Made by a program: the position numbers and the translations under genes. From Candidatus Cloacimonadales bacterium (GTDB lineage: Bacteria > Cloacimonadota > Cloacimonadia > Cloacimonadales > JAIOQZ01): a stretch of 64,000 nucleotides of DNA. The stretch lies in the NCBI GenBank assembly GCA_963662655.2, contig CAXXTU010000002.1, positions 1,472,001 through 1,536,000 of the forward strand. The letters run 5' to 3'. This document shows, in pieces, positions 1 to 64,000 of the stretch. Under the pieces are notes generated by a model. It did no database searches. It saw nothing but the letters and a program-made list of their open reading frames with translations, and had not been told where the DNA came from. Within the stretch, counting starts at the first letter, position 1. Each line of letters starts with the position of its first letter.

Positions 1-1
1 C

Positions 2-1467
2 CCGATCGGAAGTATCGCTCTTCCCTTTTCCGGAGTCTATGATGGAAACGACTACACCATCAGCGTATTATCGATTCATCGAACGGGTAGCCCGTACATT
101 GGCATGTTCGGTGTTTGTACGAGCGATGCCGTGCTTACAAATATAGTCATTGAACAAGCCACCGTAGAAGGAAGCGGTTATGTTGGTATCCTTTGTGGCT
201 CGAATGAAGGTATTGTTACAGCCTGCATGTGCTCGGGAATCTGCGATAGCAACGACGACCATATTGGAGGAATGGTTGGAATGAATAGCGGTGGCGAGAT
301 TATTAACTGCGAGATGACAGGGCGGATTCGTTGTGCGTTTTTTTCTTTTCACGTGGGCGGACTTGTGGGCTCCAATACGGATAATGGAGTCATTCGGTAT
401 TGCTCCACCAATGTCGAAGTAACAAGCCCCAACGCTGTAGGAGGCTTAGTAGGCTTCAACGATACAGGTGGATTGATTGAGGGTTGCGTTACCCGGGGAT
501 CCATCGACGAAGGATACCCGGCAGGTGGCTTGGTCGGAGAAAACAGAACGATTATTCGCAATTGTATCAGCTATACCTCCGTAAATTCCACTTACAATTG
601 GGCAGGAGGTTTGGTCGGGTGCAACTATGAAAACGCAGCTATCGAGAAGTGTCAGAGTTTTGGGAACGTTCATAGCACAGGTGTATGCGTCGGGGGACTG
701 ATTGGAATGAATGCTAGTTGCTCCGTTATATCTGAGTGCAGTAGTTCCGGGACAGTTGATGGCAATGTATGGGTTGGCGGATTGATCGGATACACCGACG
801 CGGATATCATCAATTGCTACAGCCGTGGTCAGGTATCTGGAGAAACCTATGTCGGTGGCCTGGTGGGAACGATAGACACATTATGTACCGTCTCCAACTG
901 CTACAGCACGGGTGCGGTTACCGGAGATTCGCTTGTAGGCGGACTCGTGGGACAATCGCTTACGGGAACGGTGCAAAACTCCTACTGGAATACGGAAGCA
1001 TCCGGCCAGGACACCTCCGCAGGTGGTGAAGGCCGAACAACAGAGCAGATGACCACACCGCCTTACGCCATGACCTATCTGGACTGGGATTTCGAGGACG
1101 TATGGGCCGATGACGACCTCAACGTCAACGGCGGATTTCCCGTACTGGTAAACACGCCCGTATCGAATGGCGAGGAGACGAGCAGCGCGCCGTCACCCAT
1201 TTCGCTGAAGGTCTTCCCGAATCCGTTCAACCCGAGCACATCGGTGAGCTTCTCTCTCGCGCAGCCCTCGCAGGTGGCAATCGACGTTTTCAACATCCGT
1301 GGGCAGAAGGTGCGCAGGGTGGTCAATCAAAGTTCGAAGCGGGTAATCATCAATTGAGCTGGAACGGCAGAAACGATGGCGGAAAAACGGTCGCCAGCGG
1401 AATCTATCTGATCCGGCTTGAAACAGGGAAAGATGCGCGCACAACGAAGGCGTTATTGCTGAAATAA
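2..1467 (+). CDS. Secreted GLUG-repeat protein with FlgD-Ig/T9SS-like C-terminal sorting domain (5'-truncated by window; apparent 1-nt frameshift near 1330)
   Basis: Frame 2 is open from the window start, with many 'VGGLVG.N' GLUG-type repeats. 'VFPNPFNPSTS...NIRGQKV' runs to a stop at 1357. The rest of the tail (KFEAGNHQLSWNGRNDGGKTVASGIYLIRLE...ALLLK*) continues in the -1 frame to TAA at 1465-1467. Confidence 0.8.
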
Positions 1468-1512
1468 CCTGATTGCGCTCTTAGAAAATGCCTCTATCGG
1501 AAAATCGTTTAA

Positions 1513-2295
1513 CTAATCCCGATAGCAGCATTTACTGGCATCTTTCTTCGAGCACTGACGGATACAACGGCGACACTGAATGCAGTTCGGGCTCTCGATA
1601 GTCTCCAGATACCCGATATCGATTTGCATCGGGCAGTAGTTCATGCAGTTGAAGCAGTTCAGACTCGTCTGAATATTGCGGTAAATCTTGAGTCGCTTGA
1701 TTCCGAAGAATTTTCCCAGGTATTCCATCACGTTCATCAGCGCACCGAACGGGCACAGATAGCGGCAGAAAAAGCGCTCGATGTACAATCCGCCAATCAG
1801 AAGAGCAATCAGCGTTATAACTCCGGGAATCGCTATGCGCAACGGTTGCGAGAACGTCAGCACGGGGCAGAATCCGAAATACAAACGATGCAATCCGAAG
1901 AACGCGGCCACGATCGTGAACGCCAGAACAAGGTATTTGATCAGCGTAAGGTAGCGATGGAGCCAGTAGGGGATCGGGTGCTTGAATTTGGACTTGTTTC
2001 TTCTCAAGCAGAACAGAAGCTCTTGTATCGTTCCAAACGGACACGCATACCCGCAGAACGCCCTCCCCAGAAACAGCGATGCGACGGTGAATATCAGTCC
2101 CATTATGAGCGCAGCCGGGAAAAAGAGGATATGCACCTTGGGGTTCAAGCCGAACACGCCGAAGCAAACCTGGGAGTATGGGCAAAACTCGTGCGCCACC
2201 CCGTCCGTGACACCAAATGCCAGCAGGGCGATCTTGATCGTTATCAGTAGCAGAAAAACAATCTGCGTAATCTTGCGAATCTTCATCCATTTCAT
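1513..2295 (-). CDS. Membrane 4Fe-4S-binding protein (NapH/MauN/YccM-like polyferredoxin)
   Basis: TM helices with 'GRAFCGYACPFG' and 'RFFCRYLCPFGA' motifs, plus C-terminal CxxCxxxCP and CxxCxxCxxxC clusters. Start taken at MKWMK. Confidence 0.85.
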   Translation of the reverse strand: MKWMKIRKITQIVFLLLITIKIALLAFGVTDGVAHEFCPYSQVCFGVFGLNPKVHILFFPAALIMGLIFTVASLFLGRAFCGYACPFGTIQELLFCLRRNKSKFKHPIPYWLHRYLTLIKYLVLAFTIVAAFFGLHRLYFGFCPVLTFSQPLRIAIPGVITLIALLIGGLYIERFFCRYLCPFGALMNVMEYLGKFFGIKRLKIYRNIQTSLNCFNCMNYCPMQIDIGYLETIESPNCIQCRRCIRQCSKKDASKCCYRD

Positions 2296-2464
2296 AGTTA
2301 TACCTGTCCGGAAAAAAAACAAATCTCGTCTTCGAGTCAAGTATTTTCGGAGCCGGTATTTTCATGCCTGTGAATCGCATTCGTTTTCCCGGTAAATACG
2401 TTGCCAAATTTCTGAAGCGCCATTAATCTGGATTTGAAAGAATATGCAACTTCGGGAGGAGTCC

Positions 2465-4000
2465 ATGAAAAGATTTATCTGCATCCTGATTGGTTTGATG
2501 ATCGTTGCTTCGATGATCGCCATCGAGAAATACAAGGTTCCCGGATCCGTGGAGAGTTTGCTTGCCGACACAAGCATCGGGGCGATGGAACTGTACAACC
2601 GTCTTATAACTTTCAACCAGTTTCCCGACTGGGCAATCCGGGACGACATCGTCAGCCTGACATATCCTGTAAGCGATACGACGAACGCACCGTTTCATGT
2701 AAGAGTTCCCGCCTCTTACAGTCCTAGCCGGCCTGCGCCCGTTATCATTTACCTGCATGGCGGGGTAGGCGTTCCGTACTTCTACGAAGACTTCGAGAAA
2801 GAACTGAACGACTTCGGGTACATGGTAAACCCCTACAGCAAGGAATATATCATTGTGTACCCGCAATCGAAAAACGATTGCGAATGGTGGGACCCTGCAG
2901 GGCAGGATTTGATCATGGGAATCCTGTACTACCTGAAGAGCCAGCTCAATATCGACGATGATCGCATCTACCTGACGGGGGAATCGGACGGGGGCTCGGG
3001 ATCCTATCACATGGCCCTGACGATGCCATCCGCGTTCGGGGCGTTCATCCCCATCATCGGCATGATGACCGTGGGGAGCTACGAGACGCTTTCCGGCGTC
3101 TATCCCATCAACCTGACAAATCGCTCCCTGTATGCCTCCAACGCTGATCAGGATCGCCTCTATCCAGCCGCGGAGATGAGGAAAATGGTGCAACTCGCGC
3201 TGGATGCCGGGGTCAATATCACCTATAAAGAGTTCAACGGGTATGGTCATGACAGCAGCTTCATGGAGAAAGACCCCCGCTTCGCGTTCGAGTTCATGCA
3301 GCGTCATACGCGCGATCCGCTCGCGCCGCATATCTCCTGGGAAGCCGAGACAGCGGATTACGGTTCCTGCGACTGGATATCCATCGCGAGAATCGATACC
3401 TCAATGACCGCTCAGCCGTGGCACGTCACCTTCCAGGACAGCATTCAAAACCACCGACTGACCATCGGTTTCCACATCGACATGGATTACAAGGGCGAAG
3501 GCGTCCGCGTCAGCGCGATCGTCGACGGTGAAACCGTAGCCAACGCAATCGGACTTCAGGCGGGAGATATCATCGTCTCGTTCGACCACAAGAACGTCGA
3601 GAAGAACGATGACATCGAACACTACAAGAGCGAAACGGACTTCGGCAACCCGATCTCGCTGACAGTGATGCGAGGAAGCACAGAACTGACGCTCGAGGGC
3701 ACGCTCCCCGAGGCGAGCTATTTCAACGCCTTTTTCTATCCGAAGAAATCAGCGCGCGTGGATGCCGATTTCTACGCGAACTGCTTCGATATCAAGTCCT
3801 CCCGCGTGAAGGCGTTGAAAATCCGCATCCATCCAGACATGGTGAACATGCTCGATCCGGTGAAAGTCATTGTAAATGGGCATGAAGTCTTCAACGGCAT
3901 GGTTGAAGCCGATCGGGATTACATCAAGAATCAGTTCAGGGATAATTTAGATCGTAAAGCGCTATGGGTTAACGAGCTATACATCCCTGTGCATGAATAG
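2465..4000 (+). CDS. Secreted alpha/beta-hydrolase (esterase/PHB-depolymerase-like) with PDZ domain
   Basis: Signal peptide, 'IYLHGG', nucleophile elbow 'YLTGESDGG', 'GYGH', and a PDZ-like segment 'IGLQAGDIIVSFD'. SD GGAGGA lies before ATG 2465. Confidence 0.75.
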   Translation: MKRFICILIGLMIVASMIAIEKYKVPGSVESLLADTSIGAMELYNRLITFNQFPDWAIRDDIVSLTYPVSDTTNAPFHVRVPASYSPSRPAPVIIYLHGGVGVPYFYEDFEKELNDFGYMVNPYSKEYIIVYPQSKNDCEWWDPAGQDLIMGILYYLKSQLNIDDDRIYLTGESDGGSGSYHMALTMPSAFGAFIPIIGMMTVGSYETLSGVYPINLTNRSLYASNADQDRLYPAAEMRKMVQLALDAGVNITYKEFNGYGHDSSFMEKDPRFAFEFMQRHTRDPLAPHISWEAETADYGSCDWISIARIDTSMTAQPWHVTFQDSIQNHRLTIGFHIDMDYKGEGVRVSAIVDGETVANAIGLQAGDIIVSFDHKNVEKNDDIEHYKSETDFGNPISLTVMRGSTELTLEGTLPEASYFNAFFYPKKSARVDADFYANCFDIKSSRVKALKIRIHPDMVNMLDPVKVIVNGHEVFNGMVEADRDYIKNQFRDNLDRKALWVNELYIPVHE

Positions 4001-4060
4001 GCAGAAAAATCCTTTGCTTTGCGCAACTGTTTTCCTATCTTGTTCCGCAAGGAGTTGAAT

Positions 4061-4741
4061 ATGAAAAAGGACCTCATAATCGTTATCGGAGCTTACGGAA
4101 GCGGAAAAAGCGAATACTCGGTAAACCTCGCTTTCGAGAATCGGGACAATGATGTCGCATTGGTCGATCTCGATGTTGTGAATCCCTACTTCCGCAGCCG
4201 GGAAGTCCGAGACGAGTTCAAAGAGTACGGTATAGAAGTCGTAGGACCGGAAGGAAGCTATACGCATGCGGATCTCCCGATGATTTCCCCGCGGGTCAGG
4301 GGCGCGATCCAGCAGGAAGATAAATACGTTATTCTCGATGTGGGCGGCGACCCGAACGGAAGCCGGGCACTGGCAAGGTTCAAGCAGGAGATCATCGAGC
4401 GCGGCTATCACATGAAGCTTGTCATCAACACGCGGCGACCCTTCACTTCGAACGTGGAAGAAATACTCGGAATGGCCTCCATGCTTGAGTTTACCTCGGG
4501 CCTCACCGTCAACGAGTTCGTTTGCAACACGAACCTGATGGAATTCACCACCGGCGAAGTCATCCGCGAAGGCGTTGAACTGGTTCGGGAGGCTGCGAAA
4601 TTGAAGGAAGTGGAATTCAAAGAATACCTGGTGCTGGAGAAATATAAGGAGCTGATTCCCGAGCGTATCGGAGAAGAGCAACGCCACCTTCTCAAGTACT
4701 ACCTGAGAAAACCCTGGGAGCATTACGAGTCGGCGAAGTAG
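4061..4741 (+). CDS. P-loop NTPase (MinD/ParA/CobQ-like ATP-binding protein)
   Basis: Walker A 'GAYGSGKS', 'DLDVVNPYFRSRE' and 'DVGGD'. SD AAGGAG upstream. Confidence 0.8.
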   Translation: MKKDLIIVIGAYGSGKSEYSVNLAFENRDNDVALVDLDVVNPYFRSREVRDEFKEYGIEVVGPEGSYTHADLPMISPRVRGAIQQEDKYVILDVGGDPNGSRALARFKQEIIERGYHMKLVINTRRPFTSNVEEILGMASMLEFTSGLTVNEFVCNTNLMEFTTGEVIREGVELVREAAKLKEVEFKEYLVLEKYKELIPERIGEEQRHLLKYYLRKPWEHYESAK

Positions 4742-4785
4742 TTTCTTACGAATAGTAGTCTCGATTGAGATTCTGTGACGCTTTG

Positions 4786-4808
4786 GAGGGTGATAACGGA
4801 TCACCCTC
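4786..4808. terminator. Hairpin between convergent genes (possible bidirectional terminator)
   Basis: GAGGGTGAT-aacgg-ATCACCCTC is a perfect 9-bp stem. No clear U-tract. Confidence 0.35.
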
Positions 4809-4900
4809 TGATGGGCCTTTAACTCGGAAACTGTTTCCTCTTTGCTTTTGATTCCAATTCTAACAAGCGTATCCGGGATCCACGAAGAACAAACGCGAAG

Positions 4901-6079
4901 TTAAATCAGGCCCACCTCTTTACCAACCTTGTAGAACTTGTCCAGCGCGAAATCGAGCTGCTTCCGGGTATGCGTCGCCATGAAACTGCACCGGATGAGG
5001 GTGTCGTTGGGCGCGACGGCAGGCGGAATCACAGGATTGATAAAAACGCCTTCCTCGTCGAGTCGCTTCCAGAGATGGAAAGCCGTCATCATTTCGCCCA
5101 CGTGCAGCGGGATCACCGGTGTGTTGGAGTATCCTGTATCGTAGCCCATCTCCTTGAAAGATTTGAGCATGTAGTTGGTGTTTTCCCAGAGCTTCTCGAT
5201 GCGTTCGGGCTCGCTCTTGATGATATTGAGAGCGGCCAGCACCGACGCAGCGGAAGCAGGCGGTAAAGAAGCGCTGAAGATGAGCGCACGTGAGAAGTGC
5301 TTCAGGTAATGTATGATATCTTCGTCCGCGGCGATGAAGCCTCCGACGGAAGCCAGCGACTTGCTGAACGTGCCCATGATAACCTCGGTATCGTCCACCG
5401 CGTCGAAATAGCGCGCGCAGCCTGCACCGCTTTCGTGCAGAACGCCCAGCGAATGTGCCTCGTCGATCATGAGCCCGAAATTGTACTTCTTCTTGAGCTC
5501 GAGAATCCGCGGGATATCGGCGATGTCTCCCTCCATGCTGAAAACGCCGTCGACCACGATGAGCGAATTTGCGCCCTCGGTCTTCTGAAGCGTCTTTTCG
5601 AGACTCTCGATATCGTTGTGGTTATAGCGCAGCATCTTCCCCATGGAGAGCCTGCACCCGTCGATAATGGAAGCGTGATCGAGCTTGTCCGTTACAATGT
5701 ACTCACCCTTGTTCACCAGTGCAGAGATGCAGCCTACATTCGCCTGATAACCCGTGGCGAAAACCAGCGCGGCATCCTTTCCCACAAATTCCGCCAGCTT
5801 CTGCTCGAGCTCGATGTGAATATCGAGTGTGCCGTTGAGAAACCGCGAACCGGCGCAACCGGAGCCGTACTTGTCGATGGCGTCCTGCGCGGCTTTCTTC
5901 ACTTTGGGGTGGGTGGTCAGGCCGAGGTAGCTGTTGGAGCCCATCATCAGCATCTTCTTGCCGTTGACGAGCACCTCGGTCTCCTGCTCCGTCGAAATAA
6001 CGCGGAAATAAGGGTAATAGCCCAACGCCATGACTTCCCGGGCTTTCTGGAAACTGTAACACTTTGAAACAATACTCAT
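4901..6079 (-). CDS. spt: Serine palmitoyltransferase-like alpha-oxoamine synthase (PLP, BioF/Kbl/SPT family)
   Basis: 'GYYPYFR', 'GSNSYLGL', 'GCAGSRFLNGT', 'DGVFSMEGD', 'DEAH', 'GTFSKS' and 'IFSAS' match the Bacteroidota SPT pattern as I recall it. Confidence 0.7.
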   Translation of the reverse strand: MSIVSKCYSFQKAREVMALGYYPYFRVISTEQETEVLVNGKKMLMMGSNSYLGLTTHPKVKKAAQDAIDKYGSGCAGSRFLNGTLDIHIELEQKLAEFVGKDAALVFATGYQANVGCISALVNKGEYIVTDKLDHASIIDGCRLSMGKMLRYNHNDIESLEKTLQKTEGANSLIVVDGVFSMEGDIADIPRILELKKKYNFGLMIDEAHSLGVLHESGAGCARYFDAVDDTEVIMGTFSKSLASVGGFIAADEDIIHYLKHFSRALIFSASLPPASAASVLAALNIIKSEPERIEKLWENTNYMLKSFKEMGYDTGYSNTPVIPLHVGEMMTAFHLWKRLDEEGVFINPVIPPAVAPNDTLIRCSFMATHTRKQLDFALDKFYKVGKEVGLI

Positions 6080-6093
6080 AGCAAATCCATTTG

Positions 6094-7161
6094 TTAGATG
6101 ATTTCAAACTCTTTCAGGTTTCTATACATGACCGTTATCAGTCCCCGCAGTAAGAAGAGAACCGGCACCGACAAAAACATTCCCAAAATTCCAAAGAGGT
6201 ACCCGCCGGCGATGACTGTCAACATTATTACTAACGGATGCATCTCCGTTTTGTTGCCGATAACAATGGGATAAATCAAGTTGTTGTCCAGCGCTTGCAC
6301 CAACGCCATGCCTCCACCGACCCACAAAAGCATGATCGGATTCTGACCGGAGATCAGCACGGACGACATCGCCAGCAGCGCTCCAATCCACGGCCCGAAG
6401 TACGGGATCGCGTTGGCGAATCCGGCGATAAGGCCGATCAGAAGCGAATACTGCACGCCCAGGGCCGTCAGGACGATCGTCGCGAGTATTCCCACGATGA
6501 TCACTTCGATCAGCAGCGCGCGGATGTACGTGCCGATGATCTCGTCGATCTTCTCGACCAGGATGATCGTCATCTCGAAATAGCGGTTGGGAATAACGCT
6601 CAGAAACCAGCTTTTGATCGATTCCTCGTCCTTCAGCATGAAGAAGCCCACGATCGGTATGGCGACAATGAACGACATCAGCGTTATAAACACGCGTACC
6701 AGATCGCCCAGGTTGGAAAGGATGCCGGTAAACTGCTTCTCGAAGAACCCGGTGATCTTCTCCTGCACCTGATCCATGGGAATGCCCAGCTTGGTCTCGA
6801 GCTGCCCGAAGAACAGATCGATCCGGTCAAAAATCTGGAAACGGGCCAGCGCTGCTCCGTCCTTCTGCATGAATTCCTTGTACGATGTCCAGATATCCTG
6901 CGCCTGCTCGATGATCATCGGAATCAGGAACCAGATACCGGCGAATATCAGCAGCATGAATGCGGAATAAACGATGATGATCGATAAAAGGCGGTGTACC
7001 TTCCAGCGCTCAAGCATGGTCGTAAGGGGCTTCAACAGATAGGCGAAAACCACTCCCGCCACGAGGTAAGAGAAAATCCGGGAGTAGAACAGCAGAGCCA
7101 GGATTCCGACAATCCCCAGCAGACCGTAGAAGACGATCCGGACTACTTTATTCTTTTTCAT
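6094..7161 (-). CDS. AI-2E family transporter (PerM-like)
   Basis: Multi-TM protein with 'NAIPYFGP' and 'QALDNNLIYPIVIG..TEMHPL...GG.LFGILGMFLSVP'. Confidence 0.9.
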   Translation of the reverse strand: MKKNKVVRIVFYGLLGIVGILALLFYSRIFSYLVAGVVFAYLLKPLTTMLERWKVHRLLSIIIVYSAFMLLIFAGIWFLIPMIIEQAQDIWTSYKEFMQKDGAALARFQIFDRIDLFFGQLETKLGIPMDQVQEKITGFFEKQFTGILSNLGDLVRVFITLMSFIVAIPIVGFFMLKDEESIKSWFLSVIPNRYFEMTIILVEKIDEIIGTYIRALLIEVIIVGILATIVLTALGVQYSLLIGLIAGFANAIPYFGPWIGALLAMSSVLISGQNPIMLLWVGGGMALVQALDNNLIYPIVIGNKTEMHPLVIMLTVIAGGYLFGILGMFLSVPVLFLLRGLITVMYRNLKEFEII

Positions 7162-7651
7162 CGGTAAAACCACGCAGCTTCTTGTTGGTCTCCACAATGT
7201 TGTCGCTCAGGCGTTTCCCGAGTTCATATACGATCTTCACTCCGATGCGGGGGAATTTGTGGATGAAATCCTGGAAATCGATCTTCGAGACAGCAAAGAG
7301 AATCGTCGGCTGCGACGCGATCGCCGTCGCCGTGCGGTTGGTATCGATGAAGAGCCCGATCTCGCCGAAAAAAGATTTTTCCGGCAGCTCCGCCAGCTTG
7401 ATCGGTTCCGCGTCGCCCTCTTCCAGAACGATGTCGATATTGCCCTGCCTCACGATGTAAAGAACGGCGTGGGGGTATCCTTCGCGGAAAACGACTTCCC
7501 CGGGTTTGTATTCCCGTTGGTGAAGAAGCCTTGAAAATGTTTTAAGCTCAAAGTAATCCAGTTGTTTGAGAAATGCAATCTGTCGAAGGAACTTGGCTTC
7601 GAGCGTCTTGCCGTCCCTGTCCTTCGTTTTGAAGAGGCCAAACAAACCCAT
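7148..7651 (-). CDS. Cyclic-nucleotide-binding domain protein
   Basis: 'GEVVFREG', 'FFGEIGL', 'RTATAIA'. Confidence 0.85.
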   Translation of the reverse strand: MGLFGLFKTKDRDGKTLEAKFLRQIAFLKQLDYFELKTFSRLLHQREYKPGEVVFREGYPHAVLYIVRQGNIDIVLEEGDAEPIKLAELPEKSFFGEIGLFIDTNRTATAIASQPTILFAVSKIDFQDFIHKFPRIGVKIVYELGKRLSDNIVETNKKLRGFTDEKE

Positions 7652-7662
7652 GATCGCTCCTT

Positions 7663-8262
7663 TTAGAGGATGAGGTCAAGTGAATGGGCAACGCCGAGTG
7701 TGAGGGATGTAACCACAACACCGGCGATGATAACTCCTATAAAAATACACAGAATCGATTTCCAGAACTTGAGTCCAAGCAGGTACGCGGCAAACGAGCC
7801 TGTCCAGGCGCCGGTCACGGGCAGAGGGATCGCAACGAACAGAATCAATCCCAGCTCCTCGTACTTCTCCACGACAGCGCTCCGTTTACGCGTCCTGGCA
7901 AACATCCATTCCAGGAATCGCTTCGACCACGCATACCGAAAACCGATCTTCGTGATCCAGTCCAGAAAAATCAAGAGGAAAAATATCGGAACCATATTCC
8001 CCACCACGCTCAGCAGGAAAACCTTCCACCACACCAGATCGAAGAACTCGCATCCGATGGGGATAGCGCCCCTGAGCTCGAAGATGGGTAAGAACGATAT
8101 GAGCAGCACAATAACCTCGGAAGACAACCCGGCGCTCTCGAGTCGGGTAACGAAACGCTGCTTCCAACCCGTTTCCTCAGCATGGTCCTCGGGAACATTT
8201 TCTTCTGCCACAAGCGTAGTACATACAACCAGTAACAATATGATCGATATTAGTCTTGCCAA
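7663..8262 (-). CDS. Small multidrug export protein (COG2426-like membrane protein)
   Basis: 'SFLPIFELRGAIP' and 'FVAIPLPVTGAWTG'. Likely TTG start at 8262 after AGGAG. Confidence 0.8.
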   Translation of the reverse strand: MARLISIILLLVVCTTLVAEENVPEDHAEETGWKQRFVTRLESAGLSSEVIVLLISFLPIFELRGAIPIGCEFFDLVWWKVFLLSVVGNMVPIFFLLIFLDWITKIGFRYAWSKRFLEWMFARTRKRSAVVEKYEELGLILFVAIPLPVTGAWTGSFAAYLLGLKFWKSILCIFIGVIIAGVVVTSLTLGVAHSLDLIL

Positions 8263-8903
8263 CCTTCTTCTCCTAAAAGCGGAACAAACGCACATCCGCC
8301 CCATTTTTCCTGCGTGAATTCATCGCCTTCGCGTGTAATCCGTATCAATTCCTGCACATAACGTGATCCTGCAGGGATGACCAGCTTACCGCCGTCCGCG
8401 AGCTGATCGAGCAGAGGCTGCGGGATCTTTGGCGCAGCAGCGGAGACGATGATACGGTCGAACTCCTTAACGGGCGGATAAGCCTTCTCCCAACCCATGG
8501 TGCCGTCGCCCACGCGGAAATGGATATTCTGATATCCTAATCCATTCAGCGTGCGTTTCGCACGGCGCATCAGCGCGTCGATTCGCTCCACGGTGAAAAC
8601 CTCGGGGACCAGCTCCGCCAGCAGGGCAGTCTGGTAACCGCTTCCGGTTCCAATCTCGAGAACGCGATTATCCGCTTCGAGTTCCAGCAGATTCATCATC
8701 AGCGCAACGATGTACGGCTGGGAAATTGTCTGTCCCTCACCGATCGCCAGCGGATGATCGGCGTAGGAGTGCATCTTGAAATCGTCCGGGACGAAATCTT
8801 CCCGCGCCACCTTCATGAATGCAGCGAGAATCCGTGGATTGTGGATACCTCTTGCCTCGAGGTTATCCCGCACCATGATCAGACGTTGGTCTTCAAACTT
8901 CAT
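8250..8903 (-). CDS. pcm: Protein-L-isoaspartate O-methyltransferase
   Basis: 'GEGQTISQPYIVA', 'VLEIGTGSGYQTA', 'FDRIIVSAA'. Sits directly downstream of surE. Confidence 0.95.
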   Translation of the reverse strand: MKFEDQRLIMVRDNLEARGIHNPRILAAFMKVAREDFVPDDFKMHSYADHPLAIGEGQTISQPYIVALMMNLLELEADNRVLEIGTGSGYQTALLAELVPEVFTVERIDALMRRAKRTLNGLGYQNIHFRVGDGTMGWEKAYPPVKEFDRIIVSAAAPKIPQPLLDQLADGGKLVIPAGSRYVQELIRITREGDEFTQEKWGGCAFVPLLGEEGWQD

Positions 8904-9678
8904 CCGATTCCCCGCTTCCGCCGATGAAATCCAGTCCTTCGATCCACCGATTCACCGGTTTCGCGGCGGAATCGCACATGAAATCCGGGTAAAGGGGCGT
9001 AATCGAGACATATCCTGCGTGAACGCATGCGAAATCGGTGCCTTCCTCGCGTGACCAGTGCTGGATATCGCCGCCAACGAGGTAGGACTTCTCGCCTTCA
9101 TCGTCGATCACCTCTCTGACGAAGTTGCGATAGTGACGATGTCCCGGGCGCGTGAGACGAATGCCTCTGACCTCTTCCCGTGGCAGGTTCGGTACATTGA
9201 TATTCAAAATACTGGACTCGCCGACCTGATCGGCGATGCCTCGATCGAGTAGCTCTGCGACATACCACGCAGCCGTTTCGAAGCGCTGGTCCCTGTAATC
9301 CTGAATGGATACGGCCAACGCCTTCCAGCCGAGAAACATCGCCTCCAGCGCAGCCGCAACCGTACCCGAATACAGGATGTCCTCGCCCATGTTCTGGCCG
9401 GAATTGATGCCGGATATAACGATGTCGGGATTGCCTTCGACAAGCTTCTGCTGCGCCATGAAAACGCAATCCACCGGCGTACCGGTTACCGCGTAACGAT
9501 TCGGCTGTGAACTCTTTACATACAAAGGCTTTCTGATCGTAATCGAATGGGATGACGCACTGCGTTCATGATGCGGAGCGACAACCGTCACGCGATGGCC
9601 GCGTCTTTCAAGCTCCTCCGCCAGCACGTTGATCCCGATCGCGTCGATCCCGTCGTCATTGGTTAACAATATATTCAC
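8893..9678 (-). CDS. surE: 5'/3'-nucleotidase SurE
   Basis: 'ILLTNDDG', 'GTPVDCV', 'SGINSGQNMG...YSGTVAAA'. Confidence 0.95.
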   Translation of the reverse strand: MNILLTNDDGIDAIGINVLAEELERRGHRVTVVAPHHERSASSHSITIRKPLYVKSSQPNRYAVTGTPVDCVFMAQQKLVEGNPDIVISGINSGQNMGEDILYSGTVAAALEAMFLGWKALAVSIQDYRDQRFETAAWYVAELLDRGIADQVGESSILNINVPNLPREEVRGIRLTRPGHRHYRNFVREVIDDEGEKSYLVGGDIQHWSREEGTDFACVHAGYVSITPLYPDFMCDSAAKPVNRWIEGLDFIGGSGESDEV

Positions 9679-9695
9679 AATATCCTCTCACTTCT

Positions 9696-9995
9696 TTAAA
9701 ACAAATTGTTGGTTGCCCATAAGCCAATGCCAATCACGAAAGCGGCGACAGCCACAACGCTGATTATCCAGATGTATCGATCCAGAATGCGCTTGAATGT
9801 CTTCGGGCGGAAATCGTCGAAGCTCGATTTATTCAATAAGCGATAACCCTTCTGCGTTGGATGAATCCACTTTACTTTACCATATTTCGTTACGAACGGC
9901 AGCAGGCCCTTTTTCAGGAGATATTGTTTGTTCTCTTCCGTAATATCCGTTACTTCGTCTGGATCAATGAATCGATCCCTTCTTTGTTCCTTCAT
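9696..9995 (-). CDS. Hypothetical protein with C-terminal TM helix
   Basis: 99-aa ORF in the operon orientation with a hydrophobic C-terminus. Confidence 0.6.
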   Translation of the reverse strand: MKEQRRDRFIDPDEVTDITEENKQYLLKKGLLPFVTKYGKVKWIHPTQKGYRLLNKSSFDDFRPKTFKRILDRYIWIISVVAVAAFVIGIGLWATNNLF

Positions 9996-10677
9996 GTATC
10001 ACAACTCCAATAAAATTCATGATGTCTCTCAGGTGCCGGATGTTGCTCGGCTGATCATTGTAAATCGTTCCAATGGGCACGTGCGCTATAACACCGTCTT
10101 TGCGTGCGTATTCGAAGATTACCTCCGACTCGAATTGGTAGCGATCGGTGCGCAACACGCATTGCTTCAAATGCTCGAGGCGATACAAGCGGTAGCCGCT
10201 CTGGGAATCGCAAACCCTCTGCCTGCACATGAGCGACACGATTACGCTCGTGATCGTATTGCTGGCAATCCGCGCAATCGGCATGGTACCGAAACGGAAG
10301 TCCCGCTTTCCGATTACCAGATCCGCTTCGGTCCTGTTCTGCACCGCAATGAACCGCACCATCTGGTCCGGATGGTGCTGCATGTCACTGTCCAAAGTCA
10401 TTGCGAATTCGAATCCCTGCTGCATCGCAAGATTGAAGCCAGCCTTCAGAGCCGCTCCTTTCCCGCGATTCACCTTCATCTCATGCACTTGTACGCCGTG
10501 ATCCTGGCAAATCTCGACAGAATCGTCTTCCGAACCGTCATCAACGCAGATGACCTGTTTCGCGTCCACGAAGGCCAGCACTCCCCAGAGTAGCTCGGGC
10601 AGCGTAGCGGCGGCATTGAATACCGGTATGACGATTGCCGTGTTGTCCCAACAGGCCCAAGGATTGCTCTGGCTCAC
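9964..10677 (-). CDS. Glycosyltransferase family 2
   Basis: 'VIPVFN', 'VDDGSED', 'NRGKGAAL', 'LDSDMQH', 'DSQSGYR'. Confidence 0.9.
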   Translation of the reverse strand: MSQSNPWACWDNTAIVIPVFNAAATLPELLWGVLAFVDAKQVICVDDGSEDDSVEICQDHGVQVHEMKVNRGKGAALKAGFNLAMQQGFEFAMTLDSDMQHHPDQMVRFIAVQNRTEADLVIGKRDFRFGTMPIARIASNTITSVIVSLMCRQRVCDSQSGYRLYRLEHLKQCVLRTDRYQFESEVIFEYARKDGVIAHVPIGTIYNDQPSNIRHLRDIMNFIGVVIHEGTKKGSIH

Positions 10678-10688
10678 ACAAGTTCCTC

Positions 10689-12077
10689 TTATTTCCGCTT
10701 CGATTTCCAGATGGTTCCGTCTTTCGTATCGAGCAACTCGATTCCGATATCGGCCAGATCGTTGCGAATCCTGTCCGCCATCGTGTAATTCTTTTCCTTC
10801 TTGAACAGCACCCGGTATTCAATCATCATCTCGACCAGCTTCCCCGAGAGATCGTCCTTCGCGAGCTTCTTCTCCAGGTCGGAGAAGAAGCCCAACACGC
10901 TTCCGATCTCCACCAAAGCGTGGGCGTATTCGTTTCGAATGTCCGAGGGGATTTCAAGGCTCTTTATCTTTCGTGTAAGCTCAAAGAGAATCGCAATGGC
11001 TTTGGCGGTGTTGAAATCGTCGTCCATCGCCTCTTTGAACTCGTCATAGTACTTCTGTGCGTATTTGCCGAACTTCCCGCCAGGATTTTGTATCTTCAGG
11101 AAGTCGATGAACTCCAGCGCATCGTAGAAATTCGCTACGCCGCTCTTGCTCTCCTCGAGCAGCTCGGGAGAGTAGTCGATCGGGCTCCTGTAGTGCTTGG
11201 AGAGGAAAAACAGCCGGACAACTTCCGGATCGAATTTTTCCAGCACATCGCGCGTCGTGAAGAAATTACCCAGACTCTTGGACATCTTCTCGCCGGACAT
11301 GTTCAGAAAGCCGCCGTGCATCCAGTAGTTCGCCAGAGGCTTGCCGTTTTGCGCGTAGGCCTGTGCCTGCTCGTTCTCGTGATGCGGGAACACCAGGTCG
11401 ATGGCGCCACCGTGGATGTCGAAGGTCTCGCCCAGAAGATCGCGGGACATCACCACACACTCCGTGTGCCACCCCGGGCGGCCTTCGCCCCAGGGACTGT
11501 TCCACGTCGGCTCACCGGGCTTCGAACGCTTCCAGAGCGTAAAATCAAGCGGATTCTTCTTCTGCTTGTTCTCCTGAATGCGCGCCCCCACCATCTGATC
11601 GTCGATGTTCTTCCCCGAAAGGCTCCCGTAGTTGTCGAGCTTATCCACCGAGAAGTAGACATCGCCGTCGGCTTCGTACGCAAAGCCATTTTTCTCCAGT
11701 TCGCGAATGAAACCGATCATCTTGCCGATGTACTCGGTTGCCTTGGGCGCGTACGTGGTCGGGCGTAAACCCAGCTTCGCGGTATCTTCGAAGAAAGCCT
11801 TCGTGTAGCGCTCAGCTACATCGGAAGCAGGGACGTTCTCGGTGATGGACTGGTTGATGATCTTGTCGTCGATGTCTGTGATATTCTGCACGAAAGTCAC
11901 TTCGTATCCGGCATATTCCAGATAGCGGCGGACGACATCGAAGAACATGAATGTTCGCGCGTTACCGATGTGGAAATAATTATATACTGTGGGACCGCAG
12001 GCGTAAAGCTTCACTTTCCCGGGTTCCACCGGTTTGAATTCTTCTTTCTGCCTTGTCTGCGTGTTGTAGATTTTCAT
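10689..12077 (-). CDS. cysS: Cysteine--tRNA ligase
   Basis: 'YACGPTVY..HIGN', 'GRPGWHTEC', 'FPHHENE', 'KMSKS'. Confidence 0.98.
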   Translation of the reverse strand: MKIYNTQTRQKEEFKPVEPGKVKLYACGPTVYNYFHIGNARTFMFFDVVRRYLEYAGYEVTFVQNITDIDDKIINQSITENVPASDVAERYTKAFFEDTAKLGLRPTTYAPKATEYIGKMIGFIRELEKNGFAYEADGDVYFSVDKLDNYGSLSGKNIDDQMVGARIQENKQKKNPLDFTLWKRSKPGEPTWNSPWGEGRPGWHTECVVMSRDLLGETFDIHGGAIDLVFPHHENEQAQAYAQNGKPLANYWMHGGFLNMSGEKMSKSLGNFFTTRDVLEKFDPEVVRLFFLSKHYRSPIDYSPELLEESKSGVANFYDALEFIDFLKIQNPGGKFGKYAQKYYDEFKEAMDDDFNTAKAIAILFELTRKIKSLEIPSDIRNEYAHALVEIGSVLGFFSDLEKKLAKDDLSGKLVEMMIEYRVLFKKEKNYTMADRIRNDLADIGIELLDTKDGTIWKSKRK

Positions 12078-12616
12078 TTATCCTCCAGAGACAGGATCGT
12101 AATCACCGTCTCCCCCATTTTTTTCTCATAAATTCTATGCTCGAACCACTCGTCGGAGATGGGCTCATCGAAGGCGTGCTCCACCAGGATCCGGCCATAA
12201 GGCTTCAGCAAACTCCGCTCGAAGATAATCCGCAGAGTGCGGTTCACCATATCCTTGCGGTAAGGCGGATCCATGAGGATCAGGTCATATTGATTCTCCG
12301 TCTCCTCCAGAAACGACGCAACCTTCTTCTTCTTTACGTGCGTAGCTTCTTGACATCCGAGCTTCTCGATGTTCTTCCAGATCGCTTGCACCGCTTTCTG
12401 ACTCGAATCCACGAAGTTAGCTTCCAGCGTCCCTCTGCTCAAGGCCTCGAGTCCCAGCGCTCCGCTTCCGGCGTAGAGATCGAGAACGACGTCGTCATCG
12501 TAGAGATCGAGGACTCCGAACATGACTTCCTTCACGAAGTCAGTGGTCGGCCTCGTGCGATCGCCAGGCACCGAGAACAGATGGAACCCCTTGTACTTGC
12601 CGGTTATAATCCGCAT
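12074..12616 (-). CDS. rsmD: 16S rRNA m2G966 methyltransferase
   Basis: 'MRIITGKYKG', 'RPTTD', 'LDLYAGSGALGLEALSRG', 'DPPY'. Confidence 0.95.
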   Translation of the reverse strand: MRIITGKYKGFHLFSVPGDRTRPTTDFVKEVMFGVLDLYDDDVVLDLYAGSGALGLEALSRGTLEANFVDSSQKAVQAIWKNIEKLGCQEATHVKKKKVASFLEETENQYDLILMDPPYRKDMVNRTLRIIFERSLLKPYGRILVEHAFDEPISDEWFEHRIYEKKMGETVITILSLEDK

Positions 12617-12681
12617 CGCTCCCCCTTTCTCACTCCGGTGTCATTTAAAATACCAGTAAATGATCCTGCGGCAGTCACCCG

Positions 12682-12843
12682 TTACGAGCGTCGCGAATAC
12701 TTCTTACTGCCGAATTTTATCTCAAGCTGCTCCGGCCTCGGTTCGAAGTTCGGGCAGGTCAGCAATATCACTTCGATCGACTGCTTGCACTTGTTCAAGC
12801 ACTTCGCGCACAGTTTGTTGATTTCTTTATTCTTCGTTTCCAT
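12682..12843 (-). CDS. Small Cys-rich protein (53 aa), possible metal-binding; absent from the ORF track
   Basis: Translated by hand as METKNKEINKLCAKCLNKCKQSIEVILLTCPNFEPRPEQLEIKFGSKKYSRRS*. Overlaps the upstream gene end in operon fashion. Confidence 0.65.
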   Translation of the reverse strand: METKNKEINKLCAKCLNKCKQSIEVILLTCPNFEPRPEQLEIKFGSKKYSRRS

Positions 12844-13378
12844 GAAAAATCTTCAGTAAGTCTCCCAATGTTATTTCCTGCAATTTCCTGTTTCCACCCA
12901 GAATCTTCACGGTTCGATCGGCGAAATCGGCAATCCGCATCGACATCACGCCTCCCGTAATTTCAGGAATCGATGGCGCTGCAACCGGTTCCGGAGATTC
13001 CTCTTCCTCGTAAGAACCCTCCAGAAAAGCCTTCCTCGCCTGCGGGGCAAGCTCCTCGTCCGATTCGACAGCCAGCTCCTCGTCGTCTTCATTTTGTTGA
13101 CGCATGGATTCCTGTAATCTCTCGAAGCGATCCTGCGGAATAATCTTCAGTCTTTTCCGCTCGTCGGCGGAGAAAATCTCCGTAATGCGGGAATTATAGT
13201 GCAGCTTCTCGTCGCTCAGGATTTTTTCCTGAACCGATTCGAGCTTCTCCAGTATCTCTTCATCGCCTCGCTCGGCATGCAGCTTTCGATACACGGCCAG
13301 CGCGTCGAAAAGCTGGTTTTGCGATTCATACAACTGTGCAAGCGTCAACGTGGGCGCCAATGACTTGGATGGAGCCAT
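12827..13378 (-). CDS. Hypothetical protein (N-terminal TPR-like helix pair)
   Basis: 'TLTLAQLYESQNQLFDALAVYRKL' followed by an acidic linker. In operon orientation. Confidence 0.65.
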   Translation of the reverse strand: MAPSKSLAPTLTLAQLYESQNQLFDALAVYRKLHAERGDEEILEKLESVQEKILSDEKLHYNSRITEIFSADERKRLKIIPQDRFERLQESMRQQNEDDEELAVESDEELAPQARKAFLEGSYEEEESPEPVAAPSIPEITGGVMSMRIADFADRTVKILGGNRKLQEITLGDLLKIFHGNEE

Positions 13379-13379
13379 A

Positions 13380-13985
13380 TCAATCTCCCAGGTAAATTTG
13401 AGGTTTTATTTTCTGCAACGTCTTCTCGCCGATTCCTTCCACATCCAGCAGGTCGTCAATCGAAGAAAAACCGCCATGTTCTTCTCGGTAGCGTATAATC
13501 CGGGCGGCAAGTACCTTGCCGACCCCCGGAAGCGTCATGATCTCTTCCATGCTCGCATGATTGAGATCGATCCTTTCGCCTTCAGCAACGGCAGAAAAAC
13601 CCAGTAAAGAATCTTCGCGAGCGGTTTCGTTGTCAAGGGGTATCAGGTACGGAAGCATTCGTTCGTACAGTTTTTCACCAATTCCGCGGACTTTCATCAG
13701 GTCCTTACGGCACGTAAAGCCCGTCTGCGTAGCATAGGCGACAATCGCCTGCGCCTTCTTCTCGCCGATTCCCGGAATCGACATCAGATCAGCCATCATT
13801 GGATTCCTCAAATCGATCCGCAGGTCGCTCTGATGCAGCCGGACTTTCAGAGAGTCCACCTGTACCCGGTTATCGCCGGTTTCCCCCGCGAAGAATCGAG
13901 CTGTCATTCCCAGAAGGGCAAATCCCATGAGAAACAGCAGCACGCGCTGTTCCCCGGGCGTGAAGAGCTTGCTCAATGGATTCAT
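13380..13985 (-). CDS. comEA: ComEA-like helix-hairpin-helix DNA-binding protein
   Basis: N-terminal TM and two HhH domains ('IPGIGEKKA', 'IDLNHAS..LPGVG..LAARII.YR...GGFSSIDDLLDVEGIGEK'). Confidence 0.85.
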   Translation of the reverse strand: MNPLSKLFTPGEQRVLLFLMGFALLGMTARFFAGETGDNRVQVDSLKVRLHQSDLRIDLRNPMMADLMSIPGIGEKKAQAIVAYATQTGFTCRKDLMKVRGIGEKLYERMLPYLIPLDNETAREDSLLGFSAVAEGERIDLNHASMEEIMTLPGVGKVLAARIIRYREEHGGFSSIDDLLDVEGIGEKTLQKIKPQIYLGD

Positions 13986-13986
13986 T

Positions 13987-14379
13987 TCATTCCTTCACGC
14001 GAACGAACACGGCAGAAGCCTTCGCATGGATTCTCCCGTTCGTATCGGCAAGTTTCGCGCTGCATTCAAGGATACGGCCTTTATCGTTATCGATGATGCC
14101 GCTTACGATGTATTCGTTTTGCGTGTGGACCGGCTTCTTGTATTCCAGATTCATGCGCCCGGTAACGGCCATTCCGCCCTTCGCCAGGCATATCTTCGCC
14201 ATCGCTTCGTCCAAAAGGGCCGCAACCATTCCCCCGTGAACCACGCCCGGATAACCGGCGAATTTCTCGGGGATGTTCACCTGCGCCACAGCACGGTCGT
14301 CCGGATACGTGAACACAAGCTGAAGTCCGTCCGGATTATCCTTCCCGCAAATGAAGCAACGATTGTAGTTTTCGCTCAT
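13987..14379 (-). CDS. PaaI-family thioesterase
   Basis: 'CFICGKDNPDGL' and 'VHGGMVAALLDEAM'. Confidence 0.9.
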   Translation of the reverse strand: MSENYNRCFICGKDNPDGLQLVFTYPDDRAVAQVNIPEKFAGYPGVVHGGMVAALLDEAMAKICLAKGGMAVTGRMNLEYKKPVHTQNEYIVSGIIDNDKGRILECSAKLADTNGRIHAKASAVFVRVKE

Positions 14380-14472
14380 AGTATCTCCCAAAATCCCATA
14401 AAATCTTACTGTCGTCGCCCTTTTCATTGACATCCGGGCCGCTCACGGTTTTCTCAACCTCCGGAGGAAACA

Positions 14473-14712
14473 ATGCGACCGATTGAACGACATATTCTCT
14501 CAAAAATCGACGACAAAGGCATCACTTTCGACCGTGTTGAAGAAATCATCGACGGTACAACCAGACAGGAGCTCAAGAAAAGTTTCCCGGACGATTCGAT
14601 CTTCCAGTCTCCGCGGTATTTCGCGAAAATCATCCTGGATGGGCTGCTGAGGCGCGGAGCGGTCGAGAAGAAAGACGGGAAATTCTTCAAGCCGTCACCC
14701 AAGAAAGATTAG
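14473..14712 (+). CDS. Hypothetical protein (79 aa)
   Basis: Strong SD GGAGGA before the ATG and typical codon usage. Confidence 0.6.
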   Translation: MRPIERHILSKIDDKGITFDRVEEIIDGTTRQELKKSFPDDSIFQSPRYFAKIILDGLLRRGAVEKKDGKFFKPSPKKD

Positions 14713-15257
14713 CCCATGATCTCCTGATCGTACTTCGTCATCGCATCGATCGACAACTGAAGAAAATCCGCCAATTCGAACCCGATATCGCTGCAAGTCG
14801 CAATCTGCTCCCGGTTCGCGCCGGCGGCAAAGCTCTTCGATTTATATTTCTTCTTCAGGGATTTCAGTTTGACTTCCGCAATCGTCCGCTCGGGCTGCAT
14901 CAGCGCTGCCGCCGTAATCAGGCCGGTGATCGGATCCGCGGCGTACAGGCTCTTGTCCAGAAGCGATTCGAGAGGCGCGTGATCCGCGTGCGCCTTCACC
15001 GCGTGTACGACATCGCCGGGAAGCCCTTCCTTCTCCAGCATTTCTGCGCCCATCACGCTGTGGCTGTCCGGATCGTCCATCGTGAATTCGTAATCGATGT
15101 CATGCAGCAATCCCGTGACAAACCACTTCTCCCCGTCTTCGTTAAAATGCTTCGCCAGCGCTTCCATCACCGCACCGACCGCCAGGCTATGCTTGCGGAG
15201 GTTCTCGTTTTGGAGGTTCCTGTAAAGAAACTCGAATGCCTTTTCACGATCCATCAT
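14709..15257 (-). CDS. HD/HDIG-domain metal-dependent phosphohydrolase
   Basis: 'KHSLAVGAVM', 'GLLHDIDY', 'KSFAAGANR'. Confidence 0.9.
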   Translation of the reverse strand: MMDREKAFEFLYRNLQNENLRKHSLAVGAVMEALAKHFNEDGEKWFVTGLLHDIDYEFTMDDPDSHSVMGAEMLEKEGLPGDVVHAVKAHADHAPLESLLDKSLYAADPITGLITAAALMQPERTIAEVKLKSLKKKYKSKSFAAGANREQIATCSDIGFELADFLQLSIDAMTKYDQEIMG

Positions 15258-16074
15258 ATCGATTGTCCTTATAATCCCACTGCCGGAGCGCCTCGTAGCA
15301 GGTTACAGCGAACGAGGTGGCGACATTGAGAGAGTTTTTCCATCCATTTACTGGAATCTGCACGATGCGGTCAACCATTTTCAGCAAATCCTCTTCAATT
15401 CCAAGCGCTTCGTTGCCCACGAGGATCGCGCAGGGACGCGGGAAATCGAATTCGTGGATCGAAGGCGCTTGCTGCACGGTTTCCAGGGCAATCACCGGAA
15501 TACCCAGGGACTGCAACTCGCGTATCAACGCCTTTGCATCCTCGCGATACTCCCAGGCAACATGCCCGGCCGTTTCCATCGAGGTTTTACTCACCTTCGC
15601 GTTCTCAGGAGTCGCCGTGTATCCGCAGAGATAAAGTTTTTCGATCCCGACACATTCCGCAACACGGATTAACGCGCCAACGTTGAAGGCCGACCGCAGA
15701 TTATTCACGATCCCAAGCAGGGGAATCTGCCTTGCCTCCCCCGATCCGTCGCCTTTGGCGATTGTGATGTCCATATCCTTCGGCTCGTGACCCAGCTTGC
15801 GCAAAATGGGAATCGCGATGCCTTGATACGTTCGCACATCCGCCCGGTCTTCATGCAATTCCGCGTGATCGACGAGTCTAACGATATCAGAGACGACTGC
15901 TACGAAATCACCATCGTCTCCGATATCCTTCGCAAACTGCCCGAGACCGGCAAGGTTATCGCGGCGCGAGGCAACATCGGGCCATTCCTCTTCAATCTTC
16001 AGCAGATAGTCCCGCAGGATTTTCCGTTTCTTGTTCCGGTCGAAACCGGCGATCTTCTTTTTGGAGTACTTCAT
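15244..16074 (-). CDS. SpoU/TrmH-family RNA 2'-O-methyltransferase
   Basis: 'NLRSAFNVGALIR', 'VGNEALGI', 'IPVNGWKNSLNVA'. Confidence 0.9.
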   Translation of the reverse strand: MKYSKKKIAGFDRNKKRKILRDYLLKIEEEWPDVASRRDNLAGLGQFAKDIGDDGDFVAVVSDIVRLVDHAELHEDRADVRTYQGIAIPILRKLGHEPKDMDITIAKGDGSGEARQIPLLGIVNNLRSAFNVGALIRVAECVGIEKLYLCGYTATPENAKVSKTSMETAGHVAWEYREDAKALIRELQSLGIPVIALETVQQAPSIHEFDFPRPCAILVGNEALGIEEDLLKMVDRIVQIPVNGWKNSLNVATSFAVTCYEALRQWDYKDNRYDGS

Positions 16075-16198
16075 ACGAACAAGTTCAATCGCAGCATTAT
16101 GAGAGTCAATTCATTTTTATGTTGCAATTGTATCGATAGGATGGATGATTGGTTCTCGGGTTATACGAGATGACCAGGATGATTTTCCGGAGGTAATC

Positions 16199-16594
16199 AT
16201 GAAATCGGAATACAAGCGCAAGATTTTCGGTTACGAGTGCGACATTTACGGCCATTTGAACAACGCGAATTATCTTCACGTCTTTGAAGAAGCTCGCTCC
16301 AAGGCAATTGCGGACCTGGGCGTATCGGTTTCCGAATTGTTTGAAATGAACGTCCATATCTACATCACTGATGTCCGTATTCAGTTTCTGCGCGGCGTTC
16401 CGCTAGAGGACACCATAACCGTCCTAACCTCCCCCGTGAAGGCCAACCGCCTGAAATCCACGTGGCACCAGGAAATCTACGATCAGGCCGGGAACCTGTG
16501 CAGCATCGGAGAGATCGTTGCCGTTTTCGCCCGAGACGGAAAGCCGTACCGGATTTCCCAGGACCTCATGGAGAGGTTGGGCATCGAGGGATAG
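16199..16594 (+). CDS. Acyl-CoA thioesterase (4HBT/YbgC family)
   Basis: 'ECDIYGHLNNANYLHVFEEAR'. SD GGAGG upstream. Confidence 0.9.
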   Translation: MKSEYKRKIFGYECDIYGHLNNANYLHVFEEARSKAIADLGVSVSELFEMNVHIYITDVRIQFLRGVPLEDTITVLTSPVKANRLKSTWHQEIYDQAGNLCSIGEIVAVFARDGKPYRISQDLMERLGIEG

Positions 16595-16796
16595 CCCTCA
16601 CGCTTCGAACACAATAGAGCCCAACCCCTAATTCGCCTTTCACATAAAGCCGCGTTAACTCCCTGATACATTGGGTGTTGTTACAAAGTATGGGCCCTCC
16701 GACTTTATTGAAACAGGAATGTACTAACAAATCCTCGAAGTTTTCTGTAAGATTTTGTGAATGAGTTTTACTTCATTGATATGGAAAAAATCGTTA

Positions 16797-16915
16797 GCCC
16801 TTCGACTCAATAGGTGATCCAGGTTATCACTTCGTGAAACCTACAGATCAAGGGTGACAAACAATAATTTCCCATATAATTAACCATCGTGTCATCCTGA
16901 GCGGAGTCGAGGGGC
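16797..16915. repeat. REP-like inverted repeat pair, with the left copy interrupted by an internal hairpin
   Basis: The right arm TGTCATCCTGAGCGGAGTCGAGGGGC (16890-16915) is the reverse complement of GCCCTTCGACTC[~40-nt insert]CAAGGGTGACA (16797-16859), apart from a few mismatches. Confidence 0.55.
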
Positions 16916-17027
16916 ACACGGTGGATAACGTCGTCAAACAATCACGGACCAAGGTAATACAGACTAAGCGCGTTAATTTCATTGACATTTTATTGAATTG
17001 AATTCATTCTGTGATCGGAGGTCCGTT

Positions 17028-17465
17028 ATGAAGATCAAGAGATTATTGATGGAACAGCCAAAAGAAGTCATTTCGATTCAGAAAAACGACACGATCAAAA
17101 ACGCCTTGGGCGTGATGAATCAGAAAAGAATTGGAGCGCTGATGGTCAAGGATGGCGAGAAGATCGTCGGCATCATGACCGAACGCGACATTCTGCGCAA
17201 TATTCACAAACTTCAGTGCTTCCGTGAAGACGAGAAAGTCGAAAGCATCATGACCCCAAGCGGCACATTCGTGCAGGGGGACGCGTCCGACGACATGCAG
17301 AAGGTCATGCAAACGATGACGGAGCGAAAGGTACGCCACCTGCCCATCTTCGATGGAGAAGAGATGATCGGCCTCGTCTCGATCGGAGACGTAATCCACT
17401 CCCTTCTACAGGCAGCCGAGCATGAGAACAACCTTCTGAAAGAGTATATCAGCAATCCATATTGA
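17028..17465 (+). CDS. CBS-domain protein
   Basis: 'IVGIMTERDI' and 'VRHLPIFDGEEMIGLVSIGDV'. Confidence 0.9.
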   Translation: MKIKRLLMEQPKEVISIQKNDTIKNALGVMNQKRIGALMVKDGEKIVGIMTERDILRNIHKLQCFREDEKVESIMTPSGTFVQGDASDDMQKVMQTMTERKVRHLPIFDGEEMIGLVSIGDVIHSLLQAAEHENNLLKEYISNPY

Positions 17466-17484
17466 AAAATTTTCACCCCTATGC

Positions 17485-17528
17485 GGAGTCCTTCCTGAGT
17501 GAGGGGCCAGGTGGGATTCCGTTTTTTT
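17485..17528 (+). terminator. Rho-independent terminator after the CBS gene
   Basis: GGAGTCCTTCCTG...CAGGTGGGATTCC stem followed by GTTTTTTT. Confidence 0.65.
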
Positions 17529-17650
17529 CTACTGTTTGATTGACAATTTTCTACAGGCAATGCTATCAAGTTTATTCTGTGTCTTCAGGATAGAAGCCAT
17601 GACAGTTGCGTTTACCGGATAGATAACTCATTACAATAAAGGAGATTCGT

Positions 17651-18880
17651 ATGGCCAAGCAAACGGTTATTAAAGCAAGTGTGCTTTTCGATGGAAAAGC
17701 GAAAGTCGAGAATCGGTGGATCACGGTGGAAGGAACGGTAATTGTCGATGTCACGTCCAAAGAGAAGCCTCACGACTATGAAGGCGTGGTTACCCCGGGA
17801 TTCATCGACGCGCATTCTCACATCGGCATGGATCGCGAAGGCGAGCCGTATCAGGAAGCGGAAGCTAACGACCACTCGAGCCAGTTTCTGCCGTTGATCA
17901 ACCCCATTGACAGCATCTATTACGACGACCGGGCCTTCAAGGATGCCGTCGATTTCGGCATCCTCTATAGCTGTCTGGTTCCCGGAAGCGGTAACCTTCT
18001 GGGCGGCAAGGCGATGGTCATCCGAAACTTCGTCGAGAATCGCAAGGACGCGATGGTCAAGCACTACGGCTACAAGATGGCGCTGGGGTTCAATCCACGC
18101 TCAACCACCGATTGGAAAGGCGAGCGTCCCAACACCCGCATGGGCGTTTACATGATGCTGGAAAAGAAATTCGACGAAATCCTGCGCAAGAAAGAAAAGA
18201 CCGAACTCGCTCGCGACAAGAAGCTTAAAGAACTGGAACTGAAGCAGAAGGAAAAAAAGCTGAACAAAAAGGAGATCGAAGAGGAAAAGGCAATTATCCA
18301 GCGCGAGTATGAACTCGAGTTCTCGGCGGAAGAACTCGCGATTCTGGAACTCCTCTCCGGCGAAAAGGTCGCCAAGGTGCACGTCCACAAGGACGACGAC
18401 GTGCTCTACCTGATTTACCTGGTGAAGAAGTACGGACTCAAGGCTACAGCTGACCACACCGCCGACGTGTTCCACAAGGAGATATTCGACGAGCTCGCGA
18501 AAGCGGATATACCTGTTGTGTACGGGCCGATGGGAACCGTGGGCTACAAGGTCGAGCTGAAGCATTCGTATTACCAGAACGCGGAGCTCCTGATGAAGTC
18601 GAAAGCCTTCTACGGCCTGATGACGGATCACAGTGTGATTCACACCATCTGCCTGCGCGATACGCTCAAATACTTCCTCATCCACGGCATGAGCGAGGAA
18701 GAAGCCATCTCGATGATCACCTGGAAGAACGCTAAAATCCTTGGAATCGACGACTCGCTTGGTACGATCGAGCCGGGCAAGCTGGCCAGCCTGATCGTCT
18801 GGGACAAGAATCCGCTTCACCTCGGGGCGTTCCCCGTGATGGTGATGGCTGAAGGTAAGATTATACGCAAGAGGAAATAA
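17651..18880 (+). CDS. Amidohydrolase family protein (imidazolonepropionase-like)
   Basis: 'PGFIDAHSHIG', 'KVHVH', 'MTDH', 'LGTIEPGKLASLIVW'. Contains a charged coiled-coil insert. Confidence 0.85.
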   Translation: MAKQTVIKASVLFDGKAKVENRWITVEGTVIVDVTSKEKPHDYEGVVTPGFIDAHSHIGMDREGEPYQEAEANDHSSQFLPLINPIDSIYYDDRAFKDAVDFGILYSCLVPGSGNLLGGKAMVIRNFVENRKDAMVKHYGYKMALGFNPRSTTDWKGERPNTRMGVYMMLEKKFDEILRKKEKTELARDKKLKELELKQKEKKLNKKEIEEEKAIIQREYELEFSAEELAILELLSGEKVAKVHVHKDDDVLYLIYLVKKYGLKATADHTADVFHKEIFDELAKADIPVVYGPMGTVGYKVELKHSYYQNAELLMKSKAFYGLMTDHSVIHTICLRDTLKYFLIHGMSEEEAISMITWKNAKILGIDDSLGTIEPGKLASLIVWDKNPLHLGAFPVMVMAEGKIIRKRK

Positions 18881-18886
18881 GGCTAC

Positions 18887-20230
18887 ATGAATTTCAGCAG
18901 CGAAGAGAACATCTTCTCGGTGTCCGAGATCAACAGGCATTTGAAGAACGTTATCGAGACGAACATCCCCGACCTGTTCGTGGAAGGGGAGATCGCCAAT
19001 TTCACGCGTCACTTCTCGGGGCATATCTATCTTTCATTGAAGGATGAGAACGCCACTCTTCGCTGCGTCTTTTTCAAGACCTGGAACAGCTACCTCGATT
19101 TCTCGCCCAAGAACGGCGACAAGGTTATCTGTACGGGCAAGCTGACGGTTTACGAAAAGAGCGGCAACTACCAGATGAATATCACGCGGATGTATCCCAC
19201 GGGCATGGGCGATCTCCAAATCCGCTTCGAAGAGCTCAAGCGACGCTTGCAGGAAGATGGACTCTTCGACCAGGCCCACAAAAAGGTTTTGCCGCGATAT
19301 CCGGAAACGATCGGCGTTATCACTTCCGCCACCGGCGCGGCGATCGAGGATATCCGCAACGTGATCTCCCGTAGATGGGGCTGCGAAATCCGGCTGTATC
19401 CTGCCTTGGTGCAAGGCAATGGCGCACCCAAAAGCCTGATCGGAGGAATCGAATACTTCACGCGCAATCCGGTCGATGTGATCGTGATCGGACGCGGCGG
19501 AGGTTCGCAGGAGGACCTCTTCGTCTTCAACGACGAGATGCTCGCGCGAACGATCTACGACTGCCCCGTCCCAATCATTTCCGCTGTGGGTCACGAGATC
19601 GATTTCACCATCTGCGATTTCGTTGCCGACCTGCGCGCGCCAACCCCCTCGGCCGCGGCGGAGCTCGCCGTTCCCGATCGCAACGAGGTATTGGGATTCG
19701 TCTCCTCGCACGCACGTCACATCGAAATGCAGCTTCAGAACCACCTCAATCGCCTGCACCGGACGGTGGAAACGCTGCAATACAACATCGAGAGGAACAG
19801 CCCGTACGCAAGGTTACAGGCCCATCAGCAGCAGCTTGACGAAGCGACATACCGCCTGCTACAGACCATTCGCCTGATCGATCGCAAAAAGCTCCAGACC
19901 GAGCGCATTCAGCAGCGATTTTTCAGCGCGGTATCGTCCCTGACCGCAGATTATTGCAAAGACTGCCGCTATCGATTGAAAACCGCCGGACGGAAACTGT
20001 CCGACACCACGGAGCGCATCCTCGAGCGAAAGCAGAATCATCTCGCCACGCAATCAGCGCTTCTGGAGGATCTATCGCCCAAAGTGGTGATCAAACGCGG
20101 GTATTCCATCACGCGAAAAGCGGGGCAGATTATCCGATCCGCAAAACACGCGCAGAAAAACGACAAGCTGGAAGTAGAATTGCACGACGGCAGTCTGAAT
20201 TGTACAGTCGATGATGTAATATTGAGGTAG
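18887..20230 (+). CDS. xseA: Exodeoxyribonuclease VII large subunit
   Basis: OB fold, 'GVITSATGAAIEDI', 'GRGGGSQEDL', 'SAVGHEIDFT..D..AD.RAPTPSAAAE'. Confidence 0.97.
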   Translation: MNFSSEENIFSVSEINRHLKNVIETNIPDLFVEGEIANFTRHFSGHIYLSLKDENATLRCVFFKTWNSYLDFSPKNGDKVICTGKLTVYEKSGNYQMNITRMYPTGMGDLQIRFEELKRRLQEDGLFDQAHKKVLPRYPETIGVITSATGAAIEDIRNVISRRWGCEIRLYPALVQGNGAPKSLIGGIEYFTRNPVDVIVIGRGGGSQEDLFVFNDEMLARTIYDCPVPIISAVGHEIDFTICDFVADLRAPTPSAAAELAVPDRNEVLGFVSSHARHIEMQLQNHLNRLHRTVETLQYNIERNSPYARLQAHQQQLDEATYRLLQTIRLIDRKKLQTERIQQRFFSAVSSLTADYCKDCRYRLKTAGRKLSDTTERILERKQNHLATQSALLEDLSPKVVIKRGYSITRKAGQIIRSAKHAQKNDKLEVELHDGSLNCTVDDVILR

Positions 20231-20231
20231 G

Positions 20232-21458
20232 TTACGCGATCCCGTCGATCTTGAGTTCTCCGTACTTCCCATCGTAGCCCGGAGGATCGAACCGGAAATT
20301 TCCCTTCTGCACCTGAAGAATAGCCTGAAGCGCTGTTTCAGGAATTACATCCTGCAACCTTTCCGTAACCGCCCCGGAAGTCCACAGTTCAATCTCGGAT
20401 CGATAGCATGCCATAATCGCGTCAAACATCGCCCGAACCTTTCGCGATGAAATGCTTTTCACACCCATCGCGGCAGCCAGAACCTCCACAAGCGGTATCA
20501 GGTGCAAACTCATGCGCGGAAGCGGAATCAACGATGCGTCCTGCAACGCGAGGCAGCGATGATACACGCCCTGATGCATACGCTTCCCGCAGTGCGTACA
20601 GCGGTAATCGGTGGGTGGGCAATCGTAATAAATCGAGTGCGGGACATCCGCGTTGAGTTTGTCGTGACCTGTCATGAAATAGCGCCCCTCCGCGGGATTG
20701 AACTCGGCGGTAAGCGCAACCCGGTTCTCACGCAACGCGTGAATGATCCCCGGGTAATCGTGGGAATCCGAATCGAGAATTGTGAATTCGCGTCCGATCC
20801 GGTTCAAGGCGGCGCTGTGGCAATCGCTGTTCGAGATCATGGTCAATCCGTGGAAATCGGGAATCGTCCCCAGCATCTCGGGATCGGCGCTCAGACCGGT
20901 CTCGATGACACGGATGCGCGAGGTGAAGTCTCCGTAGAATTCCCTTATTGACGAGAGCCCGTTGCGGCTGCCCATGATGCCGTCGGGCGTCATCACGTGG
21001 GCGGGGATGATCTCCACCAGGGGATCGATTTCGGCGATCTCGAAGAGCCTCTCCTGCAATTCACCCTGATTCTCCGTAACGATGAAGGGTCTGCCGATGG
21101 TGTTCTTGTCCCCGTGCTTCGCCATCAAACGCTGCAACGATTCGATCGCCCGGTAGTCCGGGAAAAGGATTACGTGATGCGCGACAGTTCGCTTAGCGTA
21201 ACCGGGAAGTTGGGTGGAAAAAATCACCTCGGTTTGCAAGAGGAATCGGGAGGAATCGCCTTCCAGCGCGAAGAGGCCGTTTTCCTCCTCGCGCAGAAGG
21301 TCGTATAATTCTTTGGTTCGTGGCGGATAAAGGCAATCCCCGGTCCCGAAGACATCGATGCCCTTACGCTTCATCGTACCGGCGACGTCCTCGAGGCGTA
21401 TCTGCCCCACTCCGCCTGCGTATCCCGAGTGAGAATGCAGATCGACTGCGATCTTCAT
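20232..21458 (-). CDS. Endonuclease Q family (PHP-domain) protein
   Basis: 'DLHSHS', 'GTGD', 'IPAH', 'ETGLSAD', 'SNSDCHS', 'CTHCGK...GV..R', 'PGYDGKYG'. Confidence 0.8.
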   Translation of the reverse strand: MKIAVDLHSHSGYAGGVGQIRLEDVAGTMKRKGIDVFGTGDCLYPPRTKELYDLLREEENGLFALEGDSSRFLLQTEVIFSTQLPGYAKRTVAHHVILFPDYRAIESLQRLMAKHGDKNTIGRPFIVTENQGELQERLFEIAEIDPLVEIIPAHVMTPDGIMGSRNGLSSIREFYGDFTSRIRVIETGLSADPEMLGTIPDFHGLTMISNSDCHSAALNRIGREFTILDSDSHDYPGIIHALRENRVALTAEFNPAEGRYFMTGHDKLNADVPHSIYYDCPPTDYRCTHCGKRMHQGVYHRCLALQDASLIPLPRMSLHLIPLVEVLAAAMGVKSISSRKVRAMFDAIMACYRSEIELWTSGAVTERLQDVIPETALQAILQVQKGNFRFDPPGYDGKYGELKIDGIA

Positions 21459-21481
21459 GGAATTCTCGAAAGCCTTTCGCG

Positions 21482-23200
21482 TTATCTCAGCTTCTTCAGC
21501 TCGTCACGCACGAAGTCAACCAGACTCGCGATGTATTCCTCGCTGAAATCGAACTTGATTCCCGCTGCCTCGTAAAGCTCGTCTACCGGCTTCGTGTAAA
21601 GCAGACTCAGGAAATTCTCGTACTGCTCGACGGCCTTTTCAGGATTCTCGCGGTAGTTGCGATAAATCGAGAGCGCTCCGAGCTGTGCGATACCGTATTC
21701 GATGTAGTAGAACGGGGTCTCGAAGATATGAAGCTGGCGCTTCCAGAGGTTCCTCTGATACGCCTCGAATCCGTCCCAATTGACGATGGAATCGTAACGT
21801 TTGCGCAGCTCCATAAAGTAATCCGAACGCTGCTCGGGCGTGTGATCCGGGTTCAGGTAAATCCACTGCTGGAACGCGTCGACAACCATGCACCATGGCA
21901 GGAATGTAAGCGTGCCTTCCAGTTGCTCACGCTTGGCTTTCTTGAGGTCTTCCTCGTCGCTGTAAAACTCGTCCCAGTAGTCCATCGAGAGTAGCTCCAT
22001 CGCCATGGATGCGAGCTCGGCAACTTCGCTTGGATGCTCGCGGTATGTATCAAGGCGCGTGTTGGACATCTTGGAGGCGTGCAACGCATGCCCCGCCTCG
22101 TGAAGAAGCGTGCTCACATCGTCCTGCAATCCCACAGAGTTCATGAAGATAAACGATGCGCCCCACTCGTTGAACGGATAGTTGTATCCCCCTGGAGCCT
22201 TGCCCTTGCGGTTGTCCAGATCGAGGAAACCGGTGTTTTTCATCAGTTGCAATTGCCTGCCGAATTCCGGCTTGATCTTGCTGAGGATGCGGATCGATTT
22301 TTCAGTAAGCTCGTTGGTATCCTTGTAAGGCTTGAGGATTTTTCCATCCAGGTCCACGGCGGTATCCCATGGGCGCAGTTCGTCCAAGCCTAGCTTTTCC
22401 TTCCGTTCCTCGTCAAGCTCCTTGATGAACGGCATAACCTGCTTCTCCACCGACTCGTGGAAGCGGAAAAGGTCTTCAGGAGTATATGAGAACCGCTTGT
22501 TCGAGCGATGTACGTAATCGCGGAAGTTGTCGAATCCGGCGTTTTTCGCGATCTGCACGCGGATATCCTTCATCTTGTCGAAAAGCTCGTCGAAGGCTTC
22601 GCTCTTCTCGGCGATCTTCTTGTGAATGATGTGGAAAACCTCTTCCCGTACTTTTCGGTCCTGCTTCTTCAGATAGACGGACAACTGCCGGAGCGTATGC
22701 TCCTTGCCGTCGTACTCGGCGGTTATTCCACCGATCATCGAGCCGTACTGATTTGCAATCTCACGCACCTGCTGGGCCAGCGGCGTGTTCTCTTCCCGGA
22801 ACAGCTCGATGTCCACAGCGATAAGCTGGTTGAGGTGATCGTATTTCGCGTGGTCCAGATCGTTGCGATACGGGCTGTCGTAGAATTTCCGCATCAATTC
22901 GAACGCCGGTTTCTTCATATTGCTGACGATGTCCGCATAAAAGCTGTTGAAGGCTTTCTCTTTCTCCTTGTCATCCGCGTAGCAGGACATGTCGATGTAG
23001 CGCCGCGCCATTTCGTCGCCGGTGATGAAATACAATTCGCTGAACCTCTCCATGAATTCGATCAATCTGTCAGCCGATTGAATCTCCATTTCCAGCAGCT
23101 TCTTGTATTCCGCTTCAATTTGATCCCAATTGGTAGGATTGAAGTTTTCCGAGAAATACTTACGGGGATTTCTGGTCAGTTTTTCATTCGTGAGTGCCAT
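21482..23200 (-). CDS. M3-family oligoendopeptidase
   Basis: 'RKGKAPGGY', HExxH 'LLHEAGHALH', 'EVAELASMAME', 'PFYYIEY'. Confidence 0.93.
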   Translation of the reverse strand: MALTNEKLTRNPRKYFSENFNPTNWDQIEAEYKKLLEMEIQSADRLIEFMERFSELYFITGDEMARRYIDMSCYADDKEKEKAFNSFYADIVSNMKKPAFELMRKFYDSPYRNDLDHAKYDHLNQLIAVDIELFREENTPLAQQVREIANQYGSMIGGITAEYDGKEHTLRQLSVYLKKQDRKVREEVFHIIHKKIAEKSEAFDELFDKMKDIRVQIAKNAGFDNFRDYVHRSNKRFSYTPEDLFRFHESVEKQVMPFIKELDEERKEKLGLDELRPWDTAVDLDGKILKPYKDTNELTEKSIRILSKIKPEFGRQLQLMKNTGFLDLDNRKGKAPGGYNYPFNEWGASFIFMNSVGLQDDVSTLLHEAGHALHASKMSNTRLDTYREHPSEVAELASMAMELLSMDYWDEFYSDEEDLKKAKREQLEGTLTFLPWCMVVDAFQQWIYLNPDHTPEQRSDYFMELRKRYDSIVNWDGFEAYQRNLWKRQLHIFETPFYYIEYGIAQLGALSIYRNYRENPEKAVEQYENFLSLLYTKPVDELYEAAGIKFDFSEEYIASLVDFVRDELKKLR

Positions 23201-23224
23201 TATTTATATCTCCTTTCATTTCTA

Positions 23225-25336
23225 CTATTTAAAAGCTATCAACAAGGAATCTTCATACATTTCGAGCGGTGTAATCAACACTTCGAGATCAATTTTCCTC
23301 CCTGTTTTTGTAATACCGCTTGCAGGAAACCATTGATCCTCTTTCCCCTGCAAGAATGCAATCAGACCCTTTCGTATACCTGAAATCATTTCAATTGTAA
23401 CGAACTGGGTTAGCTCCGCTGCTATTTCATCGCAATGCTCCACCTCGAACAAATCCAGGCACGCTTTATTCGCTTCGAGGATCAGCATCCTGCTCATACT
23501 GTTCTGAACCACGTAATCGTCCGGCTCGAACACAACATCCATGCCGGTAATGATCCCATTCAGATAATTCCTTATTTTAAGCGCCGTCACAGGATCTTTC
23601 ACAATCAGCATCGGGGTCGGGTTCTTCTTGAAAAGCAGCCGGTTGAAACCATACTGCTCATCGAGCTTTTCCGTGCAATAACGATACTCGCTGATATCGA
23701 AGGTGCTCAGGAAAACTCGAACGGGTACTCCCTCTTCGTTTATCTGCACAATGATGTTGCTCGAAACCCAGATATATTTATCGAATTTCGATTTGAGGCG
23801 GTACGCGATCGTGTTGGAGATGATTGGCGCTTTGGAACCTTGCGCTTCGAACAGGTAGTTGCGTAAGAGACTCCTGTCGTCTGGATGCACGATTTCGATG
23901 AGATCCTGTTCCTGCATCGAGTAGATTTCATCATAGGTAAAACCATAGTGTTGAACGCAGTGGTGATTGGCGAATTCGATCTTCTTCTCGATGAAATTGT
24001 AGCATACAATCGACAGGTTCGTGAGGTGCATCAAGATATCCGATATCCCGCCATGCTTGAAATTTATATCGTCAAACAAATGAACGTAGTTTGTTATATC
24101 GGTAACGATTGCGAGAACGCCGGTGGGATTGCCATGTACGTCCCTGAGTGTTGTCGGTGATATCGTGAGCCACATGCGATCGCCATTCTTCTTGACGATG
24201 GCGAGCTCATACTTCTTGTCGCCGCGATCGGGGCGTTCCTGCCTCACGCGTTTGACCTTGCTGGACTGAAGGGGCTCAAAGAAATCCCAAATCTTACTCC
24301 CGATGAAATCATCCTCCGAAAAGCCGGTCATATCGCACAGCTTCCGGTTCACCATGGAGAATCGCTCGTCCTGATCGATGATCACGAGTCCTTCGTTCAT
24401 GTTCTCCATGAGAAGCTTGTAGTTCTGCATGGTCTCGTTGAGCTGGCGCTTGGCGTTGTGGTGATCCAGAAAACTGCCGATCCAGCTTGTAAAAACGTTT
24501 AGCGCTTCGAAGGACAGTTTCGCATCGAGCGAACAATCCGTGCGAAACATGATAGAGCCGATCAAGCGGTCATTGCTGTATAGAGGAAGTAAATGGGAGG
24601 TCGTTTTGAGGTTGTTGAACTTGAAAATCTTCGAATGTACTTGTCCCTCCGTGAAATTCTCGGGGAGACTCTCATTCGAGATTTTATCGGGAAAACTCAC
24701 GTCCGCAGGCCTTTCCTTCCAGGAAGCCACGAGCCGCATGTCATTGTAGCTGGCCAGGCTGTAGATCGCGCCGCCGTTTATCTTGTTGAGGCGACAGATC
24801 GCTTCGAGAATCTCGATCATGATCTTCTCGGTACTGCTGATATTTTTTACCGCGTCGAGTATCTCGTACTGGATTTTCAGGATGTTCTCGGCGTTGTCGA
24901 AATCGATTGCGGAAATTTTGCTTGCGATTCCATCGAGATTTTCGATCATCGGTAAGTCCCGATTCGCCTTTCCGATATGAAGATCGCTGGAAGTCGTATT
25001 GCCCAGATCGAATAAAGTGATGATCCCGAGATCGTTGTTCTCGATCCAAATGCATGAAACGATAAATGTGCGCTTTGACTTGCTTTCGTTCGTCGAAGGA
25101 TACTGGAACGTGAAATTTGTCTGATCCTTCTGGAGAAGCTTCGACATCATGTCGATGCCAACGATTCGGTCGAGAGAATCACCGATGAGCGAAGCTCTCT
25201 TACGTTTGAAATGCCGGTTGAAGATATCGTTGCAGTAGACGACCTGTCCACCCGGATTCTGCACGAGCACGGCCGGCTCCTTTATCTCCTGAATGACTTT
25301 CTGATAGTGTTGTAACTCCGTTTCATTCAACTGCAT
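23225..25336 (-). CDS. Multi-PAS/GAF sensor protein with no recognisable output domain
   Basis: PAS motifs ('LMENMNEGLVIIDQDERFSMVNRKLCDMTGFS', 'IVHPDDR') and a GAF-like middle region. No HisKA, GGDEF or HATPase motifs. Confidence 0.75.
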   Translation of the reverse strand: MQLNETELQHYQKVIQEIKEPAVLVQNPGGQVVYCNDIFNRHFKRKRASLIGDSLDRIVGIDMMSKLLQKDQTNFTFQYPSTNESKSKRTFIVSCIWIENNDLGIITLFDLGNTTSSDLHIGKANRDLPMIENLDGIASKISAIDFDNAENILKIQYEILDAVKNISSTEKIMIEILEAICRLNKINGGAIYSLASYNDMRLVASWKERPADVSFPDKISNESLPENFTEGQVHSKIFKFNNLKTTSHLLPLYSNDRLIGSIMFRTDCSLDAKLSFEALNVFTSWIGSFLDHHNAKRQLNETMQNYKLLMENMNEGLVIIDQDERFSMVNRKLCDMTGFSEDDFIGSKIWDFFEPLQSSKVKRVRQERPDRGDKKYELAIVKKNGDRMWLTISPTTLRDVHGNPTGVLAIVTDITNYVHLFDDINFKHGGISDILMHLTNLSIVCYNFIEKKIEFANHHCVQHYGFTYDEIYSMQEQDLIEIVHPDDRSLLRNYLFEAQGSKAPIISNTIAYRLKSKFDKYIWVSSNIIVQINEEGVPVRVFLSTFDISEYRYCTEKLDEQYGFNRLLFKKNPTPMLIVKDPVTALKIRNYLNGIITGMDVVFEPDDYVVQNSMSRMLILEANKACLDLFEVEHCDEIAAELTQFVTIEMISGIRKGLIAFLQGKEDQWFPASGITKTGRKIDLEVLITPLEMYEDSLLIAFK

Positions 25337-26290
25337 CTACTCACCCGATATTTCCTTTGGAGCGTTCACAATTGTTTTGATCGATACGTCGCTTGAATTC
25401 GACCGTTTACGGAACAGGCTCACCAGCAACTCTCCGATCAGTCCGATCGAGAAGAATTGCATGCCCAGCATGATCATCAGGAGCCCCAGAAGCAAGAGAG
25501 GTCTGTCCGAAAGGGGCTGTCCAAAACCGAACTTGAGAACGGTGAGATAGGCCTCGATGAGAAATCCGACGACCATCATCGCCGTACCCCATCCGCCGAA
25601 GAAATAGAGAGGGCTGCGATTGTAGTTCGTGATCAGCCTGACGGTGACGAGATCGAGGAAACCTCTCATATAGCGCTCGACGCCGTACTTGGTCTTCCCG
25701 AATTTGCGTGGGCGGTGATCCACGGGGATTTCCGTCACCCGATAGCCTTTCGCATTGGCGAGAACCGGAATATAGCGATGCAGCTCGCCGTACACGTCGA
25801 TCTCTTTGACGATTTCCTTCCGGTACGCCTTGAATCCGCAATTGTAGTCATGCAGATGAAGCTTGAAAACGGAGGAGGTCACTTTGTTGAAGAAGCGGGA
25901 AAGCACCTTCTTCTCCAGCGGGTCGTTACGCTTCTTTTTCCATCCGGATACCAGGTCGTAGCCCTCGTCGAGCTTCTGAAGGAACTTGCCGATCTCGGCG
26001 GGGTTATCCTGTAGATCAGCATCCAGCGTGAATACGATATCTCCGTCAGCGTACTGAAAACCCTGCCTGAGCGCCGCTGACTTCCCAAAGTTTCTGCGAA
26101 GCCTGATGACGATCACGTTCTCGTTGTCCGAAGCGAGCCGATACATCTTCTCGTAGCTGCCGTCCGTGCTTCCGTCATCGACGAAAATGATTTGCTTCTC
26201 GTAATCCGGCGTGTTCTGGACGATCTCGTCGAAGAGCATTACAATGGTTTCTTCTTCGTTGTATACGGGTATCACAAACGAGAGTTTCAT
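25337..26290 (-). CDS. GT2 polyprenyl-phosphate glycosyltransferase (ArnC/GtrB/DPM-synthase-like) with 2 C-terminal TMs
   Basis: 'VIPVYNE', 'VDDGSTD', 'RRNFGKSAAL', 'DADLQDNP', 'DYNCGFKAY', 'ELHRYIP'. Confidence 0.9.
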   Translation of the reverse strand: MKLSFVIPVYNEEETIVMLFDEIVQNTPDYEKQIIFVDDGSTDGSYEKMYRLASDNENVIVIRLRRNFGKSAALRQGFQYADGDIVFTLDADLQDNPAEIGKFLQKLDEGYDLVSGWKKKRNDPLEKKVLSRFFNKVTSSVFKLHLHDYNCGFKAYRKEIVKEIDVYGELHRYIPVLANAKGYRVTEIPVDHRPRKFGKTKYGVERYMRGFLDLVTVRLITNYNRSPLYFFGGWGTAMMVVGFLIEAYLTVLKFGFGQPLSDRPLLLLGLLMIMLGMQFFSIGLIGELLVSLFRKRSNSSDVSIKTIVNAPKEISGE

Positions 26291-26295
26291 AACTA

Positions 26296-26898
26296 TTACC
26301 CCGGTATGAAAATATTGGCCACTGCCATGACGATGGCAGTGAAAACAGGTATCTTGATGTTGTCGTCCATTGGAATCCTCGAAGCTTCGGCCACGGTTGT
26401 CGCCAGCGCTCCGACAAAACAGAGCACCGGGTGAATCCTGAACAGCAGCCCATACGTGAAGGTGCTGATGAAGCAAGCCAGACTTCCCTCAAGACTCTTG
26501 TTGGTGCCTTTGATCTTCCGCTTCCCCAACAGGATTCCGACGATCGCGGCGAAGGTATCGCCGATCGCCAGCGAAGATATGGCGAAGAACGCTATTTTAT
26601 CTCCGGGAAAGAAAGCGAAGCAAACCAGCGACGAAACCAGCAGGTACGTAGCGCCGGTGAAATTATTCATCTCGTGCTTGCGCAGGATGATCCCGAAGAG
26701 GTGATAAAAAATCCTTCGATAGGTGCGATTCTCGAGCCGCAATATCTCGATCGTCATCGCAACCAGCGTCAGAGGCAGGAGAACCAGGAACATCCACATC
26801 CGGTTCTCGTGAAGTATGTATAGATAGGACAGGGGAATCACAAGTGAGCTGATATGAATCGCCTTACGAAACGCCTCTTTCCAATTACGTGATTCCAT
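26296..26898 (-). CDS. CTP-dependent polyprenol/diacylglycerol kinase family (SEC59/DGK1/VTE5-like)
   Basis: 'RKAIH', 'GDTFAAIVG', 'KSLEGS', 'DDNIKIP'. Multi-TM. Confidence 0.85.
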   Translation of the reverse strand: MESRNWKEAFRKAIHISSLVIPLSYLYILHENRMWMFLVLLPLTLVAMTIEILRLENRTYRRIFYHLFGIILRKHEMNNFTGATYLLVSSLVCFAFFPGDKIAFFAISSLAIGDTFAAIVGILLGKRKIKGTNKSLEGSLACFISTFTYGLLFRIHPVLCFVGALATTVAEASRIPMDDNIKIPVFTAIVMAVANIFIPG

Positions 26899-26913
26899 GG
26901 TCCGCTATCGATG

Positions 26914-28110
26914 TCACACGTTCAGCTTGCTAACCACGAAGTCTTTCGCAAGCTGCGCCACCAGGACGGGGTCCGTTTTAATCGCCTGGAAGAAAATCTC
27001 CCGAAGTGTCAGGTTCTCCCGCGGCATCTTCTTGCAGGTGGCGATCAGCCGATTGAGATTCTCGTCGCCGAAGAAGAGGAACTTCTCCTTAAACTTGTGC
27101 ATCAGGCGATGGTTCGCCCCCAGTTTCTGATCCCACCGCTTCTTGTAATTCATCAGGAACTTGCGACTGAAGTCCTGCTTCTGCACGGCTTCGGCTGCCA
27201 CCTCGCCGGCTTTCGCGCCGCCGTACATCGCGGTAATGATGCCGCCGCCCGTCATAGGATTGACCTGCCTTGCGGCGTCCCCGACCAGCATGATTCTCTC
27301 GGCGGCCATGTCCTTCAAAGGCTGGCCCGTAGGTATTCCGCCGCAAACGATCGCGTTGATCGCCCCGTTGGGATATCTCTTCTTCACGAAGTTGTCCAGA
27401 TAGTGAACCGGCCCGTGCTCAGAAATCCGGTTACCGGAAAGCCCGAGTCCCACGTTTGCCGATGTCTTGGACTTCGGGAATATCCATGTATATCCGCCGG
27501 GAGCCATTTGGTCGCCGAAGTAAAATTCGCAGTAGTTCTGATCCGCGTCGATGTTCGTTAGCGTGTATTGTACCGAGGTCTCGATGTCGCTCATATCGCA
27601 CGCGGTCTTGATGCCGGCCCAGCGCCCAACGCGCGATTCGACGCCGTCGGCTCCGATCACGATATCGCACTTCACCACATGCTCGTTACCCAGATGGCGA
27701 AAACGCACACCGCAGATTTGATCGTTGTCGAACTCCAGCCCGATCGCGTCCGCCTTCGTGAGCATCATCGCTCCCTCGGCGCATGCGAGATTGCAGAGCT
27801 CGCGATCGAAGATGCGTCGCTCGAGAATGTAGCCGGTGCCGATGTTCTCGAGTTGCAGCATGTTCCCATCCGGTGCGAAAATGCGTGCTGAATCGATTTT
27901 CGCCGCGATCCATTTCGGATTCGGCTCGATAAACGGCGCAAGTCCGCGATGCGAGACGCCTTCCGCGCAACGCACGGGAATGCCGGGCTCGCGGTCGCGT
28001 TCCAGGATCAGAACCTTCGCTCCGCCTTTCGCGGCGTATCTCGCCGCAGTGCTTCCCGCGGGTCCCGCACCAACGACAACGACATCGTACTTTGCTTTGA
28101 GATCGATCAT
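26914..28110 (-). CDS. Geranylgeranyl reductase family FAD oxidoreductase (DGGGPL reductase-like)
   Basis: 'GAGPAGS', 'PVRCAEG', 'ERRIFD', 'GADG', 'PGGYTWIFPK', 'GDAARQVNPMTGGGI'. Confidence 0.88.
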   Translation of the reverse strand: MIDLKAKYDVVVVGAGPAGSTAARYAAKGGAKVLILERDREPGIPVRCAEGVSHRGLAPFIEPNPKWIAAKIDSARIFAPDGNMLQLENIGTGYILERRIFDRELCNLACAEGAMMLTKADAIGLEFDNDQICGVRFRHLGNEHVVKCDIVIGADGVESRVGRWAGIKTACDMSDIETSVQYTLTNIDADQNYCEFYFGDQMAPGGYTWIFPKSKTSANVGLGLSGNRISEHGPVHYLDNFVKKRYPNGAINAIVCGGIPTGQPLKDMAAERIMLVGDAARQVNPMTGGGIITAMYGGAKAGEVAAEAVQKQDFSRKFLMNYKKRWDQKLGANHRLMHKFKEKFLFFGDENLNRLIATCKKMPRENLTLREIFFQAIKTDPVLVAQLAKDFVVSKLNV

Positions 28111-28280
28111 TCAGCGCCTCCCGAAATCGCTCTGAAGGGGCATATCTTCTCGCATTTACCACAGGAAATGCACTTCTCCTGGTCCAGAATCACCTTGAAC
28201 TCTGTCACGCGTATCGCGTCAACCGGACAGACGGCAACACAGGTGCCGCACAATCCACAAATCTCATGATCGATCTTCAT
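28107..28280 (-). CDS. 2x[4Fe-4S] ferredoxin (57 aa); absent from the ORF track
   Basis: MKIDHEICGLCGTCVAVCPVDAIRVTEFKVILDQEKCISCGKCEKICPFRAISGGAE*. Two CxxCxxCxxxCP motifs and an ATGA overlap with the reductase start. Confidence 0.93.
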   Translation of the reverse strand: MKIDHEICGLCGTCVAVCPVDAIRVTEFKVILDQEKCISCGKCEKICPFRAISGGAE

Positions 28281-28298
28281 ATATTCTCCAAAATCTGT

Positions 28299-29843
28299 TT
28301 ATTCAATGCATAATTTATAGTCTAAAATCACCATGTTGCCATCGTTGCGAAGCTGGATAACGATATCGTACTCGATGTAGGGGTCCAACGCGTTCTTGCC
28401 GGAGAACAACAGCCCCGTCTGATCCATGAATTCCCTCGTCATGCGTTTGACGAGGAAAATCGGCTCGAGGTTCCCCTGTCCGAAAGGCTGGAACTCGTTG
28501 AGCTTCTCGAACATCTGCTCATTGATATCGAACGGCCTGAGCACCGCGTCAATCTCGATCTTCTGCGCGTCTTCAATCTCCGTTATACGGTCGCGGAGAA
28601 ATCCCCCGAAACACTCCTCGAACTCCGGCAGCCGGTCTTCCTCCAGCGTGAATCCCGCCGCGCGAGCGTGTCCGCCGTACTGGACGAGGATATCGCTGCA
28701 GTGATTGAAAGAATCGATCAGGTTGATCGCATCCGTACTGCGCGCCTCGCCGACCACCAATCCTTTTTTCTTCTTCAGGAATATGACGGGAATCTTGAAT
28801 CGGCTGGTAACGATCGATGCCGCGAGTCCATACAGAGCGAACGGGATTTTATCCGATTCGTCGAAGTAGATGAAATAATACCCCGTCGGCTCGATCTGGG
28901 AAACGATATCGATCACCGCGTTGATCTTCCGCTCGTATTCGCTTTTCTCCATGAACAAGCGCTTCAGTTGATCGCGCTTTTCCACCGGATTTGCCAAAAG
29001 AAGCCTCATCCCGCGATTTTCGCCATCCAACATGCGCCCGCTCGAAAGGATCTTGTACGCAAACGCGATGAAATTCATCTTTGAGCGATTGTCTTCCGGC
29101 GTGTAGTAGTACTGACTCAGGAATTGAGCCGTGTCATCGAATACCGCCCGCCAGGAGCGCAATACCTCCAGACAGATGATACGATTCACCCCGTCCAGAG
29201 GGGCTTTGTCAGCGACGGTTCCCACCATGGTCCAAAAGAGGTAACTCGGATCCGGCTTCACGCCGCATATCTTCGATATGTGACGGATCAGGAGCCAGGT
29301 TACACCCACACCGGCAAGCATCGGATAAGGATACTGGCAATCCGCTTGCTTGGGATTGACGATCGCGTATGCTTTGGGGAGCTCGTCCTGCACAAGATGA
29401 TGATCGGTGATGATGGTCTCGATGCCCAGCTCGTTCAGCGCTTGAACGCCCTCGAAAGAAGAGGAGCAGCCATCCACCGTGATCACGAGATTGACCCCCA
29501 GGTCTCTCGCCTTCTGGACAAAACCCTCCTGAATGCCGTGGTGATCGACCAGCCGGTTCGGCACATGATAGAAATGATTCTGCGAACCGAGCTTCTCCAG
29601 ATAATCGAACAATATATAGGTGCTGGTGATCCCATCCGGATCGTCGTCACCGTAGATGATAATGCACTCTTTGTCGCGGATCGCCTGAATGATTCTCTGT
29701 GCGGCCTTCTCGATGTCCTTCATCAGGGCATCGTCCGGTAAATCCTCCAGCGTGACATTGAAGCTTGTATCATCGTAACCACGTTTTGCAATGATTTGTT
29801 CAACCGGCGACTTACCGTCGGCGTCTTTCCATATCCATTTCAT
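28299..29843 (-). CDS. recJ: Single-stranded-DNA exonuclease RecJ (DHH family)
   Basis: 'YGDDDPDG', 'ITVDG', 'TDHH', 'GTVAD...GVNR', DHHA1 'YGGHARAAG'. Confidence 0.85.
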   Translation of the reverse strand: MKWIWKDADGKSPVEQIIAKRGYDDTSFNVTLEDLPDDALMKDIEKAAQRIIQAIRDKECIIIYGDDDPDGITSTYILFDYLEKLGSQNHFYHVPNRLVDHHGIQEGFVQKARDLGVNLVITVDGCSSSFEGVQALNELGIETIITDHHLVQDELPKAYAIVNPKQADCQYPYPMLAGVGVTWLLIRHISKICGVKPDPSYLFWTMVGTVADKAPLDGVNRIICLEVLRSWRAVFDDTAQFLSQYYYTPEDNRSKMNFIAFAYKILSSGRMLDGENRGMRLLLANPVEKRDQLKRLFMEKSEYERKINAVIDIVSQIEPTGYYFIYFDESDKIPFALYGLAASIVTSRFKIPVIFLKKKKGLVVGEARSTDAINLIDSFNHCSDILVQYGGHARAAGFTLEEDRLPEFEECFGGFLRDRITEIEDAQKIEIDAVLRPFDINEQMFEKLNEFQPFGQGNLEPIFLVKRMTREFMDQTGLLFSGKNALDPYIEYDIVIQLRNDGNMVILDYKLCIE

Positions 29844-29856
29844 TAAGCCTTTACTT

Positions 29857-31077
29857 TCAATCGGGTTGTGGAATATCTCTATGTTCTATACTTTTTTTGC
29901 GTTTCTTGAAAATGTCGAATCCTTTTGTACCGATGGTGAACATCAGGGTGTTCTCTTCCACGCCATGCTTGCTTTTGTCGCCGCGCATCGTGTACTGCAC
30001 ACCGAAATGAATCTCTTTACCCGGCGATTTGAACGGCACGGAGAAGCCGCCGCTTACGCTCGTTTCGGTCACACGGGAATCGTTCACCTCGAAAGGAAGC
30101 TGACGGTAGCTGACGCCCACACGCAGCGGCAATCGCTGATACCAGCCGCCACGGTCGTAAATCGGATCGTAGGCGATACCCAGCGATACCTTGGCCGAAT
30201 TCAGGTTCTCGACATCGTTGTCCGTCTTGTCCCACATTTCGTAATGGACGTCGGTGGAGAATTTGAACTTCTGCAGATAACGCCATGTCAGGCTCAGGCT
30301 ATAACGCTCGGGGAGTTCGAAACTTCCATCCGCGAGCTCGTCCTGATAAGGGTCGAATACATAGTTGAACTCCGTGTCGCCCTCCAGCTTGATCTTCGGC
30401 GAGTACGCCAAACCGAGCGACATGTTGCTGAAGCGCTTGCTCAGTCCCAGTGACCACCCGTAGCTATGGAAAAAATGGTTCGTCTCGTACTTCGCGTCCA
30501 CGAAGTCCGAATCGTCATAATCCGACTCGACATAACGCGAGCGCTGTCCGGTGTAATAATTCAGACCCGCGCCTATGTTTACCCAATCCGTATGCAACGC
30601 GTATATCAGATCGATGCGGTAAATATTCGATTCGATGCGGTTGGTTTCGTTCACGGTAAGCGTATCACCGTTGAACATGGATGTCTTGTCGACATCGTTC
30701 GTGAAGTTCCCGGCTGCCACCGTGTTGAAATTGAGCGCGAGATGGTGGTTCTTGAACGGTACCGCAACCGAGAAATACGGCAGGAAGAGTCCGTCGTCGC
30801 GGAATGTCTTGCCGTTTTTGTCCTTGTAGTTCATGTAGCCGAACGAAACGCCTGTCGAAAAAACGACGCTGCTGCAAGTGGTTGCAAGCGACGGATTGCC
30901 GAATCCGGTGTTGAACCTGTAGAGATCGGAGTAACCGGTCTCCCCCATTCCAATGGAGTATGTGTCAACGTTGTAGTATTGCTCTGCGAAACCATAGGTG
31001 GAAAAAATAGAATTTGCGCCAAGCAGTCCAAATGCTATTATCAAGCCGACCAGAATGCAATATCTTTTTCCTGTCAT
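29857..31077 (-). CDS. Outer-membrane beta-barrel protein (FadL/PorV-like)
   Basis: Signal peptide, 'SIGMGETG...NPS' N-terminal hatch-like motif, and alternating aromatic beta-strand pattern. Confidence 0.65.
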   Translation of the reverse strand: MTGKRYCILVGLIIAFGLLGANSIFSTYGFAEQYYNVDTYSIGMGETGYSDLYRFNTGFGNPSLATTCSSVVFSTGVSFGYMNYKDKNGKTFRDDGLFLPYFSVAVPFKNHHLALNFNTVAAGNFTNDVDKTSMFNGDTLTVNETNRIESNIYRIDLIYALHTDWVNIGAGLNYYTGQRSRYVESDYDDSDFVDAKYETNHFFHSYGWSLGLSKRFSNMSLGLAYSPKIKLEGDTEFNYVFDPYQDELADGSFELPERYSLSLTWRYLQKFKFSTDVHYEMWDKTDNDVENLNSAKVSLGIAYDPIYDRGGWYQRLPLRVGVSYRQLPFEVNDSRVTETSVSGGFSVPFKSPGKEIHFGVQYTMRGDKSKHGVEENTLMFTIGTKGFDIFKKRKKSIEHRDIPQPD

Positions 31078-31351
31078 CGATCCTTTCCTTTCAGTTTACC
31101 TCAAATGTTCAAAAAACTATTCTTCTATCTCATTGTCAAACTTTCTTTCGTGCTAATTTCGATACAGCCGCGTCCGCGTATCGCACGTCTTCCTTGCCGC
31201 CGTTTTTTTAGCTCTGCTTTTTTTCTTAACAAAATAATTGGTTGACATGACAAACCGTGTTGACGTAGTGCAGACATAGATATTAATGCCTTGGTGTCTG
31301 CCTTGTAGACGGTAGAGACATCCGGGATGCAGAAAAGGATTCGAGGAGAAC

Positions 31352-32284
31352 ATGAAGAAAATCTCGCCTTATATGTATATCCTTCCGGCTGCGATCATCG
31401 TGATCCTGTTCCGTTTGATTCCAATCATCATTTCCTTCTTCATCAGCTTTTTCGAGTGGAAAGTAGATGGAATCGGCTCATTCATCGGCCTGCAAAACTA
31501 CCTGAACATCTTCTCCGATCAGGAGTTCTGGCAGTCGATGGTCAACACATTCTACCTGGTGGTTTTCGTCGTGCCGTCCACGCTGATCCTCTCGCTCATC
31601 TTCGCTGTGCTGCTGAATCACATCACTGCGCTCCGGGCGTTCTTCAGAACCATCTATTTCATTCCGACCGTTACTTCGCTCGTCGCGGTATCGATCGTCT
31701 GGAAAATCATATACAACCAGCAGAGCGGTTTGATGAACTTCGTCCTGGGCAAAATCGGGATCGCGCCGCTGGGCTGGCTTTCCGAGAGCACCGGCATCTT
31801 CCAGATGATCTTCGATAACTTCAACGTTCAACTTCCCACAGTGTTTCAGGGACCTTCGCTAGCGCTTTTCGCGATCATCATCCTATCCGTATGGCGCTCA
31901 CTGGGTTACAACACGATTATCTATCTTGCGGGATTGCAAAATATCCCCAATGTATACTACGAAGCGGCCTCCATAGACGGGGCCAGTAAGCTCAGGCAAT
32001 TCTTCGGTATCACGATACCGCTCATCTCCCCAACGACCTACTACGTCCTGATGATGACAACCATCACCACGTTCCAGGTGTTCTCTCAGGTTTACCTGAT
32101 GACCGGACCTCCGATCGGCGGCCCACTCGGAACAACGAAGGTGATCGTCTATTACATCTTCGACAAAGGTTTCGGCGAGAGCAACAATCTCAGCTACGCA
32201 AGCGCCATCGCGCTGGTGCTGTTCCTGATCATCCTGGGCCTGACCATGCTTCAGAAAAGACTCGAAAAGAAAGTTCATTATTGA
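31352..32284 (+). CDS. Carbohydrate ABC transporter permease (MalF/UgpA-like)
   Basis: 'FIGLQNY', 'RTIYFIP', EAA motif 'YEAASIDGA...F..ITIPLISP'. Confidence 0.93.
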   Translation: MKKISPYMYILPAAIIVILFRLIPIIISFFISFFEWKVDGIGSFIGLQNYLNIFSDQEFWQSMVNTFYLVVFVVPSTLILSLIFAVLLNHITALRAFFRTIYFIPTVTSLVAVSIVWKIIYNQQSGLMNFVLGKIGIAPLGWLSESTGIFQMIFDNFNVQLPTVFQGPSLALFAIIILSVWRSLGYNTIIYLAGLQNIPNVYYEAASIDGASKLRQFFGITIPLISPTTYYVLMMTTITTFQVFSQVYLMTGPPIGGPLGTTKVIVYYIFDKGFGESNNLSYASAIALVLFLIILGLTMLQKRLEKKVHY

Positions 32285-32289
32285 TTGAT

Positions 32290-32943
32290 ATGATAAAAAC
32301 GACAATGATTGCCGTTCGCCACGGCGAGACGGTGTGGAATACGGAAAAACGTTATCAGGGGCAGTTGGATTCCGAACTGACCCGGATTGGAAAAATGCAG
32401 TCGGAAGCGGTCGCCATCGCGCTGGCAGAGCAATCGCCCCTCTGGGATGGCGATTTTACCGCGTTGTACAGCAGCGACCTCGGCAGGGCCGTCAACACGG
32501 CGAGATACATCGAACAGATGCTGGATATCCCGTTGCAGCAGGATCCGCGACTCCGCGAAATCAGGCTGGGAACCCTGCAGGGACAAACGCGCGACGCGAT
32601 TCGCAATGAGCAGCCGGAGATGCGCAAGAATCTCGATCGCTGGGACTACGCGCCGCCGCAGGGCGAAAGCAAGGTCGAGCGATACCTGCGCACAACGGCC
32701 TGCATGCTCGACCTCTTCGAAAGGCATCAGGGCGAGACGTTCATCGTGGTAACGCACGGCGGCGTCCTGGACGGATTCTTGCGGTACGCGCTGCGGATTC
32801 CGCTCTCGGACAACAGGCGTTTTTCGATTTTCAACGGAAGCATTAACGTGATCAGCCGAATCGACGGCAACATGAAGCTGGAGAGCTGGGGCATCGTGCA
32901 CCACTTGAAGGATATGACTGTCATCGACGGCGAAAAAATATGA
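32290..32943 (+). CDS. Histidine phosphatase family protein (PGM/CobC-like)
   Basis: 'VRHGETVWN', 'YSSDLGRA..TA', 'LREI', 'VVTHGG'. Confidence 0.92.
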   Translation: MIKTTMIAVRHGETVWNTEKRYQGQLDSELTRIGKMQSEAVAIALAEQSPLWDGDFTALYSSDLGRAVNTARYIEQMLDIPLQQDPRLREIRLGTLQGQTRDAIRNEQPEMRKNLDRWDYAPPQGESKVERYLRTTACMLDLFERHQGETFIVVTHGGVLDGFLRYALRIPLSDNRRFSIFNGSINVISRIDGNMKLESWGIVHHLKDMTVIDGEKI

Positions 32944-32953
32944 GGAACTAAAC

Positions 32954-33940
32954 ATGCGCTGGATGGGAAAAGGTTTTATCTATGCGGTCCTGATTTTATG
33001 CGGATTGACGATGGTGGTCCCCTTTATCTGGATGGTTACAACCGCTCTGAAAACTCAGACCGAAGTGAACAAAGGCAACGTAGGCTTCGTGCCGGTCGAC
33101 GACGACATTCTCTACAACGACGGGACCAGGCTCCACAAGGTGAAGGTCGTCAAGACGGAAGGCGACAGCGCGTACGTGCATTTCTTCGATAGAGAGAACC
33201 ACATCATCAAAGAGAAGGCCTACACCAAAGTTCCGCAGTCCTCTCTGGAACAAAAACGCCGCCTGAATCCGCACTGGGAGAACTTCTCCAAGGCGTTCAG
33301 CAAAGTGCCGTTTGGTCGCTACTTCCTCAATACGATCATAACATCGCTGAGCATCATGATCGGCGTTATCGTGACAGGCGCGCTGGCAGCGTACGCCTTC
33401 GCCCGCATGGAGTTTTTCGGCAAGGAGACCCTTTTCTACCTGTTCATCAGCATGATGATGGTTCCGCAGCCGATCTACCTCATCCCCTCCTACGTGCTCC
33501 TGAACCACCTCGGATGGATCGACACCTATCAGGCGTTGATCGTTCCCTGGCTGGCCAACATATTCACCATCTTCCTCCTGCGCCAGCACTTCAAAACACT
33601 GCCTCAGGACCTGTTTGACGCAGCGGCGATCGACGGATGCAGTCGGTTCCGTATGCTGTGGCAGATCGTTTTGCCGCTTTCCAAGGGCGTGATTTCCACC
33701 GCCGCGATCTTCTCCGTTATCGGGAGCTGGAACAGCTTCATGTGGCCGCTGGTCATGACCAACAGCGAGAACATCCGCGTGCTCCAGGTGGGACTTAGCT
33801 ACTTCTCGCAGGAGTCATCCTCGCAAACGGTTCTCTTGATGGCAGCTTCGACATTCAGCATCCTCCCGCTCGTGATCCTGTTCCTGCTTGCCCAGCGCCA
33901 GATCATCCAGAGCTTCGCCTCCAGCGGATTGAAGGGGTAG
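32954..33940 (+). CDS. Carbohydrate ABC transporter permease (MalG/UgpE-like) with periplasmic insert
   Basis: 'WENF', 'AAYAFAR', 'DAAAIDG', 'WNSFMWPL'. Confidence 0.92.
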   Translation: MRWMGKGFIYAVLILCGLTMVVPFIWMVTTALKTQTEVNKGNVGFVPVDDDILYNDGTRLHKVKVVKTEGDSAYVHFFDRENHIIKEKAYTKVPQSSLEQKRRLNPHWENFSKAFSKVPFGRYFLNTIITSLSIMIGVIVTGALAAYAFARMEFFGKETLFYLFISMMMVPQPIYLIPSYVLLNHLGWIDTYQALIVPWLANIFTIFLLRQHFKTLPQDLFDAAAIDGCSRFRMLWQIVLPLSKGVISTAAIFSVIGSWNSFMWPLVMTNSENIRVLQVGLSYFSQESSSQTVLLMAASTFSILPLVILFLLAQRQIIQSFASSGLKG

Positions 33941-34062
33941 GAAAAGAGCTTGCAAGAAGACGATTGGCCAGCTATAGGATTTTTTGAATGAGATGCCATA
34001 GTTTCAAGGAATACCTCCTTCGGAAAATCCTCTCTACAACCAATTTCCGCCTCCTCCGTCAT

Positions 34063-34256
34063 CCCGGACAAGTCGACTGCAGATTCGTTCGACCGTGAGC
34101 GTAATCGTGGTGTTTCACACCCGATTTTCGGCTTTCGCGCAACGAAAACGATATCTTCGTACGAAAGTCTTTCGCGGTGCGGAACAACGAGAGTGGATAA
34201 TCGGGTGTGGTATATCCACGATGGAGCGAGGGATCGGGCGAAGATGCGACGACGGG
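34063..34256 (+). repeat. Long rod-like structured element (copy 1 of a covarying repeat or ncRNA family)
   Basis: Nested stems with G-U pairs on the + strand (ATCGTGG/CCACGAT, CACACCCGATT/AATCGGGTGTG, TCGTTCGA/TCGGGCGA). Shares four sequence boxes with 56996-57124. Confidence 0.6.
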
Positions 34257-34270
34257 CGTTGTAAAAAAAA

Positions 34271-35617
34271 GGCACTGTTGCATATTAAGTGGGTGAATGG
34301 GTATTCAGATATCCGCAACATTGCAGAACCTTCAATCTGAAGTATGAGAAGTCCTTGTATCCATACGCTCTCTTTATAATGGTTCGAATGACGTTGTTAA
34401 CCGCTTCTGCCTTGGCATTCGTGATTCTATGCTTGAACCAGTTCAACACAATATGCAATCTCTTCATAATCGTTCTTGCAAGTGCCTTCAGTGGCTCGAA
34501 GACGGTTTTCTGAATAACTCTGCACCACTCTTCAATCATCGGCTTCGCTTCTTCTTGCGTAATATCGTCTTCGAAAATCGATAGTAAATCTTCTTTGAGC
34601 AAATAGGCTTCGTAAAGGGGATGATTTAGCGTCTCCAGTTTCTTGAGTCGGGCTTGATGGTTTTCTTTGTGATTGTGTTTTCTGGTCAAAACCAACCACC
34701 GGTCGTGTTTCTTGCTCTGACGCAACTTGTCAGATTCAAAATCTCTCTGAAGTTCTCGTCGTACTTCTTCCACTTTCCTGTTGACCAGGCGGCTGAAATG
34801 GAAACGATCAAATACGATCATATCGGCACTCCAACACTCGGAAACAGCGCCGATATATGAACCACTGAAATCCATTGTTACGGTATCAATCCAGCGGAGT
34901 CGTCGTTCGTATTTTCGAAACAACTCCTTCGCACTTTCTTTCGATTTGCCCATTGTCAGGTCGATCACACGCCCGTCCTCATGGTTTGTGATAACCGTTG
35001 CATACTTATGCCTTCGCTTATAACCAATCTCGTCAATTGCAATCTGATCGACATTCGGAACTCGTCCTCTATAACCCTTTTCCAACTTGGATAACTCAAT
35101 TTTGTCGATTCGATAAATCGTACTCCGATCCACACCGAATATCCGTGCTACAGAAGCATTGTCTGAACGAAGCGTGAACTGGAGAACCTTATTGCCGAAG
35201 TCTTTAGAGTGTCGATTGAGACCCTCGGCAATATCCTGTTGTTCAGTTTTCACTCCACACTGAGCGCAGTTGATCCGGCGAAGCGTTAGCACAAGTACTA
35301 CGGGACGACAGGATATGGATGCATGAAGAATTTTGCGGACTCGATGATCATAAACTGTTCCCACAATACCGCATGTAGGACAACGTGGCTCATCTTCCTT
35401 TCGAACATGGACTTCAATGCATGGATAAGTTTGATACGTACCTTCGATTATCTGGTCGGCAGAATAACCTTGCAAAGCCAACAACGTTTTACAGACTTGT
35501 TTTCTGAGAGGATCATTCATCTCTATCTCCTTGTTGTGGTGATTAGGAGATTGTACGAGATCGGGTGATTCCTCTCAATCTTTTTTTCGACTTACCCACT
35601 AAGTTTGCAACAGTGCC
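34271..35617 (-). mobile_element. ISL3-family insertion sequence, complete (1347 bp)
   Basis: Terminal IRs GGCACTGTTGCATATTAAGTGGGT and GGCACTGTTGCAAACTTAGTGGGT match at 21/24. Flanked by A8 (34263-34270) and A9 (35618-35626), consistent with an 8-bp AT-rich TSD. Visibly more AT-rich than its neighbours. Confidence 0.93.
34285..35520 (-). CDS. ISL3-family transposase
   Basis: Zn finger (CPTCG...CAQCG), HTH, and DDE motifs 'IAIDE', 'TMDF', 'FDRFH', 'NAKAEAVNN...AYGY'. Confidence 0.95.
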   Translation of the reverse strand: MNDPLRKQVCKTLLALQGYSADQIIEGTYQTYPCIEVHVRKEDEPRCPTCGIVGTVYDHRVRKILHASISCRPVVLVLTLRRINCAQCGVKTEQQDIAEGLNRHSKDFGNKVLQFTLRSDNASVARIFGVDRSTIYRIDKIELSKLEKGYRGRVPNVDQIAIDEIGYKRRHKYATVITNHEDGRVIDLTMGKSKESAKELFRKYERRLRWIDTVTMDFSGSYIGAVSECWSADMIVFDRFHFSRLVNRKVEEVRRELQRDFESDKLRQSKKHDRWLVLTRKHNHKENHQARLKKLETLNHPLYEAYLLKEDLLSIFEDDITQEEAKPMIEEWCRVIQKTVFEPLKALARTIMKRLHIVLNWFKHRITNAKAEAVNNVIRTIIKRAYGYKDFSYFRLKVLQCCGYLNTHSPT

Positions 35618-35651
35618 AAAAAAAAACCGCCACCTCGTTCGAGATGGCGGC
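35618..35651 (-). terminator. Rho-independent terminator of the dsbD-Omp28 operon
   Basis: On the minus strand, the GCCGCCATCTCG-AA-CGAGGTGGCGGT stem is followed by a U-tract (A9 on +). Confidence 0.8.
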
Positions 35652-35674
35652 TACAATGTGCAGTGTAGTTTGAC

Positions 35675-37921
35675 CTATTTGATCAAAGCCATTTTATGAA
35701 CGGCTGTTCCCTTGGAGGATGTAAGTCTTGCGAAATACACGCCGCTGGAAACAGATTTTCCGTTATCGTCCATACCGTTCCATACAACCGCTTCGCTTTC
35801 AACAACATCGTTGTCGATCAGCGTTCGAATCACCTGACCCCTGATATTGTAGATCGCCAGCGTGACCGGTTCGTTGGAAGGAATGCTCATGGCGATGGTT
35901 GTTTCCGGGTTGAACGGATTCGGGTAAACGCTCAGAGAGACGCCCGTTACCTGCGGAGCGGATGGATCGCTCTCGTTATCGAGATATTCGTTACCCATTC
36001 CACCGTACGCGCCCATATCGGTTGTCAGCGTTCCCATAGCAGGCCACAGCGGTAATCCTGAGTTGTCCGGATCCTCGACATCCATGTGCTCGCCTTCAGG
36101 ATCACCGGCATCGATACAGGGTGAATCTTCCGAGAGGTACCACTCGACGTTGAACAAGTTCTCGATGAGACCAACCTCGGTTGAGGCATTGGTGAACATC
36201 GGATCTCCGTCGATGTTTCCGGTTCCGTCGTAACCACCGGAAACACAGTTGTACGTGGCATAGAAATCGCCGAAGAGATCGATCAGCGGTTCGTCTTCGC
36301 CAATGATGATGTTATTCACCAGGTCCATCTCGGATTCGTAGAGGAAGATCGCTGCACCGGTGCTTCCGGTACAAAGATTGTTCGCGATCGTGTTGTTGAC
36401 CACAACCGGATATGAATCTTCGCGAACGCTGATTGCGGCAGCCTGGCTACCCTGATTGTTCACAATAATGTTATTGTAAATCTCGGGAGTCGAATTCACG
36501 ATGCCGAATGCACCTGCGACCGAGCCGCCATCGTTGTTACCGATAAAACACTGTTTCACGGAAACATTGTCGGAATTGACGATGTGAATCGCGCCTGCCT
36601 GCGTTGAGCCGGAGTTGTCGACAAAGCGACACTTCTGGATATCCACGCTTGAGTTGCTGATCAAAATCGCGCTCTCCTCTGCATTGTAAAACTGGCAGTT
36701 GAAGACGATCGACTCGAATGCGTTGGAATCGATGAAGTCGAGACCATTCCATACGTTACGATCCGTTGTCGAGAAAACAATCGGGTCGTCGTCTGAAGCG
36801 TCGGCAACAAGCGTTCCTTTAACGATCATTCCAATGCCGTTCTGGCTCGTGATTGTCGTTCCCGGTTCAATGACCAGCGTCGCGCCGACAGGAACGGTTA
36901 CATCGCCAATCATGTGATAATTGCCGTATTGGGGATCCCAATGACCCGCGACCGAGCCATAGATATTCCCTGTATCCTGAACGTAGATGTAATCCTCGGC
37001 GGTCTTGGTGTCCGTTTCTTCACCGTCGGAAACGGTGAGACTTACCGTGTAGACGCCAGGAGTCGTATAAACCCATGCAGGATTCTCTTCTTCACTGTCA
37101 ATATTGCCATCACCATCGAAATCCCATTCCCAGGAGATGATTCCTCCCGGAGGCATGGAAAGGCTGGTGAACTGGACGTCAAGAGCAGGTGGACCCATCG
37201 TGATATTAGCGGAGAAATTCGCACCGAATTGCGCCATTTCGCTGATCGCAGCCTGATGGATAACCTTGTCGCCATTGAGGGTCTGAATCAGCACAACGCC
37301 GCGAAGATCGTCAACGCTGTCGTAGTCGAAACCACTGTCGAGGGTTGCGGTGAAAGTTCCGGAATCACCGGAAGCGGTAAGCCCGAAATCCTGTGCTTCG
37401 TAACGACGTACCACGCAGAAGTAGTCGTTCGTGTAACGTTGGGTCACGATGAAGATTATTTTGTTGTTGGAAGTTGTGATGTCCGCCGTCAAAGAGACAC
37501 TGGCTTGCAGCAGGAAGTTGAGATCCTCGTCCTGCATGAAAGCCATGGTGATCTCAGCCGGAGCATCGTCATCGATGACCTGATTGTAATCGGAAACGTA
37601 ACGGGGGTAAGTCGTTCCGCCGCCCCCATCTTCGATGTATCCACCGAATTGGGCATGCGGGATACCGCTTACTCCATACATGCTGCCACGCGAACTGTAG
37701 TTCGGGCTCGTGGGGCATGTCGTTTCGTTTGTTCCACCATTCCAGATCAAGGGAACCACGTTCTCGTGGTTCTCGAATAATTGAAGCAGCCCAGACCGAG
37801 CTGCGGGGCAGTAGCTGCACCATGTTTGCGTAAACACTTCGCCGACTACCTGTATCTGTGTAGCCAGAGCAAGCGTTGACGCAAGGAGCAGCATTAAGAA
37901 GACGACTAATCTTCTTGTCAT
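35675..37921 (-). CDS. Secreted Omp28-like thioredoxin-fold (WCSYC) + PKD + beta-helix protein with FlgD-Ig/T9SS-like tail
   Basis: Signal peptide, 'EVFTQTWCSYCP', cis-Pro 'GIPHAQF', PKD 'WEWDFDGDG...YTTPGVYTVSLTV', Asn-rich beta-helix repeats, and 'YPNPFNPETTI...KMALIK'. Confidence 0.85.
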   Translation of the reverse strand: MTRRLVVFLMLLLASTLALATQIQVVGEVFTQTWCSYCPAARSGLLQLFENHENVVPLIWNGGTNETTCPTSPNYSSRGSMYGVSGIPHAQFGGYIEDGGGGTTYPRYVSDYNQVIDDDAPAEITMAFMQDEDLNFLLQASVSLTADITTSNNKIIFIVTQRYTNDYFCVVRRYEAQDFGLTASGDSGTFTATLDSGFDYDSVDDLRGVVLIQTLNGDKVIHQAAISEMAQFGANFSANITMGPPALDVQFTSLSMPPGGIISWEWDFDGDGNIDSEEENPAWVYTTPGVYTVSLTVSDGEETDTKTAEDYIYVQDTGNIYGSVAGHWDPQYGNYHMIGDVTVPVGATLVIEPGTTITSQNGIGMIVKGTLVADASDDDPIVFSTTDRNVWNGLDFIDSNAFESIVFNCQFYNAEESAILISNSSVDIQKCRFVDNSGSTQAGAIHIVNSDNVSVKQCFIGNNDGGSVAGAFGIVNSTPEIYNNIIVNNQGSQAAAISVREDSYPVVVNNTIANNLCTGSTGAAIFLYESEMDLVNNIIIGEDEPLIDLFGDFYATYNCVSGGYDGTGNIDGDPMFTNASTEVGLIENLFNVEWYLSEDSPCIDAGDPEGEHMDVEDPDNSGLPLWPAMGTLTTDMGAYGGMGNEYLDNESDPSAPQVTGVSLSVYPNPFNPETTIAMSIPSNEPVTLAIYNIRGQVIRTLIDNDVVESEAVVWNGMDDNGKSVSSGVYFARLTSSKGTAVHKMALIK
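37786..37819 (-). promoter_or_regulatory. SECIS-like hairpin downstream of the catalytic TGC codon (possible vestigial SECIS)
   Basis: TGC AGC TAC TGC CCC GCAGCTC-GGTCT-GGGCTGC: a 7-bp stem with a GGUCU loop 19 nt after the first CxxC codon. Confidence 0.55.
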
Positions 37922-38014
37922 CAAGTTCCTCCTTACTATGCTGTTTCTTTTTCAAGAAATCATCTCTCTCTATCGTAACGAATAGCTTTTTAAGGATCTG
38001 TCGGAACTGCCGGA

Positions 38015-40258
38015 TTACTTGATAAGAGCCATCTTGGCAGTCACGGTACGGGTGTCCGTCGTCAGCCGCGCGAAGTAAACACCGCTCGAGACCGGTTTCC
38101 CCGCCTCGTCGATGCCCTTCCACACAAGGTTGAGCGATTCGGTTCTTTCGTTCTCCAGGAGCGTGCAAACCTTCTGGCCGCGAATATTGTAAATCGCCAG
38201 CGTCACCGGCTGCTTGCTCTCCTGCGCACTAAGCTTAAGCGCGATGGTCGTCTCCGGATTGAACGGGTTCGGGAACACGCTCAGGGAGATTATGTCCGCA
38301 GAAGGCGCGACCGTCTCGTCGTCCGTATCGATGTATGGAGCTCCATGACTTCCGCCATAAGCGCCCATATCATTGGTGAGAGAGCCCATTGCAGGCCAAA
38401 GTGCGTATCCAGTGTTGTCGGGATCTTCCACATCGTAGTAATCATCCCCTGGATTCCCAGTATCGATGCAGGGCGAGTCCTCTTGCAGGAACCAGCGTCC
38501 GCCGGTACCGTCGTAGTCCACGCCGCTACCGCTGCTGGGATTCGAGAAGAGCGGGTCCGCGTCGATGTTCATGGTTCCGTCGTGGCCTCCGGTGATGTTG
38601 CAGAAATCAACCGTGGGCGTGCTGTTGAGCGCGTAAATGATCGGCTCATCGCCGCGGAGAATACAGTTCATGATCTGCGGATTGGCGTTGAAAGCGAAAA
38701 GCGCGCCACCCGTTGCGCCGGTGATTGTGTTGTTCACCACCGTGTTATTGAAAAATTCCGGCACACTCTGGTTTTTGAACACCACTGCGCCTCCGGACAT
38801 CCCCGTGTTGTTCGCGAAGACATTGTTCGTGATCACCGGCGAGGATGATGAAAGCTGGATCGCACCTGAATTGCCGGTACTGGAGTTGTTGGCAAACAAA
38901 CTCCCGGTAATCGACACATCGGATGCGCTGATCAGATCGATCGCCGCCGGCGTGCTTGTGCTGTGGTTGTCATAGAACACGCAGCCGTCCACTTCGAGGC
39001 TCGAGTCATCGACGACGATCGCGGTATTGGTTGTTCCGGAGAACCGGCAATTGACCAGTTCGTTATCCCGATCGGTATAGCGAACCTTCATTCCTTTCCA
39101 GGTTCCGCCGTCTGCGGCACGGAATACAATCTGATCGCCGTTTCCGCCGTCTGCGACGAGCCGGCCGTTCACTTCAAAGGTCGCGTCGTTAGAAAGGACG
39201 ATCTCCACACCCGGATCGATTGTCAGTACCTGGCCGTCCTCGACGATCACATCGCCTACGATCTCGTAGGGGTTATATGTCGTGAGCCAGCTACCCGCAA
39301 CGGGGCCGGACGTGTTGCTGCCGTCAGTTACGGTAATCAGGCCCTGGGCGTTCGTCGTAGCGCTTTCGCCATTTGCGTGAATGGTGAGCGAGACGTCGTA
39401 GACACCCGGTGTGTCGTATATGTGGAACGTACTTTCGTCTTCGCTGTCGATGACTCCATCACCGTCGAAATCCCATTCCCAGGCAGTGATTTCACCCACG
39501 GGGAACGAAAGGCTCTGGAAGCTTACGGTAAGCTGCGCTGGGCCTTCGGTGATGCTCGCGTCGATAACGGCAAGCATACCGGTGAAAGGAGTCGAGACAG
39601 CCTGATAGACCTGGTGGTTTCCTGTGAAGCTCTGCACGATGACAATCGCGCGGACGCCCTGAAGGTCCCAGGATGCATCGAGTTCGACGGGGTGTTCAAA
39701 GTACCCGGTCTCACCCGTTTCGTTCAGGGTAAAGGTCTCATCCGCATAGTCTACGACAGTACAAAAATACTCGTCTGTAAAGGCGTTCGTAAGAATGTAG
39801 ATGATACGGTTGTTGGTCGTGGTGATGTCCCCGGTCATCTCGACATTCGCCATGATGGCGAGCTGCCCCAGGTCGTTGGTTCCCAGGTCGATGTCGATCG
39901 CGACGGGAGAGTTATCGTCCACGATGGAGTTGTAATGGCTCAAGTAACGGGGATAGGTTGTTCCGCCGCCAAGATCGTTAATGGCCCCCCCGAACTGCGC
40001 TGATGGCAGCGACGAGATTCCATACATCGATTTTCTTGAACCGTTGTTCGGGCTTGGATGTTGTCCATCTCCTTCCCAAATTAGTGGAACGACATGTTCG
40101 TTCTCTTCGAATAATTGAAGCAGCCCAGACCGAGCTGCGGGACAGTACGGGCACCATGTTTCCGTGAACACCTCCGCCAGTACCCCGATCTGTGTCGCTT
40201 GTAGCAGCAACGCCGAAAGAAGCATCAGCAGGAGGAGTAATAATCGATTGGATTTCAC
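38015..40258 (-). CDS. Secreted Omp28-like thioredoxin-fold (WCPYC) + PKD + beta-helix protein with FlgD-Ig/T9SS-like tail (tandem paralog)
   Basis: Same architecture as 35675-37921, with 'EVFTETWCPYCP'. GTG start after GGAGG. Confidence 0.85.
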   Translation of the reverse strand: MKSNRLLLLLLMLLSALLLQATQIGVLAEVFTETWCPYCPAARSGLLQLFEENEHVVPLIWEGDGQHPSPNNGSRKSMYGISSLPSAQFGGAINDLGGGTTYPRYLSHYNSIVDDNSPVAIDIDLGTNDLGQLAIMANVEMTGDITTTNNRIIYILTNAFTDEYFCTVVDYADETFTLNETGETGYFEHPVELDASWDLQGVRAIVIVQSFTGNHQVYQAVSTPFTGMLAVIDASITEGPAQLTVSFQSLSFPVGEITAWEWDFDGDGVIDSEDESTFHIYDTPGVYDVSLTIHANGESATTNAQGLITVTDGSNTSGPVAGSWLTTYNPYEIVGDVIVEDGQVLTIDPGVEIVLSNDATFEVNGRLVADGGNGDQIVFRAADGGTWKGMKVRYTDRDNELVNCRFSGTTNTAIVVDDSSLEVDGCVFYDNHSTSTPAAIDLISASDVSITGSLFANNSSTGNSGAIQLSSSSPVITNNVFANNTGMSGGAVVFKNQSVPEFFNNTVVNNTITGATGGALFAFNANPQIMNCILRGDEPIIYALNSTPTVDFCNITGGHDGTMNIDADPLFSNPSSGSGVDYDGTGGRWFLQEDSPCIDTGNPGDDYYDVEDPDNTGYALWPAMGSLTNDMGAYGGSHGAPYIDTDDETVAPSADIISLSVFPNPFNPETTIALKLSAQESKQPVTLAIYNIRGQKVCTLLENERTESLNLVWKGIDEAGKPVSSGVYFARLTTDTRTVTAKMALIK
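40120..40153 (-). promoter_or_regulatory. SECIS-like hairpin downstream of the catalytic TGC codon (second copy)
   Basis: TGC CCG TAC TGT CCC GCAGCTC-GGTCT-GGGCTGC. The hairpin is identical to that of the paralog. Confidence 0.55.
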
Positions 40259-40310
40259 TCCAGCCTCCTTTTATTTTCGGGTTCTATCAATGATCTATTA
40301 TGGTATTCAG

Positions 40311-41693
40311 TTACTTCAATAGAAGCATCTTCTTCGCGGCAGAGCTCTGCTCGCCTTCCAGACGATAATAATATACACCGCTTGTTACCGGATTGCCATA
40401 ACTGTCCTTGCCATTCCAGGACACAGAGCCTTTACCCTGATTGACGCTCAGGTTGTCGAACGATTTTACCAACTGACCGCGAACGTTGTAAATGGACAGC
40501 TTTGTGTTGCGAACATTGTCCGTCGGGAGCGAGAAATGAATCTGCGTCTCCGGATTGAATGGATTCGGAGTGTTTTGCGCAAGCTGCACGCCGCTGTAAG
40601 GCACGGTATCGTCTCCGGCGGCGGAACCGGTCTCGTAGGTGAAGTTCAACACAATCGCCTCACTATGTGAAGGCTGAATGGTGAAATTGAAATCCGCCGT
40701 ACCGTTGGAGCTAACGTTCGGAATCAGGAAGTCGAACGCGATCTGCTCGCCCTCGCCAAGCGTGAATTCCCAGGCTCCGCCTGTGGAAGGATGACAACCG
40801 CCCTCTCCATCGGCATACGTATGACAGAACATGACCATCCAGCTATCGGGAACGGAGTTGTACTCGAGGGATGCTGAATAGGCATGCTCGGAGCCGTAGT
40901 TCTTCAGGTAGAATTTTTCGCTGGTGAACTCGTAGACCTCGCCGGTGTATCCGGGACCAACCACGTTGAAATCGAACGGAACGCCGACCCGGCAGGTTAC
41001 TTCGTCCATCGGGTAGGTCGAAGCAGACTGAATGATGGAATGATCCGAAGCCTGCACGTATACGACGACCTGAAGGTTCGTGCTCACCCATCCGCTATCG
41101 ATGGTAAAGCCGTCGATGAGCGTCTGCTGAGAGCCCTGACCAGTCATGCTGAAATCCTGTGTCAGCACCTGACGAGTTACGTGATCGATGCCGTCAATAC
41201 CGTCTTCAACAAGGATGAAGCGAACGTATCCATCCATGATCTCGAACTCGTCCGAGAGCATGGTCACGGTGGCAGCTACGTCGCCGCTCGATGCGTCAAA
41301 ACCGTCGATTTGCAGCTCGATGGGGGCTGTGTTGTATTTTCCAAGATCGATGACTCCCGCATAAGCTGAGCCGTTCGCAACATGATCACCGCCACCAAAA
41401 ATCGTGGTAGACCCGTCGAAGATCGCCATTGGGAAGTCGATCACCTGATAGAAATCGATCATGGCCTGGGTGTCGTCGTTCCCCATATCGCCATGATAAT
41501 GTTGAGCAAGCGAGAAATTTGCCGGAGAATATGACTCGTCAATTACTCCAATACCATCGTTCACGTCTTGCGTTTGAGTTGAAGATGCGTCGTTCAGGAC
41601 CTCGATCATCATGATCTGCGGCGTTCCGGTGAACTCGGCAAAAAGGCCGGTTGCAACCAGTAGCGCCAGCAACAATATATTCACACGTTTCAT
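40311..41693 (-). CDS. Secreted Omp28-like protein lacking CxxC, with an Ig-like Cys-pair domain and FlgD-Ig/T9SS-like tail
   Basis: 'MMIEVLND...QHYH...FYQVIDFPMAIFDG...VRFILVED...VVVYVQ' gives an Omp28-like pattern. Also 'WMVMFCHTYADGEGGCHP' and 'TPNPFNPET...KKMLLLK'. Confidence 0.75.
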   Translation of the reverse strand: MKRVNILLLALLVATGLFAEFTGTPQIMMIEVLNDASSTQTQDVNDGIGVIDESYSPANFSLAQHYHGDMGNDDTQAMIDFYQVIDFPMAIFDGSTTIFGGGDHVANGSAYAGVIDLGKYNTAPIELQIDGFDASSGDVAATVTMLSDEFEIMDGYVRFILVEDGIDGIDHVTRQVLTQDFSMTGQGSQQTLIDGFTIDSGWVSTNLQVVVYVQASDHSIIQSASTYPMDEVTCRVGVPFDFNVVGPGYTGEVYEFTSEKFYLKNYGSEHAYSASLEYNSVPDSWMVMFCHTYADGEGGCHPSTGGAWEFTLGEGEQIAFDFLIPNVSSNGTADFNFTIQPSHSEAIVLNFTYETGSAAGDDTVPYSGVQLAQNTPNPFNPETQIHFSLPTDNVRNTKLSIYNVRGQLVKSFDNLSVNQGKGSVSWNGKDSYGNPVTSGVYYYRLEGEQSSAAKKMLLLK

Positions 41694-41755
41694 TTTGTCC
41701 TCCATGTATCTTGTAATTCAATTTATCTCATTTCAAGTCTTTTTATATATCCAAG

Positions 41756-43252
41756 CTAAAATGTCGTCGTCAATTCAAGCAGGACACCCTCGAACGCGGA
41801 TTGCTGACGGCAGATGCCGTTGCGGCAAACCTTCCCCCCCTTCTGCTTTCCGCCGAACAACGTCAGGTTGGTGTCCTCGGTGATGGGAGCGGTGATCTCT
41901 CCGCCGATCCACCAGGAAGTCTTGTCCAGATCACCGGTGTCTTCGTACTCCGTCTCGGCTGTAATGGAGAAGTTCCAATGCTCGTACGCGGCATCCACTT
42001 GAAGCAGCGGCTCGTAGTGCTTCGCTTCCTTGCCGGCGTCCTTCTTGGAGACAATTTCGTATTCGCCGCGAATCATCACCGGTACGCTTGCAAGGGTGAA
42101 ATCAAACGCGAGGGCAGGCGTCAACTCTTTTCCCCACGTCTCGTTAACTTCGTTGAGATACTCGAGATGCTCGTAGTCGGCTGTGAGCACGAAGGATTCG
42201 AAGTCATACTTACCCTGCATGAAGAAGTTCGCCTGACGGTAGTCCTTGTCGGAGCTCCACGCTTCCGCGTAGCTGACAAACAGTTCGCTCGAGTAGTCCG
42301 GCGTGTACCGAACCTCGCCCAGATACCCTTCCTCGTCCTCACCCGGCTTGAGACCGCTCTCGGTGAGCGGTTCGTCGGCGTGATTAAGGGTGGGGATGTC
42401 CTGAAGCGGCTCGATGGAATCGGTGCGATAGTTAAAGTCTTCGTATTTTTTGTACGCGCCCGTGATCGTGATATCGGGTATATAGATCGTCGTGTTTGTA
42501 TAAAGTCCTGTCCCGTCCCTGTCCTCGCCCGGAAGTTCGGTCTCGTCCATCGTGGCGTACTCGCCGTAGAAATCGATCAGCCCGGTGGAGAGCTTCACCC
42601 TTCCGCCGAGTGTAGTAAGGTTCGAGAAGAGATCGTCCTCCTCGTTGGTGGAGGGATCAATTACGGTATAACCCTGGCGCAGTCCCAGCATGGTAAGTCC
42701 CACGCGAAGCTGCTTGATGATGCGCACTTCGAGGTCAGCGCCGGAGACGACGTCGTTCTTCTCTTCGCCGCCACGCTCGACAGGATAAACCGCATACATG
42801 CCCTGTACATCGAATCTGTCTTTCGTGAAGCGCGCTTTCGCACCTTCGAGACGCGTATCGTGATCGAGGTCCTTGTCTTCCCACGAACGGAAGATCATTC
42901 CCGACCCATACGATCCATCCATCGTTCCGGCATGCGCCGTCAACTGGTCGGTTTCATATGTGATGTAACGTTCGTCCCACTCGTAATAGAGGTCTTCCTG
43001 CTCGAGCTCATCGACCATCTCGCCTTCGTAGCTGCTGTACTCGGGGTACCCCGCGTTAAAAGACATTCCGAAGGTGAAGTGGTTGTAGTTCACGCGCATG
43101 GAAAAATCATCTTCAAAATAATGTTTGAGGGAATCGCCCTGCGCCTCGCGGTATCGGTACGCGATCTCGTTGGTTCCCGTGATGGAGAAGGTGTCTTCCG
43201 CGGAAAGCATCGCCGTTGCAAGAAGCGCAATCAATAATATCCAATATTTCAT
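41756..43252 (-). CDS. Outer-membrane beta-barrel with C-terminal CxxxxC loop (DUF6029-like)
   Basis: Signal peptide, amphipathic strands and a terminal Phe. 'YGSGMIFRSWED..LD.D..L.G' and 'GGKVCRNGICR'. Confidence 0.75.
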   Translation of the reverse strand: MKYWILLIALLATAMLSAEDTFSITGTNEIAYRYREAQGDSLKHYFEDDFSMRVNYNHFTFGMSFNAGYPEYSSYEGEMVDELEQEDLYYEWDERYITYETDQLTAHAGTMDGSYGSGMIFRSWEDKDLDHDTRLEGAKARFTKDRFDVQGMYAVYPVERGGEEKNDVVSGADLEVRIIKQLRVGLTMLGLRQGYTVIDPSTNEEDDLFSNLTTLGGRVKLSTGLIDFYGEYATMDETELPGEDRDGTGLYTNTTIYIPDITITGAYKKYEDFNYRTDSIEPLQDIPTLNHADEPLTESGLKPGEDEEGYLGEVRYTPDYSSELFVSYAEAWSSDKDYRQANFFMQGKYDFESFVLTADYEHLEYLNEVNETWGKELTPALAFDFTLASVPVMIRGEYEIVSKKDAGKEAKHYEPLLQVDAAYEHWNFSITAETEYEDTGDLDKTSWWIGGEITAPITEDTNLTLFGGKQKGGKVCRNGICRQQSAFEGVLLELTTTF

Positions 43253-43262
43253 CCCGTCCGTC

Positions 43263-43760
43263 CTATTCGGCTTCTACCGGTTTTTCGCTCAAGGCTTTCA
43301 CGATTTCTTCTTCCAGATGCATCTCATCGCCCTTCTGATATCCCACGTGAGAGAAAACCATCTCCCCGTCCTTGCTTATGATCATCGTGTGAGGAGGATT
43401 CTGTGCATTGAGCGCTTTGTAAACCTTCATGTCGGGATCGAGCAGCGTGAGGAACTGGAATCGGTTCTTCACGAAGCGGATCGCGTCTTCCTTCTTGGAT
43501 GGCTTGTCCACGGAGATGCAAACAACCGTAATCCGATCTTCGTATTTCTTCTGGAGCTTGTCCAACTCGGGCATTTCCTTCTTGCAGTTCTTGCACCATG
43601 TCGCCCAAAAACTGATAACAACCGGCCCCTTCTCCAGCAAACTGGAAAGCGACACCTGATCGCCGTTGATATCCTCGAGTTTGAAATCCTGCACTTTATC
43701 CGCCGCGAGGAGTCCCGCAGCCAAAACCGTCATGATAATCGTAAGAATGATTGTTCGCAT
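43263..43760 (-). CDS. TlpA/ResA-family periplasmic thiol-disulfide oxidoreductase
   Basis: Signal peptide, 'DFKLEDING', 'FWATWCKNCKKEMP', cis-Pro 'NPPHTMII'. Confidence 0.92.
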   Translation of the reverse strand: MRTIILTIIMTVLAAGLLAADKVQDFKLEDINGDQVSLSSLLEKGPVVISFWATWCKNCKKEMPELDKLQKKYEDRITVVCISVDKPSKKEDAIRFVKNRFQFLTLLDPDMKVYKALNAQNPPHTMIISKDGEMVFSHVGYQKGDEMHLEEEIVKALSEKPVEAE

Positions 43761-43774
43761 TGTATTGCTCCTTC

Positions 43775-45190
43775 CTATATACCTTCGATCGGAACTTCGA
43801 TCACGTTGTAAACTTTACAGTCGTTACCATACTGGGTATGCATGGTTTGCAGCCACACATAGAGAACCGTGTCATCCGGTAAATCGCCGGCGTACTCGAA
43901 ATTGAAGCGGTAGTCTTCATCGAAATTGCCGGAAGAGGCTTCCAGGCTTGTATACGCGACGCCGCCCTTCCACAAGACGGCCTGATGATAGTAGTCGCCG
44001 CCGTTGGATTGCGCGGTCTCTTCCACCAGCGCGTAACGGACAATCAAATCCGTCTCGTCCATGTACTCGTCGAGGTCGATATCAAGGTACACCATCATCT
44101 CATTATCAGCGCCGCTCCATTCCATCCTGCCGTCGGAAAGCAATGCCCGGGCGTCCACCGCGAGGTAGTCGTTAAGCGGTATCTCGTATTGCGATTGGCC
44201 CGATATTCCGCCGTTCATGACAAGCTGCCCCTGGAATACGGCCGTCGGGCATTCGATGTTACCGAGATAGTAGTCCAGGAGTTCGTCGTTGTCGTCGAAG
44301 AAACCGTCGTAGCTGTCGCTGATGTGGTACTCGACATAGTAGAACTTGTCGCCATAGATTTCCTTCAGGTCATGGAGAACTTGCTCGGACGTCGGGCAAT
44401 TCGGACACCAGGTTCCGGTGAAGAGCTCCACCAGCACCTTCTGCTTGGAGAGGTCGGGCGCATCCTGACCATTACCGCAGAAAATGTACTCGCCATCGAC
44501 GACGGTGTAGGTGTCGTCCACACGCAGCGTGAAACCGGTCGAGTTTTCCGTGATCTCGTAAACAAACGAGTTATCATAGGCATCGTAATTCAATATCGTA
44601 GTGGTTACACCCATGGATGGAGATATGTCGTCGAAGAGGTTGAAGAGCGAATCGCGGCCTACGCCATTGTTGTAATAGTCTGCGATGAAATACGATGCGA
44701 GCGTTGCGAAATCGCTATTCGTAATGGCATCGGCAAGGTCCGCTACATACTCGGTCTGTACATCGGCGAAAGCTTCCGCGGCCCGATTGCCGACAAACTT
44801 GAAATCGCCGCCGACCTTCTGCACGCAATCCACAAACGTCCACGAGAAGATCATATCCGTAATACCATCGTCACCGCCAAGTATCCACTTGATCTTCGAG
44901 ACATCGCCTTCGGTGAAGCGATCGATCGTCACGTGAAGATTCCACTCCTTATCCCCGAGCATGGTTTCGTACCAGTTAAGCTTATCGGCATAGTTTGCGC
45001 CGTCATTCAGGTAATCCTCGCTGTAGTAAGCCATCAGACGATCGACGTCATCAACCGTTGAAACGGATTGCACGGTGTTGGAAAGCTCGTCGAAAAAATC
45101 CGTCAGATGCTTGTCGAACTCCGAATCGAAGCGATCGCACCCAGAGAGAAGCAAGATAGCGGCTGCAATCAATAATAGAATTCTCTTCAT
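43775..45190 (-). CDS. Lipoprotein with two NTF2-like repeats and a C-terminal Omp28-like thioredoxin domain (WCPNC)
   Basis: Lipobox 'LLSGC', repeated 'Y..DY.N.G' modules, 'VLVELFTGTWCPNCP', 'VEYH', 'CPTAVFQG', 'YALVEE'. Confidence 0.8.
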   Translation of the reverse strand: MKRILLLIAAAILLLSGCDRFDSEFDKHLTDFFDELSNTVQSVSTVDDVDRLMAYYSEDYLNDGANYADKLNWYETMLGDKEWNLHVTIDRFTEGDVSKIKWILGGDDGITDMIFSWTFVDCVQKVGGDFKFVGNRAAEAFADVQTEYVADLADAITNSDFATLASYFIADYYNNGVGRDSLFNLFDDISPSMGVTTTILNYDAYDNSFVYEITENSTGFTLRVDDTYTVVDGEYIFCGNGQDAPDLSKQKVLVELFTGTWCPNCPTSEQVLHDLKEIYGDKFYYVEYHISDSYDGFFDDNDELLDYYLGNIECPTAVFQGQLVMNGGISGQSQYEIPLNDYLAVDARALLSDGRMEWSGADNEMMVYLDIDLDEYMDETDLIVRYALVEETAQSNGGDYYHQAVLWKGGVAYTSLEASSGNFDEDYRFNFEYAGDLPDDTVLYVWLQTMHTQYGNDCKVYNVIEVPIEGI

Positions 45191-45245
45191 ATTTCTCTCC
45201 ATCTCATAATTACTAAAAAAATCTATCCCTGCATGGCATCGAGGA

Positions 45246-46958
45246 TCAGTTCCCGATCTTCTCGAGCTCGTCCTTCACCATGCTTTTGGTAATAATCTCG
45301 GGGAACACCACCGGATCGTCCTGCCCGGGAATGTAGAGCAAATAAAGCGGTACACCGGCGCGATCGAATTTGTGGAGCCACTCGATGATGAGAGGATCCT
45401 TGCGGGTGTTGTCACCCTTCATGCGCTCGACGCCGTATTTCTCGAACTCCTCCTCGATATCCTCGGTGAAGAGCACGGTCTTCTCGTTCGTCTTGCAGGT
45501 CATGCACCACTCCGCGCCGAAATCGACAAACACCGGCTTGCCGTCGTCGATGAAATCCTGGAGTAACTCGGGAGAAAATTTCTGCCAGCCCTCTTCCACC
45601 TGGTGTCCGCCGTCCGTGCTTTCAAAACGTAGCAGGAACATCGCGGAGAATACCACCACGGCGATCGCCGTCAGCAGCGCGATCCACTGTTGCGCCTTGC
45701 TGTGATGCGGTTTGGCAAAGCTGCCGTAAATCCAGGCCGCAAGCCCAAGCGATGCGATGAACCACAGAACCCGCATGAAGTTTCCACCGCCACCGACCAG
45801 CGCGTACACGGTGTTCAGCAGGAAAATCGTGGTTCCCATCAAGAGGAATCCCATGAACTCCTTGAACACGTTCATCCAGTTGCCGGGTTTCGGGATCGCC
45901 TTGATCACCCCGGGCCAGAACGCCAGGAGGATGAACGGGAAGGCCAATCCGAGGCCGATCAGCAGGAAGAAGATGACGATGAGTAGCGGAGGCTGAATGA
46001 ACGCGAATCCCAGCGCAGCGCCCAGGAAAGGAGCCGTACAGGGTGTTGCCAGTAGAACCGCCACGATGCCGCTGAGGAACGATCCCCAATGGCCGGATTT
46101 CCCGGAAGCCTTCGATGCAAGCCCCATCCCGGGAGCGGAAATGATGAACACGTCGAAAAGCGAAAGACCGAACACGAAGATGATCGACGTCAGCACCATC
46201 ACGAAACCGAAGTTCTGGAACTGGAAGCCCCAGCCCACCGATTCGCCCGAGAGCTTGATGATGATGACAACGGCTGCCAGGATCAGGAACGAAACCAGGA
46301 TTCCCGCCGTGTAGGCGAAGGAACCTTTCATGATCTCCCTTTTATGGTGCTGGCTCTGGTTGACCAGGTGAATCGCCTTGATGGAAAGCACCGGAAGTAC
46401 GCATGGCATGATGTTCAGGATCAAACCGCCCACAAACGCCATGAGGAGGAACTTGAAGATGTCTGCCGCGGATGTACCGGCTTTCCGCGTCGGTTCGGAC
46501 TGCTCGTCAGAGCCGGTTACGGTGGCGGTTAGCTTGTAATCGGCTGTAACCTCGAATTCCTCGGGAAACAGGCATTGCCCCATTTCATTGCAGACCTGAA
46601 AACCGGCCGCGATGGAGAGCAGGTAGTCACCAGGCTGAACGCTCGAATCGACTTGCATCGGTCGCTTGAGCGTAATCGTTCCGGTGTACTCCGTTACGCC
46701 CTCCGCGTCCTTGTGCCCTTCGGGATACTCGGTATCGCCGAATGTAACCCCCGGCATTGCCGTTGGTTCGATATATAGATAATCTTCCTGCAATGTCGCG
46801 TGCATTCCTTCGGGGAATGTGTACGTTACGTGAAGATACGCCTTGCCGTCCGTGCCAATTTCCGATGGAACAATTTCAGCGGTGATGGTTGTTTCTTGAG
46901 CCCACAGTGAGGCTGTAATGAGTAGGAATAACAGTGAAATGATTCGCAGCGACTTCAT
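45246..46958 (-). CDS. dsbD: Three-domain thiol:disulfide interchange protein DsbD
   Basis: N-domain 'QVCNEMGQCLFP', TM 'NIMPCVLP' and 'ATPCTAPF', C-terminal Trx 'AEWCMTCK'. Confidence 0.93.
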   Translation of the reverse strand: MKSLRIISLLFLLITASLWAQETTITAEIVPSEIGTDGKAYLHVTYTFPEGMHATLQEDYLYIEPTAMPGVTFGDTEYPEGHKDAEGVTEYTGTITLKRPMQVDSSVQPGDYLLSIAAGFQVCNEMGQCLFPEEFEVTADYKLTATVTGSDEQSEPTRKAGTSAADIFKFLLMAFVGGLILNIMPCVLPVLSIKAIHLVNQSQHHKREIMKGSFAYTAGILVSFLILAAVVIIIKLSGESVGWGFQFQNFGFVMVLTSIIFVFGLSLFDVFIISAPGMGLASKASGKSGHWGSFLSGIVAVLLATPCTAPFLGAALGFAFIQPPLLIVIFFLLIGLGLAFPFILLAFWPGVIKAIPKPGNWMNVFKEFMGFLLMGTTIFLLNTVYALVGGGGNFMRVLWFIASLGLAAWIYGSFAKPHHSKAQQWIALLTAIAVVVFSAMFLLRFESTDGGHQVEEGWQKFSPELLQDFIDDGKPVFVDFGAEWCMTCKTNEKTVLFTEDIEEEFEKYGVERMKGDNTRKDPLIIEWLHKFDRAGVPLYLLYIPGQDDPVVFPEIITKSMVKDELEKIGN

Positions 46959-47272
46959 GCAAAACCTCCGTCGGTCGAATGTATCCGTCGATTTTTATTA
47001 TCCTGCAACTTTCTTGCAAGATAAATCGAACGCAGTGTACAATGAAAAACATTTTCGTCTATTTTGTTCACAGCGTCAATTGTTTTTATTGTCAAATGTA
47101 GATTTACAGCGGTTGCTCCGTCATAACCGGTATGTAATGAATATTTTACATTTCCAAACATTCTTCTTATAATTCCTTGCGTTCTCTTTCGGCAATAATA
47201 TTCAGACAAAAATATCTCTTGCAAAAATCCCTGCGGTTCTGTATACAGGCAAAAATCATTTTAGGAAGGATT

Positions 47273-49357
47273 ATGCAAAAAAGAGTCCAGATGTCCAACT
47301 ATTTCATGGAGACCCAGCATCATGAATGGATTCTAACGAATCGGCTTGGCGGCTATGCTTTGGGAACCGGCAATCTCGTGAACCAAAGAAAATACCACGG
47401 CCTGCTCGTTGCAGGATTCGACAATCTCGAGCGTCGTCATCTTGTGGAGAGTATGGAAGAGAAAATCGAGTGGCGCGGAGAGGAATTCTACCTGGATAGC
47501 AATAACTACAGCAACTGCATCTACCCGGAAGGATTCCTGCACCTGGTCAAATCATGGCTGCGCCCCTACCCCATCTTCCTCTATTCGACCGCGCACCACG
47601 ACGATGCGATCTTGATCCTGAAAGAAATCATGATGGACCGCGATTCGAACACGGTCATGATACGATACACCAATCTGGGGAACCATCAGCTCCACTTTCA
47701 ACTGCGCCCCAAGCTCTCCATGCGGGTTCACCATGACCTGAACGCGCCCGGAACATGGGACAGGGAACAGCTCAACACCATCATCGGCATGCAGGGCGAG
47801 AACTCGTTCACCACGTTCAGACCCGGCAACAAGATGGAGCTCAACGGATGCGCGCTTTCCGGCGATTTCCACTACGAGACCATCATCTACCGCGATGTGT
47901 ATTACCCCTGGGAGGTGATGCTCGGTTACAAGGGCACGGGCGACATGATCGCGCCGGTTCGGATCGATTTCGACCTCAAGGTGGGTGCGCATAACTGCAT
48001 CCTCTTCTGTAGCGAGCCCATCGAAAATCCCGCCGAGACGGTCGAGCACATCGAGAAATACTACGCCGATATCCCCAGGCCGTCCGATTACCCCGTTCGT
48101 GAAGCGGATAAAACCATCCTCGACAATCTCGACTACACCGATTCGGTACTCTTCCCGGACGAGGCGTACCGAAAGCTGCTGGCGATCGCCTACGACGACT
48201 TCATCCTGTCGGGAGACATCATCGCTGGATTCCCCTGGTTCGGAGCCTGGGGAAGGGATACCATGATCTCGCTCGAAGGTCTTTATCACACTCCGGAAGG
48301 CATGGAAAGAGCCTGGGACATCCTGAACCGCTACGGAAAACGAATCCGGCGGGGACTCCTGCCCAACGTCCTGCCCGAGTCGGGCGCGGAAGCGAACTAC
48401 GATTCCGTGGATGCCGCCCTGTGGTATGTGATACGTCTTTACGAGGTCGTCGAAAGAAAATCACGGATTGAGAGTACGAAGAAAGCGCAGAGGATTCTCT
48501 GGGAAACCGCCTTCGACTACGCGGATAAAATCGTGCAGGGATTCCTCAAACACAAATCGCATTATCAGATGCGCCCCGACGGCCTGGTGGAGCTCAAGAA
48601 GAACTTCGCCAACGCGACCTGGATGGACGCCAGAATCGAGGGAATCGAAGTTACGCCGCGGCACGGAGCGCCCATCGAGATCAACGGTTTATGGTACAAC
48701 GCGCTCAAGTGCTATCAAATCATGTACAACGAACTGCAAGCGCTCCTTCCGAAGAAAGAGCAATTCAAGCCCTCCTTCGATATCGACGAGTTGGCAACGC
48801 GCGTTCTCGAGGCATTCGGCCAGTTTTGGACCGGCGATTATCTAGCGGACAGGCTGGAAGGCGACAAGCGCATCGAAGACGTCCGGCCCAACGCTGTCAT
48901 CGCCTGCGGACTCCCCTTCGAGATCGTCGATCAGGAGCGGATGGAAGCCGTGTTCGAGAAAGCTCGCAAGGAGCTTTACACGGAGTACGGGCTCAGGACG
49001 CTTTCGCCGAAGGACTACCGCTTCAAGAAGAAATACATCGGTTCGCAGATCGACCGAGACAAGGCCTACCACCAGGGAACCGTGTGGGCCTGGCCGCTCG
49101 AGTATTACGCCAAGCTCTATGCGCGAATCAACAAAGACAAGCTCTCCCGGGAGGAATTGAACGCCGGCCTCGGCGAGATCATTCACAAATTTCGCAACGG
49201 CTTCAAGCGCGGGCACATCGCCTCGGTGGCCGAGGTGTGGGACGGCAGCAAGCCACATTTCCCCAAGGGATGCCCTGCGCAAGCATGGAGCGTTGCGGCG
49301 ATTTATAACGTAGAAATGATGATCGCAAACAATAACGACGAAAAGGACGCCCGATGA
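47273..49357 (+). CDS. Glycogen debranching enzyme (amylo-alpha-1,6-glucosidase, GH133-like)
   Basis: 'EWILTNRLGGYA', 'RKYHGLL', 'AGFPWFGAWGRDT', 'TWMDA', 'YHQGTVW', 'GCPAQAWS'. Confidence 0.92.
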   Translation: MQKRVQMSNYFMETQHHEWILTNRLGGYALGTGNLVNQRKYHGLLVAGFDNLERRHLVESMEEKIEWRGEEFYLDSNNYSNCIYPEGFLHLVKSWLRPYPIFLYSTAHHDDAILILKEIMMDRDSNTVMIRYTNLGNHQLHFQLRPKLSMRVHHDLNAPGTWDREQLNTIIGMQGENSFTTFRPGNKMELNGCALSGDFHYETIIYRDVYYPWEVMLGYKGTGDMIAPVRIDFDLKVGAHNCILFCSEPIENPAETVEHIEKYYADIPRPSDYPVREADKTILDNLDYTDSVLFPDEAYRKLLAIAYDDFILSGDIIAGFPWFGAWGRDTMISLEGLYHTPEGMERAWDILNRYGKRIRRGLLPNVLPESGAEANYDSVDAALWYVIRLYEVVERKSRIESTKKAQRILWETAFDYADKIVQGFLKHKSHYQMRPDGLVELKKNFANATWMDARIEGIEVTPRHGAPIEINGLWYNALKCYQIMYNELQALLPKKEQFKPSFDIDELATRVLEAFGQFWTGDYLADRLEGDKRIEDVRPNAVIACGLPFEIVDQERMEAVFEKARKELYTEYGLRTLSPKDYRFKKKYIGSQIDRDKAYHQGTVWAWPLEYYAKLYARINKDKLSREELNAGLGEIIHKFRNGFKRGHIASVAEVWDGSKPHFPKGCPAQAWSVAAIYNVEMMIANNNDEKDAR

Positions 49358-50697
49358 GAATCCTGATGTACACCTGGGAATTCCCGCCATTGATCGCCGG
49401 CGGACTTGGAATGGCATGCTACGGCATGGTCAAAGCGCTTCTGAAGCAGGACGTGGCAATTGACATGGTGATTCCCACGCGGGAAGCGGTTTACTTCCCT
49501 CTGCGAAAACCGGAGGACGTCGACTCATTGCCTGTGGTATTCCTGGATAAACACAAACAGACCGATTACGATTCGAGGACCTTCGACGATCCGAACGAAC
49601 GTTTCAAATACATTGGAATCACCGAATCGCCGGAAACCTACAAGCAAGTCGACGAGATCAGCGAGACCATCAAGAAGGCTGTGGATGAGGAAAAAATGGA
49701 AGCCGAAACGGAACCCGAGAAACACGGGTATGACGACATTTGGGACAACATCGCCCACCACCTGATGGGGGCCGACGACATCTTCAAGCGCGTTCAGGAA
49801 TTCACGCTTCGGGCGGAAAGGTTCGCCAAGATTCTCGAATACGACGCCATCCACGCGCACGACTGGCTTTGCTATCCTTCGGGCATGATTGCCCGTAAGA
49901 TATCGGGAAAACCGTTGGTTGCCCACATGCACGCCACCGAGTTCGACCGCGCGGGGGGGCCCGGGAACCCCAACGTTCACAACATTGAGTTCACTGGCAT
50001 GACCTATTCCGATTACGTCATCGCGGTTTCCCAATACACAGCGGAGATGGTTATCTCCCGCTACCGGATCGACACCGGTAAAATCCGCATCGTTCACAAC
50101 GCCTACATCGTCGAGGACGACATCGAGCACTGCGAGAAGCGCCTCTTCAAGGGTACGACAATCCTTTTCTTGGGACGCATCACCCTGCAAAAGGGACCCG
50201 AGTTTTTCCTCGATGTCGCCAAGAGCGTTCTGGAGAAACACCCCGACGCACGTTTCATCATGGCCGGAAGCGGGGACATGGCGCGCAAAATCATTCACCG
50301 CTCCGCGTTCCTCAAGCTGCGCAACCGCTTCCTCTTCACAGGATTCCTCAATCGCAAAGAAGTGGACGAGATTCTCAAGATGTCGGACATCTACATGCTT
50401 CCCTCCATCTCGGAGCCATTCGGAATCGCGCCGCTGGAGGCGATGGCCTACGGCGTTACGGCGATTATTTCCAAGCAGTCGGGCGTCTCGGAGGTTGTCG
50501 AGAACGCCTATAAAATCGATTTCTGGGATGTCCCGAAGATGGTCAAGACCATCAACGACCTGATCGAGCATCCGGCGAAGCGAAAGAAAATGGGTATCGC
50601 CGGGATGAACGAAGTCCATCAGATTCAGTGGGACGACGCCGCGACCAAGATCAAAGACGTCTACCAGGAAGCCATCGACGAATACATGCAGGAATAA
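49354..50697 (+). CDS. GT4 glycosyltransferase (glycogen-synthase-like)
   Basis: 'WEFPP..AGGLG', 'HAHDW', 'HATEFDR', 'EPFGIAPLEA'. Confidence 0.9.
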   Translation: MRILMYTWEFPPLIAGGLGMACYGMVKALLKQDVAIDMVIPTREAVYFPLRKPEDVDSLPVVFLDKHKQTDYDSRTFDDPNERFKYIGITESPETYKQVDEISETIKKAVDEEKMEAETEPEKHGYDDIWDNIAHHLMGADDIFKRVQEFTLRAERFAKILEYDAIHAHDWLCYPSGMIARKISGKPLVAHMHATEFDRAGGPGNPNVHNIEFTGMTYSDYVIAVSQYTAEMVISRYRIDTGKIRIVHNAYIVEDDIEHCEKRLFKGTTILFLGRITLQKGPEFFLDVAKSVLEKHPDARFIMAGSGDMARKIIHRSAFLKLRNRFLFTGFLNRKEVDEILKMSDIYMLPSISEPFGIAPLEAMAYGVTAIISKQSGVSEVVENAYKIDFWDVPKMVKTINDLIEHPAKRKKMGIAGMNEVHQIQWDDAATKIKDVYQEAIDEYMQE

Positions 50698-50708
50698 AGG
50701 ATCCATCT

Positions 50709-51938
50709 ATGTTGAACATCGTTTTTTACTTTCAGGTGCACCAGCCCTATCGACTCCGCCACTTGAACATCCTCAACGCGCGTTCCGCCAGCGATTATTT
50801 CGACAATGGCCTCGATCAGATCGTGATGCAGAGGGTCGCCGAGCGCTGTTACCTTCCGGCGAACCAGCTCATGCTGAAGCAGCTCCGCCGGTTCCACGGC
50901 AAGTTCAAAATCGCTTATTCCATCACCGGCTGCGCCATCGAGCAGATGAAGCTCTACGCGCCCGAGGTTCTGGATTCCTTCCACGCGCTGATGGATACGG
51001 GGCACGTGGAGATGATCGGCGAAACCTACTATCATTCCCTCTCCAGCCTCTACGACATCGATGAATTCCTCGAGCAGGTCCAGCAGCACAAGAAGCTCCT
51101 GAGGGAAGAATTCGGAATCACGCCCACCGTATTCCGCAACACGGAGCTCATCTACGACGACATGCTCTCCAACCTCATCTTCGAAGAGGAAGGCTACAAG
51201 GTCATCCTGACTGAGGGCGCCGACCGTATTCTCCGCTGGAGGAAGCCGCTGCACGCCTACAAGAATTTCACCAAGGACATCTTCCTGCTGCTCAAACACT
51301 ACAAGCTCTCCGACGACATCGCGTTCCGCTTCTCCGACCCCCAGTGGGACGAGTACCCCCTTACAGCGGAGAAATTCGTGCACTGGATCAACCAGCTTAC
51401 CCTCAGCGAGCAGGATGGCAAAAACCAGTTCCTGAACATCTTCATCGATTACGAAACCTTCGGTGAGCACCAGTGGGCGGAAAGCGGTATCTTCAAATTC
51501 ATGGAGAAGCTGCCGGAAACCGTATTGGTTCAACCGAACCTGGGATTCTGCTTCCCGTCGGAGGTGGAGAAATTCACCAACTACCAGCCGGAAAGTATCA
51601 CCGTGCCCGAGCCGGTATCCTGGGCCGACCTCGACCGCGACATCTCGGCATGGGTCGAGAACGACATGCAAACCAACGCGATCGAATCGCTCTACGAGCT
51701 CATCCATAAAATCAAGCAGGCCAATCGAACCGACCTCCTGCGCACGGCAAGGCTGCTTTCGACTTCGGATCACTTCTACTATATGTCCACCAAGTATTTC
51801 CAGGACGGTGACGTACACAAGTACTTCTCGCCTTACGATTCTCCGGAGCAAGCCTACATCTATTACATCAACGCGCTTGCCGACCTCGAAGAGAAGCTGC
51901 ATGAAGAACCCGTTAAAGTGGAGGAGCATAGCGATTGA
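50709..51938 (+). CDS. GH57 alpha-amylase
   Basis: 'YFQVHQPYRL', 'ETYYHSL', 'FRNTELIY', 'LSDDIAFRFS', 'DYETFGEHQ', 'SDHFYYM'. Confidence 0.93.
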   Translation: MLNIVFYFQVHQPYRLRHLNILNARSASDYFDNGLDQIVMQRVAERCYLPANQLMLKQLRRFHGKFKIAYSITGCAIEQMKLYAPEVLDSFHALMDTGHVEMIGETYYHSLSSLYDIDEFLEQVQQHKKLLREEFGITPTVFRNTELIYDDMLSNLIFEEEGYKVILTEGADRILRWRKPLHAYKNFTKDIFLLLKHYKLSDDIAFRFSDPQWDEYPLTAEKFVHWINQLTLSEQDGKNQFLNIFIDYETFGEHQWAESGIFKFMEKLPETVLVQPNLGFCFPSEVEKFTNYQPESITVPEPVSWADLDRDISAWVENDMQTNAIESLYELIHKIKQANRTDLLRTARLLSTSDHFYYMSTKYFQDGDVHKYFSPYDSPEQAYIYYINALADLEEKLHEEPVKVEEHSD

Positions 51939-52128
51939 AATTGTTTCATCCCGCTTTTTTCTTTAAATTGGAACAAAAATCGTTAATCATGGTTTCATGT
52001 ACAGGAGACTTTATCCTGGAAATTCACTGTCTCTCCGATCGCTGGCTGTGGATCATTAAAATAACGGTTGACGCTACGGATTAATCGGCGAATATTCGCT
52101 CTACTTACTTGAAAGGTGTATTTTATCT

Positions 52129-54168
52129 ATGATAAAAAAGATTACGTGGGTTGTGTCACTGGTGATATTTCTCAGCGGGATTTGGGCAATCGAGATCGAT
52201 TTCATCCCCAATCCCGGCTCCCCCGATATCCAATTGAGAACGCATGCCGATGTCTACTATCACGATGAATCGGACGATCAGCACTGGTACGGGGCGGATC
52301 GATGGGCCGTCTATTTCGATGTGCCGAGTTACTTCTCCGGAACGGATTCCATAACCATCGTTCCCCATGAAGTGGTGTTTTACTGCCCGACGGACATGGA
52401 CAACAATTCCGTGACTTTTACGCTGTGCGCCAACGGCGACAACAATCAACCCGACGAATCGAATGTGTACGGACAGACGGTACTGGACGGAAACCTGTAC
52501 GGATGGCAAACCGTTCCCATTCCGGATTCGGCTTCGGAACTTGTCGATTTCTGGATTGTCATGGACTACGAAACAAACAACTATCCATCCAACCCCGAGC
52601 TGAGTTCGTACGTATCGGCAAGCTCCGGTGGCGGGGTTAACAGCTACTATTGGGATCCCGATTACGGCTCGAACGGATGGTTCCAGAACATGGATGCCAT
52701 GGGCTTTGCCAGCGAGTTTCTTATCGGCGTTAACGGTACCATGCATTTCCCGGTGGTTTATCGCGATCTCGAAGTCAACAGCATCGGAATCCAGGGAGTT
52801 TCCGCTCCACTGAGTACGATAACCCCCTGCTGGACCTTGACCAATCATTCAGCCGTGGCCATCGAGGACATCTCGTTGCATTATACCATTGTTGCACCCG
52901 ACAGCTTTCCCGATCCCCAACCGGATGTAACGATGGACCCATTCACTATCGCGGCGGGTGAAACGATCGATGCAATGGGAATCGGCTACAGAATCAGGGA
53001 TCAACGTTCCCAGTTCCGCTACACCGTTACCGTCTCGTATCCGGTGGATTCTCTGGATGTGAACTCGTCGAACAACACGAAAACCATGCTTTTCGATACG
53101 TTCACGACTCCGGGGAACAACGTTCTCATCGAGAATTTCCTTCAGGGCTCCAATTCCGTAGCGAATACGATTTGGGATGTTGAGACGGAGACCGTTCCGC
53201 AAGACAGCGTTTACATCCTCAACTATTTCCCGGATATTTCGGACAGCATGCTCTACACCCCGGAAGCGCTGACGCGTTACAACCATTACGAGATGCTCGG
53301 ATACCCGAGCGCCATCGTGCATGGACGAAATAAAATAACTGGATTCTCCGGTAACGATAACTTCGCGGACTCCCTGTCTTCATACTACAGTGAAGCCTCG
53401 GAGCAAACAACCTTCTTCCTGCCGACTCGCTGGAGCGTCTCAACCTGGGAAAGCGGCGACTACATCTGCTACGCCCAGTTCAACAATCAGGATGCCTATG
53501 TGTTCTCCACGTATCTACAGAACCTGAAGTTTTATGCGGCGCTTGTCGAGGAGGGTATCTCCTGGAACGACACAACAATCCCCGGCTACACATTCATCGA
53601 ATTTTTCCCAACCGCGGAAGGCGTTGTGGGCGCGGCGAGCATCGATATGACCTACGGTGAAACCGCATCCTATAATTTCGCGTTCAACATCAACAACATC
53701 GACGCTATACAGGACACAACGGCGAGTTTCGAGAAGCTGTCCGTCCTTTGCTTCTTCCAGTTCGAATCGACGCTATGGAATAAGAAGAACCGCATGGAGT
53801 ATGCCATGCTGGTTCCGTTGTCTTCATTGATCGATCAGGCGGTTGGCGTTCATGACGAGACGGCCGCGTTTGTTCCGAATGTTCAAATCTATCCCAATCC
53901 TTTCAGGGCCGGGCAGTCTGTGCAGATCAGGATGTCCGGGAGCAAATCACGAAGCATCAATCAGATCACGGTGGATGTGTATAACATCAGAGGACAAAAG
54001 GTTCGGCGGATCGTCAGAGAAGGGGAGGAACTCACGAAAGACCTTTTCTGGGATGGCCGCAACCAGCGCGGATCCATTGTTTCATCCGGCGTTTATCTGA
54101 TGCGCATCCAAACCAGATCAAACCAGGCAACGGAAGTCATACACAAAAACTGCCTTCTTATCAAATAA
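52129..54168 (+). CDS. Secreted protein with an Ig/CARDB-like region, a degenerate Omp28-like domain and a FlgD-Ig/T9SS-like tail
   Basis: Signal peptide, 'NVLIENF...YNHYEMLGYPSAIVHG...YAALVEE...VLCFFQ', and 'YPNPFR...YNIRGQKV...SSGVYLMR...LLIK'. Confidence 0.7.
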   Translation: MIKKITWVVSLVIFLSGIWAIEIDFIPNPGSPDIQLRTHADVYYHDESDDQHWYGADRWAVYFDVPSYFSGTDSITIVPHEVVFYCPTDMDNNSVTFTLCANGDNNQPDESNVYGQTVLDGNLYGWQTVPIPDSASELVDFWIVMDYETNNYPSNPELSSYVSASSGGGVNSYYWDPDYGSNGWFQNMDAMGFASEFLIGVNGTMHFPVVYRDLEVNSIGIQGVSAPLSTITPCWTLTNHSAVAIEDISLHYTIVAPDSFPDPQPDVTMDPFTIAAGETIDAMGIGYRIRDQRSQFRYTVTVSYPVDSLDVNSSNNTKTMLFDTFTTPGNNVLIENFLQGSNSVANTIWDVETETVPQDSVYILNYFPDISDSMLYTPEALTRYNHYEMLGYPSAIVHGRNKITGFSGNDNFADSLSSYYSEASEQTTFFLPTRWSVSTWESGDYICYAQFNNQDAYVFSTYLQNLKFYAALVEEGISWNDTTIPGYTFIEFFPTAEGVVGAASIDMTYGETASYNFAFNINNIDAIQDTTASFEKLSVLCFFQFESTLWNKKNRMEYAMLVPLSSLIDQAVGVHDETAAFVPNVQIYPNPFRAGQSVQIRMSGSKSRSINQITVDVYNIRGQKVRRIVREGEELTKDLFWDGRNQRGSIVSSGVYLMRIQTRSNQATEVIHKNCLLIK

Positions 54169-54190
54169 ACGGCAGTGAAAGCGATAGCGT

Positions 54191-55243
54191 TTGAGAACCA
54201 AGACCATATTCGATCGCACATTTCTTGAGCTTACCGGCGTGCTCCACGTGCACACCGCGTATTCGTTCGACTGCGATGTATCCATCGCACGGATCATGCG
54301 GGGCGCAAAGCGTGCACGCGTCGATTTCTTCATGATCAACGACCACCACACGTTTGAAGCGAAGCGCGATCCGGACGTCGTCAACGAGAAGGATATCATC
54401 GTGCTCACGGGCGCAGAGGTGAACGATCCTTCCGGCAATAACCACTATCTCGTATTCGGCTCGGACAACGTTCACACGAAGATTCCCGCGTCGGACTACA
54501 TGCAGCGTTACGCCGACGAGGGCGTTCACGGCTTCATCGCTCACCCACTCGAAAGGCGCAGGACGAAGAGATACCGCAAATACCTGTGGTTGGAAAAGAA
54601 CGTTTCCAACGCTGCCGGTTTGGAGATATGGAACTTCACCTCCAGTTGGATCGGGAAGCTCATTCCCAGCCTGAACCCGATTCCCATGCTGATGTTCCCG
54701 GGATTCTACGTGCGCAAGCCACTGCCGGAGAATCTTAAGCTCTGGGACAAATGGAATCTCGAGGGCCTGCGGATGACCGGCATCGGTTCCGCCGATGTCC
54801 ACGGAACACGTATGAAGCTTCCCGGACTCAAGTTCAGGGTGCTCCCCCACCGCAGATTGATGAAGAAACTGAGAACGAACGTACTTCTCACCGAAGGCAC
54901 AACACCGAATCCGACGAATATCTATAAAGCGCTGGAAGATGGACGCTGCTATGCGGTGAACTATGGCGTGGGCGATCCGTTCGGTTTCTATGCCGGGATC
55001 GTTGACGAGCACGGCAAGGGAGCCGTTTCGGGAGAGGACATCGCACTCAAGGCTAAGTTGACGCTCTATTTCAATCTGCCGATGAGTTCCAGGGTCGTTT
55101 TGATCCACAATGGGAAGAAAATCGCGCAGTGGCGGGATCAGCGAGGCAATTATGCAATAACGAAACCCGGTTTCTATCGGTTGGAGATATCGAGATTCGG
55201 AACCGGCTGGATTTACACGAATCCAATTTACGTAAACCAATAG
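54191..55243 (+). CDS. PHP-domain metallohydrolase
   Basis: 'GVLHVHTAYSFD', 'NDHH', 'GAEV', 'AHP', 'GSADVH'. TTG start. Confidence 0.8.
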   Translation: MRTKTIFDRTFLELTGVLHVHTAYSFDCDVSIARIMRGAKRARVDFFMINDHHTFEAKRDPDVVNEKDIIVLTGAEVNDPSGNNHYLVFGSDNVHTKIPASDYMQRYADEGVHGFIAHPLERRRTKRYRKYLWLEKNVSNAAGLEIWNFTSSWIGKLIPSLNPIPMLMFPGFYVRKPLPENLKLWDKWNLEGLRMTGIGSADVHGTRMKLPGLKFRVLPHRRLMKKLRTNVLLTEGTTPNPTNIYKALEDGRCYAVNYGVGDPFGFYAGIVDEHGKGAVSGEDIALKAKLTLYFNLPMSSRVVLIHNGKKIAQWRDQRGNYAITKPGFYRLEISRFGTGWIYTNPIYVNQ

Positions 55244-55257
55244 ATGAAAGGCATATC

Positions 55258-56202
55258 ATGGAAAAGATTTATGTGCAGGACCTGCACCATTATCTGAACG
55301 AAGAGATCGTCAGTTACTTTTTGGTGACGCAGAAAGAGCTGAGGGACGGCAAAAGAGATCAATTCATCCGCATGCGACTTACCGATAAGACAGGGAATAT
55401 CGCTGCGAATATTTGGAGCAATGTGAAGCAGCTCAAGGACCTGTTCAAGGAAGGCGATATCGTGAAGGTTAAAGGCATTGTCATCTCCTACAAGGAGCAA
55501 AGCCAGGTTACGGTGAACAATATCAGGCGAGCCAAAGAGGACGAGTACGACATCTCTGAGTTCGTCCCCAAGACGACAAAGGACATCAAGGTTCTCTCGG
55601 ACGCGCTGTTTCATTACATCGACAACGTGAACGACGAATACATCAAGCAGCTTCTGGAAAGCATTTTCGGCGATAAGGAGTACTTCTCGAAATTCTCGCA
55701 GGCTCCCGCAGCAAAGAGCTGGCACCACAACTACGTGGGCGGGCTCCTGGAGCATACCGTGTCCGTTACGAAAATCTGCGACTTCGCATCCCACATGTAC
55801 CCGGTACAGAAGGATATCCTCATTGCCGGAGCCATGCTCCACGACTCTGGGAAGGTGTACGAATACAGCGTCAAACCGTCGATCGAGTTCACACCGATCG
55901 GGCGGTTGGTCGGGCATATCTGCCTTGCGGACGAGATGGTTTGTAAAAAGGCGGCTGAGATCAACAATTTCCCTGACAACATACTGCTGAAGATCAGGCA
56001 TTTGATACTGTCCCACCACGGCGAGTATGAAAAGGCTTCCGCGAGGCTTCCTCAGATGCTCGAGGCGGTCGTGCTGCATTTCGCGGACAACCTCGACGCA
56101 CAAACGGTTGGCGTGAATCAGCTTGTGGAAAGCGCCCTGAAATCGGATTCTGAGTGGACTGAATTCGATAGGATCAACAACAGGTATTTCTATATAGGTT
56201 GA
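55258..56202 (+). CDS. yhaM: 3'-5' exoribonuclease YhaM family (OB + HD)
   Basis: OB fold 'LTDKTG', 'PAAKSWHHNYVGGLLEH', 'LHDSGK', 'LSHHG', 'AD'. Confidence 0.9.
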   Translation: MEKIYVQDLHHYLNEEIVSYFLVTQKELRDGKRDQFIRMRLTDKTGNIAANIWSNVKQLKDLFKEGDIVKVKGIVISYKEQSQVTVNNIRRAKEDEYDISEFVPKTTKDIKVLSDALFHYIDNVNDEYIKQLLESIFGDKEYFSKFSQAPAAKSWHHNYVGGLLEHTVSVTKICDFASHMYPVQKDILIAGAMLHDSGKVYEYSVKPSIEFTPIGRLVGHICLADEMVCKKAAEINNFPDNILLKIRHLILSHHGEYEKASARLPQMLEAVVLHFADNLDAQTVGVNQLVESALKSDSEWTEFDRINNRYFYIG

Positions 56203-56203
56203 T

Positions 56204-56983
56204 ATGTTTCAAACCACCGTACTCGCCAGCGGAAGCAAGGGCAACGCGATCCTGATCCGAACCGCGCAGACGAAGCTGCTTCTGGACGCGGGGCTTTCCG
56301 GCAAGCGCATTCTCGGATTCCTCGATGAAGTCGGCCTGAATCCGCTGCATATTCAAGGGATCATCCTGAGTCACGAGCATAGCGACCACAGCTATGGGGT
56401 CGGTGTGATGTGCCGCAAGCTGAATATCCCGCTCTACGCAACGCGTTCCACGTTCAGCGTGTGCAGCGGTAAACTGGGCAAGCTTCCCGTCGGCGTTCAT
56501 CACTTCGAACCGGGAACGACGTTTTCAATCCGCGATCTGGAAATCCACCCCTTCAGTTCGTCGCATGACGCGGTGGACTCCTGCAACTTCACCTTCACCA
56601 ATCCGGAGGGGAAGAAGCTGGCCGTTGTCACGGACGCGGGGTATCCGACCAAGTTGATGATCGAGAAGATCAAGTGCGCGTCCACGCTGATTCTGGAATC
56701 GAACCACGATGTAAAGATGCTTCTGGACGGGCCTTATCCTTGGGACTTGAAGCAGCGCGTTAGAAGCAGGCAGGGGCACCTTTCCAACGAGCAGGCAGTG
56801 GGGGTCGTGAACCAGGTTTTGCATGCGGAGATGAAAAATCTGATTCTTGCCCACCTCAGCGAAACGAACAACACGCCCGAGCTTGCCAGAAAGTCGATGG
56901 AAGAGTTTCTTAGCGAGATCAGGCACCCTGTTAAGCTATATGTGGCCTTGCAGGATCGGCCAACCGAGTTGGTTGAAGTTTGA
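56204..56983 (+). CDS. MBL-fold metallohydrolase (YycJ/WalJ-like)
   Basis: 'LASGSKGN', 'SHEHSDH', 'ESNHD', 'GHLSN', 'AHLSETNN'. Confidence 0.92.
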   Translation: MFQTTVLASGSKGNAILIRTAQTKLLLDAGLSGKRILGFLDEVGLNPLHIQGIILSHEHSDHSYGVGVMCRKLNIPLYATRSTFSVCSGKLGKLPVGVHHFEPGTTFSIRDLEIHPFSSSHDAVDSCNFTFTNPEGKKLAVVTDAGYPTKLMIEKIKCASTLILESNHDVKMLLDGPYPWDLKQRVRSRQGHLSNEQAVGVVNQVLHAEMKNLILAHLSETNNTPELARKSMEEFLSEIRHPVKLYVALQDRPTELVEV

Positions 56984-56995
56984 CAAAGATGTTGC

Positions 56996-57124
56996 TCCGG
57001 GGCACCTTCGCCCGATCCGCATTTCCGACGGGATACACCACGGCTCCGAAAGGAAGGAGATATTGAAATGCTCCGCCGTGAAACACCCCGCCGGAAATGC
57101 GGATCGAACGAATCTGCCTCCGGA
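56996..57124 (-). repeat. Long rod-like structured element (copy 2 of the family at 34063-34256, opposite orientation)
   Basis: A perfect 15-bp stem (57013-57027 / 57092-57106) inside a longer rod with two apical hairpins. Shares four boxes with copy 1. Confidence 0.65.
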
Positions 57125-57170
57125 TCGAAAATTTTACAGATAATGAACGGATAAGAGACAAGGAGTTGAG

Positions 57171-59628
<2,458 letters not shown>

Positions 59629-59660
59629 GAACTGAATAAGATTTTGGAAAGGAGCGAAAA

Positions 59661-60464
59661 ATGAGAAGCGTAACCTCGTTCCAGGAAATGAAAAACAAGG
59701 GCGAGAAAATCGCCATGCTCACAGCATACGATTACCCTTCCGGCAAGATGGTTGCCAAAGCCAGCGCCGACGTGATTCTAGTGGGCGACAGCCTCGGAAT
59801 GGTTGTGCTGGGCTATGAAAACACGCTGCAAGTGACGATGGACGATATCATTCACCACACGAAGGCCGTGCGGCGCGGTGCACCGGATATGTTCATCATC
59901 AGCGATATGCCCTACCGCAGCTTCCACCTCGATCTGCGAACCACCAAGGAAAACGCCTTCCGCCTGATCATCGAAGGCGGAGCGAACGCGGTGAAGCTGG
60001 AGGGCGGAAGCGAAAGCCGCCTGGAAGCGATCCGCGCCATCGTCGATTGCGAAATACCGGTGGTGGCTCATCTGGGGCTTACGCCGCAGTCGGTAAACAA
60101 GTTCGGCGGCTATAAGGTTCAGGGCAAGGACACCGATTCCTCGGAGCAGCTCTTCGAGATGGCGAAGCGCATCGAAGAGGCCGGGGCATTCATGGTTGTG
60201 CTGGAAGGCATTCCCGAAGCGCTGGGCAGAAGAATCAGCCAGACGCTCAAGATACCGACTATCGGAATCGGCGCCGGACGCCACACGGACGGCCAGGTGC
60301 TCGTGTACCACGATCTTCTGGGCCACAGCGAGTTCAAGCCGAAGTTCGTGGAGCGCTACGAGAACTTGAACACTCGCATTTCCGAAGCGCTCGCCTCGTG
60401 GTGTAAGGATGTTCAGGAAAAGAAGTTCCCCAAGCGGGATCAGGTATATTTCCCAGAAGAATAA
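59661..60464 (+). CDS. panB: 3-methyl-2-oxobutanoate hydroxymethyltransferase
   Basis: 'MLTAYD', 'LVGDSLGM', 'DMPY', 'VKLEGG', 'HLGLTPQ', 'IGIGAG..DGQVLV'. Confidence 0.97.
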   Translation: MRSVTSFQEMKNKGEKIAMLTAYDYPSGKMVAKASADVILVGDSLGMVVLGYENTLQVTMDDIIHHTKAVRRGAPDMFIISDMPYRSFHLDLRTTKENAFRLIIEGGANAVKLEGGSESRLEAIRAIVDCEIPVVAHLGLTPQSVNKFGGYKVQGKDTDSSEQLFEMAKRIEEAGAFMVVLEGIPEALGRRISQTLKIPTIGIGAGRHTDGQVLVYHDLLGHSEFKPKFVERYENLNTRISEALASWCKDVQEKKFPKRDQVYFPEE

Positions 60465-60478
60465 TGCAGGAGAAATAA

Positions 60479-61102
60479 ATGGAAGAATTGAACATGATCG
60501 AACAAACTCCGGAAGAGAAGCTCGCCGCGGTGGGCAAGCTCAAGAAGAATCTCGAAGACAGCTTCGTGATGCTGGGCGCGCTACTTTCCGAGATCAAGCG
60601 AAGCAAGCTTTTCCGCCTGAAGGGCTACAAGAACTTCAAGGATTTCATCGAGACGGAATACGCCATGGCGGGAAGCTTCGCCGGTAAACTCATCGGCATC
60701 CACGACCTTTTCATTCAGGAGCTCGACATCAGCGAAAACTCGCTCAAGCAGATCGGCTTCGACAAACTGAGCATGATCAAACCGCTGGTGAAGAACTGCG
60801 CCTACGAAGAAACCGAGGGCTGGCTTAGCAAGGCTGAAGACCTCCCGACTCCCGAGCTTCGCGAAGAGGTCAAGACCGAGAAAGAGCGGCGTAAAAAGAA
60901 CGACAAGACGCTCAAGGATGTCTTCGTCGATCAATTCTTCGAGAAAATGACGACCAGCTTCAACTGCAGCAAGAAGGACCTGTTTTACAAGCTGGCAATC
61001 TACTTCCAGGACGTCGATCTTACCGAGGTCAAGGACTCGGTGCGGCTCAAGCAGCGTAAGCTGGAAGAAGCAGAACAAATGGAGGGAATGCCGCGCGTTT
61101 GA
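60479..61102 (+). CDS. Hypothetical protein (helical, charged)
   Basis: 207-aa ORF with SD AGGAG and host-like codon usage. Confidence 0.7.
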   Translation: MEELNMIEQTPEEKLAAVGKLKKNLEDSFVMLGALLSEIKRSKLFRLKGYKNFKDFIETEYAMAGSFAGKLIGIHDLFIQELDISENSLKQIGFDKLSMIKPLVKNCAYEETEGWLSKAEDLPTPELREEVKTEKERRKKNDKTLKDVFVDQFFEKMTTSFNCSKKDLFYKLAIYFQDVDLTEVKDSVRLKQRKLEEAEQMEGMPRV

Positions 61103-61185
61103 TAGCATATTGTACCATTTCCGCCGCGTTCGTTCAAGAATCCCCGCGGAAAGCGATTATTTGAGAAACCAAAAAAGAGGTAACT

Positions 61186-62742
61186 ATGCGACAGCTTAAA
61201 ATCTTATGGGTCGATGACGAAGTCGAACTCCTGAAACCGTTTGTAATCTTTCTCGAAGACAAAGGCTATAAAGTAACGACCGTTACCAACGGCACCGACG
61301 CCATCGCCTACGTGGTGAAAGAGAAATTCGATCTGGTGCTGCTGGATGAAATGATGCCCGGCCTGGACGGCCTTTCCACTCTCCTGGAAATCCGCAAGAT
61401 CAACACATCCATCCCCATCGTAATGGTCACGAAGAGCGAAGAGGAAGGCCTGATGGACAAGGCCATCGCGCGGCAGATAACCGACTATCTGATCAAACCG
61501 ATTAACCCGAATCAGATCATCATGGCCGTGAAAAAGATTTTCCAGGCGGACGAAATCCGCCAGAATCAGATCGGCGAAGAATACTCCCGCTTCTCCGCAC
61601 AGCTCAATCAAAGGCTCTTCGCTGCGCCGCAATGGGACGACTGGACGAACATCTACCGCGATATGTGCCGCTGGGACATCCAGATCGACGAGCTGAACGA
61701 CGCGGGGCTCTCACACATGCACTTCCTCGAGAAACGCAACTGCAACACTGAGTTTTGCAACTACATCGAAGAACACTACGGCGAATGGCTGAAAAGCGAC
61801 GATCGCCCCTCGTTTTCCTTCGACGTGATCTCCGAATACATCTCCCCCATCTTCGAGGAGGAGAAGCCGGTCTACTTCATCATTCTCGACTGCATGCGGC
61901 TCGACCAGTATTTCGCGCTGGAACCGTTCATCAGCGAGCTGTTCAACGTAGACCTCCAGCTCTACTACTCCATACTGCCCACGGCGACACCGTACTCCAG
62001 GAACGCGCTCTTCAGCGGACTCCTGCCTGCGGACATCGCGAGGAACTTCCCCGAGTACTGGACCGATTCCCACGATATCGACAACAGCAGGAACCGCAAC
62101 GAACACCAGCTCCTGGACGCCCACCTGAGAGACCTCGGACACAACCTCGATCCGGGCTCGAAATACGTTAAGATTTTCAACATCGAAGAGGGCAACTTCG
62201 TTCTCCGCAAACTAGACTCTTGGAGCAAAGATAAGCTCGTGGTACTGGTATACAATTTCCTCGATCTCCTGGCTCACCATCGTTCCAAGGATCAGATTTT
62301 GCAGGAGACCATCCCGGACGAGCAAGCACTCCGTGCATTCACCAAACACTGGTTCATGCACTCCTCGCTCTACGAGACCCTCAAACAGATATCAAAGCAG
62401 GACGCGACCGTCGTGATCACCACCGACCACGGTTCCATCCGCGTCAACCGCGCAACTCAGGCTGTCGGCGACCGCGACACGACCATCACCGTGCGTTATA
62501 AGGAAGGCAAGAACCTCACCTGCAACGAGCGTCACGCGGTCTACGTCAAGAAACCCGGCTCGTACGGACTTCCCACCAAGAATATCATCGATAACTATAT
62601 CTTTGCGAAGGACGACTACTACTTCGTCTATCCGAACTCCTACCATCAGTACCAGAAGCAGTACAACGGCACTTTCCAGCACGGAGGCATCTCCATGGAA
62701 GAAATGATCCTGCCTCTGGCGATCTGTAGAACGAAGAGTTAG
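61186..62742 (+). CDS. porX: PorX-like response regulator (receiver + PglZ/alkaline-phosphatase domain)
   Basis: 'ILWVDDEVELLKP', 'LDEMMPG', 'MVTKSEEE', 'YLIKPINPNQI', 'LPTATPYSRNA', 'TTDHG', 'FQHGGISMEEM'. Confidence 0.85.
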   Translation: MRQLKILWVDDEVELLKPFVIFLEDKGYKVTTVTNGTDAIAYVVKEKFDLVLLDEMMPGLDGLSTLLEIRKINTSIPIVMVTKSEEEGLMDKAIARQITDYLIKPINPNQIIMAVKKIFQADEIRQNQIGEEYSRFSAQLNQRLFAAPQWDDWTNIYRDMCRWDIQIDELNDAGLSHMHFLEKRNCNTEFCNYIEEHYGEWLKSDDRPSFSFDVISEYISPIFEEEKPVYFIILDCMRLDQYFALEPFISELFNVDLQLYYSILPTATPYSRNALFSGLLPADIARNFPEYWTDSHDIDNSRNRNEHQLLDAHLRDLGHNLDPGSKYVKIFNIEEGNFVLRKLDSWSKDKLVVLVYNFLDLLAHHRSKDQILQETIPDEQALRAFTKHWFMHSSLYETLKQISKQDATVVITTDHGSIRVNRATQAVGDRDTTITVRYKEGKNLTCNERHAVYVKKPGSYGLPTKNIIDNYIFAKDDYYFVYPNSYHQYQKQYNGTFQHGGISMEEMILPLAICRTKS

Positions 62743-62771
62743 AAAGCAGAGTCTTGCAACTAGAAAGCGAC

Positions 62772-63620
62772 ATGCAAGAGATCATACAACTGCTCACCCA
62801 ATATGATTTTATGCGCAACGCGGTGCTGGCGGCGATCTTCGCCAGCATCCTTTGCGGCATGACGGGCACGCTCGTTGTCATCAAGCGAATCGCGCTCATC
62901 AGCGGAGGCATCGCTCACACTGTACTCGGGGGCGTCGGGCTATTCTATTATCTCGGCTGGAATCCGTACCTCGGGGCGTTCATTTCCGCTATCGGAGCGG
63001 CGATTCTCATCGGGCTCGTCAAGCTCCGCGCCGGCGAGCACGAAGACACCCTCATCAGCGCCTTGTGGGCGATCGGCATGGCGTCCGGGATCCTCTTCAT
63101 GCAGCTCAAGCCCGGCTACAACAGGAGCCTGGTTTCGTATCTCTTCGGCAATATCCTCCTGGTATCGACCTTCGATCTCGTCATCCTCGGAGCCATGACT
63201 CTCGTCGTGATCGTGGTGATCTTCCTGTTGTACCGCCAGTTCCTCGCAATATCGTTCGACCAGGAGTTCTCGAAGTTGAGGGGCTTGAAATCGGAGTTCC
63301 TTTACATCCTGCTGTTGTGCATGATCGCGGTAACCATCGTCGTTCTGACCACCATCGTCGGCTTGATTCTCGCGATCGCTCTGCTGACCCTTCCCGCAGC
63401 CATTGCGGCGCTCTTCACGAAGACGCCCGGGACCATGATGATCTTCGCGATGATCCTTGGACTCGTTTTCTCCCTGGGAGGATTGTTCGTCTCCTACAAC
63501 CCCGGCCTCGCCCCCGGCTCGACGATCATTATTTTGAGCGGATCCGGGTACTTCATCGCCATTTTACTGCGGAAGCTCTGGAGACACTACCGCAATAAAA
63601 GGCAGTTTGGGAGTCTATAA
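62772..63620 (+). CDS. Metal (Zn/Mn) ABC transporter permease (ZnuB-like)
   Basis: 'GGIAHTVLGG', 'YLFGNIL', 'SFDQEF', 'VGLIL..ALLTLPA', 'GSTII'. Confidence 0.9.
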   Translation: MQEIIQLLTQYDFMRNAVLAAIFASILCGMTGTLVVIKRIALISGGIAHTVLGGVGLFYYLGWNPYLGAFISAIGAAILIGLVKLRAGEHEDTLISALWAIGMASGILFMQLKPGYNRSLVSYLFGNILLVSTFDLVILGAMTLVVIVVIFLLYRQFLAISFDQEFSKLRGLKSEFLYILLLCMIAVTIVVLTTIVGLILAIALLTLPAAIAALFTKTPGTMMIFAMILGLVFSLGGLFVSYNPGLAPGSTIIILSGSGYFIAILLRKLWRHYRNKRQFGSL

Positions 63621-63895
63621 AGCCAGTTCTTCCGTGTAAAAAATGTTATTCTTCAATTTCGGCCCCTAAGTACCCTTAATCCACTCTCATTTATAAGCTT
63701 GACGGCATATCAGGCCATCAATGCCCGAACATCGGGCTTAAATTAATGCAATATATATCAAAAAAAATGTGTTAACCGGTAAAAAACCCTTTACAATAAA
63801 TCTCCCGATTCTCAATCTTTAAAATGTTAATCTTATTGACTGTTACTGGGACTACTGAGCTGGGAAGAATAAGAGGATCATATCGAGGTAACAAT

Positions 63896-64000
63896 ATGAA
63901 TCGGGACAGCCTGTTCGATGACCTGAGATTGAACCGCCTTTTCTTGGAAGTAGACAAATCGCTTTTATGTGAACTTTCCAAGGACTGCTTCATCGAGCGC
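63896..64000 (+). CDS. N-terminus of a protein running off the window (possibly cNMP-binding domain)
   Basis: SD GAGG then MNRDSLFDDLRLNRLFLEVDKSLLCELSKDCFIER, open to the window end. Confidence 0.5.
   Translation, partial: MNRDSLFDDLRLNRLFLEVDKSLLCELSKDCFIER

Follow-up and report, generated by a model that had tools for sequence, protein, structure and literature searches.

In a Candidatus Cloacimonadales bacterium, a live SECIS probably causes the codon UGC to be read as selenocysteine in two thioredoxin-fold, HBP35-like cargo proteins of the type IX secretion system. The proteins are encoded by tandem neighbours (genes A and B, Table 1) in the window, the 64,000-nucleotide stretch of DNA that was analysed. 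Both genes probably still encode selenium-containing products, not fossils of former selenoproteins, because the tRNA-Sec of this genome (G000) reads UGC and a SECIS hairpin stands behind that codon in each gene. Comparison with related genomes indicates that the selenocysteine codon of this lineage most likely moved from UGA to UGC.

Table 1. Positions of genes A and B and their features in the window
Feature	Position	Strand	Description	Basis
Gene A	35675-37924	-	749 aa; W-C36-S-Y-C-P; architecture as in gene B	ORF list; Pfam PKD, NosD-like, PF18962
Gene B	38015-40258	-	747 aa; signal peptide; W-C36-P-Y-C-P	ORF list; Pfam PF13229, PF18911, PF18962
Mature N-terminal 204 residues of B	39584-40195	-	Thioredoxin fold, then beta-sandwich	AlphaFold2, pLDDT 95.8
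Type IX secretion C-terminal sorting domain of B	38030-38278	-	Residues 661-743	PF18962, TIGR04183
Type IX secretion C-terminal sorting domain of A	35690-35929	-	Residues 666-745	PF18962, TIGR04183
35-nt tract, gene A	37773-37807	-	Identical to 40107-40141 in gene B
35-nt tract, gene B	40107-40141	-	Codons P40 to E51 (E51 partial)	Sequence comparison
SECIS hairpin, gene A	37786-37804	-	Sequence same as in gene B
SECIS hairpin, gene B	40120-40138	-	7-bp stem, GGUCU loop	Fold; pair counts in 27 TGC-form homologues
Cys36 TGC codon, gene A	37817-37819	-	Proposed selenocysteine codon
Cys36 TGC codon, gene B	40151-40153	-	Proposed selenocysteine codon; TGA in relatives with tRNA-Sec(UCA)

Two type IX cargo proteins and their shared tract

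Genes A and B are diverged: 345 of 740 aligned residues (46.6%) and 1228 of 2220 nucleotides (55.3%) are identical. The product of gene B has a signal peptide and a thioredoxin fold with a beta-sandwich, together with a PKD domain and a right-handed beta-helix, and its C-terminal domain is a sorting domain for type IX secretion. The sorting domains of both proteins score above the cut-offs of PF18962 and TIGR04183 in profile searches. The N-terminal region of B was modelled by AlphaFold2 with a pLDDT of 95.8 as a beta-alpha-beta-alpha-beta-beta-alpha fold in which the CxxC motif begins helix 1. The top structural match of this model is HBP35 of Porphyromonas gingivalis (PDB 5y1a; E = 5.9e-10, TM 0.72, 14% identity), and 2axo is another of its best PDB matches. 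HBP35 likewise joins a thioredoxin-fold CxxC domain to a beta-sandwich and a type IX C-terminal domain, but it has neither PKD nor beta-helix and is a Cys protein for which no SECIS has been reported. Thioredoxin activity and Por/T9SS-dependent secretion of HBP35 are described in the accessible portions of two papers (PMC2907840, PMC3120885). Because each protein combines a signal peptide, the character of type IX cargo, and an HBP35-like N-terminal thioredoxin-fold U/CxxC domain, the products of A and B are most likely surface-exposed thiol or selenol oxidoreductases.

The N-terminal 200 residues of A and B also align to positions 37-270 of the 377 positions of NF045500, 'Omp28-related selenoprotein' (E = 5e-14 and 1.8e-12, respectively), as do the TGA forms of relatives, so a curated family of related selenoproteins exists. 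The scores of 52.4 bits for A and 47.3 bits for B fall far below the cut-off of 200 bits, and both proteins, at about 750 aa, carry PKD, beta-helix and sorting domains in addition to the aligned part. The A/B family is a sister of NF045500, not a member of it.

Shortly behind the first Cys codon of the W-C-x-x-C-P motif, the two genes share 35 identical nucleotides that encode P-A-A-R-S-G-L-L-Q-L-F-E on the coding (minus) strand; this identity, and the GGUCU hairpin within it, had been described in a first-pass annotation of the sequence and were confirmed in position and fold. The next-longest identical run between A and B is 19 nt. Among identical degenerate residues, the same codon is used at 11 of 12 inside the tract and at 140 of 320 (43.8%) outside it, and the probability of 11 same codons in a row is about 1e-4. 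Five other blocks of 9-12 identical residues have just 2-7 codons in common in each.

The identity could be the product of gene conversion, with a short tract of B overwritten by A in this species; such an event is possible but rather unlikely. Its attraction is that the genes are adjacent, that the identity runs 14 nt past the hairpin, and that B equals A over all 35 nt while the most similar B ortholog, that of sister species G117, differs at six positions; in all three sister species, B encodes P-D-A-R in place of the P-A-A-R of this genome. However, the four A orthologs and a near relative of the B clade (G164) carry this hairpin sequence unchanged or almost unchanged, so an ancestral sequence retained under SECIS selection also fits, and most of the LLQLFE codons downstream are also found in the G117 B ortholog. 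Gene conversion is in any case compatible with a live or a fossil SECIS, and explains the identity, not the hairpin.

The 19-nt hairpin, GCAGCUC-GGUCU-GGGCUGC, starts 12 nt past the TGC codon, with its loop from nucleotide 23 (the U of the codon being 1). It is thus a coding-region stem-loop immediately 3' of the recoded codon, within the range of roughly 11-37 nt that was used to define SECIS position, and its loop starts with G as GG or GU, as expected of a SECIS; the loops of relatives at this site are GGUCG, GGGCC, GGGCU or GGUC. The loop of the E. coli fdhF SECIS is GGUC, at about the same distance from the codon. Elements of the fdhF type have their hairpin directly 3' of the recoded codon and a GGUC(U) apical loop at about nucleotides 22-27, as here, and the hairpin that follows TGA in the FdhA genes of this phylum (GUAGCC-GGUCU-GGCUGC) has a loop identical to that of A and B. 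The differences are that the recoded codon would be UGC, not UGA, and that the stem is a plain 7-bp helix.

Folded alone, the hairpin has an energy of -10.4 kcal/mol (z = -3.4; 1 of 200 shuffles was equally good). In 54-nt context, z is only -0.76 and -0.77 for the two genes, and the minimum-energy fold of the gene B segment is another structure. When the peptide is recoded synonymously, the simulated sequences fold on average at -7.3 to -8.0 kcal/mol, and the observed value is -11.8 kcal/mol; by this test neither gene has a hairpin of clearly greater stability (p = 0.064 and 0.092). Because the context z-scores and recoding p-values are weak, the case is built on comparative data and not on thermodynamics. 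A search of Rfam with positions 35600-40300 at E <= 10 matched no SECIS family, nor any family at all; bacterial SECIS elements are thinly covered by sequence models, so this absence carries little weight.

Conservation of the codon and hairpin in relatives

Of 75 related domains fetched from the phylum, 41 carry TGA, in frame, precisely where the motif has its first Cys, and a covarying hairpin comes after it. The hairpin is identified as a SECIS on this basis, and the expectation of the first-pass annotation that relatives encode secreted UxxC selenoproteins is borne out.

The same annotation had considered the element in A and B to be a fossil: UGA in UxxC ancestors would have become UGC, the residue would now be plain Cys, and the hairpin would be a decaying relic held by the peptide alone. 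This explanation is improbable, although several observations are in its favour. TGA forms occur widely and are the only ones in the outgroup order; the peptide A-A-R-S-G-L is partly self-complementary at the codon level, so that recodings fold too; the B orthologs of three sister species have one stem mismatch; and a stem is retained in a genome without selB. A decaying relic does not, however, agree with the state of the hairpin in the TGC forms, which is better kept than in the TGA forms. In 27 TGC-form homologues, 94.2% of hairpin cells pair (35-42% in slid controls), whereas 67.8% pair in TGA forms read in the same register, some subfamilies of which have a shifted register. The covariation score of the TGC forms, 0.42, was reached by none of 500 shuffles, and three of the seven pairs change on both sides, which is compensatory.

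Synonymous constraint on the hairpin codons also argues against a fossil. In A orthologs, 6 of 7 hairpin codons are identical, compared with 44 of 121 codons elsewhere (p = 0.014), and families f7 and f11 give 3 of 5 and 0 of 33 (p = 0.001); in the B orthologs of the sister species (3 of 5 against 37 of 105, p = 0.25) the constraint is not significant. The first Cys codon of the TGC set is TGC in 26 of 27 members, and the second is TGC in 10 and TGT in 17. Judged by this pattern of substitution, the hairpin is under selection in the TGC forms. Genuine Cys forms, by comparison, lack the hairpin, both in family f3 and in G141, a genome with tRNA-Sec(UCA) only in which the family member has TGT. 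As a negative control, homologues from five genomes of a selB-less family (0/98) have CxxC and just 1-4 of the 7 pairs.

Two variants of the hairpin were noted among these homologues. In G001, where no selB was found at E <= 1e-60, a similar stem is kept with an A-starting loop, and members of family f13 have an Arg to Gln change in the hairpin loop.

The first-pass annotation had proposed that A and B were converted to Cys recently. This does not fit, because the lineages of A and B are old: the four species of the genus all have a Cys codon in both, and on the domain tree A and B each lie closest to TGA forms of other families. The domain tree as a whole needs at least nine changes between TGA and TGY, of which strongly supported branches force two only. 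A protein-database search gave ten relatives, all of them full-length TGC forms annotated as ordinary Cys proteins.

The tRNA-Sec anticodon and other selenoprotein genes

As the first-pass annotation had suggested checking, the genome was searched for selenocysteine genes and was found to encode intact selA, selB and selD as well as a tRNA-Sec (C2:1968905-1968999; Rfam match of 54.5 bits, cut-off 47), which lies directly upstream of selA-selB (selA at 1969047, selB at 1970438). By both Rfam alignment and ARAGORN, the anticodon of this tRNA-Sec is GCA, complementary to UGC, in a loop that reads CU-GCA-AA. None of the genome's 51 tRNAs is a tRNA-Sec(UCA), and an ordinary 74-nt tRNA-Cys(GCA) is also encoded. 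The bodies of GCA and UCA tRNA-Sec are near-identical, so that essentially the anticodon differs; both have a long variable arm and an encoded CCA. The 3' end reads ...CCUCUC-R-G-CCA in 38 of 39 tRNA-Sec, and all 16 GCA tRNAs whose 3' flank was read end in ...R-G-CCA, so the discriminator is G73.

Across 39 genomes with tRNA-Sec, 16 have the GCA form only, 19 have the UCA form only, and four have both, for a total of 20 GCA carriers in seven families. The 16 GCA-only genomes yielded 23 family members, all with TGC or TGT, and TGA members occur in 18 of the 19 UCA-only genomes, G141 being the exception; the anticodon thus tracks the site codon in 34 of the 35 genomes with a single type of tRNA-Sec. 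A fossil SECIS is at odds with this correlation, as with the intact selA, selB and selD and the GCA anticodon of the sole tRNA-Sec in this genome. The four dual genomes all possess two selB genes, and in the three of the same genus the UCA tRNA is located beside the second selB. A tRNA-Sec tree with the anticodon masked (37 of 43 sequences, six rows having been dropped for pattern mismatch) is poorly resolved and allows one to six anticodon switches.

The same codon switch occurs in other selenoprotein families, which a fossil SECIS in A and B would not predict. SelD has TGA in four UCA genomes, and TGC or TGT with a conserved hairpin and compensatory changes in G000, G120, G137, G164 and G117. 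FdhA has TGA and a GGUCU-loop hairpin in three UCA genomes; in G137, G120 and G122 that hairpin follows TGC or TGT instead. The FdhA comparison is limited to relatives because G000 has no FdhA. GrdA could not serve as a test family because G000 lacks it, as do 11 of the 12 relatives tried. Two further families switch between TGA and TGY: a 945-aa T9SS cargo protein and a DUF1573-rhodanese protein. FdhA and SelD of G194, a genome with tRNA-Sec(GCA), are without hairpins.

A strict, unbiased scan of G000 looked for TGY or TGA codons, in frame, with a GGUC-loop stem of 6 bp or more behind them. It gave seven TGC candidates, genes A and B among them, and at least one TGA candidate. Two other TGC candidates were compared with UCA genomes, and both have TGA at that codon there; another candidate, L158, has no Pfam match. 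A looser genome-wide scan, which accepted any stem of 6 bp or more whose loop opens with GG or GT, found no enrichment after TGC (129 of 18091, or 0.71%, against 0.65% for all codons).

Selection on the hairpin in TGC genes might instead reflect another SelB-related or translational role, such as SelB titration or a ribosome pause about 40 codons into the gene, with residue 36 being Cys. The hairpin does lie at codons 41-47 of signal-peptide proteins, and a SECIS-like element without UGA regulates the selAB operon of E. coli. Such a role is nonetheless very improbable here, as it leaves unexplained both the change of tRNA-Sec to GCA in exactly those genomes that have TGC forms and the occurrence of the same pattern in the cytoplasmic proteins SelD and FdhA.

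Under recoding of UGC, SerRS would serylate tRNA-Sec(GCA), SelA would convert Ser to Sec on the tRNA with selenophosphate made by SelD, and SelB-GTP with Sec-tRNA-Sec(GCA) would dock on the GGUCU-loop hairpin as UGC enters the ribosome. Sec would then be inserted at residue 36 in competition with Cys-tRNA-Cys on EF-Tu, and each missed insertion would give a full-length Cys protein with no truncation. The share of Sec at UGC could be small because the ordinary tRNA-Cys also reads UGC. According to the accessible part of one report, GCA itself is an identity element of CysRS (PMC5389517), so the GCA tRNA-Sec could be partly cysteinylated despite G73.

Known Cys-codon recoding and implications

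A published precedent exists for the recoding of Cys codons by tRNA-Sec with variant anticodons (Mukai et al. 2016, Angew Chem). The accessible parts of later papers that cite this work state that some bacteria recode UGC or UGU to Sec in this way (PMC8124441, PMC10778597), and one of them that UGU recoding was confirmed by experiment in Aeromonas salmonicida (PMC10778597). As far as these sources describe the published system, it is the same as that proposed here in its tRNA-Sec anticodon matching a Cys codon, its hairpin after the codon, and the presence of SelA, SelB and SelD. The 7/5 tRNA with G73 also matches the 'Cloacimonetes type tRNA-Sec' that an accessible excerpt attributes to Mukai 2016 (PMC5330540). 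What differs from the Aeromonas salmonicida case, as described there, is the phylum and the extent, 20 genomes of seven families; and what differs from published Cys-codon recoding, so far as the excerpts go, is that the targets include type IX-secreted proteins and that four genomes have both tRNA-Sec. SelC* tRNA-Cys, according to the available part of its description, is likewise a tRNA-Sec-like tRNA able to carry a GCA anticodon, but it has an 8/4 structure and U73, a CysRS identity element (PMC5389517). The reading of the GCA tRNA as a SelC* tRNA-Cys was rejected because its discriminator is G73, not U73.

More tentatively, the whole selenoproteome of several families could have moved from UGA to UGC or UGU, in which case the genomes with both tRNA-Sec may be living intermediates of the reassignment. 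Natural cases in which a sense codon has been reassigned to selenocysteine are, to our knowledge, rare, with one confirmed by experiment in the accessible literature, where nothing relevant was found on Omp28 selenoproteins, selenocysteine in Cloacimonadota, or tRNA-Sec with anticodon GCA. If that literature is a guide, the scale of the reassignment, the dual-system intermediates and the secreted targets are apparently undescribed.

If UGC is recoded as proposed, selenoproteins of this kind would be invisible to every UGA-based predictor, their database entries being those of ordinary Cys proteins; since UGC-coded selenoproteins look like ordinary Cys proteins, the selenoproteomes of the phylum would be under-counted. 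The lesson for annotation is that the anticodon of tRNA-Sec should be read before a conserved SECIS behind a Cys codon is labelled a fossil. The dual-tRNA genomes would offer a natural system for handing over a codon gene by gene without lethal intermediates, because a missed UGC gives a working Cys protein and not a truncation. Few extracellular bacterial selenoproteins are known to us, and NF045500 points to a related family; selenoproteins with signal peptides and type IX sorting domains would mean that anaerobes carry out selenol chemistry at their cell surface.

Two diverged paralogs with a common hairpin

Genes A and B, tandem paralogs for secreted CxxC proteins, are 46.6% identical as proteins and 55.3% identical as DNA, and as the first-pass annotation had noticed, they share a run of 35 identical nucleotides (37773-37807 in A, 40107-40141 in B), the runner-up being 19 nt long. 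Where A and B have the same residue, they use the same codon at 11 of 12 positions inside the run versus 140 of 320 outside it, and five comparison blocks of 9-12 identical residues have merely two to seven codons in common per block. The run contains a hairpin, GCAGCUC-GGUCU-GGGCUGC, starting 12 nt past the TGC codon of the first cysteine of W-C-x-x-C-P. The observation holds, and chance does not account for it. Thermodynamics by itself is insufficient to carry the case for the hairpin: the isolated 19-mer folds at -10.4 kcal/mol (z = -3.4), but z is only about -0.8 in the 54-nt context of A and B, for which gene B has a different minimum-energy structure, and comparison with synonymous recodings of A and B gives p = 0.064 and 0.092.

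Both proteins consist of a signal peptide, an N-terminal part, a PKD domain, a right-handed beta-helix and a type IX secretion C-terminal sorting domain. No Pfam family matches the approximately 200 N-terminal residues, for which an AlphaFold2 model (mature N-terminal 204 residues of B, 36 homologues, pLDDT 95.8) predicts a thioredoxin fold, in which helix 1 begins at the CxxC, and then a beta-sandwich. Among PDB structures, 2axo and 5y1a (E = 5.9e-10, TM 0.72) match best, the latter being HBP35 of Porphyromonas gingivalis, which according to excerpts of PMC2907840 and PMC3120885 is thioredoxin-active and exported through type IX secretion, and which resembles B in combining this secretion route with a thioredoxin-fold domain and a beta-sandwich. 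Because NF045500 (NCBIfam 'Omp28-related selenoprotein') matches both A and B, a related selenoprotein family is already curated; since they score 47-52 bits where the cut-off is 200, A and B are related to it but not members. The third tandem paralog has weak similarity to Omp28 and NF045500 and no CxxC at the equivalent place, and looks like a redox-inactive copy.

Features of the window and of other loci in the same genome (G000)
Feature	Location	Strand	Description
Gene A	35675-37924	-	749 aa; ORF in the window, tandem with B
Gene B	38015-40258	-	747 aa; ORF in the window, tandem with A
Third tandem paralog	40311-41705	-	464 aa; type IX secretion sorting domain
ORF directly downstream of A	34285-35520	-	411 aa; mobile-element gene in look, by eye
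Third family member, short form	L003:1111-2118 (C2)	-	335 aa; C-T-G-C, then GGDYS insert
Stand-alone selD	L009 (C2:852617-853540)	-	TGC at G-x-G-U/C site
Type IX secretion cargo protein	L157:136-2973 (C2; TGC at 2369847)	+	945 aa; W-C-T-G-C
DUF1573 + rhodanese protein	L159:254-1300 (C2; TGC at 3071798)	-	348 aa; T-C-G-C-T site

Selenoprotein relatives and selection on the hairpin

When 232 genomes of the phylum were searched in six frames for the N-terminal 203 residues of B, 199 gave a match, many rows having exactly one in-frame TGA. The prediction that relatives encode secreted UxxC selenoproteins was borne out: in 41 of 75 extracted domains TGA lies exactly at the first cysteine, behind a signal peptide (W-U-G-Y-C-P or W-U-P-Y-C-P), with the hairpin next, on codons P-x-A-R-x-G/A-L. 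The stem covaries (GCU..GGG, GCC..GGG, GCG..GCG), the third base of an Ala codon compensating for Gly/Ala replacement. One family of genomes has a shifted register (GAACA-GGUC-UGUUC or CGAGCA-GGUC-UGCUCG; L069-L072, L043, L065-L067), in which the loop, 28 nt from the UGA, falls on the Gly codon. The selB gene is present in families having TGA forms and was found in none of the 98 genomes of one large family. Because of the TGA codons, the covarying stem and this presence of selB, the hairpin of A and B is identified as a SECIS element. The short family member in G000 has AGCGC-GGUCG-GCGCU further downstream, the distance from the second Cys codon (TGC) to the start of the loop being 26 nt.

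Comparison of sequences shows that selection acts on the hairpin in the TGC forms. In a set of 27 such sequences, pairing holds in 94.2% of cells (67.8% in the TGA-form set, counted in this one register), both sides change in three of seven pairs, and none of 500 shuffles reaches the score, slid controls giving 35-42%. Six of seven hairpin codons are identical across four A orthologs versus 44 of 121 elsewhere (p = 0.014), and three of five versus none of 33 in families f7 and f11 (p = 0.001); no significant difference is seen among B orthologs. Of the 27 sequences, 26 use TGC for the first Cys; for the second, 10 use TGC and 17 use TGT. Homologues in five genomes of the selB-less family keep CxxC and only one to four of the seven hairpin pairs.

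An ancestral SECIS kept under selection in A and B separately may explain the 35-nt identity: all four A orthologs agree in the hairpin part, and G164, whose family member is placed near the B clade, has almost the same sequence there. A short conversion tract from A to B, arising in the species of G000, also fits: of the B orthologs in three sister species, the most similar one, that of G117, differs from B of G000 at 6 of the 35 positions.

Anticodons of tRNA-Sec and codon switches

The genome of G000 possesses selA, selB, two selD genes and one tRNA-Sec, directly upstream of selA-selB, with the anticodon loop CU-GCA-AA. Its anticodon is GCA, which pairs with UGC, instead of UCA; ARAGORN found no tRNA-Sec(UCA) among 51 tRNAs, and a separate ordinary tRNA-Cys. 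In G000 and 38 further genomes, tRNA-Sec is GCA only in 16, UCA only in 19 and both in four, the bodies being nearly alike and ending in R-G-CCA in 38 of 39. These 7/5 tRNAs with G73 fit the 'Cloacimonetes type tRNA-Sec' named in an excerpt of PMC5330540 and attributed there to Mukai 2016; a reading as SelC* tRNA-Cys, described with U73 in an excerpt of PMC5389517, was rejected on account of G73. In 14 of 16 GCA-type genes with flanks read (including L011:1501-1595), the acceptor stem opens with a C1-A72 mismatch; the UCA type has A-G, U-G, A-U, A-A, U-A or C-A at this pair.

The anticodon tracks the codon at the first Cys site: each of the 23 family members taken from GCA-only genomes has TGC or TGT, and TGA members occur in 18 of 19 UCA-only genomes, the exception (G141) having TGT and no hairpin. 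Both tRNAs occur together in G115-G117 (UCA: L086, L092, L101; GCA: L117-L119) and G127 (L085, L120), each with two selB matches; in G115-G117, of one genus, the UCA tRNA adjoins the second selB. G000 has the GCA system only. The dual genomes may be intermediates of a codon switch, the number and direction of switches being beyond the tRNA and domain trees, both too weak.

The same switch occurs in other selenoproteins. Stand-alone SelD has TGA at the G-x-G-U/C site in four UCA genomes, and TGC or TGT (TGT in G117 and G164) with a conserved hairpin and compensatory changes in G000, G120, G137, G164 and G117; in G000 the hairpin is GUUAGGAC-CGUGU-GUCUUAAC, and the fused selD (L008) is without one. 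FdhA, absent from G000, has TGA in three UCA genomes, where GUAGCC-GGUCU-GGCUGC follows; in three GCA genomes the codon is TGC or TGT and the hairpin is the same. When G000 was scanned for in-frame TGY codons with a GGUC-loop stem of 6 bp or more behind them, seven TGC candidates emerged, A and B among them. Two others were checked: the second Cys codon of the 945-aa cargo protein, TGC followed by CAGUGC-GGUCG-GCACUG, is TGA (CxxU) in G162, G177 and G172, and the DUF1573-rhodanese site, TGC with a hairpin, is TGA in G162, G177, G128 and G172.

Predicted recoding of UGC in A and B

The first-pass annotation had taken the hairpins for fossils of Cys-converted selenoproteins. Its SECIS and its selenoprotein relatives stand, but the element is probably live: the GCA anticodon, its tracking of the codon, the sel genes, five Sec sites with a switched codon and selection on the hairpin make recoding of UGC to selenocysteine in A and B likely. 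Against this, the ordinary tRNA-Cys reads UGC too, so the share of Sec at the site could be small, and the fit is not neat throughout: G001, in which selB was not found, retains a similar stem whose loop starts with A; G194 carries tRNA-Sec(GCA), yet its SelD and FdhA (L139, L152) have TGC without a hairpin; loosely defined hairpins are not enriched after TGC; and no Rfam family matches the A/B region. Family members of the G194 lineage have Arg replaced by Gln in the loop (AGGCU or AGUUR).

If recoding is live, SerRS would charge tRNA-Sec(GCA), SelA and selenophosphate would make Sec-tRNA-Sec(GCA), and SelB would bring it to the hairpin for insertion at UGC in competition with Cys-tRNA-Cys. 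The attacking residue of UxxC in a secreted thioredoxin-fold domain would then bear a selenol, and missed insertion would yield the full-length Cys protein.

Recoding of Cys codons to selenocysteine by a variant tRNA-Sec is a kind of system already known: excerpts of PMC8124441 and PMC10778597, citing Mukai 2016, describe bacteria that recode UGC or UGU through anticodon variants, with UGU recoding confirmed in Aeromonas salmonicida. A literature search returned nothing relevant on selenocysteine in this phylum or on Omp28 selenoproteins. Within that kind, A and B and the secreted family appear to be new members, and perhaps also the scale of recoding and the genomes with two tRNA-Sec types.

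Follow-up and report, generated by a model that had tools for sequence, protein, structure and literature searches.

The 64,000-nt window analysed here, from a Candidatus Cloacimonadales bacterium (GCA_963662655.2 CAXXTU010000002.1:1472001-1536000), carries a real and conserved operon which, with a probability that we put at roughly 0.58, encodes a dithiol/disulfide relay by which the DsbD pathway would continue across the outer membrane. The original prediction had proposed such a route from DsbD to secreted thioredoxin-fold proteins; its inner half, running from DsbD over TlpA to a cysteine hairpin of the outer-membrane barrel, gained support from a predicted complex, from gene fusions and from an exchange of the electron donor, and the outer half is what we infer. 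To our knowledge, the known envelope thiol pathways end in the periplasm and the known electron routes over the outer membrane rely on heme, and we found no published description of a route of this kind. If true, a barrel handing dithiol electrons outward would found a new class of membrane redox proteins, a function would be at hand for DUF6029, Omp28 and the GOS_C selenoprotein family, and HBP35 and other surface thioredoxins might have found their reductant.

Operon layout and gene content

The operon (35675-46958) comprises seven ORFs, all on the minus strand, with gaps of 43, 14, 10, 50, 52 and 90 nt counted from the dsbD end.

45246..46958, minus strand: DsbD-type inner-membrane electron importer (Pfam DsbD_TM and Thioredoxin_7 over cut-off; cysteine positions)
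43775..45202, minus strand: lipoprotein with Omp28-like thioredoxin-fold C-terminal domain, WCPNC (NCBIfam below cut-off, PDB thioredoxin matches, cysteine invariance)
43263..43760, minus strand: TlpA/ResA-like periplasmic reductase, WCKNC (AhpC-TSA and Redoxin over cut-off)
41756..43252, minus strand: DUF6029 outer-membrane barrel (PF19494; structure model)
41810..41827, minus strand: C476-x4-C481 hairpin of the barrel, CRNGIC (homologue alignment; predicted TlpA interface)
40311..41705, minus strand: 464-aa T9SS-tailed protein with Cys-hairpin Ig-like domain, C294/C304 (domain profiles)
38015..40258, minus strand: T9SS-tailed protein with Omp28-like CxxC domain (WCPYC), PKD, beta-helix and tail (domain profiles)
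35675..37924, minus strand: WCSYC paralogue of the 38015..40258 protein (domain profiles; 49% identity in the Omp28-like domain)
35615..35652, minus strand: intrinsic-terminator-like hairpin and T run at the operon end (12-pair stem at 35652-35625)

Seven co-directional, tightly spaced genes with one terminator had been claimed, each with a dithiol, and this was confirmed by the ORFs, the gaps of 10-90 nt, the T-run hairpin and the presence of all quoted motifs in the translations. The genes named were likewise correct, but the order given for them (DsbD, TlpA, barrel, lipoprotein) is that of the supposed electron flow, as the transcript runs dsbD, lipoprotein, tlpA, barrel and then the three T9SS-tailed proteins; similarly, the T9SS-like tail assigned to two secreted proteins is present on both, but not only on these, the 464-aa protein being tailed as well. 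Across the whole region, terminator-like sites showed no excess (18 versus 15.3 ± 3.4 in shuffles) and a promoter scan was not above chance (19 versus 14.0 ± 3.1). That the gene set is more than a chance assembly follows from the recurrence of the same order across the phylum Cloacimonadota. Two DNA runs from one sample cover the operon, which probably is the source sample of the sequence, so that they are not independent; no RNA run is listed as containing it.

Distribution and cysteine conservation

Nearly all Cloacimonadota carry the module (139 of 151 genomes), and it occurs in 82 of 151 Bacteroidales-order genomes. Among 52 barrel-bearing Cloacimonadota loci, 51 have TlpA, 51 an Omp28-like gene, 45 the tail, 44 the Cys-hairpin domain and 43 the DsbD transmembrane domain, and in 80 loci of other phyla TlpA was found in 66 and an Omp28-like gene in 51. 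The expected co-occurrence in other genomes was thus recovered in several phyla, and the association of Omp28, DUF6029 and TlpA that had been named for Bacteroidota was also seen in 20 Bacteroidales-order barrel loci (TlpA in 19, Omp28-like in all 20). Against the relay reading, in some loci of Coatesbacteria and Planctomycetales TlpA and the barrel are present but no Omp28-like gene lies in the vicinity, and DsbD adjoins the barrel in none of the 80 other-phylum loci and in two of the 20 Bacteroidales-order loci. No viral loci carrying the module were found.

Conservation of the cysteines was equally as anticipated: the C-x4-C hairpin is present in 146/146 full-length homologues among the matches listed (150 of 1,663 representatives), C56, C59 and P123 of TlpA are invariant in 38/38 aligned sequences, C22, C266 and C269 of the lipoprotein in 37/37, and C294/C304 in 40/40 aligned Ig-like domains. 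Within those 146 listed barrels, the hairpin supplies the only two cysteines after residue 25 in 86, and it was also found in 20/20 Bacteroidales-order loci, which were picked by whole-length Pfam score.

Weak barrel matches in five genomes of one family (f14) turned out to represent another barrel family, with no C-x4-C and with different neighbours, of which the genome studied here has a separate 37% homologue. These five genomes gave no Omp28-like or SprA match, which we did not count as co-loss, because they form a single reduced lineage and the SprA control was silent.

The DUF6029 barrel and its predicted complex with TlpA

The barrel matches PF19494 with 100.8 bits (cut-off 27), and its model (pLDDT 94.4, pTM 0.88; pLDDT 29 when folded from the single sequence) reads as 24 strands ending in a C-terminal Phe. 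It spans residues 22-497 with a longest connector of 34 residues, leaving it without a plug domain, and its best structural match is the FimD/PapC barrel (Z 19.7, rmsd 4.5, 372 aligned); another fold match, 6r2q, we take to be the MtrAB porin-cytochrome structure. No sequence relatives were found in the PDB, and an atlas search returned DUF6029 clusters only. C476-x4-C481 belongs to the final extracellular loop, which joins strands 23 and 24, and the hairpin is predicted to fold into the lumen. An assignment of the barrel as a core T9SS part was rejected, as SprA was found in 146/151 and the barrel in 82/151 genomes of the same Bacteroidales-order sample.

TlpA combines a signal peptide, a redoxin fold, a CxxC motif and the conserved Pro after the second half of the fold (P123, presumably the cis-Pro), and the best PDB match of its profile is 2m72 (E 3.9e-32). 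In the predicted complex it lies inside the periplasmic mouth of the barrel with a score of 0.90 (best control 0.00), a mark reached by 116/157 solved and 2/215 mismatched pairs, this calibration being only roughly valid because the job held three chains with alignments of our own making. Runs agreed in at least 85% of contacts, with a partner pLDDT of at least 88, and TlpA touches 21/24 strands. The predicted interface includes TlpA 55-59 and 120-123 and barrel 476 and 478-482, so that the check proposed for this pair came out positive as to the CxxC region and the hairpin, but not as to a bonding distance, the output consisting of contacts rather than S-S distances, and no Cys-Cys pair being among the 25 pairs of lowest error. 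With the barrel replaced, TlpA versus the lipoprotein domain scored 0.00; in the job with the barrel, this domain was present but unscored. The interface points to specific residues for testing. A TlpA in the lumen, as modelled, would fit a plug or gate equally well. Seven distinct TlpA-barrel fusions, which require three changes on a quick tree (at least two), support a redox function.

DsbD and the donor slot

DsbD unites in one chain an alpha domain (Ig, C-x5-C hairpin), a transmembrane beta domain (PC...PC) and a gamma domain (thioredoxin, WCMTC), with the pairs C123/C129, C186/C307 and C485/C488. It is a divergent member of its family (160.7 bits against a cut-off of 330 for the NCBIfam model; weak Pfam DsbD_N match, E 8e-4), its Cys hairpin and gamma CxxC are present in 33/33 full-length relatives, and it was the single DsbD/CcdA-type match in its own genome. 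Of the nine Cloacimonadota loci in which the DsbD membrane domain is missing, five have instead a NapH-like membrane ferredoxin and a stand-alone DsbD-alpha, and in other phyla the same ferredoxin and a membrane CxxC peptide directly follow the barrel in 29 of the 67 loci with enough flank. The donor slot thus seems to be interchangeable, with the NapH-like ferredoxin often replacing a missing DsbD, which supports a putative redox function. Searches for CcmF/CcsA (heme maturation, PF01578), DsbB and VKOR gave 0/21 genomes with the controls matched; that cytochrome c maturation, DsbB and VKOR were not found in these genomes is one of four lines supporting a redox function.

Lipoprotein and exported partners

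The lipoprotein has an LSGC motif, a likely start at Met5 and a duplicated N-terminal domain, matches thioredoxins in the PDB and scores below cut-off for both NF033782 (37.8 versus 150, thus related but not a member) and NF045500. Its N-terminal consensus is C-D-R-F-D/E, with a net charge of 0 in 12, -1 in 17 and -2 in 8 of 37 sequences. The surface-lipoprotein export signals known from Bacteroidota are K-(D/E)2, SDDDD and SDDFE (PMC5080379), and compared with these, none being established for this phylum, the putative signal is not canonical.

The tails of the three exported proteins reach 33.1, 37.2 and 47.0 bits with TIGR04183 (cut-off 23). SprA, PorV and PorU are encoded in the genome together with 190 T9SS-tailed proteins; TIGR03517, for the GldLM/PorLM motor, matched nothing in the genome, its control being silent everywhere as well. 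Cysteine counts of 173 exported proteins are even in 81, odd in 87 and zero in 5, a weak test for long proteins, at a frequency of 1.16% versus 1.15% background.

In the 464-aa protein the N-terminal Omp28-like domain is without CxxC here, and the motif is kept at six relatives' loci (L037, L038, L039, L048, L053 and L058). Its Cys-hairpin domain had no direct PDB match and nothing above 0.78 in the atlas search; a weak two-step link (hhalign probability 38%, then E 0.0054, Cys pair aligned) leads to PorA 6kjk, suggesting a distant likeness to this P. gingivalis protein. Homology of the domain to DsbD-alpha was unsupported, only the 11-column hairpin aligning (probability 49%).

For the two 750-aa proteins the best NCBIfam match is NF045500 (52.4 and 47.3 versus 200 bits), to which they are related without being members. 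Orthologues of the 38015..40258 protein have an in-frame TGA at the codon of the leading CxxC cysteine, TGA-x-x-C occurs in 37/180 Omp28-like domains, and SelA was found in 8/8 tested genomes having such domains. Read in this way, many of the exported partners have selenocysteine instead of their first Cys.

Proposed relay and alternative explanations

Cytoplasmic thioredoxin would reduce DsbD, with electrons passing from beta to gamma to alpha as established for the family, and DsbD-alpha would reduce TlpA, as established for relatives. TlpA is then predicted to enter the periplasmic mouth of the barrel and to reduce the C-x4-C hairpin, which the Omp28-like lipoprotein may re-oxidise from outside, the hairpin either swinging out or being reachable from both faces. 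From the lipoprotein, electrons would travel over the PorA-like protein with its Cys hairpin to the CxxC/UxxC proteins exported by the T9SS, and these would keep thiols at the surface reduced, the likeliest being thiols of the numerous cysteine enzymes that an anaerobe secretes, once it has met an oxidant. Such a chain would alternate thioredoxin folds with beta-hairpin dithiols, as within DsbD. Polysulfides or adhesins, named as substrates by the original prediction, found no support here; a guess with better grounds is that cysteine enzymes at the surface are reduced. A broader version of the relay, which we offer tentatively and as itself somewhat improbable, has DUF6029 as an outer-membrane thiol-disulfide transferase, corresponding to DsbD-beta and forming the core of a modular wire that spans the whole envelope and is common to several phyla; it would be fed by thioredoxin via DsbD or by low-potential electrons via the NapH-like membrane ferredoxin and CxxC peptide, an undescribed DsbD substitute, and would power Cys/Sec redoxins at the surface, whose task would be to activate or repair cysteine enzymes after secretion (e.g., gingipain-family proteases) or to reduce external disulfides.

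For a dithiol shuttle, a plug-less barrel of 24 strands has far more room than required, and the predicted TlpA is plug-like in contacting 21 of these strands, so that a redox-gated or reductive-release transporter has to be considered, in which TlpA acts as the plug of the barrel and, by reducing the hairpin, opens the pore or frees a cargo, with material moving in and no electrons out. The cargo (heme, a metal, or a species of thiol, selenium or sulfur) would be captured by surface CxxC/UxxC proteins, and HBP35 is both hemin-binding and a thioredoxin (PMC2907840). We regard transport, and this choice of cargo, as rather unlikely: the seven genes include no TonB-type energiser or transporter gene, and a reductant would still be required for the exported partners with a thioredoxin fold, for which no other source was found. 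Less likely still is periplasm-side quality control, with DsbD, TlpA, lipoprotein and hairpin protecting the cysteines of proteins bound for export from oxidation until or while they leave the cell, and the barrel acting as scaffold or usher-like exit. The non-canonical lipoprotein signal, a hairpin predicted to be reachable from the periplasm, the usher barrel as best fold match and the 190 tailed proteins fit it; yet the barrel lacks the usher plug and is not a core T9SS part (82/151 versus 146/151 for SprA, Bacteroidales-order), and the tailed partners carry a catalytic CxxC/UxxC together with over-cut-off T9SS signals, which argues for active redoxins addressed outward.

Two further readings we consider very improbable. 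The chain might run in reverse and oxidise surface proteins, forming or isomerising disulfides outside and draining electrons inward: since neither DsbB nor VKOR was found, another oxidative route might conceivably stand in for them, and the NapH-like protein could accept electrons, but DsbD moves electrons outward (PMC3322552), and the exported proteins are without even-cysteine bias, weak as this test is for long proteins. Equally, the barrel disulfide might be structural, with DUF6029 a polymer-export porin whose folding TlpA merely aids. A polysaccharide-secretion role was suggested from HHpred similarity to Wzi-like barrels (PMC9603273), but the porins described there have 18 strands against 24 here, all seven genes encode redox or tailed proteins, and fusions, donor swap and selenocysteine would be left unexplained.

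Comparison with known systems

The proposed relay shares single elements with several known systems. With the fimbrial ushers PapC/FimD the barrel has 24 strands in common, whereas their plug and periplasmic chaperone-binding domains are absent here. In MtrAB, a large outer-membrane barrel sheathes a periplasm-inserted redox protein; this is a heme wire with a multiheme cytochrome, in contrast to thioredoxin-fold partners, thiol exchange and no heme maturation found here. Pneumococcal CcdA-Etrx-MsrAB2, in which a membrane importer reportedly feeds surface thioredoxin lipoproteins, follows the same importer-to-surface-thioredoxin logic, but across a single membrane and with no barrel.

In P. 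gingivalis, Omp28/PG2173 (2r2c, E 1.9e-16) and PorA (6kjk, E 0.0054) are both matched by a Bacteroidales-order locus that has all genes of the set. We found no printed redox link among PG2175 (thioredoxin domain), Omp28/PG2173 and PorA; the latter is described as a PorXY ligand whose cysteines are dispensable for this one known function (PMC12152298). HBP35 (5y1a), T9SS-sorted and with a CxxC thioredoxin domain, weakly matches the Omp28-like domains (E about 0.001-0.002), and its thioredoxin activity and surface location have been shown (PMC2907840); the module is a candidate in vivo reductant of HBP35. The Omp28-related selenoprotein NF045500 (GOS_C), listed as a hypothetical protein (PMC13188914), has a UxxC thioredoxin-like domain, in place of which the proteins here have Cys and score below the family cut-off. 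Closest in logic are the DsbD/ScsB/CcdA pathways to TlpA, CcmG and DsbC, such as Caulobacter ScsB-TlpA-PprX (PMC3322552), with which the operon shares a three-domain importer, a TlpA-like acceptor and the alternation of thioredoxin fold and Ig-hairpin dithiol; their known clients are periplasmic, whereas here an outer-membrane barrel is the predicted binding partner of TlpA and sometimes its fusion partner.

The operon and its conservation

The operon is real and conserved. Re-reading of the window sequence bore out the seven minus-strand genes of the original prediction with their gaps, motifs and terminator, transcribed in the order dsbD (570 aa), lipoprotein (475 aa), tlpA (165 aa), barrel (498 aa) and three proteins of 464, 747 and 749 aa. 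Family scans matched DsbD_TM and a thioredoxin domain in DsbD, redoxin and DUF6029 within the operon, an Omp28-like thioredoxin domain (weak match) and, over the cut-off in each of the last three proteins, a T9SS type A C-terminal sorting domain (tail). Close barrel homologues carry the source names Candidatus Cloacimonetes or Cloacimonadaceae, and on this basis the window belongs to Cloacimonadota. The region comprises:

34285-35520: ISL3-family transposase directly past the operon terminator, with about 10x the operon's read depth and hence multi-copy in the sample
35675-46958, minus strand: the seven-gene operon
47177-51938, plus strand: glycogen-related genes divergent from the operon, debranching enzyme first, then what the sequence suggests is a glycosyltransferase and, probably, a GH57 amylase

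The barrel is single-copy in the window's own genome. Searches matched it in 39 of 40 relatives and, among 151 Cloacimonadota genomes at least 90% complete, in 139. Combining 39 loci from the former set with 13 from the latter, and excluding seven stretches of one family (f14) because their barrel belongs to another family, we counted 52 Cloacimonadota loci, which include kin and are non-independent; TlpA and an Omp28-like domain occurred in 51 each and the tail in 45, while 44 had the Cys-hairpin domain (middle Ig-like domain of the 464-aa protein, C294/C304) and 43 the membrane domain of DsbD, with the window's gene order mostly kept. For other phyla, 80 of 89 loci were retained from a single search pattern that included both Cys and was biased to WOR-3; here TlpA was found in 66, Omp28-like domains in 51 and DsbD in none, TlpA lying immediately upstream of the barrel in 54 of 63 loci with enough flank. 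A Bacteroidales-order sample (20 of 82 loci found by whole-length Pfam score, the motif playing no part in selection) held C-x4-C and Omp28-like domains in 20/20, TlpA in 19/20 and DsbD in 2/20.

Several loci show variant arrangements. A Zixibacteria locus (L121:6385-9533) has one tlpA followed by two tandem barrel genes, and in Eisenbacteria-type loci (L088, L099, L116) the Omp28-like and Cys-hairpin domains are fused, along with several Ig repeats, in a single 900-aa protein encoded between tlpA and the barrel. Split frames, which may be assembly errors, affect a lipoprotein (L034:10897-12316), a dsbD (L046:12296-14012) and a barrel (L175:1439-2996).

A dithiol hairpin predicted inside the barrel

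Of 169 barrel proteins retrieved, all 146 that reach 440 aa have C-x4-C (C476/C481 here) near the C-terminus, and 86 of them have no other Cys past residue 25; these proteins are the best-scoring of 1,663, with distant lineages under-sampled. The barrel model (142-row alignment; pLDDT 94.4, pTM 0.88) has 24 strands when two interrupted strands are merged, a reading in which all periplasmic turns span 2-5 residues and the hairpin occupies the last extracellular loop. A second barrel family (G000:C2:1368492-1370093 in the window's own genome; L156:5777-7231) is weakly similar to the DUF6029 N-terminal part and has no Cys hairpin.

Folding the barrel with the lipoprotein CxxC domain and TlpA, the scored chain, gave TlpA scores of 0.90, 0.90 and 0.88 versus 0.00 in all three controls; the score mark, reached by 116/157 solved and 2/215 mismatched pairs, is only a rough guide for a three-chain job. 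The runs share at least 85% of contacts, with partner pLDDT of at least 88. In the predicted complex TlpA contacts the periplasmic ends of 21 of the 24 strands and also the topologically extracellular loops 116-124, 285-293 and 474-482, which would thus fold into the lumen. The predicted interface takes in both hairpin cysteines (C476, C481) along with residues 55-59 and 120-123 of TlpA; its 63 barrel residues hold 7 of the 28 positions conserved at 80% or more (mean conservation 0.42, versus 0.32 elsewhere). The output is one of contacts, without S-S distance, and expresses model confidence rather than measurement.

In-frame TlpA-barrel fusions tie the barrel's periplasmic N-terminus to TlpA. 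They occur in one family, where six genomes have them, and among database proteins, where three were found; two of these three are identical to genome copies, leaving 7 distinct sequences. On a quick tree they require 3 changes, at least 2 of them forced; a single gain with losses is possible. Barrel-adjacent TlpA frames of 271-281 aa in L164-L166, L174 and L175 imply an extra domain.

Probable electron input

Nine Cloacimonadota loci lack the DsbD membrane domain: five encode a NapH/NosR-like membrane 4Fe-4S protein together with a free-standing DsbD-alpha and an additional TlpA, three end at contig edges and one has neither donor part; one further locus carries both donors. In other phyla, 67 loci had enough flank to look beyond the barrel; in 29 of them, most from WOR-3, the same NapH-like ferredoxin comes after it, preceded by a single-helix peptide of 45-50 aa ending in CLSC. 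One slot filled by two unrelated membrane redox proteins speaks for a module that depends on electrons supplied across the membrane, and the NapH-like protein with its CxxC peptide would import them. DsbD/CcdA had no match in one complete genome with barrel, ferredoxin and CLSC peptide, and was matched in 32/61 genomes of its phylum.

NapH/NosR-like proteins beside TlpA genes (L075:9471-10399, L050:11348-13347, L161:4456-6394) come with either a short membrane peptide bearing CxxC or DsbD-alpha as a separate protein, a pairing that is a candidate for an undescribed DsbD/CcdA substitute. The f14 genomes have such a protein with TlpA and a CD1871A-family peptide, the barrel being absent; one WOR-3 CLSC peptide did not match the CD1871A model. 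A more distant NapH-like gene (1513-2340, minus strand; about 31% identical to donor-slot proteins) lies 33 kb from the operon. Among 21 genomes, 19 of which have DsbD_TM, no DsbB, VKOR or CcmF/CcsA was found with search controls positive, so that DsbD's textbook clients are unlikely.

The outer side

SprA, PorV and PorU are present in the window's own genome, which encodes 190 tailed ORFs; GldM was not found, and the model's control gave no match either. The barrel is not required for T9SS, as SprA occurs in 146 and the barrel in 82 of the same 151 Bacteroidales-order genomes; two have the barrel without a SprA match.

TGA-x-x-C replaces CxxC in 37 of 180 Omp28-like domains, and SelA was found in 8/8 tested genomes with such domains (one a fragment), so the first Cys acts like a catalytic nucleophile. 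The window's own genome has SelA, but the copies in the operon have Cys, and no Sec tRNA was among those that ARAGORN listed there. Further tailed Omp28-like proteins lie at G000:C2:3419597-3420604 and C2:1690186-1692261.

Both Cys of the Cys-hairpin domain are invariant in 40/40 aligned copies. Several genomes have it as the only domain before a tail, and it is weakly linked to PorA, via one Bacteroidales protein, with the Cys pair aligned. Exported proteins lack an even-Cys bias, which fits free thiols outside the cell, and of 21 encoded C25 cysteine-peptidase domains one is PorU; these peptidases are plausible clients.

Discussion

The original prediction of a trans-envelope thiol conduit stands in its operon, its conservation and a predicted link from DsbD via TlpA to the barrel hairpin, and this redox link is well supported. 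Its outward continuation we propose as the most economical reading, dithiol transfer to the outside, at a probability of about 0.58. The barrel might instead be a redox-gated transporter, which we consider unlikely, and periplasm-side quality control we rate slightly lower still. Within the literature covered by our search, a single work mentions DUF6029 and guesses it to be a polysaccharide porin (PMC9603273).

Dithiol transfer to the outside would follow a general rule in which thioredoxin folds alternate with hairpin dithiols. Our literature search, with most subscription papers outside its coverage, returned no account of the module and none of a thiol relay that crosses an outer membrane, and we know of no comparable complex. 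Sequence search gave no solved relative of the barrel; the best structural match is an usher barrel (Z 19.7, rmsd 4.5, 372 aligned residues, 10% identity), likewise of 24 strands, whose plug is absent from the DUF6029 model. In MtrAB, a large outer-membrane barrel sheathes a redox protein inserted from the periplasm.
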